DNA of 60,464 nt, counting the filler, from Vannella sp. (taxonomy: Eukaryota): NCBI GenBank assembly GCA_023345925.1. It is 5 parts of 5 records of this genome, joined end to end, with 100 filler letters (N's around TTAATTAATTAA, not from the genome) between each part and the next. Parts side by side here need not be neighbours in the genome. Positions count along the whole stretch, not along the records: positions 11,205 to 26,322 come from JAJQQN010000351.1; 4 more parts are not named here. One strand, written 5' to 3'. The translations under genes and the position numbers were made by a program. Below, piece after piece: positions 1 through 60,464 of this stretch. Numbering within the stretch: the stretch's first letter is position 1; the number at the start of each line of letters is the position of its first letter. The notes beneath the pieces were generated by a model that worked only from the letters and a program-made list of their open reading frames with translations, ran no database searches and was not told the DNA's origin.

Positions 1-1076
1 CAGGGAGACTTTGGAGGTTAGGGAACTCTTCGCAGCCTTCGTCCATTCCATCAGGGCCGAGCATTATGCTTGTCAGGAGAGCTAAATCCTCTGGTCTTCG
101 ACAGATTGGACCTGTGGATAAGTATCTCAAGGCGACCCCTGCTGCCACGGGATGTTGGCCAGTCCCAGGAACCAATCCGCCAGAAGGTTTGTGGCCAAAT
201 GCCCCGTTAAAGAAAGCTGGCATTCGAATCGATCCACCAATATCAGATCCAACTCCTACTCGTTGGTAAGGACCGATTCTTGACTCTCTTCTCTTTGAAC
301 TCTCACCAAAAGGAGACGCTCCAGCCCCAACCAATGAACCTTCTCCCCCAGAAGAGCCGCCAGCAGTGCAATTCAGGTCATAAGGGTTCCTTGTCCTTCC
401 ATAAAGGGAGTTTTGGCTTCTCTCGTGTCAGGAAGCAGAGAGAATGAAAGAATCCTCAAACCTTTCCATCCACATGCACAATTCAGACGTGTTTGTGACG
501 CCAAGGGGGATAGCTCCTGCATCTATGAGACAGAGTAAGAAACTGAATGAAGTAGGCTATCTAGTATGACTCACCTCGAAGCCGCCTCACAACTGTCGCG
601 TCAGAAGGGCTGACAATCTCTCGGCGGCTGGCTAAGCCACTCGCGTTGGGCATTCCAGTGAGTGCAAAACACTCCTTTACTGTAAAGGGAACTCCGTGGA
701 GTACAGGCAGAGTATCCAAACAGCGACCTTCAGCCAAAAACTGCTGAACAAGAGCATCCGCTGCTCGGGCTTCCTCTAAAGCCAACCTAAAGCGATTCTG
801 GACCATTGCATTGAGGTAGACGTTCACCTTCAATATGTGTTTGATATGGGACTCAACAATACACTCGCTGGTAGCCTCTCCAGTGCGAATGAGAGCGGCA
901 AGCTCCTGAGCAGAATGACGGAAGAAAGGGTTGGACTCCTCTGCCTCCTTCATCTTCTCAAGAAACTCTGCACGTGTCAGACTCGAAAGCAGCCTCGCAC
1001 GAGCTTGCCACGCTCGGAACACCAACAAAACGCCCCAAGCTGTCACCACCACTCCCAACCACATTGCCCACCCCAT
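1..1076 (-). CDS. Amidase signature family protein (FAAH2-like), 3' truncated, multi-exon
   Basis: N-terminal hydrophobic helix; LHGVPFTVKE; after removing introns (e.g. 523-574) reads GVTNTSELCMWMES..GRTRNPYD..GGSSGGEG..GVGSDIGGSIRMPAFFNG. Confidence 0.92.
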
Positions 1077-1185
1077 CGGAGCCTTACTGAATGACAAAAT
1101 ATAAATGCAGAACAAGAGCTTTCAAATCGATCATTTGGGATGGGAAGGAGAAGTGAAATGTATAATTTCCAAATTAGGACATCAG

Positions 1186-1252
1186 ATGACCGTTATTTTT
1201 TTGGCGGGAGATGCAGTTGGTCGCTGGGGGAGTTAGTGGGTTTAAAACGGTT
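1186..1252 (+). promoter_or_regulatory. Candidate cell-cycle promoter elements upstream of the cyclin (E2F-like, Myb/MSA-like, CHR-like)
   Basis: TTTTGGCGGGA at 1199-1209; GACCGTTA (reverse complement TAACGGTC) ~1188-1195; CAGTTG ~1214; TTTAAAACGG 1241-1250. Confidence 0.4.
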
Positions 1253-1331
1253 TGTTGAAGGCTTCATTATCATCTCTGCCAGTGAGAACTTACCCTACCG
1301 TACTCTCGTGAGTGTTCTCTTTATCAGCAAC

Positions 1332-2468
1332 ATGTTCGGCACCAAACGATTCGGAAGAAATCTATCCAATGTCCAGCCTGGCGGACAAGCTCTTGCTGCA
1401 AAGCAACCTCCGTTGAAAAGAGCACGTACAGCAAATACAGTTGCGTCAGTTACCGTTGTCAAGCAGGCCGTCATCCCCACTCGTGTCCAGAGACCAGCCG
1501 CCCAAGCAGCTCCCTCTCTATTCCGGACTGTTGCACCCTCTCTCCCAACTCCAGTCTCGAGCTTTCACTTCGAAGAGGATGACTCTTTAAGTGATGTTGA
1601 TAAGGTAGACCGCATGTCCTTGGACATTGTCGAAATCGAGCACGAGAACATCGACCGCTTCGATACACACGATCCTCAGTTCGCTTCTGAGTACATTGAC
1701 GACATCATGGCCTTCTTGAAAAAGAAGGAGATCACTATGCAGATCCCTCACGACTACTGCTCTCGCCAGACTGACATAACTCCTCGGCACAGGAACCAAT
1801 TGACTCGTTGGATGGCGGAAGTATACATTCAACTGAGACTACTTCCTGAGACGTACTTCTTGGGCATTAACATCCTCGACCAAGTGCTCGCAGGATCCCT
1901 GGTGAGCCGTAAGAAGCTTCATTTGATCGGCGTGGCCTCCATCTTCATCGCTGCGAAGTATGAGGAGACTTGGGCCCCACCTCTGTTTGATCTTGGAGTC
2001 TGTTGTGACAATGCCTTCTCTGAAGCAGAGATCCTGCGCATGGAGCGCGAGATCCTCAACCGCATTGACTTCAACTTGGCCATTGCAGCTCCCCTTCACT
2101 TCCTTCGTCGCTTCTCCAAGGCAGGATACTCTGACGGTACCACACACACCATTGCCAAGTTCCTCACAGAGATGACGTGTCAATCCTACGCCATGCTGAA
2201 GTTCCTTCCCTCCCAGATCGCAGCTGCCGCTGTTCTCTTGGCCAGACAGATCCATGGCGGATTCCCCGAGCTATGGGACAACAACCTGCGGTTCTACTCG
2301 GGCTACGAAGTGTCTGACTTGATCGAATGTGGCCAAGCTCTCAGCCTCTCCATCATCAAGGAGGTCCGTTCCACCCGAGGACCTTGCGCCATCGTTCGCA
2401 AGTACTCCGACCGCAAGCTTCTCGGAGTGGCCACCACCGTGGTTCGCGCCCTCACCCAAAACCGATAG
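1332..2468 (+). CDS. Mitotic cyclin (A/B-type), intronless
   Basis: Cyclin box: HRNQLTRWMAEV..LLPETYFLGINILD..LHLIGVASIFIAAKYEE..EILRMEREIL..PLHFLRRFSK; low-complexity N-terminus; likely ATG at 1332. Confidence 0.93.
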   Translation: MFGTKRFGRNLSNVQPGGQALAAKQPPLKRARTANTVASVTVVKQAVIPTRVQRPAAQAAPSLFRTVAPSLPTPVSSFHFEEDDSLSDVDKVDRMSLDIVEIEHENIDRFDTHDPQFASEYIDDIMAFLKKKEITMQIPHDYCSRQTDITPRHRNQLTRWMAEVYIQLRLLPETYFLGINILDQVLAGSLVSRKKLHLIGVASIFIAAKYEETWAPPLFDLGVCCDNAFSEAEILRMEREILNRIDFNLAIAAPLHFLRRFSKAGYSDGTTHTIAKFLTEMTCQSYAMLKFLPSQIAAAAVLLARQIHGGFPELWDNNLRFYSGYEVSDLIECGQALSLSIIKEVRSTRGPCAIVRKYSDRKLLGVATTVVRALTQNR

Positions 2469-3012
2469 AAGGGAGGGAATGTCCTTCCACTGATCAAGGA
2501 GCCATGGCCAAGAACCTCACCTAGATGTAATATACTTATTTGAAGCTCTTTCACACTCTCAGAAACGAAAAAGGGCTCATTGACAACTCAGCCAGTCAAC
2601 TACGTTTGCTGGCCACGGTTGAAAACGACCTCAAATTTGATCAGGACCCTTGCGAATCAAGTTTTTATATGTTTTGAAGAGGGCCATTTTTCCATCTTTA
2701 GGGGAGAGGGTTTGAGATGTTCCCGAAGTGGAGCAGCACCTCCTCGATTTGATCCGACAAATCGAAGCCAAGAACCCTGAATTGCGGTTACTCAGAGCCC
2801 GAGTGGCCTTTGCAGGACATTACCGTCACCGCTTGATCTAGTACACTCTTCGTATTCGGACTCGATCACCACAAACGACCTCTTTCCATCTTTCCCAGGA
2901 ACTCTGGGGAAGGAGGGGCTGCTACTCGCCCAACGGTTTGCAGGAGGATCAAGTCTTCCGACTTCCGCGGAGATGCCAGATCGTTCACTCCAAAAAGTGC
3001 CAAGCCAAGTGA

Positions 3013-3045
3013 GAAAGGAAAGGAAAGGAAAGGAGAGGAAAGGAA
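3013..3045. repeat. (GGAAA)n microsatellite
   Basis: gaaaggaaaggaaaggaaaggagaggaaaggaa. Confidence 0.8.
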
Positions 3046-3181
3046 TGCTACTGAAACAAAAAAAGTCATTCTTGGAGGCGGAAACATCCTCCTGGATGGA
3101 TGACACCGAGAATGGTGATTGAAAGTCAGTTCTGCTGACCTTTGTTTGTGAAAGGATGAAGAAGGTTTTAGTGGAAAGAGC

Positions 3182-6100
3182 TCAGAGTTGAAGGATCCCG
3201 TCGAGAATGCTGCAGACGACTAGGATAAGAGACCCTTTCTGGTTCTGGTGGAATTGGTCCGAGTTGGAGAGAGTGGAGAATCCAATAGTGCCCATGTGCT
3301 CCTTTGTGAGGCTCACTACAGGACTAGTAGACTCGAGGCCAAATGTGTACACTGAATTGATGAGATCCATGGAGATCGAAAGCATTTCCTCGTTCTGGGA
3401 AGCGGTGAGAATCTGTTCTAGCTTTGGCATGAGAACGTCAAAGGTGACTGGGGAGCATTCTGGCAAGCTCCTGAGAATCTCCTCTAGCTTTGGCATGAGA
3501 ACGTCAAAGGTGACTGGGAAGCATTCTGGCATAAAGTGAGCGCCCTCATTCAGTGTGCGGTAAATGTACAATTGCTCGTGCTCCGACTCGGAGCTCTTGA
3601 GGATCGTGCCGAGGTACATAAAGACAAGAGCTCCTCGAGTCTTGTCAGGCACCATCTGTTCATTAAACAGAGAGTTCCCAGATTCAGAGCAGGAAAGAAG
3701 TCTAAATGAAGTGAGTAAGTCACTTTCGATACCTCCCCTCCTGACCTACCTTTGTTGACAAGCATCACTCAAATTATCTCCACAGTGGGGAAGAAGGGCT
3801 GTAAGGTATCCAGTGACATTGGCAGGATTACTCTCGCAAGAGTACTCAACAAAGGTGTTCAGAAGGCGGGTGGACGCAGACTTGGTCAGGACAGTCTTCA
3901 GGCCTTTGAGTAAATGGCCAGCAACGGCGAAAGAAAAGTCGTATCGGAAGCTGATTCCAGACAGTTGGTCCAATTTGTTGAGCATTCCCTCGTACGGGCC
4001 CTTGCGGTTGGCCATGCAATAGCCTGCGAGCCCCTTTTCACGATACTTGCCTTGGTCCGCCATTGCCCTCACAATTTGGTCGAGGAAGTTCACGCAAGCA
4101 AGGAACAGCTTCTTATCCTGGATTTGGCACAAACTCATGGCAATCCAGAAGAAGGACTGATAGTACTTTGAGTCAGGGCGGATGTGAGTAAAGTTGCGGC
4201 TCAGGCAGCTGATGATGGACACTGTCAGCTCGTCTATCTTATTCTAGGCTAATGTTAGTCCTTCCCAGTTCATCAGAGAGGCTTGTGAAGTACGAACCTT
4301 GGTGGCACAAGTGGCAAGTGCATCTCGAAGCAATTTGATCAAGTTACGAACCAGATCTTCGGAAATGAGAGTGGGCGATTGAGCAAGAACACCAAGAGCT
4401 ACAATAGCTCGTGGCTGCAGGAGGGGATTGGGGAGGAACGCTGTTTTCGTGAACAAACTTAGTAGGCGGGCATGGCGTGGTGTGCCAACACAGTTTGCCT
4501 CGACAGTGGTGCAGTTAAGTACCTGATAAAGGTATCCTGCCACGTTCTCTGTTTGAGCCAGATTAACAATGTCAAGTCGATTACCCCATTTGCTGGGGGG
4601 CTGGAAGGGATCATACAGCACTTGCCCACCCACACCAAACTGGAGCTGAGTTGGGAGCTCTTGATACTCGTTGAATTTCAGGCGCAGAATACCAAGCTTT
4701 TCCTCGTTACAGACCTTGCTGGAAAAGAGAGAATGGACAATGTTAATGAACAAGGCACACACAGTCGAGTGCATGAAGGAATTGCCAGTAAAGAAGGTCA
4801 TTTGAATGATATGAAGTAACTCGGGAAGATATGATTCCACACAGAGCAGATTGTCAAAGGAGAGGATGAGAAGCCACTTGAGAAGAACTTCTATTTCCTT
4901 CCAGACAGGATGGTCTTCAATGCGTTCACATGGCGTTCCTTGGCCCGTCTCTTCCAGCCGTCGTAGAAGGTGATTGATAATCTTCCCAGTAACAAGTGAG
5001 GCATTCACTGACGCAACTGACGCAATAACATCGTCAAGACACCCAATCGTATCGTCATTGTGGGCGGGGAGTTTGTAGGCTTTGAGGAGTTGCTCGATGG
5101 TAAGATCTAGTACCCGTGTACATCGGCCTAGGAGTGTCCAAACCTTAGTATTGATAGCTGGGCGAATCACGTCGGCTTTGATGGAGAACGTGACCAACTT
5201 TTCAAAGATCTCAATCATCTTAGTGTTGGTTTTCTCTTCGTCCGTGTTCTCACCAAAGAAGAGAGACCCGTAGTTCCAGAGCCACGGTTTAATGTAGTCG
5301 AGAACGAGGACTTGGGAGACTTTGTCAGCATTGGACATTCCATCTAAGGACTGCTGAAGGAACTCCAAAGTCATTCCAGGCTCCATCTGAGCCAATTCGC
5401 TGCTAACACGAACAGTAAACTGTTTTGAGCTCTTTGGAATGGCAGCTTCGTTCGCTTCCAACAATACAGACTGAATCTTGAAGGAGAAGGTGTGACACAG
5501 GGCAACTAGGAGGTTATAAGCAGCAGCACGGAGAGCATGATTGGAGACAGTGAGATTCATCAGTGCCATGTTCAAGAGAGTTCCGGGGACATCTGAAGGA
5601 CGGAAAGCTTTGCTGCGAAGGAGTGCCCCTTGAGGAGCAGACAGCTTGTAGCGATCTCTGAAGGCAATGAGCTGCTGAGAGATTTGATCCTTCGCCTCGC
5701 TGATAATCTCAATTGAGCGCTGACCGTCACCAACTTGGTAACGGATGTTCAAAAGATTCGAGTTGGCCTGTTTGGTGATATCCACCAAGCTGGAGACATG
5801 AACAATGTCTGTCACAATGGCAGCAGCCCCAAGAATGGGTTGCGGCTTCAAAGAGATCAGATTAATCGCATCCGAGCAGATCACAAGTTTCGCTTCTTTC
5901 TTACTGTTTTGGGTTATTTTAGACACAGAAAAGGTGGATTGAACGGTGGCAACCATTGATATAGTATCAAGAGGTAGTTTGCACTCGTCCTTGGAGATGA
6001 AAGTGTGAAGATGAGCCACGTCGTTACAGAACACGAACTTCCTATTGACTCGCGGGACGTGTCTGGCGATGTTCTTTGAGTACTTCTTGAACCAAATATT

Positions 6101-9100
6101 TGCGTTAATAAAGTACACAGCTGAGATGTTGGAAGAGGCCACCGACGGCATGATTTTGCTAATGAGAGCAAGAGCAGTGTTTGACATCTGATGTTGTGGC
6201 GTGAATAACGTCAAGTCAATGACCATGGCGTAGGGCTTTGTCAAGTAGTTGCGCGTGGTTTCGAGAATGAAGTAAAAGAGAAGATCATCGTTGGAGCCCG
6301 GGACGTATCGGCGAGCAATGTAGTAGAAGACTGGCTCCTTCTTGATGGTGTTGCCTTGTTGGTAGTAAATCTCGCGGCTCTTTATCTCGTCCGTGTTCTT
6401 GTTCGCCATACGGCCCATAAACTTTTCGAATTGTTTCTCACTCGAGCCACTGATAGCAGCTTGGCGCATTTGAACTGTCTTTGTACTCTTTGGGAGTTCT
6501 GGAGGAGCCCCCAGTTGAGCCAGAATACTTGTCAATCGAGTGACTGTGTCAGGGGAACCTGCCAGCTCCTTGGTTATCTTGAGCAGTGAAGTACTGAGGT
6601 AGTAATGAATGCGACCAAGATCTTGCTCTTTTTGCTCGTCAGAGAAGGTCATAGGGACGGGTTGAGGATCATTTTCAGAGACAACACAATACACGTCGAG
6701 TAAGTCTTTGATCTTGGGGAGTCTCTCCTCAATCCAAGGGTTAAGGCAGTTCATGAAAGGCTCTTTGGTGAACTGGACTCGATTGGCCAAGTTTTGGATC
6801 ACTTTTGTGACCAAAATCAAACACCTTTGCAGTGGAGGTGCCACGTTAGTGTCAATCACACCAAATCCAAGAGGAGCAGTCAAAGCTGGGCAAAGATAAC
6901 GAAGGAATAGGAAGCCTGCCACTGCAGTGTGCCCTGCTTCAGGGAACTTAGCAGTCACTGTGGTACTGAGGAATTCGCAAATCTGCCGGAAAGGTGCAGG
7001 ACAGTAAGGAATGGACGCTTCTATATCGTCGAGGAACTCTTGTGAGAGTCTGCTGATGTTGGCTTGGTTCTGGACAAGGTCTTCTCCTTCAGGTAACTTT
7101 GAGGGGTCCATTTCAAAGGATGGGGTATGCTGCATGAGTTGCTTGATGCGCGGTCCCAACGCAATACGCAAGTAGTCTCGACCAACAAGACGACAGTAAG
7201 CAGCCAACAGCTTTGTGGCCATACTGTTCAATCGGAAAAGAGTGTTGGCAGCTTCCGTCTTCCGTACTTCAGCAGAAATGGCCGCTTTTACGAGATCCAA
7301 TGTCTTTTCATTGGCCTCAAAAAAGCAAGCCAATAGCTGACACATAATCTCTGCCTCAGTGATTGGTGTGACATCGTTCAAAGCAAGGACAACCTCGAGA
7401 CTAGGTTCCAGAAGGAGCTCTAAGAGCTTGTAGTACTTCTCACCTTGCTCGCCAGAGTCAAAGTCAGAACGCTCTTTGAGAATGTTCGTGAGAACTTTCA
7501 AGAAAGAGGAACGAGTCTCATGATCTTTGTGATAGCCCATTGTAACGAAGTACTCAAGCCCATGTTCAATGTTGGCAGTTACCAGATAACTGAGCGACTG
7601 GATCGTTGCCTCGGGTAAGGCAGGAGTCAGAACTGTTTGTGGAGCTTGTTTGCACCGAGTGAGGAGCCTTGTGAAGAAGTTAAAGAACTTTGAGAAGAGC
7701 TTCGACTTGATTTCATCATCCTTACCCGAGAGGGTCAGGCCCTCCAGCAGGGAAGAGATAGCTCGCATAACCTGGCAGTCCAACTCCTTCACCAGTTTCT
7801 TTAATTGGCGGCTATCAGCCTCAGAGAGATCTGCAGGGAGATTAGAATCCTTTGTAGAGAACTCCGATGTCCATTCCATGATATATTCAATCAACTCTGT
7901 GCGAAATTGGCTCTCATTGTTGAAAGAAAGACTGCTCTTGTGCGCCATGACAGACTCTAGCAGTGCACAAAATTTGTGGCGGATCTGAGCAGAGTTGGCG
8001 TTAATCGTGGTTTGGCGAACAAACTTGAGAAGCAGATTGACGATATCTTCAATCCCCGTGATACCAGAGAAGTCTCCGTCTTCATGTTCACTGTCGAGCA
8101 GTAACTTGACCGTTGAGATGGCCTGCTCTACGAGAAGGATGGTCTCGTTCGTGAAGGTAGCTTGCTCAGAAGTTTTGAAGAGCTTCTCTTTTGAGTAGCT
8201 TTCCAACGCGTTGAAGAAAAGAGTGTAAATGTCTGGACTAAGGGCATTGCCCAACATTTGCTTGACCTTTTCGCGGATGCTGACGAACTCGCTTGTCAGG
8301 AACTTCATTAGTCTCTGGATGAACTCAGAAGGATCTGACATTGATGCAAGCTTGTTTTGCTTCTCTCCCTTGGTTTGACTGGAGGAAAGAAGGACTGCTG
8401 AGAGGGAACAAAGGATACCAAGAGTGTTAGTCCACTCAGCTAAGGTTTCTGCCGCACCCTTTGCGTCATAGTCCAACGGCTTTCTACTTTTGCGAGTGTC
8501 GCTTTGTTTTGCAATAGCAGCCTCCTCATTGGCGACGACTTCGTTCGTTATTCCTTGCCAGCGCTTGTAGAGCTCGTCCCATGCAAGGAAGTTTCCAACA
8601 GTTTGGTTTTGAATCTTCTTGAGAGCATTTTGAATGATCTTCTGCTGAGCCTGCCGGCCAGTGAAGTTTGTACTAGCGTCAGCAAGCATCTTGTATGCAT
8701 CGAAGTTGCAAATCAGAGAGCTGTCAGCCTCTGTGAGACAATGGCGAAGTAGCTCTATCTCTTTGCAAGAGTATTTGAAGATATTCAGGCACTTCGAGAC
8801 GATTTCGTTGTTCTTGCTCCCCAAGAAGATCAGAATGGAGGACTCCATTGCAGAGCTGGCCATCAATCGGATAGGCCTGCTGGATGGGTTTGGCTCAACA
8901 TGAGCCGTTTGCTCGATAAACTGTACTCTGAACGAGCAGATCTGCTCAATAAGGTCAATGACTTGCTCGACTGCTTCCAGGGTAAGATCAGGTCGATCGC
9001 GAATGCAATTGCCCAGCTGATTAAGAACTCCAGATGAGATCTCCCAGAATCCTACAATCGGGTCCTCTGGGTGCCATCTATTGATGAACTCTGTACTGTG

Positions 9101-10920
9101 AATTTTGAGCAGCGCGTCTCGACCAAGAGATGAGACATCTGTGATGGTGAACTCCGCGACACACTGGCAGAGACCACTCAAAAGGGACCGAATGTCCGAG
9201 ATATCTTTGGAAGAGTTCTTCTGTGGAAAGAGGGCCAGGATGGGATCCACACGGAACAAGCCAATCAAGTTCTTGAGAATGTCAATCTCAGAAAGAGCGC
9301 GTTCCATAGCGACTTTGCCTTTCTTATCTGTGGAGTTACGGAGGCTCTGGAACTCTTCCAAGCGGGGCAGCATCGTTTGGAACATCTGGCGAAGGCTTCC
9401 TGCATGCGCTGAATAAACATCCGCAATGGTGGGGTTCCAGGGCAGGGGATTTTCGCTGGCAATACGGAAGAGCGCGTTCACTAGAACTCTCTTAAACAGT
9501 GGAGGACTGCTGGGTTTGACACATTCTGCAAACAAAGAATTCACAATCTTCCTCGGGGACAGGAAGAAAGAAGAAAGCAGAAAGTCTGACATCAACCGCT
9601 CGTCAAAGCCTGCTTCAGACTTGGAAGCAGCCGCTGCATTGAAGAGGCGCGTAGTCAAATCAGACTCTGTGTTGGTGAGCATGAACACAAGAGCAGACTC
9701 CGCCGACTTGGCATTGTACGTTGAAGCTTTGCAAACATCCACAAAGCAGACAGTAGCAACGTCTGCCAGCTTAGTTGTGGTCAGTCCCTTCTCCAAACCC
9801 TCAAAGAACTTCTTTTTGTTGGCGTTGTTGCCGTTACTCTGCTTCTGGAGGACCACTTGCACCATAACATCGGGGCAGAGGATGATAAGCATAATCATGG
9901 TTGGCCAGAAGCTTGCTTTCTTTGCGGAGTTGCTCGCAAGACCATCAAACACATCAAAGAGGTCCTCTGCCTTGCTGCAAAGCTTGCGCTTCTCCTTGCA
10001 GAGGGCAACAAACTCGTGAGGGTAGCGATTGATCCAGTTCCAGATGATCTCACGCAACACCTTGGCGTAGGCAACTTGCGCATTCGACTTCTTCGTGGAG
10101 CTGATGATGGGGCAAAGGATGGTCAGTAGGCGACCCAGCTGCTCCTGGTTGAGATTGAGGAACTCGAGAAGAACACCATAAGTGAGCACGTCTTCTTCTG
10201 ATGAGGAAGAGGTCAGATAGGGCAGCACACGCGCCAAAACGTCGTCGTGGTTGGACGCCGAAAGCTGAAAGAGGCAGCGGCTGGCTCGATTGTGCAATGG
10301 TTTAGCGAAAGGAGAAGTTGACTTGGACGTCAGGAAGGTCTCCAGGCTCTTGTAGAGCTTGCCGCACAAGGCTTGACTGAGGGAAGGAGGTAACGCGGCC
10401 TCCACCTTCTCCTTCAGACGAAGGAGGTCTTCCTTGCTCAATAGCTCCTCTTTCACTGTGCGGTAGTTTTCCTTCTACTCCCTTCTTGTTGGTGAACCTG
10501 GCCAATGGACGAAGGTGAGACTTACGATGGTGTCCCAAGGACAAGCCAGACAACGCTCGAGGACCTGCAAGAGTTGAAGCTGAGACTTTGAAACACGTCC
10601 CATGTCTTCTTCGGAGTTGATGGGAGCCTGGAACCGCATTAGCAAGGGAGAACGGGAACGGAGGAACGCCCACATTGGAAATCTTCGCCAGCTCGTCCAG
10701 GAGTTTGCTGGCGACAATGTCAGTCTTGAAGGCGCTAATGTCTACCAAAGCGTCTTCGTTCTGCTTTCCCAGGTCGGCGTTTTGGAACCGCTTGCTCTGC
10801 TTGTAGTACGGAAGCTTCACTCGCGTCAGCATCTCCCTCACAAGACCCAGAGGCCCTCCCTACCTCAGCAGAGATCCTCGAGATGACGTGGTCAACAAGA
10901 GTTTCCTCCAAATCAGCCAT
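3182..10920 (-). CDS. NF1: Neurofibromin-like RasGAP (HEAT scaffold + GAP-related domain + Sec14/PH), multi-exon
   Basis: Arginine finger TLFRLNSMATK, FLRYLCPAL, KVIQNLAN; Sec14-like YQQGNTIKKEPVFYYIARR; NF1-typical RPSDVPGTLLNMALMNL and LRAAAYNLL; ORFs 10735-10923, 10302-10841, 10475-10717, 4244-10456, 3746-4222, 3182-3655 join through short introns. Confidence 0.93.
3406..3531. repeat. Tandem duplication with 66-bp period inside the last NF1 exon
   Basis: 3406-3465 vs 3472-3531 match at 57/60 nt; encodes PEC[F/S]PVTFDVLMPKLE twice. Confidence 0.9.
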
Positions 10921-11104
10921 CAAAGGAGAGGAGGACGCGAACGGAGAAGGAGCAAAAGAAACTGTTCCCTCAACACTGGCCCTTCCATGTTATATTCAAA
11001 AAGATAGAAAGAGACCAAACGTTCCAAGAAGGACATTTGGCAAGAACAAACTGAAAGAAAAATTCTCCCATAATGATATGCATGAAAGGTTTGGATTTAA
11101 ACGG

Positions 11105-11204
11105 NNNNNNNNNNNNNNNNNNNNNNNNNNNNNNNNNNNNNNNNNNNNTTAATTAATTAANNNNNNNNNNNNNNNNNNNNNNNNNNNNNNNNNNNNNNNN
11201 NNNN
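11105..11204. other. Artificial contig linker
   Basis: 44 N + TTAATTAATTAA + 44 N, with stops in all frames. Confidence 0.97.
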
Positions 11205-13392
11205 CCCGTCACTGCCAAAGCGGTTTGGAGGCGTTCGAGTTGTTGGATTGAAAAGGCCTCCAGTGCTTGTCTCTTTTCTGCCTCTTCTTGAGCGATACAA
11301 CTTTGTCTCTCGAGCTTTCTCTTCAGGCTCCTGATCTCCTTCTCCAAGGCCTTCTTTTCATCTAATTCATCCTTTTCGTTTGGTTCATCTGAGAATTCAT
11401 TCTCTTCCACCTTTGGGTTGTTGAGTTGCCTTGCTGCAATGAGTGTGCCCACCAATTCTGTACAATGGTTGCTCGGGAAGAATCCTGCTGTGCAAGTACC
11501 GTGCACACTACCGACCCACCAGCCACTTTTTTGCTTCGCAAACACTAAGATCAGATCTCCTTCTCCAAACCCTATTTCGCATTCCACTTCTGGAGACGGA
11601 GCATATGAATGGACTGCTTTTGTGTAGCCAATGACAGCAAGCTTTTTGATCTGACAGCTCGGTAAGTCTACTCTTGTTTGGAGATAGAAGAAGAGAATAA
11701 TTACCTTTTTGCGAGCAGATCCCATCGCTGGTAGTACGCATTTCTGTAAGATAATCCATGTTACCAATCGGTATCAATCCTCACAACGGGGATCTTACCA
11801 GCTCTTCAGGAATTCCGAACAGCTCATCTGCGTAGCTAATCAGAGCGGTAGAGAGTGTTGTTAGTCGAGGTGCATCACGCATCATGGCTTGAATGTCCTC
11901 CCCAGCGGATGGTAAGCGAAGAAAATTGGGTCCAAAGACTGTTGCCAGATTCCGGACGCCCATCTTGTTTGCTTCCTCGTTTTGTGAAACCCTTTGCAAA
12001 AAGACACACATTATGCCCAGTAAAGCTTGATTATCCTCTGGCATTTTCGGAATCAAAGCCTTCATGTCATCTCTCACGGCTTCTATGTTCTCTAACAGGT
12101 GTGGTTAGACCTACAAATAGTCTCAGAAGGGTTGAGAACATCAAATTTACCCTGCTGAGCCTCGTAGATGTCAAGGAAGTCATGATAGAACATAAATGGT
12201 ATGACAGGCTCGGGTAAATCACGCAGGTATTGTTTGAGGATAGAACAGACGAGGTGAGGGTCCTCCCCCTCATCGAAAGAAACCTTATAGGTATCTTGAT
12301 CATTTAAGTAAGTGCTTTGGATAAATAGAAAGTTCTTACAGTCATCACACTTGGACTTTAGCTCCTCGACTTGGTTGGACTTGGCAGAAATGCGGAAAAT
12401 GCCTGTGACATCCAGTGCTTCGTTACAGTCCAGTAAGAATCATCATAAGAGGCTTCTAATGATCTCCTGATACTTACCATGAGCGAAGACAAACTCAATT
12501 GCTGCGAGAATCAGTGGTGGAACTCGGGGAGCGTCCCCTTGTCCATCCACAGTTCGGAGTGCCTTTTTGATCGGTTGCCCAAAGATTGCATTCTCTCGAA
12601 TATTCTTTTCGCTGTCGGCCTTGCCTCCATGTTTCACAAACTTTGGTTCGCTCACCAAATCGGAAGTTGTCTGAGAAATGCGGTCACAATGCAGTCGGGG
12701 AACCCAACCCAACTGATCTCAAACCCACCTTCTTCTTCTTCTTTCGGCGATTGGGTCGGACAAGGAAGGTGGTCTGCTCGGATACCGCTTGATCCCTCAG
12801 AGAAAGGCTCATGTCGACGGTGTCTGGTCTCTGTCAGTTTCCAGAGGGCTCCATTGGAGTATGAGCCTTACTGTGAACAGAAAGTTCTTGTGAAGAAGAA
12901 TCCTCCTCTCTCACTACACATAGATCGTTGTGGGAGGGTTGGTAGTCGTACACTCTACAGAGCGTGGCGTAGAACTCAGCTCCTGTTTGTTCTAGGTCCA
13001 CATTCGACTGGTAAGTTTCTTGTCCTTCAGAGTTGAGTACCAAGATGGACCTCGCCATGCGGCGAAGCTGTATTTCATCGCGCATCTCAAAGGAAGCCGT
13101 TTGTAACAGCAGAGCATCGAGGACAAACAGATACTTGCAAGGAGACCCTTCTTTGGGAGGGACGTACAATGTGTAACCCTTGCATAGCTCTACAAGAGCG
13201 CCAAACCCAATCAGAACGTATCGAATACACCAAGTACCTCCTGTTACCTTCTGGAGAAACAGAGAGGGAGCACTTCTCTGCAATGTGAACCAGAGCGTCT
13301 TTGATTGTGGTGGACTGGTCGAACCTTACTGCTTTCGTAATACCCATGTTATCAATCCTGACACTGGCCAACAAGATAACAGAGCCGTCCAT
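11205..13392 (-). CDS. RhoGAP + SH3 protein with possible N-terminal ubiquitin-like/FERM-N-like region, 3' truncated
   Basis: VPPLILAAIEFV, GIFRISA, NKMGVRNLATVFGPNFLR (RhoGAP); AVHSY..GEGDLI..GWWVG..GFFPSNH (SH3); C-terminal coiled coil; several introns. Confidence 0.85.
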
Positions 13393-13550
13393 CCCCAAGG
13401 GAGAAAGGGAAAATGGCCTTCCAAAGTAACTCGAATCATCAGATCAGAAATATTATAAACAGTTGATTGATTCAGGGCGAAAGTCAACCACGTGTAAATG
13501 TCAGCACCGTACAGCTTTATGTCAACCCTCTTTCTCTTTCCCTTCTGAAG

Positions 13551-14850
13551 ATGGCAACCCCCTCCCAAACCTCCCAACCTACAGAGGGACGCGTCGCCTT
13601 CATTACTGGTATCACAGGACAGGATGGAAGCTATTTGGCTGAGTTCCTGTTGGAAAAAGGCTACTTTGTGCATGGCATGCTCCGGAAGTCTTCAACCTTC
13701 AACACCAGCCGGATCGACCATTTGACGAGCGACTCTCACTCCAAGGATAGAAGTAAGGCCTAATTGATTTACCTACGATTTATCCTGATGAGTACAGGGT
13801 TCTTCCTCCACTATGGAGACCTCACCGACATGGCTTCCCTTCACAAGCTCATTTCTACGATCCGTCCCGACGAAGTCTATAACTTGGCATCGCAGACGCA
13901 CGTGCGCTTCTCGTTCGACCACCCCGTGTTGACTGCTGAGTCTACCGGTGTGGGAGCCCTTCGCCTCCTTGACGCTATTCGCAACTGCGGCCTCGAGAAA
14001 ACAGTTCGCTACTACCAGGTAATATGTTTAGAAACTGAAAGCTCTTTGATGCTCACTCAACGTCCCCAAAGGCCTCCACCAGTGAGCTTTATGGAGAATC
14101 ACAGGTGATCCAGAACGAGCAAACTCCCCTCAACCCTTGCTCTCCCTACGCCATCGCTAAGGTTCGTACTTTGGTTTAGACCTTCTATGGTACAAGTTTA
14201 ACACATGTTGTAGCTGTTTGCCCACTACACCACCATCAACCACCGCAACGCTTACAACATGTTCGCCTGCTGTGGCACCCTGTTCAATCACGAGAGTCCC
14301 AGACGAGGAGAGACCTTTGTGACCCGCAAAATCACCCTCGGTGTTTCGAAGATCCATGTGGGTGTCTCTGATTGCATCTATCTCGGCAACATCGACTCCA
14401 AGCGCGATTGGGGACATGCCAGAGACTATGTGGAGGCTATGTGGTTGCTTTTGCAGCAAGAAAAGCCCCGCGACTACGTCATTGCCACTGGTTACACTGT
14501 CACCGTTCGCTACTTTGTGGAACAGGCCTTCAAGTGCATTGGTGTTACCATCCGGTGGGAAGGTGAGGGCGTCGACGAGATTGGTATCAACGCAGAAACT
14601 GGAGCAGTTGTTGTCCGTATCGATCCTCAGTACTTCCGCCCTACCGAGGTGCCCTTCCTCTGTGGTGATGCCTCGTTGGCCAACAAAGAGCTTGGCTGGG
14701 TTCCGAAGATCTCTCTTGAGGTGAGCCCCGTTCATCCCTTTGACAAACAACCAGTAAGCTAACCCATTTGTCCAGGAAATGTGCAAGGAGATGGTCGAAA
14801 GTGACTTGAAACTGATCAAGTTGAGGGCACTGGAAAAGAAGTTTGCCTAA
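13551..14850 (+). CDS. gmd: GDP-mannose 4,6-dehydratase (4 introns)
   Basis: [69 protein letters not shown]. Confidence 0.96.
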
Positions 14851-15099
14851 GTTAACTTGCTCTGGTTCTGCCATCATTCATGGCTGAGCCAGTTATTTAA
14901 TCCTCTCGAGGCACATACATCATCCTTTCCATGTTCCACACTTGTGAGCCCGTCTTAACCCTGCTTGCCAGACAGAGGCTGGTGATGGGCAACTCTTTGG
15001 AGGCTGAAAATGGCGCATGCGAGGCCCGGAGACTCGAATTGAAACTTTGCAGATTATTTATGGTCGATTTCTAAAGGGGACTTACAATTTCATTCCATC

Positions 15100-16224
<1,125 letters not shown>

Positions 16225-16280
16225 TCTGAATTGCTCAGGAAGGAGGGCGGCAACACTGGCACTCTAAAAGGGGTTCCCAC

Positions 16281-17222
16281 TCAACTTCTTTCACTTTTCA
16301 TCCTTTGGAAGAGCGCTCTGAGAGCTTGATCGATCGGGGGAAGGTCAGGATACTCTGCCAACAGTTTGGTGACATCCAGAAAGGTGTTTGACCGAGGTGC
16401 AATGAGGATACGAGCCTGTTCTTCCTCCGTAAAGTTCTGCCAGGTGAAGGAGGGGTCGATGAGATCCTGATAGAGCTGAAGGAGGAAGTTGTGAGAGACG
16501 CAGCCAGGGTTGGTAAAGTTGTAAATGCCCGTTCTCCCCTTCGCACAGAGGTCCACTGCCAGAGGAAGGAGATCTGTCAAGACACTCATTGAATTGGGCA
16601 CGTCCACCACCCGCTCGTAACCGATCAGTTTCGTTAGGAGCGATCGCTCATGCAAGTCATCAGACAGTGGCATCCTCAACCGGAGGATTAGACAAGAGGG
16701 GTAATGCTGTAAGAGACCTTCTGTTACGGCTTTACTGTAGGAGTAGAAAGAGCCCTGAAAGTTGGGAGAGTCCTCTTCGGTCACTCCCCGCACGGACGGA
16801 AGCGGGCATTCTGTTGGGTGGGGCGTGGGAAATGTGGTACTGTACGTGTAGAGGCAACCCGTACTAAAGTAAGTGAGATGCACTCCCAAGCTTGCGCAGA
16901 GGGAGGCAACATTCAGAGCTCCTATGACGTTTGACTGGAGGGTTTCGTCCTTGTGGGTCTCACACCAATCCACATTAGGTCTTCCCGTCTTTCCCGCACA
17001 GTTGATTACACGCCACAGAATAGAGCGTGGAGGGTTGTGCCAGTTTCGCATCTCTTCTTCTACTTGAGCCCGGTTCTCCAGTCGGGCGAGGCCAGCCACC
17101 ACCTGCATTTGCTCTACCTCGGACGAACTCACCCCTTTTAATAGATCCACCATCTTCCCACCCACCCAACCACTCGCTCCATACACCAACACCACCCGAA
17201 CCACCTCCCTGTCGGAGTCCAT
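16281..17222 (-). CDS. UDP/dTDP-4-keto-6-deoxyglucose 3,5-epimerase/4-reductase (NRS/ER-type, L-rhamnose synthesis), intronless
   Basis: VYGASGWVGG, NCAGKTGRPNVDWCE, PNFQGSFYSYSK, LRLRMP, GIYNFTNPG, APRSN: motifs of plant NRS/ER and the RHM C-terminal domain. Confidence 0.92.
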   Translation of the reverse strand: MDSDREVVRVVLVYGASGWVGGKMVDLLKGVSSSEVEQMQVVAGLARLENRAQVEEEMRNWHNPPRSILWRVINCAGKTGRPNVDWCETHKDETLQSNVIGALNVASLCASLGVHLTYFSTGCLYTYSTTFPTPHPTECPLPSVRGVTEEDSPNFQGSFYSYSKAVTEGLLQHYPSCLILRLRMPLSDDLHERSLLTKLIGYERVVDVPNSMSVLTDLLPLAVDLCAKGRTGIYNFTNPGCVSHNFLLQLYQDLIDPSFTWQNFTEEEQARILIAPRSNTFLDVTKLLAEYPDLPPIDQALRALFQRMKSERS

Positions 17223-17351
17223 AGAAAGGGCTCGCAATGATAATGCCAATCCAAGGAGAGAATATCAATATCAGAGATGATAGGAAGAAAAATGGTCGCA
17301 CTTTTGAAACTGCGAAAAAGTTCCGAATTTTCCTGTTTTTTGGCTCCCGCG

Positions 17352-18892
17352 ATGGCGTACACCACTCAAGACTCTGGAGATCTCTCCACTACCGACTACC
17401 GTTTGTTTGCGAGTGCGTTAAGCTCGGGAAGAGTAGGTGTGATAACTGATGGGAGAATGGCTAGAGAGGGATGGAAAGTTCGTGTCCTTCCTGCATGACA
17501 TCCCCCTTTACGCCAACGAGGAGAAGACAGTCCTCAACATGGTCGTGGAGATCCCTCGTGGCACCAATGCCAAGATGGAGATCTGCCTGAGCGAGGAGGG
17601 AAACCCCATCAAGCAAGACGTGAAGAATGGAGCTCTTCGCTTCGTTCATGACATCACCCCTTACTCTGGTTACATCTGGAACTACGGAGCGCTACCTCAG
17701 GTGTGTGCTCCCTCGCCTCTCTTTGCCTCTGCTCAATCTCGCCCTTAGACGTGGGAAATGCCAACTCACAAGCACCCCGACACCGGCTACTATGGTGATA
17801 ACGATCCTCTTGATGCCTGCGAGATTGGAACTGCTGTGGGAGTACGAGGGCAGATCAAGCAGGTGAAGCCTCTTGGTGTGATGGCGTTGATCGATGAAGG
17901 TGAGTTGGTCCCCCTTCCACTCCTAGCAAGGCGGCGTGTCTTACCTGTGGCGTGAAGGTGAAACGGATTGGAAGGTTCTTGTCATTGACGTGACCGATCC
18001 ACGAGCGGACGAGTTCAACGACATCAGTGACGTGCAAAGACTCTTGCCTGGGTTCACCATGGCCACTTACGAGTGGTTCCGAACGTACAAAATCCCTGCT
18101 GGCAAGCCTGCCAACGAGTTTGCATTCGGTGGTGAAGCCAAGGGGCGCGCGTACGCTCTTGACGTCGTTGCTGAGAACTACGAGTTCTGGCAGCGCCTCG
18201 CCACTGGTGCGATGCCACCAAAGGGCGACAAGTACAACATCAGCGTGTGAGTGCATTCCATCACTTCTGTTGCCACTCACCAACAAGAACGCAGCGCCAA
18301 CACAACCCTCGAAGGCTCCTACAAAGTCGACGAGCTTCAGGTCGCCCTGAAGGAGTTTGTCCCTGTTGCCACTCAAAAGGCTGCAGAGCAAGCTGCCCCT
18401 GTCTCTGTCAAACAGATTGTGGAAGAGAAGCAACGAAACTCTCCTCACGGAACTGCAGAGCTCTCTCAAGTGGTTCAAGCTTTGGCTGCTGCAACTCAAA
18501 AGGCTGTTTCTGCAGGCCCTGCAGGCATTGCTGAGGTCCTCAAGGCTCAAAACTTGGCTGCTGTTTACAGCTCTGAGAGTGAGAGCGCCTTGTCAACAAA
18601 TAACGAGGGCCACTACACAGTCTACTTCTCAGCCAAGGATGGTTTGGTGACTTACGGAGTTTACCAAAAGGCCACCACTCACCGCATCGAGTTTAACCTT
18701 GCCAATGAGGTGACAGCAGCTGGGTATGATCTCGTTGCAGCTGCTTTTGCCCGCGCTGGAAAGTTCACTTTCTCCACTCGCCACGGCGCTGTCAGTTTTG
18801 GTGCTGAAGGGGTTGTCGAGGCGGACGCTGTCCCCTCTGTGGAGAGCGAGAGCCTTCTTGCAGTCAAGGCCCCTTTGGCTTTTTTTGCCTAA
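17352..18892 (+). CDS. ppa: Family I inorganic pyrophosphatase with ~190-aa C-terminal extension (degenerate FBPase-like domain)
   Basis: [62 protein letters not shown]; intron 18247-18294 links in frame to ORF 18251-18892. Confidence 0.9.
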
Positions 18893-18987
18893 CAACCTCC
18901 GGAGGGAGAGGGATCTTCTCTCGGCTTTAGAGAGGTGGAACGAAGGAACTAAACTTCAGGAAACGGAATAAGCGATTACGGCATTAT

Positions 18988-21900
18988 TTAGTCTATTGGG
19001 GTAATGGATTTGATCACTTCAAGTGCATAGCGAGACATCTCAGCCATGGCCTGGTCGTCGAAGGAGACGGTTCGCTGTTGCAAACGCTCTAAATAAGTGC
19101 GAAGTTCGGTACCGAGGCGAACTGGATCCACGGCTAAAGAGTTTTCTTTCCAGGGGTACACAGCTACCTGGAGGAGGAGAACGCTCAGGGCTTGTTGGAA
19201 ATTCAAGGCGCACAGTTGGCTGAGTTCCTCTTCGCCTGAACGGAATCCTGCGGCGCACGTCAAGGCACAATAGAGGAGAATGCCCAAACATGGCTCAGGT
19301 TGTGGTGTGCTGGCTTCAAGGCTTGGAGTAAACAAGACAAAAAGATTGGAAGGGTCAAAGTGTGGACTCCACGGTTTGGGAGACACTTGAAGAAGGAACA
19401 TCAGAGAGTGACTAACAATTCGGTGCATTTGCAGCCGAACCATTTGGTGGAATGTAGACGCTGCAGCGACACTGGAAGTGTTTTCTGTGCTCTTCCAAAT
19501 ACTCTCCGAAAACGAGAAGGAAGAAGAAGTGCGAATCGTGTTCCGCCTGGAAATGGGAGATTCAACCTCTGGTTCCTTGCTGGCGATGGGCAGAGTGGGG
19601 CTTTCAGCGTTGTCTTTGTGCTCCTGCTCTGTTTGAGGAGTAGACAAAGCGAGGAGCTGCTGGGGCTTAAGAAGCACTAAAACTACAAACTGCAAAACTG
19701 AGCGCATGTGCGAAGCAATTTCAACCATGCGAGGGCTAAACCCGAGCTGCCGATGGTCTAACGAATGGGCCCATCGAGCGAAGAAGAAGGTAACCAGTTG
19801 TACCTCTTCCAAGTAACCCAAGGACAGAGAAGATGGATCAATACTTGAAGAATTCGAGTTCGGACTATTTTGCTGCGGATTAGAGAATACATTCCATCTG
19901 TGGAAGAGGCGAGATTGGTGAATGACCACAAAGCGGAGCAGTAATTGTTGATTGGCATCTTGTTTCGGTAAAGAGGACGCAAAAAGGCCAACCAATTGCA
20001 CCATTTCACACCAAAGTTGATGAAGAGGATTCCGGATGGAGGCCAAGTAAGGGGTTGTAAGATCTCCTCCAAAAAACGCTTGTGAGGTATCGCAAAGCAC
20101 AAAGAAGAGGCGCTGTCTCACTAACTGTTGCGCAGTCTGCGAATCCTCAGCAAGAGCGAGGAAAAAGGGCAAACAAGAATGCTGGACCTTTGAAGGAGGA
20201 AGCATTAGAGTTCGGGCTAAACTCGCCACTCCGCTTGAGAAGAGCTCAAATTTGTGCAGGAAGGAGACAAGGACTTCTTTGTTGGAGGTGCGGCGGACTG
20301 CCCGAGCCAAAAGAAGGTAAGCCACTTCTTCCAATGCTGAGATGTGAATTATTGGAGCCACAACAGCAACGATTCTCATCGATATGGAGTCACTCTCTTG
20401 GGTCGAAAGTTCAGGGCAAGGCGTATTAGCCAAAAGAAGAGCACTTAAAAGGGTTTGCACAACAGTTTGTTCGTCTTCTTGAATTTTGAGGACGTTGAGA
20501 GAGCGAATAAAGCGCTCAAGAGAATCAAGGAATGCAGTCTCGTCCAGAAGGGAGGAGTTATCCTTCGTGATTGAATTGCAATGCCTCAAAAGAACAACAA
20601 GGAGCTCTGAGTAAGGTCCCAGTTTTTGAATGGAAGGTGTTTCAGCGTTAATCTCTTCCGCCAGAGCATTCATCAATTCAGTGATGAGCCTGGAAGGTAG
20701 TTGAGCACCACCCAGCTCCTTTGAAAGAGGAGATCCAACCTTGCAGATCATACTTATGATCGTTTGAAGAGCGCCAAAGGCGCTCATCTGAGCACGAGTA
20801 TTTACGCTTGAATTATTAGCTTCTTCTAACAAGTGAATAAAGTACTCAGCATTCAGCTCTACTTCGTAGGAAGCTTGTAGTTTGACTTCATCAGAGTCTG
20901 AAAGTTTGCGGGCGGAAAGTCTCAGATCAAAGAGGGGTGCAGGAGTGAAAGAGTAAGATGCTGCTCGGTAGGCGAGCAGTGAAGGATTAATTCCTTGTGA
21001 CTTAGCGAAGTGGATGGCCTTGGGGATGGCGCCGGAACATAAATCGGGGCTGCAGAAAGTTTTCAGTGCAGGAAGGAGTTGACTGGAAAGAAAGGGACCA
21101 AGACACTCCGACTTGAGGAGCGGCGCCAGAGTGAGAGGGGTTTGGCACAGTTCTTGGGCAAGAATTTGGAGAGCATGGCCTGCCATCGACAAGGATAAGA
21201 CACTCATTGAGTGACCTTGAAGAGGGGCCAAAATGCCTTTCAAAAAGTCACTTTTTTCTCTCAAAAGGAGATTGACAACTCTATGATCAGGAGCGCGGGT
21301 CCAAAGCGCGAGCAGCATACTCAATGAAGCTGCATAAAGCTCGGGCTGCGTTCTAAGATTGTCCGGGGAGTCGGCAAAAAGAGAAAGAACCCAACTGATT
21401 GGCCCGTATGCTTTGGGAGGCTTATCCAGTTGTAGGAACATCTCTGCCATTCCTACTTGATACTCGAGCGTGGTTGTCACAAGTTCGAGAATCTCTTTTT
21501 CCACCTCGCGATTGCCACCTCCAAGTAATTCCATCAACTTGGAGCAAACTGTCGATGCTTCTGCTCCCAGATAGGCTACAACAACTGGTCGCCTCTGAGA
21601 GAAATCGGACAGAAGCGTTAACTTGCACAGATGGCGGAGGATACGCGCTGCTACCGGAGGGAGAGAAGCGTTATATCGGTACAATATGAACGAGGTTATG
21701 ACACAGACAAAGTTGTTTTGGTTATTGCGGTCATAACCAGTAAATCCCATGAGAGCATGTTCCAGAGAGGACTCGCCTTGGCTGATACCTTCCCGCTCGA
21801 CAAGGACCTGCTCAAGGACTTCAAAGGCTGCTAAAACTAATTGTTCCACTGTCTGAAGCTCTGATGAAGTAGGACGGGTAGCTCGCAGGTGGATTAGAGT

Positions 21901-24511
21901 CCTACTACCATTATTAATGATATCCAAGAGAACTCCGTTGAAGCTACTGTCGTAGAGTAAAGACTGGAGCAACTCTTGCTTCATATTACAAAGCGCTGCG
22001 CTGGATTCAAAGTTGAGGGCATTGTCTCGCAGAGTATTTGAGGAGAAGCCAACCTGAGGAGATCCGCTGTGGGGCAAAGAAACATCGGTTATCACGAGTT
22101 GCAATAACCTCATGAGAGAAAGACCAATCTCCCAGCACTCTGCAGTACGCACAAAGCTCCAAGAGTGGAGAGGTACCCAGATCTGGCAAGTAACAAAACG
22201 CAAATAGCGTTCAAAGTTCTGTTGCAGAAGCAAAGCAGAGTTATCAAGAGGGAGAGTCCACCTTTGAACGTATTTGAGAAGAAGATTCAGCAGTCGGAGG
22301 AACGCTGCTGTTAATTGAAAGCGGCCAGAAGGTATCTCAAAACGTTGCAGGAGAAGATACATTCCTCTTAGCAGTACGCTTTCTCCTTGCCCTTGGGAGT
22401 CTCGAACAAGCCCACTTATGGCAGGAGCAGCCCAAATCTCTCGCGCCCTTGTTGGTGCAAAATCTGCTAAGCAGTGAAGAGCTAAAGTGAGTACACGAGC
22501 CACAGCGGGGCTGACTTCAGACATTGAAAGGGCCAAATGACCGAAAATTGCAGAGAACAGCTGGTCCCATGATTTTGAAGGGGGAAGCACTTCTTGTAGC
22601 AGAGCGACCAAGCTTCCATCCTGAGAGACCAAGGTGTGGATCAGGTCGAGAATGCAGCCTATTCTTTCCATTCGCGGGATGAGATGAGATTGATCCACCC
22701 CTCGATTAGCGAGCTTAGCAAATTGATCAAGTTGATAGTAGAGATGGAGCCACCCCGAGTAAGACACCTGCCAAATGATGCACTCTCCCACGACTTGCCC
22801 TCGAGTACCTTTGGGAAGCCAGATGCCTTCACAGCGGAAAGGCCCTTCGACATAAATATTGGGGTAGCGATAGGCAACAGCTTGTGTTTGGAGAATTTGG
22901 GGATTCTTTTGCACTTTGAAAGATTCCAAACTGTTGAAAAAATCGAAAGCAGTCCGAGCGCAAGCTTGGCCGCCTCCCAAAGAGGCCATTACACACACTA
23001 GAAGCTCCAATCGAATAGGAAATTCAGATTCGATAGTGTTCAGGAGAGATCCAGGGGATAATGCGGCGTCTTGAGCCCAAAACACTTCGCAAAGTTCAGC
23101 TTCTCCGCGATAGAGGCTGCAATACAGTCCTACAATGAGTTGGGCATCATTTTGGAGCAGGTTTTCGACACTGAACTTTGTGAAAAGAGACGAAAGCAAT
23201 TCACTCAAGACACTTTTGAAAGCGACTCGGTTGGTTTCGTCTTGTGAGATGGGGCCAGTCTCAAGGAGGTTGGTTAAATAGGAGAATACTCCGCAGTCGA
23301 GAGAAGACTGAAGGATGCTTTGATAGTCAGACGACTCAGCACTCTCGGAGCTTTGAAGAAGCTGTGCTCTTGCAATGGACCATGCGAGGAACACAGGGCC
23401 GTGGTGGGCTTGAGGGCGCTGTTGAAACTCTCTCACTTGATCGTGAATTCCCTTAGCGATCTCAGGTTCGGTAAATAGGAAGTGCTGGCACTGTTCTCCG
23501 GGGTCTGTGGAGTACAAACTCTCCAGTTGGAAGGCTTCGATGAAGATAAGACCGCTCAAAGCGTTCAATGTCGCTACTGCAGCGCGACCTTCATCGTTCA
23601 ACAAAGCAAAGTGAAGCTGCTTTGACCCAAAGTTCGACTCCGAAAGCAGCCGAGTGACTGAAAGAAGGTGCGATCGCAAGTAGCGACCGTCAAAGAAGAG
23701 GTAAAAGATGATGTGTAAGAGAGAGACCTGTTCAGCCACAGCCTGGTTGGCCCAAAGCGTGGCCTGTTCCTGATTCTAGTCTCTGTCAGCCTCGTCACCT
23801 CCCCTTTGGCCCTCCTACCAGGTGTGCAGGCACTTTCGCCTGATCCATCAGCTCTTTAAACTGACGAGAAGCACTTTTGAGGATGTCCCCTTCGTGCAAA
23901 AGGGCAACAACCTGTGGAATGGGCGAGTCCGGATCTTCATCGTCGCCTTTGCTTGCCAGTTAAGGTGATATCGCTGTCAAAGTGTAGCACTTACTCCTCA
24001 ATAGACTGATGGCACACTTCAGAGTCGTAATGCGCTCTTCGTAGTAGAAGCGTTGAAGCTCGAAGAGTTCGGGGAGCCGATCAGAGACCATGAAGCGGTG
24101 GTTCGCAAAGTTACGGAACACGTCGAAGCTCTGCAACTCATCAAGCTCCTTCATAACCAGCAGAGTGAGTTTAGAGTGGGACAGAGAGAGAGCACCACTG
24201 ACCAGAAGATCACTCAGCGAAAGAACAAGCTGCATGACTGCAGGACTGATCTGCACGACCTCAGAGCCCCCAAACTCCTCAGGGGGAGCTGTAGGCTTCG
24301 CCTGCAAGGTGGCTCGCGAGGCCGAAGAGGGCTTCTTGAAATACTCCAAAAGAGAAACGAAGCGTTCCTTGTTCTCCAGAAGCTAACCTTCCCGTCAGCA
24401 CCCACACAGAAACACTCCACTCCAACCTACGCTCTCTTTCGTGAGGCCTCCAGAGCCCAGATCGCCCAGCAGCTCGAAGAGCGTCCGGCTCGAGGTCGCC
24501 GCCGGGACCAT
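18988..24511 (-). CDS. NUP188: Nucleoporin Nup188-like scaffold protein
   Basis: N-terminal LLEYFKKPS..LSDLL(intron)ELDELQS..FYYEERITTLKC resembles the Nup188 N-terminus; HGPVFLAW; long helical solenoid, main exon 18988-~23750. Confidence 0.75.
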
Positions 24512-24697
24512 CCCGCTATGAAATGGCATTTAATCCGGATTTTAATTCTCCCAATTCACTTTAAAAGTCATTTTAGCCGTTTGAGGGCCAAGTCGGCAAT
24601 GTTCGCTCTTTCCCTGCGCAGGACGTTGAGAAGAGTCTGTTTTATGGTTGGAGAGGTGGAAAGAGAGAGCTTGGAATGAACGAGATCGTTGAGGCCC

Positions 24698-25153
24698 TCA
24701 CCGCTTCCCTTCAGAGACGACTTTGGAGCAGCTTCCGCACAGAAACTGTCCTTGAAGGAGGAAGAGATCGCCTGCGGCGCGGGGCTGGCGCTTGCAACGC
24801 GAGCAGGTAAGACAGAGTGGGTGGAACAGGTGTCCGTGAGCCTCCACGAACTGATCTTGAATGATCTGACCACATCCGGCTCCCGGGGCCGTGTGGTCTC
24901 CCGCCTTCTCACCACAGTACGATCCAAAGAGCTTCTTATCACAGGAGAGACAGAACACACGTTGGTGGCGCTCCACAAAGTCAGCAGTGATGTCCTCGTT
25001 GCAGAAGGAACAAGTAAAGCAGCCGCTGGGGTGCCACGTTAGTCCCGCCGCCTGAATAGCTTCCGTAGCTCCCAACAGTCTCTGGCATTTGTGACAAGAA
25101 GGGCCTTGTCCAACATCAAAGAGGGAAGCCGATGGGCGAAGGTCCGTGGACAT
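24698..25153 (-). CDS. Two-LIM-domain protein
   Basis: CHKC..WHPSGCFTCSFC..FCLSC and C..GCGQII..FHPLCLTCSRC..LCGSC. Confidence 0.88.
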   Translation of the reverse strand: MSTDLRPSASLFDVGQGPSCHKCQRLLGATEAIQAAGLTWHPSGCFTCSFCNEDITADFVERHQRVFCLSCDKKLFGSYCGEKAGDHTAPGAGCGQIIQDQFVEAHGHLFHPLCLTCSRCKRQPRAAGDLFLLQGQFLCGSCSKVVSEGKR

Positions 25154-25723
25154 TCGGGAGGGAGCGAGAGGAAATGTTACGCGGATGGCTCGAAGAGGCG
25201 GAACAATCGAACAGAGTGGTTCGAAGAGAGTGACAGGAAGATCTTCCCCAAGTGAGTGGCGAGTCTACGGGGCTGGAGCTCCAAATAGCTAACTAAGGCC
25301 TCCTTTGGTGCTCTGAGTCAGTTTCAGCAAGGACTGCAGCGGAACTACCAATAGAGGGGGTCTTCTGATAGTTCTTCGGCACTCTCTCAGCAGGCAGGCC
25401 CAATGATCTCGAGTGACGTGGCGAAAACGAGTCAAATCTCGGAAGAAGAGACTGCCAAAGCATTGGCTACTGAGACTGAGGCCAAACAATACCTCTTCAA
25501 GCACTTCCAGCGAGTCAGGAAGCCGACACTTTTCCTCCCAAGTGAGTTTCCTTCACGTTAATGAGAATGGTTGGCTCAAACGGACACTTTAAGTCACAAC
25601 ACAATAGGTGTGGTGTACACCTTGACAGCGGACTAGTTGTTGATGCCTCGGCTGCAGATTCCGTTCTTTTGAACGGATCCAACATCGACTTTGTGACCAA
25701 ATCGCGGATGTTCTCGTACTTGA

Positions 25724-26194
25724 TCATGGTCGGTCTTCAGCCAAATCAGCAGAAACTTCATCGTCCACCTCCTCTTGCAGCTTCTGGATCAAGCCGGAGT
25801 CCTTGTCGAAGAGGAGCCACTTGTTTTTCATGCAGTAGCTGAAGCCAATACTCATTGACTGACCAACAGCTGCCTGGATGACCTTTTAGTGTTGAAGAAT
25901 GGAGGGAGAGTGACTTACTTCAACCTCAACCTTCAAAGAGCCGTCTTTCGACACTTGAGCGAAAACTTGGTACTCTGGTGATCCTTCCTCAAGAACAAGG
26001 AGTCCCTCAGATGTCAGAATGGAGATCTCCTTGGTTTGGCTTCCGAGAATCATCATGTCCTTGCTCTCCAAGCTCTTCAAGACCCCAACCAGGCTCTCGT
26101 GATCCCAGCCTCTCTCTTGACATAACTCACGAGAATCCCGGATGGTGCCCTTGTCAATAAGTTGTAGAACCGTTTCCTGATCCAGTGCGTTCAT
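25724..26194 (-). pseudogene. Truncated phenylalanyl-tRNA synthetase alpha subunit, N-terminal domains only (pseudogene or stand-alone module)
   Basis: DHESLVGVLKSLES..LTSEG..EEGSPEYQVF, intron, IGFSYCMKNKWL..VDDEVSADL then TGA at 25724-25726; no catalytic domain before the next gene. Confidence 0.65.
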
Positions 26195-26250
26195 GGATCG
26201 GTGGATAACTGAAGGAATTCCTGCTGCTCGTGCCCAGACCACTTTCTCCA

Positions 26251-26315
26251 AAGGGTGCAAAGGGTGCAAAGGGTGCAGAGGGGTGCAAAGGGTGCAGAGG
26301 GGTGCAAAGGGTGCA
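26251..26315 (+). repeat. G-rich minisatellite: 7 copies of GGGTGCA with AA/GAG spacers, at contig end
   Basis: aagggtgcaaagggtgcaaagggtgcagaggggtgca... Confidence 0.9.
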
Positions 26316-26322
26316 ATCTGTT

Positions 26323-26422
26323 NNNNNNNNNNNNNNNNNNNNNNNNNNNNNNNNNNNNNNNNNNNNTTAATTAATTAANNNNNNNNNNNNNNNNNNNNNN
26401 NNNNNNNNNNNNNNNNNNNNNN
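26323..26422. other. Artificial contig linker
   Basis: N44-TTAATTAATTAA-N44. Confidence 0.97.
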
Positions 26423-29400
26423 AGGAACTGGTCACGTTCTTGAGGCCAACACGTGCAATCCTTCCACTCTCATCGCCAATGGCATTGCTGTATTCTCTCA
26501 GTAAGGAAAGAACCTCTCTTCAGCTTCTCTCCTGACCATCTCCCGCAGGGAAGACGAGTTTCTGTGCGAGGCCTCCTCGAAGGACTCTGTCTCCGTCCTC
26601 GAGCAGCCAGCTCAGTGTCGAGACGCTCGTTACTCATTCACTCGGTGGTGCGGCGTGCAAGGCATGGAGTACTACATTCTGATCTCAACTGTCAAGGGAG
26701 GCTCGGGTCTTCTTCAGGTAGAGGCTGTGGATGAGCCTTGCGAGCGAGGTAAACCAATGCAGGACCTTTTGAGTGTTAGCTAACAAGAGAGTGCAGCGAT
26801 TCTTGATGGAAAGTGCGCCAGACCCTTCCCAATCGCCCTCAGCGAGGGCGAATCATTTGTCTTTGCTGATGATTTACGTTCTGATGTGGCCAATGCAGTT
26901 GCTTTACCGTCATGCGTGAAGAAGATTGGTGGACAGACTGTTACTTGGTTCTCGTGGACGGGAACTGGGCGGAGCGTGCTGTTGGACACCGACGGATCCG
27001 AGTTTGATACTCTTTTGGCTGTTTTCACGGGTTCTTGTTACGACCTGTCATGCGTTCGTTCTAGTGGTGAAGGATCATCGTTCCGCGTCTCGCTTGTCTT
27101 CTGCAGTGAAGAAGGAAGAGAGTATTTGATTGCCCTAGGAGGCTTTGGATCAACTGTTGGAGCCTTCAAACTTCGTATGGAAGATCTGAATGATTGCCTT
27201 CAAGCTCCCAATCCCCAAATTGCAAGCAAAAGGGAGCCTATGACCTCCCATCAGGTAGGAGACTTGACTTTACTGCCAAGCTTCGTGGTGGATTTGCTCC
27301 CTTGTCTCTCTGATTCACGTTTTGCCAAAGGTGCCTGGTATCGCTTCTTTGGCAACGGCTTGATGACAACAATCAGTTCTTGTGGATCTTGTAGCCCAGT
27401 GGACTTGCATGTTTATGAAGTGCTCGAAGGGAGCTCTCTCCGCTGCGTTTCTCGTCCTGAAGAAGAAAAGAGCTTGGTTCAGTGTGAAGAAAGCCTCTCA
27501 AGTTGTGAACGGAGCATTTTCAAATCTTCTCCTGCTATTACTTTTTGCAGCAATCCGGAATCTCAATACTATCTGGCAGTAGTTGGGTCTGCAGCAAACG
27601 CTTCTCACTTTGTTGCCACTCTTGATTCTGAGGGCCCATGCTTACCAAATGATGATCCATATTTTGCCACTCCTGTGTCTGTTGGAATTCCCTTTACCAT
27701 GAGCACCCAATTCGGGTTCACTTCTGTTGCTGATCTTCAATGTGACTTGTTCACTGATGGTTTTGGCAGTGCCTGGTATCAGATATCTGGAACTGGAGGC
27801 CTACTCTCTGCAGCTGTGTCTACTACTTCGCAGTTGACAATGCTAATTTTCGCTGTTACTGAGGGTTCGATCACTGAATGCACTGCTGGTGGCCAGATCT
27901 TGGATGGTTCTCTGGATTTCTGTACTGAGATGGGGCGCACTTATTTGATCTCTTTGGGTGGTCAAAGTGGAGGAGTTCGGGCATCAATAACTTTCAATGA
28001 TGCGGGGGATTGTTCGAAACAGAATAACTCTATTTGTTCTCGAGCTACTCCCCTTGTCTTTTCAGCATCCCCGATCGTGGTAGAAGGTGATGTTATCAAT
28101 TCTTCTGGAGAATCTGGTCTATTTCAATGCGGAGATGTCCGGTTCTCTCCTCCACACTACGCTTGGTACTCTTTCGTTGGTGAAGGCAATCTTGTTCATA
28201 TCTCTTCTTGCAAATCAGAGTTTGACACCATACTAGCAGTCTTCGAAGGTGGTTGTGGCTTTGGCTCCTGCGTCAAAAGCAATGATGATTCCACTGAGTG
28301 CTCACCAGGATCTCAAGTTGATTTCTGTGCCCTCACGAATGTCAAATACTATGTAGTGATTGCTGCAAAAAGCTCTCCAGGCTCTTTTGAGGTTGTCTTT
28401 GAAACCCAAGGGCCCTGCGATAGAGAAACTATTTGCCAGTCTGCTGAGCCATTGGAATTTGGAAGTTTGATGGTAGCCGTGACCAGCAATCCTTCCACTG
28501 TTGATTCTGTCACACAAGGTATTCCACAATGTGGTCAGATCCCACTGCGAAGCCAATGGTTTTCACCCCCTTCTCTTGATAGCAACAACCTTATCTCTAT
28601 TTCTGTGACTCAGAAATCTAATCAACCTGAAGTGACTTTAGTGACATTCACCTCTGACTGCACCTCAACTCAATGTGCCACTTCAATCTATTCCGCATCC
28701 AACAATTCAAATCAAATTGTCTGCACGAGCATTGGCAGCTATTTTATTGCAGCTTTGATCCCCGAGGATCGGAGTGAGTCATATCAGCTAACCACAAGAA
28801 CGATGATGGAATCTTGCGGGAGTGCCACTCTCACTAGTTCATGCGAGCAGGCCAATGTCATTAGTAGATTACCTCACGTCTCATTTGTCGAACCACTTCA
28901 ATCCGCCTCTTTCTTTGAACCTGTCTGCGGTTTTGCTTCTTCTTTTGCTCTTAACAGTGGAGTGCTTTTTGAAGGGCAAACTTGGTTCACTATCATCGGT
29001 TTTGGCGAACAAATCACTGCTACTACTTCCTACAACAACCACCAATCAAACATTTGGTTCAGCCTCTTTCGTGAGAGTTGCAGTTCAAGACAATGCGTTG
29101 CAACCGCAGTGAGAGTGATCTCTTGGTGTGCTTTGCGTAGTGAGCAGTATTTTGTTCGGGTGGGAAGTGTTGGTAAAGCTGATTATGAGCCTTTTGAAAT
29201 TCAATGGTCGACCGAAGATGTCTGTGCACCTCCTTCAGTCCAATCCATCTTCATAGCAGATCGATCAAAGAGTTCGCTCACTCTCCGTTGGGACCCACCA
29301 GAGTATTCTTATCCAATGACCTACACTGTAACTCTTTACTTTAATTCTTCGTTGGCACAATCGCAGGATGTCAACACCACAGAGGTCTCCTTCTTCGGTC

Positions 29401-32400
29401 TAGAAGGAAATCAGTATCAAGTTGGACTCGTAGCTCGTTCTGGCTTTGGAAAGAGTAATCTTACACGAGTAGATGTTACTATGTCGACTGGTGACTGCTA
29501 TTCTACTCTGATTAACGACTTGCGTGGCAATAGGAGGATTGAGGATAAGAATCTTGAAGTTCTTCGAGGAAATTTTTTCAAGCCACTTGCAAGTTCCGTA
29601 ATCCATTCTGTTGAGTTTGAGATCCCCTTGGATGTCGTGAATGTTTCTCCACTAATCCGGTTGTATCTTTTCGAGAGTCTGGATCGACCATTCGAGCGTC
29701 TCAACCGGATTAGAGTTGCGAGTGGGTTTGCTGATTCGCAGCTGATCCGTTTTGGGAATCTGCAATGGAAACTTTGCGGAAACCGCCAGTATGCAGTGAT
29801 GATCGATTTTGGTGGAAAGCTGTTCTCTTCCACTGTGGCAACTGTAGAAAGCTGTTTGGGCTCATTCCAAGGACTTTCGGTCAGCTCCAGAGTTTTGGGA
29901 GGCTTTCGCCGCAGCATTTGGTTCACAAATGACAGCGCTACGCAGATTTATCCAATGTCTATTGATACGAGCACACTTCCAGAACTGGATGGCCCAGAGG
30001 CTCCTGATATCATCAATGTGAACTATAGAATAGACTCCTTAATTGTGAGGTGGATCCCGCCCTGTTCAGATCTTCCGATTCAGTCGTATGAAGTTGCCAT
30101 TTCTCCACTTTTTGAGCCGATTACCAAGTCTCCAGGATCTCGCGAGCATGTCTTTTACTCATTGACTTTCGGACAAACATACGAGATTCGCGTGATTTCC
30201 ATCGACAGTGGAGGAACTAGAGCCAGTTCTAGCAGTTTTAGTATATTACCCCTTCCTGAGTTTGTTCAAAAGTGGTACACTCGTTCTGATCCTGAAAAGT
30301 CGATTGGTCGAAGCTATTTTGAAGATGGTTCTCTAGCCTCTGATGGATCTGCTGTCATGGTAGCCAGGTTTGACGGACGAGTTACGTTCGAATCGTATCA
30401 GTTTGAGGCACTGCGCCAGGCTGTTGACGGAGTTGTAATCAAGTACACTTCAGACAAAGAAATCATGTGGGCTGTTCACATCGGTAAAGGGGTTTCCGGC
30501 GCTCTCTGTGTATCCGTTACTGTTGACAGTATTGGAGACGTGTACGTGTTGGGCCAATTCAGAGGAGATCTTCAACTCGGAGACAGTGAACCAAGCTTTT
30601 CCTCCCTTTTCCCATCGAGTCAAAGCATCTTTTTGGCAAAGTATAATGGCATGAATGGCTCTCTCCTCTTTTCGAAGCATCTGGGTAATCCAGTCGGCTC
30701 GGACCAATTCGCTGGATCTGTCACTGTAGATTCTCAAGATCAAGTTATCATTTGTGGAGACTTTGATGTATCCAGCGCGCTACTTTTCTATGAGGATAAT
30801 GTTCGCATCGCTCCTTCAGCCTTCAGCAAAACCATCCACACTCTAGTGGCCAAGTGGGGAAAAAATGGGAACTTCATTAATGCCAAATCAATCGGAGGGA
30901 CAAAAGGGAAGACTACTCTTGGGCGCTCATCAGTAGGCTCTGACAGCCAAGGCAATATTTATCTTGCTGGAGACTATTCTGGCCAGATTATTACTGATAC
31001 AATCTCGCTCATTCGCGACGAAAAACACCACACTTTTGTGGCGAAATTCGATTCTCAGCTCACTTTGATTTGGATGTGTGAGTTCGGCTCTTCGTCTCTC
31101 GAGGGCAAGAGTGAGAGTACTTCGATTTCAGTTGATAGTGTGCGTGGTGTAGTTGCCATCGGAGGTCATTATCAAGGAGTTTCTCAAAAGCTGTTCTCTT
31201 CCGATAATCAAGAAACTCCTATTCTAACGAAAGGAACCACATCTGGTGGCTCGATAGTAGTCTTATCTACAAGTAATGGCACACTTCGATGGAGTTCTGA
31301 ACTGCTGGCGTCAGTAGATGCAACAATCACTAGTCTCGCTTTTACTCCAGAGGGATACCTCATTGGGGTGGGCTATTACACCACGACGATTCCCTCAAGT
31401 TATAGCTTCTTCGAAACAAGTGGATTGCTCGACTCGGTTGAACCCTCTGCGTTCCTTATGAACTTTGACAGTAACTTTGGTTTCATCCGTTGGATTAACT
31501 TTTTGGGATCTTCGTCTGAGGTACAGAAAGCAACATCTGTGAGCGTTCAAGGAACCAGCCTTCTTGCGGTCGGCTATTTCTATGGAAGCGTTATTGTGGA
31601 CTGTGATCTGACTTTACTTTCAGACGGCTTTTCCGCATTTGCTCTTTATAGTACTTCTCCACTTCTTACAAACTACATGCTGGCTCCACCCCCTGCATCA
31701 GATGATAGCAGTGCGTGTACTTTTGAGTATCATGAGCTATTGGGATCCATCACATTCCCAAAGGACAGTTTTAAATCGTACCCAAATCAGATCAATTGTA
31801 CCTGGCTTATACAACTGGAAGACGTTCCCCATTTAATGGGCTACTTCGATGAATTCTCCCTCGCAGATCCTAATGACATTCTCTCAATTCATGATGGACC
31901 ATCTTTATCTGATCCCATAATCAACTACTACGACGGCACTACAACTTTGGTCAGAGACGGCGTCCGTGAAAGTTATGACGATCCTAGTGGCCGAATTTTA
32001 GTCAAATCTACTGGCTCGTCAATTCTTCTTCACTTCCAATCAAATGAATGCAGCCGAGGAGCTGGATTCTCATTCCGATGGGAAGCTTCCCGTAATGCTG
32101 CCTACTGCAACAATGATTTCCCCCAGTATTTGACCCAAGAAAGTGGATTGGTATCTCAGCGGATCAAGGGTGGTTACAGAAATAACGCTGACTGTTTGTT
32201 TTATATTCAACCAACTAGCAGTAGGTTTGTCATTCTAGAGATGACTATTTTTGATCTTGATTCCAACGACTTTGTGGAGATATGGGACGAAACAACCAAG
32301 TCACTGCTGACAAGAGTAAACGGAACATTTTCGGGGACCAAGTCAAGACCCTCCTTACAGTCATTTGGAAATAGTGTCAAGCTTCGTTTTGTTTCGGATT

Positions 32401-34883
32401 CAAACAGGTTTGACGAAGGCTTTGTGGTGACATATCGAGGAGCAGATGTAAATCCGTATTGCCTACCAAATCAAGTCGAAACTCTTGAAACTGGCATAAT
32501 TCAGTCTCAAGTAGGACCCAAGTATGGGCCTATTTCTGAGTGCTCTTGGGATATCTCTCTTTCCCAAAACGTTGACAGTATCTATCTATTCTTTGGAGAT
32601 GATTTCAATGTCAAAAAGCCTGGACAAGTCACTTTATCATTGGATCGCCAGACAACAACAGGGCTGCTTCGAGAAATCGTTCCTGTTCAACTGAATAACT
32701 CAATTTTTATCTCCCAATCTAATCAAATGAGAGTAGATTTTTCTGCTGCTCTTACTCAGGCGAGAGGATTTAATGCAACCTATTGCGCTCATTCTGAGCC
32801 ACAGTGTAGTTCTACTCAGTTAACTCATGACACAGCATCCTTCAATAATCACTTCTGTGGTCTATATTATGAGTCAAATAGTTCGTGCGAGTGGCTTTTC
32901 TCCCCAGATTCTCAAGAACAGATTTCTTATCTCATGATCACGTTTCCATTGGTAGATTTACTCAACACACCAGGATCGCCACCAACAGATGTGGTTCGGA
33001 TCTTAACAGGCAACAATGAAGATTTTACCGAAATTGGGAATCTTACCGAAGCCAAGAGTCCAAACTCTTCTACATTTGTTACAAAAGAGTCTTCTATCAA
33101 GGTTTCTTTCGAGTCTGATGCTTTCGGAATAGCAACGGGCTTCGAAGCAATCGCTTGTGCTTCTCTGGTGGACACTCGGACTGAGTGCCATGGTCTCGCC
33201 TCTTTAGATCAAGCAAATGGTACTTTTGACAACATTTTCTGTGGAACTATTTATGGGGCCAATGCCTCTTGCCTTTGGGAGACTCCGCCTGCTCAAGTTA
33301 AACTCGGAATGCTCATTTTTTATGGCATTAGTTTTGCTCCTGAGGAGTGGACTGGAAAAAGCTGGTCTGATAATCTCGTTCTTAGAACCAATGGTGTCGT
33401 AGCAAAAACATTCAATTATGGTGGTTCGCACGAAGGGAACACTCCATCACAAGACCAGCAAGTCGGTAGGACTATTGAAAGAGTGGAGATTTTCTCTTTC
33501 TCTCGCTCAACTGTATCTGTTTCATTCACCTCTGATGATGCTGGTTTTGCCTCTGGGTTTGAGGCAAAATATTGCCTCATGGATCAGGAAGATAAGCGTT
33601 TGTGTCCTGCTAGCGAGGTAATGAAGAGCAACTATGGTTCATTCAACAACCATGCATGTCAAGGATACTACCAACCAGATGCAGATTGCACTTGGATTAT
33701 CCGCTCTCGCCAACAGATGGACACACCAATGGATATTGTTCTTTTTATCAACAGTGCAGACTTTGCAAGTAGCGAAGGAAAGTTTCCAGATGGCATCGCA
33801 ATTTACTCCAGCCGACTCTTGTCAGAAGAGTTTTTGCTTGGGGCTTTTGATCGCACTTCAAAATATTATTCCGAGCAAAGCGATTTCCCTAAAACCTTCC
33901 TGGGAACCGACGAGATGGCCGTCCACTTTAAATCTGACGCGACAAACTTTGGAACTGGATTTGACGCTCAGTATTGTGTAATTCCGCGCCCTGCATTCTC
34001 TTGTGGAGGTAAAAAAATTATCACAAATGCTTCGGGTTTGATAAGAGATCATATCTGTGGTCCCACTTACTATGCTCCAATGGATTGTTCCTGGAAAATT
34101 GAGCCGGATGCCGCCTACCAATCTTCTTACATTATTCTGGTAATACGTTCCTTAGACATCAGGGCCGGAACGGTGCTGGAGATCACGACTAGCTCATTAG
34201 ATAAGAAGTCGTTTTCATCCGAGGATAATGCAGAAGGAATCTTTTTGCCTTTCACCTCAGCGAGTGTTGATTTGCGTTTCATCGTTGACAGTGCAGCCAT
34301 TTTAGGAAGCGGATGGGAGATAGAATACTACGCAACAAACAGCTTAGGCTTTTGTACTGGAGAACAGTCATTCTCTGATCCTCAAGGAGTGATATCTGAT
34401 CATACCTTCGGAAGCCTCTATCAAAACAATCAGTTGTGCAATTTCTTGATTTCTGTGCCTTCAGCAAAGACGCTGACGATCCGCTTTGACCACTTCATGT
34501 TGGAAGATGGCTTTGATTTTCTTGAGATTTATGATGGGCCAAGCTGGGATGCAGAGTTGATTGTTTACGAAACAGGAAATGTCGCTCCAAGAACTTTCAC
34601 TTCCAGCGGATCATCTGTTTACCTTACATTCCGCAGCGATGAAAGCATACAAAACACTGGCTTCCAACTCTTCTACTCTGATAGTTCACTTCTTGAATGC
34701 CCTCTTTACTGCTCTGGATATGGTGAGTGCACAAACGGTATCTGCCGTTGTGATAAGGAGCATTATGGTCTTGGATGTGAGATTGGAGAGGCTCCAGCGA
34801 TTCGCACAGCTCGTTTCAGTGATTCTCTGGACACTATCATTGCCATTTTTGACAAACCCTCGAACAGGAAGGGAATGTTTGGC
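26423..34883 (+). CDS. Giant extracellular mosaic protein (Cys-rich repeats, FN3, beta-propeller-like repeats, 8 CUB, EGF), truncated at both ends
   Basis: Repeats such as FDT(L/I)LAVFxGxC; FN3 SLTLRWDPP and SLIVRWIPP; DSQGNIYLAG-type propeller repeats; eight CUB units (Y.NN..C.W.I ... F.SD....GF); CSGYGECTNGICRC EGF; exon of about 8 kb. Confidence 0.85.
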
Positions 34884-34983
34884 NNNNNNNNNNNNNNNNN
34901 NNNNNNNNNNNNNNNNNNNNNNNNNNNTTAATTAATTAANNNNNNNNNNNNNNNNNNNNNNNNNNNNNNNNNNNNNNNNNNNN
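34884..34983. other. Artificial contig linker
   Basis: N44-TTAATTAATTAA-N44. Confidence 0.97.
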
Positions 34984-36385
34984 TGTCTTTGGTCGGTTTT
35001 TTCTCTCCATTGCGATGCTCGATAAGTCCAGATAGTTCCTCTCGGAGATAGTCTTTGATTGATCTCGAAGACATTTCAATGAGAACCAAAAGCTTTGCCC
35101 AAGTATATTCTGCGGTATTCCTCGCATGGTAGTACTTGTAAAGTCCTCCTAAGTAACGCAGATTGACTCCTCTGAAATGAAGAAAGTTGACCAAGTCGAA
35201 ATCTGATCTTTCGGATTCAGGTATCTTCATGTCTCCCAGTTCCCTGGCCAGCCTGGGTAGAAGTGTGGATCTCAAGTAGTCAGTTGCTGAAGTCACTGCA
35301 TCATCAATCCTCCCCTTAGCATTCACAGAAAAAGGATCTGTCTTGACCTTGTATATAAACTGAGTATGAGCGTCAGAGACAAGTGGCTCAGGCTTGTAAC
35401 TGCGAAGAAACTCGGGCCTCAGTAGCTTAAAAAGGTGATCAAGCGTCTCCGGTGGCGGCTCTGATGGAGGAAAGGTCCGGCTAAAATCTAAAAGAACAAG
35501 CGGTGTCTCCCTCTTCAACTCTTTGCCTTCAAACCCTGAAGGGCAGTGGACCTCCAAGTCAATGGGGAAATGAAACTCCTTAAGATTGGTAGTCGGATGC
35601 TTGTCGCCCTCGTTTACTCCAACCAAGTGAGTCCCCAAATTGAGCTTCGAAGCCAAAGCCTTCATCCTCTCGTTGACCATGGGAGAGTATTTGAGACCCT
35701 CAAATGTTCCATTGGGAGTACCATGAACCAGGGTCTTCTCTCCAATAGGTAACTTGGCTATTCCCAGCACACGGAACCCACAAAAGTCCACCAAAACCGT
35801 CATGGGGAAGATCAGATTGGGCTCCCTGCATTGATAGAGTTGGACGAGGCTACGTAGCTCATGTCCACTCACTTTGGAAGACTGAGCACGCTGCATCTGG
35901 TATTTGCCTATCTTGTTCGCCACAGCGAGCTTGAACACGATCCCTTGGGAGATGAATTTCTGTCCTCCTAGCTGGCCACCCATCTCATCCGGCTTCAACG
36001 TCTTCTCTTCAGTAGGGAGGCCAACTTCAGAGATGATTGTGCGGGCCACGGCCTCTGCAGTGGAGCGGAAGTCTTCTGAAAGGTTGACAAGGCGCTGTTG
36101 GGCGGTTCTTTGGTCTTCCAAGGAGGAGTTGGAATGGAGAGCTTGGATGCCTCCCGACACCTCTTGAAACAAAGCGCTCCAATCTGTGTCAGAGCCAACG
36201 ATGGGGGCGACAGGAGGCGCTGTGTCCACCCTCGCCAACTTTGTCTCCGCTGGCTCCTCCGCAGAAGTCCCAGAAGGTCTCAAACGCTTGTTACCTAAGG
36301 TTGGCATCCCATCTACAGCTGTAGACACACCAACGCCGGTGCTTCCTTCACTCTCTCCCACCTTTAAGTCCTCCTTCAAGGACAT
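34984..36385 (-). CDS. CLU (clustered mitochondria/Clueless)-domain protein, 3' truncated
   Basis: DFRSTAEAVARTII, GGQKFISQGIVFK, GHELRSL, PMTVLVDFCGFRV, LLDFSRTFPP, LLRPEFL, LHFRGVNLRYLG. Confidence 0.85.
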
Positions 36386-36438
36386 GGCGCTCTCGAGGGG
36401 TGGCCAAATGAATGAATGTGTCAGTCTGACGCAAAGAG

Positions 36439-39398
36439 ATGCCATTTTCAGGGTGGCTGGGGGAAGGAGCGATGGAGTTGATGCAGTCGATGTTCGACGG
36501 CGTCTCGTGGGCGCTCTTTCTCAACCCCTCTACGCTTAGTGGTTCGATTGATGTGATTGTTGTACAGTATCCGGATGGTACGATGAAGAGCACACCCTTC
36601 CATGTCCGCTTTGGCAAGCTACACTTGCTTTATTCCTCTGAGAAAGTGGTGCGTTGTCTCCCTGGCTCGTGAGAGTGTGTATTGATGAGGAGAAGGTTGA
36701 AATCACTGTCAATAATGAGCCTGTGGAGTTCAACATGAAGCTAGGAGCTGCTGGCGAAGCCTTCTTCTTGCGAGAGATCCCGGTAAGTCTTTGAAGCGTC
36801 CTTCGGCCCTGCGCCGACTGATCTTTCCGGGTTAGCCTGACGACGAAGGAACTATCCCAGAGTACCTTTCTACCTCGCCAATCTCGTCCCCCAGAGCCTC
36901 TCCCCGTCGCATATCCGCGGATGACCCAGCAAGCGGAGGCGAAGTTCTCCCCTCCCAAGTGGAGCAGATCCTCCAGGAGCACCCTGAAGCCGTAGCTCAA
37001 CTCATCGCACAAGAATCACAAGCAAATCCAGGTGCTCTTCCCACCGCCACAGAGGGAGAGCCAACCTTAGAGGCCGACGCTTCCTCAAAGAAGTGGAACT
37101 GGACCTGGGGCTGGGGCGCTCTTCCACGCATCCAATCACACGAGAAGGAGGAAGCAGCTCCTCCCACAAAGGACGCTGTGGAAGGGGAAGCGGAAAGTTG
37201 TCCGCCAATGGAAGCTCAAGAAGAGGCCACTATCACTGTGGACGACACAGGAGAGGGCAGCGTCAGCTCTCTCCTCAGTATCTTCAAGAGGAAGAAGCCT
37301 CAGTACCTTCCTACTACCGGGGAGCCGTTTGTGAACTATCTGGGGAAGCCAAACACCGTTCAAATGGAAGAGAGCGATGAAGAGGACCTCTTTGACCCTC
37401 TAGAAGAGCCAATGGGCGAAGGACACGAAGTCTTCTTTGACTTGGAAGACATCACAGAGGAGCCTCCTGCCTCAGACCCCCAAAGCGGCTACTTTACAGC
37501 ACCAAGCACTCCTTTCCGCGAAGAACCGGGCTCTCCTCGCGCTGCCTCTCAAGCAGTAGATATCCCTACTGAAGGGAAGTATCACACTATCTTCTCCCCC
37601 TTGAATGAGGAAGCCTCCTCGCCGCAAATGTCCCCTTTCCGGAATGAATTGGCCCGCTCCTTCTCCAGTGGAATCAAAGTGTCGAATCCAGCGGTTCCAA
37701 GACCGCCCCGCACTCTCAAGAAGAAGAAAAGACTCGGCAAAGCCACGGAAGTCACTGAGAAGACTCCAGAGCTGAGTGTGGCAAAATCTGTGCCTGCCAC
37801 ATCCTTTTTGAGCCAGGATGCTCCTCCTTCCCGCTCTTTAGACTCACAGAAACCCGTGTCGGAGCTCAATCATCAACAGAAACTCCTCCGTTCGATGTCC
37901 CGCGCACTCTTTGTCGATGATTCTCTTCCTATTGAGATCTCTTTGTGCTGTAAGGAGCTGTTTGAATCCTATTCGATGTCTCTGGAGGTGAGTTTGGCTG
38001 TCTGTTGGACTCTGTCTCATTCTTATTCGGTTTAGCGTGCCAATGAGATCTTTGATAAGGCCAAAGTGACTCATGAGAAGCTTTCTCAAGAGCCGGCTTT
38101 GCTTTCCCAAAGCCAAGACTTGGCGGTTCGCGTTCAAGGGCAGTACGTTGGACTGTAGTGAAAATGGGAGACTGACTGGGAGTAGAATATTCCCTTGGAG
38201 AGTGGCATTCCCCTCGATTATGAGCGCCTTATTGTTCAATCAGCCTTTGGAAGTAAGTGCCTTAAAGCAGTTGGCCGAGCAGGAGGTGAAAAGGCAAGAC
38301 AATAAGAAGGCGTGGATGAGTTGGCTCTATCCAAGTCGTTGGCGAAGAGCCTCGGTACCACCTGAGGGATTGTCCTTCCTTTCTGATGATGAGCAAAGCC
38401 CCTCTCGGTCCTTAACACAGCAAGATCTCATTTCAGAGGCGACTTCGCGGGCAGATCTGACCAAGAGTGCACCAGTCTCCCCCCTCCCATCACCACTTAA
38501 TACTCCCAAGTCACCTGCACTCAACACTGCCAAATCACCTCCGCCTGCTGACAAAAAGAGCCAAACCAAGGTGGCCGAGAAACCAGTGGCCGCCAAAGAA
38601 CCCCCAAAGAAGGACCAAACTTTCCGAAAGAGCTTGAGACCTACTTTCGAGCAACTCCAAGCGATGAAGTTGAATCCTGGCGCCAACTCAATCACCTTCT
38701 CCGTCAATACTGAGTTACGAGGGAGACAGACACTCGTGGCCACTGTGTATCTCTGGGACCACGACTCAAAGCTTGTTATCTCTGACATCGATGGCACAAT
38801 CACACGCTCCGATGCCCTTGGTCATGTACTTCCCATGTTAGGTCGAGATTGGTCCCATTCTGGCGTAGCAAAGCTGTTCAGCTCCATCCGAGAGAATGGA
38901 TATCACATCGTCTACTTGACTTCTCGCGCCATTGGACAGGCTCAAACAACGAGGAACTTTATCAACAACTTGCGCCAAGAAGGAGACTCTTACCTGCCCA
39001 AAGGGCCCGTCTTCATGTCACCAGATCGCCTTTTTTGGGCATTTAACCGCGAAATCATCCGCCGGAAACCGGAAGAATTCAAGATTGCTTGTCTCCAGGA
39101 TATTGCTAGGACCTTCCCGAAAGGAACGAATCCTTTTGACTCTGGTTATGGCAATCGAGTGACTGACTTGGTCGCTTACCAAGCTGCCGGAGTGCCTCCT
39201 GGAAGGGTGTTTATCATCAATCCGTCGGGGACTATCACCACACTCAATAAGACGTACAAGAAGACCTACGACAACATGGCACAGATGGTAAATGAGATGT
39301 ACCCGCCCACTCAGGAGTACAAGAAAGGAGTCAATTCGGACTACAACGACTGGAACTTCTGGAAGGTCCCTCTCCCAGAGCTTGAAGAGCTCAAGTAA
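36439..39398 (+). CDS. PAH1: Lipin / phosphatidate phosphatase (N-LIP + LNS2 HAD domain), multi-exon
   Basis: NPSTLSGSIDVIVV..STPFHVRFGKL; MKLGAAGEAFF; SDIDGTITRSDALG; YLTSRAIGQ; GYGNRVTD; start at 36439 or 36472. Confidence 0.94.
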
Positions 39399-39479
39399 GT
39401 GAGAACCACCTAAAAAACACCTTTTGAATGGTCTTTGTGATGCTCGCTGAGAAGCCAAACGGGGTGAAATGCTCATTTG

Positions 39480-40819
39480 ATGTTGGGCCGGCGAGCTTTG
39501 TCGTGGGTGGGAGCGCGGTGGGCATCAGGACATGCTGGACTGTTGGAAGAAGTGGTCCCTGCTAATGTGAAGTGGAAGCAGAGGTGGGACGAGGTACAAC
39601 GAAGCTTGAAAGACCAAGAGGCGGTCGCGGCGCAAGCTGGTCTGTACCAACCAGCGATCAACTGGTTTCCTGGGCACATGTACAAAGCCTCCAAAGAGAT
39701 GGAAGAGATGCTCTCCCAAAAGGACATCTCCTTGGTCCTGGAGATCCGAGACTCACGCGTATGTGTCCAGAACGCTCTCTTCTTCCTCTCCTGACCTTCG
39801 AGAAGATCCCCTTCTCTTCCTCGAACCCTATGATTGATAGAATGCTCAACGATTTGGGCAAAGAGCGCATCATCGTCCTAAACAAGTCCGATCTCAGCAA
39901 TCCCTTCCTTCAAAAGGTGCGAGGAGACGTTCAGGAGCTGATCTAACCCTCAAAGGGGGTAGAAGAGATGATGTTACAACAACCTCAGGTCCTAGATGTG
40001 GTCCATACGGACTGCAGGAACCTTAAGAGTGTGGAAGGCTTGCTCGACAGAAGTATTGACCTTGTAAGGAGGTCTGTAAAGCAACAAACGTACAAGATAT
40101 TCATCGTTGGCATGCCCAACGTCGGAAAATCCACTCTCATCAACACATTCAAACGAATTACCGGCTCAACGCCCCAACGCACCCCAAATGAGGAACAACA
40201 ACGGTTCTTGGAGAACTACAAGGAACGTTATGGGTCTCTCCCATTCACTCTTATGGACAACTCAATCGACGATATCACTCGTAAGAAGAGGGGAGCGAAG
40301 AAACAAAATGTCTTTGCGGTGGCAAAGACCGGAGCAAGAGCCGGTGTTACGAGAACTATCAGTCAATTCGTCATCTCCAAGCAAAACCCACGGATTCTGT
40401 GCATGGACTCGCCAGGGATTATGATTCCCAAGTTATATAACTCGGACCAGGCGCTGAGACTGGCAATAGCAGGAGTAAGACAGACTCCCTCTCGTTTGAG
40501 TCAAACTGATCCTTTATAGAGCTTACGAGATGAGCTTGTGGGAGAGGAACTAATTGGTGAATACCTCCTGTGGAACCTGAATGAGAACAAACAGTATCTC
40601 TACCGGAAACGATATGCTTTAGGTGCTCCCGATAGCCCCATCTCCTCATATGAAGCCCTCTTACGAGGAATCGGAAGATCTATTGGTGCGATTGGCAACA
40701 GAGGAGATATCTTCGATCGAACTCGCGCCGCAAAGAAGTTCATAACTGACTACCGAAGCGGGAAACTGGGCAAAATGACTCTGGATCCCCTTTCCCGTCC
40801 TCTGTCAGAGGAAATATAG
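39480..40819 (+). CDS. MTG1: Mitochondrial ribosome-assembly GTPase (RbgA/YlqF family, circularly permuted)
   Basis: Transit-like N-terminus; WFPGHM, EIRDSRIP, NKSDL, GMPNVGKST, DSPGI, YRSGKLGKMTLD. Confidence 0.88.
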
Positions 40820-40971
40820 TGTCCAAGTATCTCACATTGATCTTGCAACCTTACTTTCTCCCAATAACGCCTCTCATAAGAGGGTTCTGGGAAGCACTCA
40901 AAGGCACAGAAAAAGATTTTAGCAGTGTCTGCTAGCAAAGGGGGCATCATTCTTTCGTCGCCTGCTGTAGT

Positions 40972-41325
40972 ATGGCACCCTCCCCCACTGAGACAGGATA
41001 TTTCGCAGTAGACCCAAAGCGAGATTGCCCTCATGTTGGGGAAGCAGTTGGGGAACAGGTTCTCAACTTGACGGTGGAAAGGGCTCGGGAGGTCACCACG
41101 AAGCCCTGTTTCGGTTGCCAAGAGACCAAAGAGAATTGGGTTTGTCTCTCGTGCAGTGCGGTCGGATGTTCTCGCTACCAACAGGGCCACATGAAGGACC
41201 ACAACAACTCCAACCGCAACCACACCGTTGCCATCTCCATCTCTGACGCCTCTTGCTGGTGCTATGCGTGCGAAGATTACATCACCAGCCCTGAGATCGA
41301 CAGAATCCTCCAATCTTTCGAATAA
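40972..41325 (+). CDS. Stand-alone ZnF-UBP (BUZ) ubiquitin-binding protein, HDAC6-type
   Basis: CPH..CFGC..ENWVCLSC..GCSRY..GHMKDH..H..WCYACEDY. Confidence 0.88.
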   Translation: MAPSPTETGYFAVDPKRDCPHVGEAVGEQVLNLTVERAREVTTKPCFGCQETKENWVCLSCSAVGCSRYQQGHMKDHNNSNRNHTVAISISDASCWCYACEDYITSPEIDRILQSFE

Positions 41326-41366
41326 AAGTGAACGGGAGGCTCCTCCAAGTGAACGAGAGGCTCCTC
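41326..41366. repeat. 20-nt direct repeat in a convergent intergenic gap
   Basis: AAGTGAACG(G/A)GAGGCTCCTC twice, 19/20 identical. Confidence 0.8.
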
Positions 41367-41379
41367 ATCGTTTCTGGAC

Positions 41380-42546
41380 TCAATCGGCTTTATCCGGAAA
41401 GACCCAAAGAAGCACGCTTGCCAGCCCGGCAAACAATAAGCCAATGATGCCTATCGTTAAACCTATCCGCATCCAGAAGCCGAGATGTTCCGAACAGGGA
41501 GAGGGAGTGGGACTCCCCATTTGAGTAGAGTTGAAAGGGGTGGGATCAGAATCTCCGCTGGCAAAGTAATGCTTCAGCAGAGGGCCATAAGGACCATTGG
41601 TACTGAGTATTGAGCGGCTCTTTGCTCCCCACTGGCCTGCAAAATGGAGCCAAAGTTGGGAAGGGTCGTCTCCCTGCAGCAACACCACATTATCCCACGT
41701 GTTCCATACTATCCCTAGAGCATCTGTGTAGTCGTCAAACAAGAGCAAAGGCAATCCGCGAGGGACGAATCGCCGATGACGCGAACAGGATTTGGTATAA
41801 CTGGCATGTCCTCCTTTGGCACTGTACACCACGTGGTGTGCTGTTCCCTCCACAAGGAGGTATCCACTATCATCAAGGGAGTGTTCGTTGGTGGGCTGGA
41901 AGTACCATTTGCCCTCCTGTCCATGACGAGCAAAGAAAATGGAAATAATGAATCCCCGTAACTCCTCCATACTGGCCATCTGCCACTCTTGAGCTGGATA
42001 GGAAGCGGGAATGAAGCTGAGGGCTTCTCTATGTAGCCTGACAGTTGTATGCTCCCAGTCTCCTTCGTGAATGCCAACGGAAGGTAGCCAATCGACGATG
42101 TTCCCATTGAAAGCATAGAAGAAGAAGTACTGGATAGCCACGTAATCCTCATGGTAGATGACATGCGCGTATACAGGGACTTTCCCTTCACTAAGGTCGT
42201 CAGGGCTGCTTCCAGCGTAGAAAGAAGGAGAGGTGAGACGCAAGAAGAACCGAGAGCTTTGCTCTGATGGCTCATTGCCACCTGAAGAGAAGACGTCTCC
42301 TTTGAACTGATGTTTGTGAAGATGAAGGTTATGAGTAGTAGGTGATTCATCGATGATCGAGGTCGCTTCTCGCTGCCACATCGAGAAAGGCGCCCACATT
42401 GCCACCCTCTCGTCAAAACAAAGCTCTGAGCGCTGTACAAACCACTCGACGCTCGCTGGATTCCACGGGTCGTTGCTAGAAAGTCGCACTTGAGGGGCGA
42501 AGAGCCTCACCAACACCTCTTCCTTCGTCCTTTCGCGCTCCTCCAT
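41380..42546 (-). CDS. Vps62-like protein with C-terminal transmembrane helix
   Basis: QYFFFYAFNG, HEGDWEH, YSAKGGHASY, WLHFAGQWG, GPYGP. Confidence 0.8.
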   Translation of the reverse strand: MEERERTKEEVLVRLFAPQVRLSSNDPWNPASVEWFVQRSELCFDERVAMWAPFSMWQREATSIIDESPTTHNLHLHKHQFKGDVFSSGGNEPSEQSSRFFLRLTSPSFYAGSSPDDLSEGKVPVYAHVIYHEDYVAIQYFFFYAFNGNIVDWLPSVGIHEGDWEHTTVRLHREALSFIPASYPAQEWQMASMEELRGFIISIFFARHGQEGKWYFQPTNEHSLDDSGYLLVEGTAHHVVYSAKGGHASYTKSCSRHRRFVPRGLPLLLFDDYTDALGIVWNTWDNVVLLQGDDPSQLWLHFAGQWGAKSRSILSTNGPYGPLLKHYFASGDSDPTPFNSTQMGSPTPSPCSEHLGFWMRIGLTIGIIGLLFAGLASVLLWVFPDKAD

Positions 42547-42725
42547 CTCCCCCTCCACCAAGAATGCCCGAATCTCCTTCCAGACCCTTCCAATACCTTC
42601 TTTATCGTCCTACTATGAATCAAGGCCACTCAATCAAAGGGCTAGGCAACCCTGCTTCTCAAAATTGGGAACTCTAAGTCGAAGAAGTCACCTTTGGGGA
42701 TGAATGAAGGTTTAGAGGGAAGCGA

Positions 42726-43322
42726 TTAGAGAGTGAGTAACGCGACGATTAGTCCGTAAAGGCCGAGAGACTCGCAGAAGACTAAGATGAGAGTCATAAT
42801 CGTGAACATGGCGGGATTGTGGGCAATTGTCGTGACTCCAGCCTCACCACAGATGCCGACGGCTATTCCAGAAGCTAGACAGCTCAAACCAACAGAAAGA
42901 CCACCTGCCAGACTGGAGTATCCGTCTGAGAGGGAGAAAGTGGCGAAAGAGACTAATTCACTTCATGTCAGTTCTGCGCCAATGCCAATGCCAATGCCTT
43001 AATAGAGTCACTCACCATTCTGAAGCACAATTACAGAGAAGATTAGGCCATAAATGGCCAGAACGCCGGCAATGATGATGGGAATGAAGACCTTCCCGTT
43101 TACCGGTTGGATCTTTTGGAAGCTCAAAGGTTGGTACTCGCCATTGGCGGTCACATCTTTCAAGGTGGCGATTGAACCATCCGAACAGGACTCCGATAGT
43201 TGTGCAACCTTGGCAATGCCGCGGCAAGTTCGGGCAGTGCCATAAGCGGAACCTGCCACAGAGAAGATAAGAGAGCTGGCCGCGCCAGCAAGGCCATAGA
43301 AGACAGCAGTAGAGTCAGTCAT
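42726..43322 (-). CDS. V-ATPase proteolipid subunit c, divergent, with apparent loop insertion
   Basis: GSAYGTA, IPIIIAGVLAIYGLI, intron, LAGGLSVGLSCLASG, LILVFCESLGLYGLIVAL (essential Glu retained). Confidence 0.9.
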
Positions 43323-43499
43323 GAGTGTTTGAGGGAATGTCTCTTGGAGAAGGATTCCCCCTTCACATTGCTGGACGAGAAATTTCCCACTCCAAGCGGA
43401 ATATTCAGACAGGAATTTTCGATTCCGACTCGGAAATGTCTGCGGTCACGTGACGTCCCCCTCATTGAACCATCTTTCGGAATTATTTCTGATTGATAG

Positions 43500-44213
43500 A
43501 TGATCATGTTCCATTTGATGATGTCATACAACGGGAAGCATTCGGGGGTGAACCAGAGGTTTGGGGGGGAGTTAACTTATTTGTTGGTCAACTTGCTTGG
43601 ACAGTTATGTTACTGCTTGTTGCACTTTGATGTGGCTCGCGCATCGATGACTATGACAGGAGACTTTGATCGCCTGTCGCTCTTTGTCGCTTTCAATCTT
43701 CTGGTGGTCATTCTTACCTCGATGATGCTTGTCACCCTCTCCATCAAGTTCCTTCAACTCTGGGTAGTGTCCAAACAACTCATTCTGGAACTATACGGCG
43801 TTCAAATGGTCCGCCGCTCCAGTTTGCTTGCTTGTACAACCATTATCCTGGCCTCTACTGCCCTGTGGGTGGGTCTGATAGGCCAAGTATGGATGTATGA
43901 TACCTATCAGGTAAACTTCCTCCTTTTCAATGCCTTAGCTGCGATGCTCCAGCCAAAAACTTTCTGCATCATCTTCCAACTTAGTCAGGAGGACTTGGTC
44001 CTGATCCTATTGGGCTTGTCAACCCTCTTTGGCGTCCAAGTCCTCTTGCATTATCTAATAGGGCACTTGATACTGCGCTTCGATGTTCTCGACCACCGAC
44101 TGATGAGGTCAGTGGCTTTCCTCCATCTGGGATCGCTGAGTAGCCTCCTTGTCCTTTACAACTTCTCTTCGTTGGCAGTGGTAACCATCTTACTTTCTCC
44201 TGTGCCTGCCTAG
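43500..44213 (+). CDS. Hypothetical multi-pass membrane protein
   Basis: 237-aa very hydrophobic ORF; the in-register antisense frame has many stops; no recognisable family. Confidence 0.4.
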   Translation: MIMFHLMMSYNGKHSGVNQRFGGELTYLLVNLLGQLCYCLLHFDVARASMTMTGDFDRLSLFVAFNLLVVILTSMMLVTLSIKFLQLWVVSKQLILELYGVQMVRRSSLLACTTIILASTALWVGLIGQVWMYDTYQVNFLLFNALAAMLQPKTFCIIFQLSQEDLVLILLGLSTLFGVQVLLHYLIGHLILRFDVLDHRLMRSVAFLHLGSLSSLLVLYNFSSLAVVTILLSPVPA

Positions 44214-44349
44214 ACGATTCTTGCAATCTTTGAGCCGCTCGGCATGAAAGTGCTGCCAGATCGCGATCGCGTGATTAAATAATACATTCACAGGAATATG
44301 AGAAGCAAATGAATAAACTTGAATACGAGGCCATTCTTTTGGTTGCGCG

Positions 44350-45270
44350 ATGCTCCGCTCTGTCTTCGCGCGAGCTGTCTCCCGACAGGTATGGATTTGG
44401 GCAAAACAGAAGTAAGACTCTGATCAATGCGATTTATTGGGGTTTAGACTGTCCGTTCGTACACGACTGTGGTTGCTGGCAATGGAACTGGAGGTTTGAA
44501 GGAACTTCAGGACAAGTACCGCACATCAGCCTCTGATATCCTCGCTGCGATTCCCCACGATGGAAACCAAGATGATGACGATGATTTGGATATGGGTGAG
44601 TGCGCTATAACCACTAACATGGTCGACCCTGCCTCTTGAGCGCCGCTGACCATTTTTTTCTTCAGAGGCGCTCTACACTCAGTACTACGACAACATTGGA
44701 GCCCACTCGAACCACCTCATTGCTAAGAAGAAATTCCAAGCTTCTCAGTTCTACCAGGAGCTGTACAACTACTACAACATCAACATGAGCAACCTGTCTG
44801 AGCCCTTCTACGCTGATACCCAGTTCCCCATCCTCAAAGAGATCTCTGGAAACAAGCCCGGAACAGAGGAGGCTTTCCTTGAGTACCTCGGAGACCTGAT
44901 GGGAGTTGAAGACGACCAAAGGGAAGAGTTCCAGCAGACTGTCCGTAACGGGGAGTATCTTCCTGATGAATCTTGGGTTCTGAAGCTTCAAGAGGACTTC
45001 ACCCGAATGGTTGAGGAGACCGAGGACGCTCACCAGGACGCCATTGACCAAATTGAAGCTGACTTTGGTGCTGATGTCCAAAACAGCGATATCCGTGGAT
45101 TCTACCCCCTTCTTCAACCCCACCCCAATCCTGAACTCTTTGCGCTCGAGAAGGAGTACATGATGACTCCTGAGGAGGTCCAGGAGTGGGACAGGATTGC
45201 CGAGATGCAACAACAGTTCCGCAATGAGGAAGCCGAGAAGATTCCCTCACTCGTGGATCCTTTTGAGTAA
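44350..45270 (+). CDS. Acidic hypothetical protein with mitochondrial-type presequence (2 introns)
   Basis: Spliced N-terminus MLRSVFARAVSRQ|TVRSYTT; joins in frame to ORF 44785-45270; C/T-ending codon bias. Confidence 0.7.
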
Positions 45271-45338
45271 TCTACGACCCTCACTGTTCATCACACCTCA
45301 AGTATCACTATAACGCCAATAAGAGCGCTTCAACAAGT

Positions 45339-45893
45339 TTATTCATGATTGTGGGGCTGGTGACATCCAGGGCAGTTCTGCTTCCAACTGCACGTTCCAT
45401 CCGAGTATCGTTCTTTCTTCCAGATCGGGACGGTCTGCTTTAGTCTGTCGATGATGTTGCTGCAAGCTTGAAGTGCCTCAGCACGATGAGCAGAGGACAC
45501 TGAAATGATCACAGAAGCTTCTCCAACGGGCACCAGTCCAACACGGTGGTACACTGCGATTGCTTGAAGGTCCCAAAGTTCACGCGCATGTTGGCAGAGT
45601 TTGAGCATCTCTTTCTCCGCCATTGGCACGTAAGCTTCATATTCGAGCGATTCGACGGCCTTTCCTTCAAAGGAATTGCGAGTTGTTCCAATGAAGTTGA
45701 CGATGGCACCTGCTTCGTCCCGCCCCACCAGCTGATTGATTTTGAGTAGGTCTAACGGATCCTCAGTAACGAGAATGTAGTCGCTTGTTGGTAGAGCGCC
45801 TTGTTCAGGGTGACTCTTATCCTCCGCTGACAGGAGGGATGATGGCGATCTCGTCTCCATTGGTGAGGACGTGAGGGTGTTGGCGGTCAACAT
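45339..45893 (-). CDS. MOCS2B: Molybdopterin synthase catalytic (large) subunit, MoaE-like
   Basis: GAIVNFIGTTR, LEYEAYVPMA, HRVGLVPVGEASV, SSAHR, LKQTVPIWKKE. Confidence 0.95.
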   Translation of the reverse strand: MLTANTLTSSPMETRSPSSLLSAEDKSHPEQGALPTSDYILVTEDPLDLLKINQLVGRDEAGAIVNFIGTTRNSFEGKAVESLEYEAYVPMAEKEMLKLCQHARELWDLQAIAVYHRVGLVPVGEASVIISVSSAHRAEALQACSNIIDRLKQTVPIWKKERYSDGTCSWKQNCPGCHQPHNHE

Positions 45894-46121
45894 ATTCGTG
45901 GTTTACGGAGAGAAGAAGCGATGCAATAGAGGGAGTGAGCTTTGGGAACTCAGTGAGGAGATAAAGATTGATAAAGTCCTGAGTATTGGTTCCGTGGGGA
46001 AGGTCAAACTCCTGTGTCGTGTCAGAAGCAGTAGAGTGGAGAAGAGAGGCCTTGATCAAACCTTTCGAGATGTTCCAGTTAGTTCTTTTGTTGATGCAAA
46101 GAAGAGGCAGGTCACAATCAT
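45817..46121 (-). CDS. MOCS2A: Molybdopterin synthase sulfur-carrier (small) subunit, MoaD-like, 1 intron
   Basis: MIVTCLFFASTKELTG, intron, ..VNHEYV..GDEIAIIPPVSGG* (C-terminal di-Gly). Confidence 0.93.
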
Positions 46122-46217
46122 GCAACAGCCACTCTCCTCGTAGAAAGCCGAGGAAAAAATGAAACTTCCAAGAGTTCTTGGAAAGTGGAGGCAGTGACGA
46201 TCAGGATAAGCAAGCCT

Positions 46218-46888
46218 TTATGCGTAACCAGTGAGTGGGGTATATTCGTCATCCTCCTTGGGGTTGGGAGCAGCGATACCGAGGATGAGGTGGATGACGC
46301 AGCCAACCACACCGATGACGATCAGATACCATCCATAGAACGTGCCCCATTGCATGTTACCTGAGTCTCCCCAGATGCTGTGGCAAGGATTATCTTTGGG
46401 TGCGGCAGTAGAAGCGGGGAATTCGCAGGTGGGGAACACCAGGGGGATGAAGAGCATCTCTAAGGCAGAAGCCAACGCCAGGATGAGGATGATGGTTCCG
46501 AAAATGCGAGCGCGGTTAGACCGGAGGGCAACAAAGACAAGGAGTAAGCATGTGAGAGCGTTGAGGAGAGAGCTGATCCCCATGACAACCAACCAGCCGA
46601 CAGAGTGTTCAAAGGTCACGTTGACGTTGGAGGCGTTACCATCAGCTTGGATTTGGTAGAGGAAGTGATAGAAGTAGCTGAATTTTGTGGGTGTTGGGGT
46701 ATCCACCTCCACTCGTACAACATACTGCGGGGAAACAAGTGCAACGAACAGGATGAGCATCGTAGTGACTAGCAACGAACCCAGGAGAGTCAGAACTACG
46801 GTCACCAATGGGTACCACCAACTATCATACCTGCCACCAGTCGCCTAGCAAGGACAAGGACCTTTCCGATAGTCGAGAAGCAACCCAT
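46218..46888 (-). CDS. Four-TM membrane protein, paralog 1 (claudin/amastin-like topology)
   Basis: Four hydrophobic segments; YFYHFLY, IPLVFPTC, PCHSIWGDSG..WG..GWY; first exon inferred with a short intron. Confidence 0.75.
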
Positions 46889-46987
46889 CAACCAAGGAAA
46901 CCGTCGCTGGAGGAAATGAGTATTCTCCATAATTGCACAATAATTGTGCTAGTGTACTTTCTTCATTGGGCAACTCGCACTTTGGAT

Positions 46988-47631
46988 TTAATAGTGATTT
47001 GTAGACAGGTCATTTTGGGTGCGAGAGCGGGGAGGCCGAACCAGACCGAGAATGAGAACGGCAAGGCAGAGAAATACAGCGCCACAGAGGATGTACCACC
47101 CTGCAAATGGGCCCCATGTGGTGTTACCAGACCTTCCCCAGATTGCATCGCAGGGGCCGGCTGAGCCGGTCGAGTTGGGGACTTGGCAGGTCGCAAAGAC
47201 GAGGGGGATCGTCAGGAACACTCCCAATCCAATCACAGAGAAGACTGTTGGCAGGCCTTGGATAACACCTCCCTCATTCCAGCCAAAGACCATCATACAG
47301 AAGGAGATGATGGAGTAGAGGCTGCTTATGAAGGGGAACCCCAAGATGGCAATGGCAGGGAGGTTTGCATGAGAGTACTTCCACAGGTGGAACCCGTGGC
47401 CCGTTTGGTAAGTGTAGAGGAAGTGAAAGTAGTAGACAATAGTGTGCGTCTCTGACATCTTCACGCGCACGTGGTACGGAGGGAGGCACGCAGCCATCCC
47501 CAAGATAAGCGGGCACACAGCTTTCAGTCAGCCTGTCAGTCAGAAAACCCGACCAAGCAGCTCCCAGACCCAGCCAGCTCACCATAGAGAACATGACGAA
47601 GCAATTCAAGAGGACCCTGATCTCCTGGCAT
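46988..47631 (-). CDS. Four-TM membrane protein, paralog 2
   Basis: YYFHFLY, IPLVFATC, PCDAIWGRSG..WGPFAGWY shared with the neighbouring gene. Confidence 0.72.
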
Positions 47632-47816
47632 GGCCACCAATTAATGATTAGATTATCATGAATGAAATGATAAATACTTGACATGGTGCTTGCTATCATT
47701 GGCCAATCAGAGTACAGAAGTCCGCGGTCTTGCCCTTCCGATTGGTCAAAACGGCATTTCTTCTTGGAGGTGGGAGGACCTTGTGGAAGGCGCTATTCTG
47801 ACTGGTCGGGAAGAAG

Positions 47817-49432
47817 ATGAATGCTGAGGGACAAACTCCCGCGTTGGTTCGGTCTGATGTGAACGTGATCAAGGAGGGGACGGTTTACAAGCTGGCCGGC
47901 TTCTTTGTCAAGACGTGGGAACCTCGCTGGTTCCGCTTACGTGGAAGGCAGCTTCTTTACTTCAAGAGCGAGTTCGACACTTCTGCTCCTCGTCAAGTCC
48001 TTAGTACGTTCTATCATGGTCCAGACACCATCTTTAATGCTTCTGGCAGATCTTCGTGGAGCTCGAGCCTTTCGTACGGCCGAAGGGAAGATCTCTGCAC
48101 GCACTCAGTACTGCGTGGAGATTCAGGTGTACGAGCCTGATCTGAAGAGCTACTTCTTCTGTGTAGACAGCGAGGATATCCTTGACGAGTGGGTAGTAGC
48201 CATTAATGGGGCTTCTGCGTATGTTATGAAGGGTAAGGACGCCACTGCATCTCTCCTAGACATGTGCTAACCATGCTTGCGCGAGCAGAGATCTGTAAGC
48301 TTCGTGGTCACGAAGAAATGGTACGAAAAGGAGCTTCTCTCGTTCTGTTGTCTAACAGGAGGGCTTGTTGGGACTTAGATCACTTGTACTGCGTTCTCAA
48401 TGGACTGTAAGCGCATGTTGACTGGTACTGGCTCTGGAAAGGTGAAGGTGTGGGATCTGCAGCATCTCAAGCTCATCGGAACCGTCGAAGCGCACCGTTC
48501 AAAGGTCACAGCTCTTGGCTTCTGCCAGCACAACCAAAGGATGTTCTCTTCTTCTTTAGATAGGACAGTGAAGATGTGGGATGCAGGCTCATTGAGCCTG
48601 CTGACCACCATCCAAGGATTCGAAGAGGGAGTGTCAGACTGCGTGGTCTTGTGCAATGGGCGTCAGGTGATTACAGGATCAGAAGGCGGAGAGGTGCAGG
48701 TTTGGAATACTTCTAGTCTCCAAACTGAGGGCTCTCTTCGGGGCCACAAGGGACCAGTGAGTTCCAGTTATTGACTTTTTTAACGGCGCTAATCCCCGCA
48801 GATTTCGCACCTTTGCATTTCCAGCGATGGAAATAAGCTTCTTTCTGTCTCAGAGGATGGTGCTGTGGTGTGTTGGAACCTTGAGGATCAAGTGGCAGAG
48901 GCGATGATTCAATCGCCTAACCCTGTAGGTTTTCGGCCCCTTTGGGCGGATATAGTCTGACATTCTTTAGCCGGTACTCCCTTCCTTATCTCCAGATGGC
49001 ACTCGCTTTGCTTTGGCTGGCAAGTCAAACACGATAGTCGTGTACAGTTGGGAAGAAAAGGTCGAAGTCAAGTTCCAGTTGAACCGACACAAGGACAAAA
49101 TCACTTCTCTGGCCTTTTCCTCAAATTCTGCCAGACTTGTCAGCTCTTCTCGTGATCGGTCCCAGCTAGTTTGGGATGTCCTTCTCAGCGGTCATTTGCT
49201 CTCCGACTTGAGCGGACAAAAGGACGCAGTCCGCCATTGTGGGGTCTCCAAAAACCAGCAATTGATGCTTTCTGTATGTGGTACTGAAGTGACTGTATGG
49301 GACTTCCAGTCTATGGAGGCTATTTCCACTTTAGATCATGCGTCACAGGTCATGAAGTCCTTCTTCATCCCAGATAATTCTGGAATCATCTCCCACCAAG
49401 ACAATGGAACGATGATCGTTTGGTCCCTCTAA
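47817..49432 (+). CDS. PH domain + WD40 repeat protein, multi-exon
   Basis: KEGTVYK..TWEPRWFRL..EWVVAI (PH); intron from 48233 (GTAAGG..GCTAAC..AG) bypasses the stop at 48268-48270; GH..WD repeats follow. Confidence 0.8.
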
Positions 49433-49473
49433 ATTGCTCCTTTTCCCATGGATGGAGACCATTCTTTATCAAG

Positions 49474-52302
49474 CTAGAAGAACCCACCAGCCATTGCAGC
49501 CATCATCATGAGGGCTTGTTGGTTGTGGGATTTTGTGGGAACTTGGCGACTTTCGCAGGTATTCTCGGAGATCAGAAGAGTGATTGCCTTCCGCCAGTCC
49601 TCTCCTCCCTCTGCAAATGGATTCACGTCAGTATGAAAGGGCTGAATGAGACGGATTGATTCCTCATTACCTGGTTTGGCCGACATGGTCCGGAATTCGG
49701 GAGGTTCTCCCCCCAAACGCCGGATGGACTTGGAGATATCACGATACTTGTAATGGTTCTTCCCAAAGCAAAAGAAGATGATTTCAAGCGCTGATTTGAA
49801 AGTGTCAAGTGCCTCCGAAGGGTGCGATTTGCTTTGCACTTCCGCTAGCGACATTAAGACATCTGCCACCTCTGGATGGTGCTTGTCAAGGGAAGCGCGG
49901 AGGGTTTCTAAACTGAATTGCATCAGACGGCCCGCCTCTTCTTCTTGGTGCTGTGCCGCAGCTAAAAGGCCGCGTTTGTGCAAACAGTATCCCATCTTGG
50001 GATGGTCTCTACCAAGTGCGTTTGAAATGATATCAGACGCCCTAAGAAGCTCCTCTTCTGCAAGCGCAAACCGATTTTGGTCAATGTAAACGAGAGCGCG
50101 ATTCTGCATTATGTCCGCGACTTCCACATCTGAGCTGCCCAGGCAGCGCGTCATTATCTCTGACGCTTGCCCGTACACCATCAGGGCTTTCTGGTAATCC
50201 TTCTCTTTGCGCATAACATCAGCTAGATTGGCCAGATAGAGACCGACTTTGACGTGTACGGCACCAAACTCTTTGAATGTCACTCGGATTGCCCTTTCAT
50301 AGACATTACGGGCTTCTTGGTAACTTCCAAGCTTCTTGTGAACCAAACCGATGTTGTTGAGAACCTCGGCATACTCGCTGTTGTCATTACCTAAAGTCTC
50401 TTCAAAGACTTGAAGTGCTTCGTTGTACGAAGCAATGGCCGATTCAAAGTTGCCACTTTTGCGTTGTAAGTCTCCAATGTTGTTTAGACAGCTAGCAAAC
50501 TTGTAGTGGCTCTTCCCAAAAACGGATTGAATAATTCCCAGACTTTCTAAATAGACTGGGAGTGCTTGGCTGTACTTTCCTTGTTTCTTCAGCAGAATGC
50601 CAATTGAGTTGAGGACTTGTGCTACTTCGGGGTGTGTTTCTCCACATGTCTGACGGACTGTTGCTAAAGAGGACTCGTACAATGTTCGAGCAGTTCCATA
50701 CTCTCCAGTCTTACGATACACATCGGCTACCTCGCAAAGAACCGAAGCAAAGCTCAGCGTGTTCTCTAAATTCTTTTGGCGGAATATTTGGAGTGCTTTG
50801 GCGTACTCTGCCTTGGCTTGGGGGTACTGAGAGTTCTTCTTGAAGACAAGAGCAAGATTCCGGAAGATATCGGCTAGTTTAACGTGTCCCTCTCCCAGTA
50901 CCTCAACGAGATTCTCGTAGGCCTTATTGTACAAGAGGACCGCTTTCTCAAAGTTGTGCTGTTTGCGTTCCAAGTCACCCAATTCTACATACAGTTGAGC
51001 CATCAGGCTATGGTCGACTATAGTGCAGCGTAAGGCCAATTGGCAACAGTAGGAATACTGAGATACGGCTGCTTCGTAGTTTCCAAGCTTCTTGTGGAGG
51101 AGCCCAACCAAAGAGTGTTTCTTCAAGTCATTCGAACCTTGGCATGCTCTGATAGCTGGCGATATCGCAGATTGATAATCCCCATTCCTGTACAATGCCA
51201 AAGCGAGGACGTGTTCGAAGTCCTGATTTCCAACGAAGGATGAAGCAACATTAGTGGCTAGTCGAGCAACTTCTGAAGTGGTGAGGAGTTCCTCTGTGAC
51301 AAGTATGATATGAAGAATGGAGGTTGGTGAACATGTGGAGGGAGAAATTACTCCACTCATCAAATCGACAAGATTACTAGTTCCCGCGCACTCCCAAAGA
51401 GATGCCGCCTCCCGGGTTGTTAGATGGCTGTAAATGTGATTGAGAAGCCTCGGAGAGCAGAGAGTTTGCTGTAAGCGTGCACAACAATCTGGCCCTGATA
51501 ACTGCGCGAGGGCAAAAGGCAATTCTCGTCCACAGCGAGAAGCATTCGCATGTTCCAAGAAGCGGGCCAATTGGCGGACATACACTTCCTTTGCATTTTG
51601 TGAGGGATAGTAGCGGTGCTGAATTGCGTTTGCAAGGCAAGTGAATGGAAGGGAGAGAAGTGAGTCGATAGATTCCGTGAATCCCTTCAAGGTGTAGAAG
51701 AACGGGTCCCAGTCCTTCCCTTCAACACCGATGAGTTCCTTAAGCTCCAAAGGAGTAATGCCTGAGTGAGCTAAAGATAGGTAACTCATCGCGCTGGATA
51801 CCAAATCACGGGCTGGTCCAACAGACCCGTTGAAAGTTTGTTCCCAATCTTCCAGGATCAATCCGAAGAGGGTCTCTGCTGTTTCTGCGGCGAGATAGCG
51901 AGACAAGGATCCCCCTAGATTATCAAACGTGGCCATATGAACCATTTGGTCCAATACCAGACGGAGGAAAAGAGGAGAGGCGGTGGCTTTGCTTTTGACA
52001 ATTTGGCTGATGTGGGAAGCTGACAGTTTCTTCCCGAAAGACTCAAGGTACTTCAAAGTGAAGCTCTCTCGATCTTCGCCGGACCAGTCAGTCAAATGGA
52101 TTTCGCCCTTTTCCTTTCCCACGTTTGAACCTGAGAAGAATCAACCACTGCTATCGCTTTCCGCCCGTTCTCTTTCACCTACAAGTGAATATCAATATGA
52201 TGCTTGTCGGCAGAGATGCTGGAAGCCAGTCAGTGTGAGGAAGACTATGGAATCCTGGAAGTGCAATAATGCATCTTTCAAAGGCGCGTTGAGACTTCAT
52301 TT
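49474..52302 (-). CDS. TPR-repeat protein, NPHP3/kinesin-light-chain-like repeats after an NTPase-associated helical region, 5' truncated
   Basis: YLESFGKKLS..SPLFLRLVLD; many ~42-aa repeats such as HPEVAQVLNSIG..KKQGKYSQA. Confidence 0.82.
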
Positions 52303-52402
52303 NNNNNNNNNNNNNNNNNNNNNNNNNNNNNNNNNNNNNNNNNNNNTTAATTAATTAANNNNNNNNNNNNNNNNNNNNNNNNNNNNNNNNNNNNNNNNNN
52401 NN
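52303..52402. other. Artificial contig linker
   Basis: N44-TTAATTAATTAA-N44. Confidence 0.97.
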
Positions 52403-53615
52403 CAATACCAAAGACGAAGTGGCACATCAGATCGACATTCCTGCTTTCCAGGAGAAGTTAAATCTTGTGACTCTCTCTCCCGTCGAACGAGCCATCTATG
52501 AGTCAAGTGTGCTATCTCAGGACCCTGAATATTTGAGAAAATTGATCAGTGACCCTGTGGACGCTGTGCGGTCGAGACGGTTAGCTCTGAGTGATCCCAA
52601 ACTGTTGGAATCGCTAAAAGATGAGCACGAGAACAGTTTATTAATCGAGCAAGCCTGGCTAAAGAAAGCACGTAGCGAGATTGAATATCTTGAGCAGCAG
52701 TCGCTCACGAAAGCGACAATTCGCTCGGATGTCACTGTGCAGTTGGAACGATTGGAGTCTCAAATCCCGCTCTTGGAGGACTCAATTCTGAAAACCCTCA
52801 GAATGATTGCATGTTTTACTAACAAGTTTGTTCCTGAGGCCCCTTTGGACGAAGTTTGCGAAGCGGGCTGTGGCCAAAATGCAACCGGTTGCTTCAGCTT
52901 CAAATGTGGTCATCGTCTATGCGCTGAGTGTTTACCACAAATTTTAGAAGTTTCTGAGAGATCTTGTCAATGTTGCTACACTAAGCTGGACTTCACTCAG
53001 TTGGATCTTCCAGCAACGGGTAACTTTGCAATGGCTGCTGAAGAAGACGCCTCTCCTGAGCAGAATTGGTGCGCATACCTACGGGAAAATTACGGTAGCA
53101 AGTTTGCTGCCACAGCAAGTTATCTGCAGGACATTATGAAGTCTAACGCTGCTGATGTGAAGATGATTGTCTTCTCCCAGTTTGAATCCGTTCTACAAAG
53201 GATATCGACCGTGCTGCAGGAAGCGGATCCTCAGACCTTTAGAAACAATATTGCCATTTGTAAGGGCAACGTGCATTGCCGAAACAAGCAGTTGGACCGC
53301 TTTCGTAGCTCAGGTGAAGGATCGGCTCGAATTCTGTTGTTGTCGTTGGAGAACACTGCTTCTGGATCACACCTTGCAGTAGCTACACATGTTCTCCTCT
53401 TGGATCCCATCATCGATTCTGCAAATAAGGGGCGGGCAGCAGACGCCCAAGCGATTGCCCGAGCTCATCGATTGGGACAAACTGACTTGGTGACAGTCAT
53501 CCGCTTCATCGTCGAAAACACGATCGATCAAGAAGACTATCAGAGAGCAAACGGTACTCTGACATTCCGGCAACGCAACAAATCTGCTCGCAGCGCCTTC
53601 TCAGAACTGGCTTGA
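52403..53615 (+). CDS. SNF2-family RING helicase (RAD5/SHPRH-like), C-terminal part, 5' truncated; paralog of the next gene
   Basis: C3HC4 RING; YGSKF, IVFSQ, QAIARAHRLGQ. Confidence 0.87.
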
Positions 53616-53847
53616 GACTCCCATTCGCTTTCATTCTTCTGAAATAAATCCTTCCTCATCTGATTTACTTGAACCTTTGCACGTTCACGAAGAGACGTAG
53701 TCCAGAGCCAATACCTAACATTGAAGATAGATGTGGCGACACACTTTAGGCGGGAAACGAAAGTGCGACCAGTTTTTTTCCTGGAAAAAGAAGTAAGTTA
53801 CAGGAAGGAATCCGGACTTCCGATTTCTTTGGCCACAACCTTCTTTC

Positions 53848-56691
53848 ATGCCTAAGAGAAACAGAGCTCTGGTCTCAACATCTCCGTCTTCTTCTCCTCC
53901 TGCGAAGAAAAAGAGGACAAGAACTCCTTCCCGAACACGTGTTTCCAAGAAGGCGGACGAATCATCCACTGTTCAGCGGAAGAAAGCATCTCTTTCTTCA
54001 GATGTGGTAGCAGCTAGAACCTCTAGACCGCCCTTGGTGATAGAAAGTAAGTTCTCTGGCCTCCCTTGTCTCGATTTCTTACATCCCTCGCAGTCCCAGT
54101 GAAGATGACTGGATCTCCCATCCTTGGATTTGGAGATGAAGTGTTATTCCTACGAAGTGACAGAGTTCTACCACTCGCAAACCTCCCTCCCTTGCTTTGG
54201 GAAGGCGTTTGCGCCTACCTCTGCCTGACTGATCTTCTCTCCTTGCGGCTAAGCTGTAAGCGAATGAAGTTCATTCTTGAATGCTTCGTTGGTATGAATC
54301 AAATGGAGCACCCCAAATCTGGTAAATTGGATGAAAAGTGGACAAATCAGAACAGACGCGGCAGTTGTTTCTTGAAGTCCCGGGAACTTTCTCTTGCCCT
54401 GCAAAGAGGTGAACCAGTACCACATGGTCTCAAAGAGGCTCTCTATCCCCAGCTCTTGGCCACATCACACCAGCTCTGGACCAATCTCTCTTGGAATCTA
54501 CCTTGGGCTCCAGAACCAACTATTCCCGCTCTTTCGCAGCCTGACGACCTTTCCATCCAGCTCTATGAGTACCAGATCAACAATTTGACTTGGTAAGTGC
54601 CTATTCTCCCGTTCTATCTCCTTCTCAGTGTCTAACGAGCCTCTCAGGATGGTTGACGTGGAGACGAAAGTTCTCTCAGGTGAGGGCTTCACTTTCTCAA
54701 ACTTGGCACAAATCCCAACGCTTCCTCTTGTATTCAACCCGTTCGAATCGGAGAAGAACATTAGATTGATACCAAGACCCCCAACAACCCACAAAAGCTA
54801 TGAAAACTCATTGCAAGCTTGTGGTGGCTTCCTGGCCGATGAAATGGGACTTGGCAAGACGATTTCTATGATTGCGTTGATCCTCTCCAACCCAAGGCCG
54901 TGTGATGAGAAAGGAGCTTTTACCTCGAGTGCCAGTGAAGTCGAGCAAGTGGAACTATCTATTGTTACCAAGGCAACGTTGGTTATCTGTCCCAGCCATC
55001 TGGTTGACCAATGGATGAAGGAAATCACCGCGAATACGAGCTTGGAGTGTATCACTGTGTCGACGACCGTTCAGCATCGTAGACTAACCTACGCGTCGAT
55101 GCTCGAGCCTGATGTCGTCATTGTCTCTCAAAACTACCTTTTCAACAACCCAATGTATCAGCTTCTCCTGAAGAGAAGAGGAACCAGAGTGAACCCCAAG
55201 TTGACTCATTCTCGTCCTTCCTTCCACAGCGTTGATTGGCACCGAATCATTCTGGATGAAGGACACGAAACCATCGCCAAGTATGACATTGGAACAGAGT
55301 TCCGCAGTAACTCTCGCTGGTTTGTGACTGGAACTCCGTTTCCCACCGGCGGCGAAGCTTTGCTACGAGCTTGCCAGTTTCTCGGGGTCATGAAAGACTT
55401 CGAGAATGAGACTTGGATGTCTAGCCTGGTTTACAGTCAAGCAGTGAAGCGGTTCCTCTACCGGCGGAACACCAAGGAGGAAGTGGCTCATCAAATCGAC
55501 ATTCCTGAATTGCAGGAGAAGACCATCGCTGTGAGCCTCACTCCTCTCGAGCGAGCAATTTATGAAGCAGCTCTCATTGACCAAAAACCAAGCCATTTAA
55601 GGAAGATTATCTGCGACCCTGTGGACGCTGCTGAGCCTGTGGGATCCCTCGAAGACCCTGACCTTGCTACCAAGTACATCAGCACTTACAAGAAATTGCT
55701 GGTAGCCGACCAGTACACCTTAAAGGAAGCCATTAACAAGATTCGGAACCTGAAGCAAGAGATAATGAAGGAGAAGAAAGGAGAGATTCTTCCCGATCCT
55801 AACCGAGCTCCCCTCCTGAAGCGATTGTCCGGCAGTATCCGGGGCTTAGAGAACGCTGTTATCAACCGCCTCCAACAAGTCGCTGCTTTCACTGGAATGC
55901 TTCTCAGTGAGGTCTCTTTGGAAGAGATTTGTGAAGCTGGATGTGGTCAGAATGCCTCTGGATGCTTAACCTTGATGTGTAACCACCAACTGTGCACTGA
56001 GTGTTTGCCTCAGATTCTAAAGGTGTCTGACAGGTCTTGCCAAAGCTGCCACACTAAGCTGGACTTCACAAAGGTGAATCCTCCATCCGTTGGTAGCAAC
56101 AACTCGGCCGCCGGATACAACGCGTCTCCAAACGAGTCTCTTTGGTGCACAGACCTTCGTCTAAACTACGGTAGCAAGTTTGCCGCCACTGCAAGTTATC
56201 TGCAGGACATTATGAAGTCTAACGCTGCTGATGTGAAGATGATTGTCTTCTCCCAGTATGAACCCGTTCTGCAAAAGATCACGACCGTGCTACAGGAAGA
56301 GGATCCCAAGACCTTTAAGAACTCCATTGCGGTTTGCAAGGGCAACGTGCATTGCCGGAACAAGCAGTTGAATCGGTTCCGCAGCACAGGGGAAGGATCG
56401 GCTCGAATTCTGTTGATGTCTTTGAAGAATACCGCTTCTGGAACGCACCTTGCAGCAGCAACTCATGTTCTTCTGTTGGATCCTGTTGTTGGTTCAGCCA
56501 GTGAGGCTCGAGCTGCCAACGCCCAAGCCATTGCCCGAGCTCATCGATTGGGACAAACTGACTTGGTCACAGTCATCCGCTTCATCGTTGAAAAAACGAT
56601 TGATCAAGAAGACTACGAGAAGGCAAACGGAACTCTCACATTCCGGCAACCCAACAAGTCGGCGCGAAGTGCCTTTTCAACAGTCGTTTAG
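53848..56691 (+). CDS. NLS + F-box-like + SNF2 ATPase + RING + HELICc protein (2 introns)
   Basis: PAKKKR; LPPLLWEGVCAYLCLTDLLSLRLSCKRM; LYEYQ; GGFLADEMGLGKT; IILDEGH; TGTP; RING; QAIARAHRLGQ. Confidence 0.88.
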
Positions 56692-56963
56692 AAGGATCTT
56701 CGATCAATTCTCATTCCCAGCCCACTTGATGGCCCTCTTTAAAACATAAAAATCATCGTTCGCATTGGTGCCAGTCGTATTAAGAAGCACTTTTCAACGG
56801 AGGCCAGCGGACGTGGTTTAGTGGGGCGTGAACTCTCTTCAGAGATTCAGTCTGGAAACTCCCACAAACTCCAGGAATTAATCCAAGATGCTTTATCTTG
56901 CTAACTTGTCCAATTTCAGACTTGAAATCGGGAGGCAACAACACGTTGAAGGGAGAGGAGGTT

Positions 56964-59205
56964 CTAATCGGTCTTGTGGAAAACGAGAACAGAACGCGAC
57001 GGTGAGTAGATCAGCATCGAATGAGAAAGATTATTCAACGGAGTGGGATTGGAGAAGAACTCGGTGGAATGATTCAGCCGTTCGTGGCCCCCAAACTCGG
57101 CTTGGTCGCTGTCCAAGAGGATTTGATACTTGCCAGGTGTCTGCAAAGGGATTCTATGGTCGCTGTAGGACTGATTGGGGTGGAAGTTGAAGCAGAATAC
57201 CAGCCCAGCGCGCTCAAAGACTACTAGCTTCTGATATTCATCCGCAACAGAGACATATGCTTGTTGTGAGTTGAGCCACTGCCGCTCCTGTTCAAGGTGA
57301 AGCATGGCGTGGTCCCAGTTCTTCAGGTGTTGGTACCGAAGAAGAGGATCTTTGATGAGATTCCACTGGCGGCGGGCATAATGGTAACTGGAGTTGTTCC
57401 CTTCCCGAGGGAAATCGATCCATTCGGGGTGACCAAACTCGTTGCCCATAAAGTTGAGGTATCCTTCTCCTCCTAGAGCACATGTGATCATGCGAATCAT
57501 CTTGTGAAGCGCAACACCGCGGTCTACAACAGGAGTGAGAGGTATCAGCACTGTCATCTGGTCGTACATGGCTTTGTCCATCAGCCAAAAGGCGATTGTC
57601 TTGTCTCCCACCAGAGATTGGTCGTGAGACTCAGCGTAGGCGATGGTCTTCTCCTTGTAGCGCCGGTTGATAAGAGTGTAAACAATATGGCCCATTCCCC
57701 AGTCCTCATCGGGGGACTCCTTCAGGAGCTTGATCCACATGTCAGGAACTCCCATGGCCAATCGGTAATCAAATCCAAGCCCGCCTTCTTCCACAGGAAC
57801 GCAAAGCGCTGGCATACCGGAAACATCTTCTGCAATTGTGATCACCTGAGGATAGAGAGAATGCAGCAGGTCATTGGCCAATGTCATGTAAAGCACTGCG
57901 TCCATGTCCACGAAGGAACCAAAGTACTCGCCATAGCCGGACACAAAGTCGTGGTCCACGCCGTGGTGCGTGTAAAGCATGGAAGTGACTCCGTCAAACC
58001 GGAATCCGTCGAATTGGTACTCTTCCATGTACCAACGGAGGTTACTGAGGAGGAAGCGAAGCGTCTCCCACGAGCCATAATTGAACAAGCGGGAGTCCCA
58101 AACGGGGTGATGGCCTCTCTCTCCTCCGTGGAAGAGGCAGTAGTCAGTTCCATCAAACAGATTGATTCCATCTGAAACGTTCTTAGAGGCGTGAGAGTGA
58201 ACCACGTCAAGAAGCACCGTCACTCCCAGAGAATGAGCAGTGTCGATGAGCTCTTTCATCTCATCTGGTGTGCCATAGCGAGAGGACACAGCGAAGAAGT
58301 TGGTGACTTGATAGCCAAAAGAAGCATAATAAGAGTGTTCCATAATGCCCATCAGCTGGATTGCGTTGTAGCCCAACTCTGCAATGTAGGGGAGGACCTC
58401 CTCCTTGAACTGGTTGTAGGTAGAGACACAAGGCTCTGAGCTGGACATGCCAATGTGCGCCTCGTAGATCTTCAGGGACTCCACTGCCTTTCCAGTCTGG
58501 ATGGAACGTTCCTTCGTGTGCTCCCATTGGTAGGGTTTCGGGGGATACCAAAAGATGCCATTGAAGTTCACCGTACCAGGTTCCTGAACCACGCGGGAGA
58601 TCCACAAGGGGATGCGATCCTCTATATCGCCGTTCTCAAGGACCATACTCAACTACACCTCATCAGGATCACTCGTGATGGAAGGAGAAGAAGCTCAAAC
58701 CTTCACACGGGTGTTGTGGGGGATGGCCATAGTTCCATCAGCGTTGTCAGGGAGGAACAGATGCCAGCGACCAAACTCTTCTCGTCGCATCAAGTACTTG
58801 TCGTTGTCACGGTCCCAGTTGTCTGTTCGGATATCAGGAACACATTCCAAGCCAATATAATGGACTATAGGTATGATGTACGTACTAAAATCACCGATGA
58901 GGGAGATGGAAACAGCAGAGGGGGCGTATTCTCGTAGGCTGATGCCGCCTCCCCCGACGCGGAAGCCAAACAGCTCATAACCGCGGGAGAACCGATCCAA
59001 GCCACCTTCTTTTGTAAGGATCTTCCTCTCTCTCGTTAGCCATCACCAAGAACCCACCAACAAACCCAATATTACTCACCTCGTCCTTCAGTGACTGCAA
59101 AGCAGAGTAGCGCGCTCGCAGCTGCGGGACAAAAGGAACCAGATATTCGTCATACTTTGTCACGTAAGTGCCGTCTCCGACAGCCGTTTCAGCGTTGTCC
59201 TGCAT
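56964..59205 (-). CDS. GBE1: 1,4-alpha-glucan (glycogen) branching enzyme, GH13
   Basis: [64 protein letters not shown]. Confidence 0.97.
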
Positions 59206-59326
59206 GGCGCACGAAAGTATGACCAATGGGAGAGAAGTTTCGATGGTTATCAGGTTCCTTTCGCTCTGCCTGTTTGATATTATTTAATACAATTGTTCCC
59301 GATCCCATTTAATATGGGACTAAGAC

Positions 59327-60299
59327 TCAATCGGAAGTGGGAGTGCGGATGAGGACAAAGATGATGGTGATGTTGTCCGTGTAGGTTTGGGCAGTCTTCT
59401 TGCAGGCTTTGGCTACCAACCGCGTGCAGATCTCTTTGGCGTCTACTCCTTCTTCCAGCAAGCCCCCGATGAGGAGCGCCACCTCGTCATTACTGTACAC
59501 GTCCCAGAGCCCATCACTCGCTATCTTTCCTGTGTGTATCAGTAAAGATTTGTCATTGGAGAAGAGTAGACTCACCACGACACCCACGGAACTCTCCTTC
59601 ACGCGGTGTTCCACCAGATCCGGTTTGAGGATGACTAGGTTGCCTTGCTTGAGGAGAAGGTCTCCAGCTCCTCTTGAGATAGCAAGACCACCTCGATTGT
59701 TAGCGGTGTACACCCTATGAGGTCCGCAGATACCAAAGAGCTAACCCCATCAGTTGGTGGGTCTTCCTCAGCAGAGCACTCACGCTGGTCTCTTTGACAA
59801 ACCCTCCAGCTTTTTCGATGCGTTCCTTCTCATCAGGGCGGTTGGGTTTGTGGTCTTCTGACAACGCCTTGCCTTTGTAGGTGGTGCCGTCATGTTTTAC
59901 TAGGATAGCCCTTGAGTCACCGCTGTTGGCTACCCAGAAGGACTGAGGAGCGCCCAAAAAGCTTGTCATGACAGCAAAGACAACTGTACTGCCGTCATTC
60001 CAAAGATTCGGGTGGGTCTCAGAGAAAGCCTTGTCTGTTACTTGGAGACCTGCCTCCATGGCTGCGGGTATGTCTTCTGGGAAGGTACTTTGGTCAGCAA
60101 CGTCTTTGTGAAGTCGTTCGGCTAAAAGAGAGGAAGTAACATCTCCTCCATGTCCGTCATACACCCCAAAAAAGCTCCATGTCTCCCCCTTCAAAGTCTC
60201 CTTAAGGTCCCTCATATCCTCTACAATACAATATCGATCTTCCATGTGCGCTCGAGTGCCTCGTCCTTCCGCCACACCGCAGGACCATGAAGAAGCCAT
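59327..60299 (-). CDS. Protein phosphatase 2C (PPM family), multi-exon
   Basis: GTRAHMEDR, GVYDGHGG, ANSGDSRA, DHKP, GLAISRGAGD, SDGLWD, DNIT. Confidence 0.95.
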
Positions 60300-60464
60300 C
60301 AAAATGACCCATTTGGAGGTTTGTTCTATCAAAAATTGAAAATCACCCAATTACTCGGTGACCGATGCTTCCCACTTCGGGGCATTTCACCTGAATCATC
60401 ACACCTTTTTGTCCAATCAGAGCCCACCCGATTTGTGCCCTGTCTGGGCCATCTTTTGCTGTAA

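Follow-up and report, generated by a model that had tools for sequence, protein, structure and literature searches.

Is the inorganic pyrophosphatase (PPase) gene at positions 17352 to 18892 of the window, the 60,464-nt stretch of Vannella sp. DNA that was analyzed, really joined to a piece of a second enzyme, and what could such a piece do for a PPase? Cytosolic PPase pulls every biosynthesis that releases pyrophosphate (PPi), and family I PPases are usually regarded as unregulated single-domain proteins. An earlier reading, made from the sequence only, proposed that this PPase continues into an apparently dead N-terminal domain of fructose-1,6-bisphosphatase (FBPase).

Gene structure and splicing

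The locus consists of five exons, all on the + strand, which splice into a frame of 444 amino acids with no internal stops. Exon 1 (17352..17412) starts with the ATG at 17352 and encodes the PPase N-terminus, which matches the N-termini of the relatives P0001 and P0005. Exon 2 (17465..17700) encodes the equivalents of E48, K56, E58, R78, Y89 and Y93, with G at the position of yeast W52; exon 3 (17749..17899) encodes the DxDxxD signature; and exon 4 (17958..18246) encodes the equivalents of D147, D152, K154, Y192 and K193. These labels (E48, K56, D147, etc.) give the active-site residues in yeast numbering. The last exon is open throughout 18295-18892, and its first part (18295..18391, +) encodes the start of the PPase C-terminal arm and a linker, protein residues ~246-278.

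The genome around the locus is compact and its introns are short. Introns 1 to 4 all run GT..AG, with lengths of 52, 48, 58 and 48 nt in order. An alternative acceptor of intron 1 at 17456 is in frame; 17465 suits the length of the relatives. Intron 4 (18247..18294, +) contains an in-frame TGA at 18248-18250, and the fusion is therefore dependent on splicing. The intron and the frame running on to 18892 lie exactly where the sequence-only reading had placed them.

The fusion in related amoebae

The fusion of an intact PPase with an FBPase remnant is real and is conserved in Flabellinia amoebae. When the last exon was searched against longer proteins (7998 candidates scored), 12 protein clusters of 378-460 amino acids, all with PF00719, covered 77-100% of it at 49-63% identity. 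One of their members is UniRef100_A0A7S4IMC1 of Vannella robusta, and the sources of these members are rich in transcriptomes. UniRef names the fused proteins plainly as "inorganic pyrophosphatase," and the second domain is invisible to Pfam. Two intronless contigs of relatives, L001 and L003, encode the PPase and the second domain in a single frame, and the junction aligned gap-free at the intron position in all three contigs of relatives. Thus the clusters and these two contigs carry both parts in one chain, as had been claimed. The earlier reading had named use of the TGA at 18248-18250, which would leave the domain unfused, as the result that would speak against it; in the relatives, the intronless contigs cross the junction in one frame.

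A search with the PPase part found the second domain in 25 of the best 120 of 3606 matches, and none contained a recognizable intact FBPase. The suggestion that other protists might carry an intact PPase-FBPase fusion thus found no example among them. No algal full-length fusion appeared among the best 120 of 3606 PPase matches or the 11 domain-profile matches. To obtain the latter, the domain profile was run with HMMER against 1.84 billion representatives at E <= 0.001; all 11 were fusions of the same kind or fragments, one cluster including a protein of Vexillifera abyssalis. More diverged fused forms of 401-473 amino acids, one from Clydonella sp. ATCC 50884, were present among the matches listed, so that the fused relatives span 378-473 amino acids overall. 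Vannella, Clydonella and Vexillifera all belong to the Amoebozoa, Discosea, Flabellinia, and the fusion has been kept across two orders of Flabellinia. All near-complete close relatives have the FBPase-derived domain. Two sequences from one metatranscriptome collection (P0064 and P0065) stop early, in the linker or at the start of the domain. A search for relatives in viral contigs found none.

Three source labels among the fused proteins fall outside this pattern: two name libraries, of Tiarina fusa and of Gloeochaete wittrockiana, and the third an "archaeon" metagenome-assembled genome (MAG). PMC11631190 reports a co-cultured amoeba and discosean sequences in the transcriptome of G. wittrockiana SAG 46.84. 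The G. wittrockiana match comes from a library with another number, and amoebal contamination of this kind is likely for it. The protein with the "archaeon" label, MDP2436838.1 (P0189), is a 470-residue member of the fusion family on an 8282-nt contig and was apparently called as one frame. It clusters with the Vexillifera protein in a tree of PPase cores (support 98), and its contig is probably a mis-binned amoebal one.

In that tree, a quick search with 64 PPase cores, a single branch (SH-aLRT 98) held the 26 fused proteins and, beside them, a lone non-fused row on a long branch. The protein of the window grouped with that of V. robusta within a branch of nine (support 99), so that the source of the window is likely to be a vannellid. 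Because the outgroup was fungal and animal, with no non-fused amoebozoan PPase, the tree gives no date for the fusion, and the fused clade may merely reflect the kinship of the organisms. No description of a PPase-FBPase fusion was found in the literature covered, which was limited to the main text of open papers. Neither "bisphosphatase" nor "fusion" occurs in a 2024 review of PPases (PMC11210485).

The pyrophosphatase half

PF00719 matched three exon pieces at more than 23.5 bits each and full-length relatives at 133-158 bits. P0005 aligned with S. cerevisiae Ipp1 over residues 1-251 without long gaps (E 2e-91). All 26 fused proteins, that of the window included, have the DxDxxD motif, given as the PPase signature in PMC8386120, and none of them varies at a further 13 positions of the active site. 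By these residues, the first half is an intact eukaryotic family I soluble pyrophosphatase with all catalytic residues present, and hydrolysis of PPi is predicted.

Three positions or segments distinguish the fused PPases from a non-fused set that is almost entirely fungal and animal. First, tryptophan at the W52 position was found in 0/26 fused and 36/36 non-fused rows. Secondly, histidine at the H87 position was found in 0/26 fused and 33/36 non-fused rows. Third, the C-terminal W-aromatic-aromatic arm was absent from all 25 fused proteins and present in 56 of 70 non-fused PPases. The W-F-F arm is typical of fungal and animal family I PPases, not of the whole family. In yeast PPase, W52, H87 and W279 are dimer contacts. 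Most eukaryotic PPases are homodimers, and the activity of human PPase requires a contact between Arg52 and Asp281 (PMC8386120). Asp281, judged by its residue number, falls within the C-terminal arm.

Five unrelated proteins among the PPase matches listed contain two tandem PPase domains (P0062, P0063, P0067, P0069 and P0070, from Hydra, a psyllid and others). The W52 tryptophan is also missing from P0063 and from one of the two P0069 domains. Since tandem PPases of other lineages lack this tryptophan too, the loss of dimer residues is weak evidence for what the second domain does, and the loss of W52 may predate the fusion.

Ancestry of the second domain

The second domain, of 166 amino acids, derives from a class I FBPase. 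With the last exon alone, Pfam gave no FBPase, the only match being a Borrelia lipoprotein below the cut-off (E 0.0037), and a sequence search of the PDB gave no matches. A 12-sequence profile searched against the PDB returned FBPases as 26 of its 27 matches, yet only at E 0.48-1.2. In hhalign against 24 prokaryotic class I FBPases, domain residues 4-137 aligned with E. coli Fbp 2-179 (probability 95, E 3.3e-8). A comparison of profiles of 28 and 33 sequences gave a real score of 56.5, whereas 60 column shuffles averaged 14.1 and reached 24.6 at most. The motif pairs that had been aligned by eye in the earlier reading fell in the identical register in both the HMMER and the hhalign alignments.

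A domain model built from 26 family sequences, with an alignment free of FBPases, reached pLDDT 84.4 and pTM 0.81; a single-sequence model reached pLDDT 34. The model was submitted to Foldseek, a check that the earlier reading had proposed, and the FBPase fold was recovered with pig and human FBPase at the top (E 2.3e-7). In a structure search of 48,161 representative chains, the top 23 belonged to the FBPase/SBPase/IMPase superfamily or were GlpX, and the first unrelated chain had Z 4.8. The best representative chain was an SBPase (Z 14.4, 146 aligned residues, rmsd 3.0), and human FBP1 (7c9q) matched the model with Z 15.1 over 153 residues (rmsd 3.3, identity 24%). FBPase and SBPase are tied by structure; the motifs PHGT.ELS, Y113 and GxY side with FBPase. 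Fold and profile, the latter with its shuffle control, thus agree on the class I FBPase origin first proposed from the sequence.

When the 44 rows of an alignment were searched, PF00316 matched no more than 11 of them at E <= 1, and even the best match (E 0.0023) fell far short of Pfam's cut-off. Weak Pfam matches to other families were also found, for example to Longin in 8/44 rows (best E 0.00018). Longin and the others were set aside because the fold searches indicate FBPase. In the ESM Atlas, no score exceeded 0.80, and the clusters matched were bacterial and unrelated.

Internal deletion and the retained helix

The FBPase-derived N-terminal (AMP) domain occupies 18392..18802 (+), its residues 1-137 corresponding to E. 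coli Fbp 2-179 minus deletions. Compared with FBPase, ~29 residues comprising the dynamic loop and the start of helix 3 are absent, as are 10 more after the DPLDG position. The deletion of the catalytic loop region seen in the earlier reading is therefore present in the hhalign alignment as part of these ~29 residues. A 16-residue linker (18803..18850, +) then replaces ~91 residues of the FBPase C-domain, and 13 residues and the stop follow (18851..18892, +).

This tail corresponds to a helix of the FBPase C-domain (E. coli 271-283, pig/human 276-288), in which E280 has become V; the model places a helix at 155-165 with pLDDT ~87-91. The structural alignments begin at model residue 1-3 and reach its residue 166, which is paired with residue 288 in pig and human FBPase and 283 in E. 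coli Fbp. When a profile of the tail was slid along the FBPase profile, the best position was E. coli 271-282, RLLYECNPMAFL, with z 5.4. In controls with 300 shuffles, 1 was as good for a window of 12 residues, 12 were for 14 residues and 34 for 18, and hhalign gave P 0.03. The tail profile and the structural alignment agree on the register V158 = E280. The sequence signal alone is modest, and the identification of the tail as the E280 helix is convincing because the register of the structural alignment matches it, with the caveat that the domain model may lean on known FBPase structures. The contrary arrangement, in which the tail is the PPase's own C-terminal arm and the FBPase domain was inserted before it, was rejected, since 113-292 of 300 shuffles were as good against the 70 non-fused PPases.

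Overall, ~91 residues of the FBPase C-domain were swapped for 16, one helix was retained and the last 49 residues were lost, so that ~140 C-domain residues are gone. The sequence-only reading held that the C-terminal substrate-binding domain is missing; the substrate-binding part is indeed gone, but the E280 helix is kept as the tail. By model and alignment, the second domain is best described as an internally deleted miniature of FBPase and not as a plain truncation. The tail helix is among the best conserved parts of the family (A160 in 41/44 rows, P161 in 43/44). It is predicted from the model to cover the sheet of the N-domain and keep it folded, and high conservation of the helix would be expected if it does so. 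In the diverged members P0068, P0071-P0075, P0077 and P0087, another 20-35 residues are gone (helix 3 and the next strand) and ~125-145 residues remain, so that these members form a natural deletion series of the FBPase fold.

Loss of the FBPase active site

In FBPase, the ligands of the metal site include D118, D121 and E280, and D68 of the loop is critical (PMC5639204). These positions were examined in the alignment of 44 rows (A5), which includes near-copies, fragments and four rows without the N-terminus. Aspartate at D118 was kept in 2/44 rows and glutamate at E97, E98 and E280 in 3/44, 1/44 and 6/44, the E97 and E98 columns being gappy. R276 was R in none of 44 rows; D121 was D in 22/44 and either D or E in 28/44. 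The protein of the window has S/E at E97/E98, S/D at D118/D121 and V at E280, and its SAKDG (18629..18643, +) is what is left of the metal-binding DPLDG, D118 having become S and D121 being retained. The observation that the SEE and DPLDGS metal motifs are degenerate thus holds, with E97, D118 and E280 replaced.

To judge by these residues, the FBPase-derived domain would be dead as an enzyme. That it is still a phosphatase, of altered specificity, is scarcely credible: the acidic residue kept at D121 in 28/44 rows would fit such an activity, but D118, E97, E98 and E280 are lost in most rows, and neither loop 52-72 nor the C-domain that binds the substrate has survived. Sensing of a sugar phosphate at the old active site is also unlikely because the substrate pocket is deleted.

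Selection and the conserved face

Nonsynonymous divergence (pN) was 0.21-0.28 in the FBPase-derived domain, 0.09-0.12 in the PPase core and 0.35-0.47 in the linker, with pS of 0.59-0.87 in the domain, as measured in six pairs of four sequences in which synonymous sites are mostly saturated. The linker (18295..18391) is the fastest-evolving part, with 36-47% identity among the four sequences. The pattern of substitution indicates purifying selection on the domain.

This bears on the explanation that the domain is a functionless, decaying relic, or that intron 4 is often retained and a plain PPase results. The in-frame stop of intron 4 and the loss of further pieces in diverged members would be in keeping with it. 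However, the domain is present in all near-complete close relatives, has been retained across two Flabellinia orders with synonymous sites saturated, and has a confidently predicted fold. In addition, the stop at 18248 would truncate an N-x-x-x-E-G-S/P stretch that is conserved even in non-fused PPases. This explanation is thus largely refuted and very improbable.

The conserved polar residues of the domain are E11, Q14, P18, H19, S25, Y75, Y91, Q92, P96 and H97, which align at or beside FBPase positions 19-31, 113 and 139-145. Among rows with a residue at the position, Q14 is kept in 40/40, P18 in 39/40 and H19 in 36/40. Several of them lie in the conserved motif Q..xPHGT.xLS (18431..18466, +), which corresponds to the effector loop between helices 1 and 2 of FBPase, a part of both the AMP pocket and the dimer-dimer contact (PMC5639204). 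The S-P-H-G-T of the domain aligns with this loop, with Pro-His in place. In FBPase, helices H1-H3 form most of the dimer-dimer ("small") interface together with the effector loop, QPPHSRG, whose "His23 lock" reaches across it; the loop lines the AMP pocket as well (PMC5639204). Judged by alignment, the best conserved face is the one that serves in FBPase as both dimer-dimer contact and AMP pocket, and conservation therefore cannot tell assembly from ligand binding.

The AMP contacts themselves are partly kept. Those listed in PMC4822563 are V17, T27, E29, L30, T31, K112, Y113 and R140. The protein of the window has T, S, H, Y and Q at T27, T31, K112, Y113 and R140. In the family, T27 is T in 25/40 rows (with V, D, I, N, R or G in diverged members), L30 is L in 37/40, T31 is S in 32/40 and Y113 is Y in 35/44; K112 is K in 0/44, R140 is R in 3/44 and G28 is G in 3/40. 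At the AMP pocket, the family has conserved no basic residue that could compensate.

Possible roles of the remnant

The remnant may serve as a surface for subunit assembly of the pyrophosphatase, a tentative proposal to which we give a little under an even chance. An ancient fusion of PPase and FBPase would have come first, and the FBPase half would then have been trimmed to the helices (1-3) and the Pro-His effector loop that build the small interface. The PPase's own dimer contacts would be taken over by the pairing of two such domains, and a remnant that had replaced these contacts would be hard to lose. This proposal is supported by the fact that the retained parts are those of the FBPase small interface (PMC5639204). 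In its favor, the basic residues that contact AMP in FBPase and the relay loop have both been lost, as has the arm of the PPase itself. Against it, a part of the small interface, the helix 3/strand segment (domain 40-69), is missing from ~12-15 of 44 rows. Moreover, the larger FBPase interface, put at 3850 square angstroms compared with 2507 for the dimer-dimer contact (PMC5639204), is mostly deleted in the remnant.

The domain could instead be an allosteric sensor, in which the AMP pocket, remodeled with His/Gln, would bind AMP, phosphate, PPi or another phosphorylated ligand; this is possible, though we hold it to be doubtful. Equally doubtful is the route by which such a ligand would shift the effector loop and alter PPase activity, by analogy with the action of CBS domains on family II PPases. 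T27, T31 (as S) and Y113 are retained in most close relatives and L30 in 37/40 rows, and the best conserved polar residues, Q14, H19, Q92, P96 and H97, map to or beside the AMP pocket by alignment. Leishmania FBPase binds AMP though its K112 has become D (PMC5639204), and AMP-regulated PPases exist in the form of the CBS-PPases (PMC11210485). Against a sensor, the basic contacts K112 and R140 and also G28 are missing from nearly all rows, T27 is variable and nothing basic and conserved compensates; moreover, FBPase transmits the signal through the dynamic loop, which the remnant has lost, so that the signal would have to reach the PPase site in some new way.

Assembly is slightly favored over a ligand sensor, and these readings, with the docking considered next, are not exclusive. 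A ligand at the remodeled AMP pocket might move the Pro-His loop, shift the subunit interface and so tune PPi hydrolysis.

Lastly, the conserved face might dock on the PPase half of its own chain or on another protein, with a role in stability, localization or complex formation, which we consider unlikely. Strong purifying selection on a surface without a catalytic role would suit docking, as would the start of the domain ~33 residues past the PPase core, and FBPases have non-catalytic protein partners, for example in HIF binding (PMC6400660). A partner of this kind might be a functional FBPase of the amoeba or an enzyme that produces PPi; no separate FBPase was found elsewhere in the window.

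Neighboring genes

Directly upstream of the PPase gene, 13764-17264 contains genes for a GDP-mannose 4,6-dehydratase (+), a GDP-fucose-synthase-like epimerase (+) and an RmlD/epimerase-reductase-like protein (-, 16281-17264). The last lies head to head with the PPase gene, the likely starts being ~130 nt apart. In nucleotide-sugar synthesis, PPi is set free at reactions that precede the steps of these enzymes. Downstream, 95 nt (18893-18987) separate the PPase stop from that of a convergent 1595-codon frame with a Nup188 domain, and the transcripts of these two genes may overlap at their 3' ends. Elsewhere in the window, a 2715-codon frame with CUB and fibronectin type III domains (26784-34931) overlaps at its stop the stop of an opposite-strand CLU-domain frame (34928-36520). 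A 2076-codon frame (4244-10474) combines RasGAP and CRAL-TRIO_2 domains, a neurofibromin-like pairing.

Comparison with known systems and significance

The fused protein resembles eukaryotic family I PPases (S. cerevisiae Ipp1, 1m38/1huj; human PPA1, 6c45; PF00719) in its first 250 residues and its active site. It differs from them in having a 166-residue FBPase-derived domain in place of the W-F-F arm and different residues at the W52 and H87 equivalents. Its second domain shares the fold, the collinear motifs and the E280 helix with class I FBPases (pig/human FBP1, E. coli Fbp, Leishmania FBPase; PF00316) and SBPase, and its Pro-His effector loop is akin to that of Leishmania FBPase. However, it is half the size of a class I FBPase and lacks the metal ligands, the dynamic loop, the substrate pocket, K112 and R140. 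The CBS-PPases, in which a PPase also has an added domain of nucleotide-binding ancestry, are the model for a sensor (PMC11210485). Their catalytic and regulatory folds are unrelated to those of the fusion, and in them regulation is demonstrated. Pfam matched neither a family II (DHH) domain nor a CBS pair in the locus of the window, the relatives or the 44-row alignment.

An entire group of amoebae appears to have long kept a dead metabolic enzyme on its PPase. The fusion is a candidate shared marker for Flabellinia, and its second domain would be a natural minimal FBPase fold made of the N-domain and one helix. It offers a simple test case of whether the assembly and AMP machinery of FBPase can be reused on another enzyme. 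If the domain does act as a sensor, the fused protein would be a family I counterpart of the CBS-PPases.
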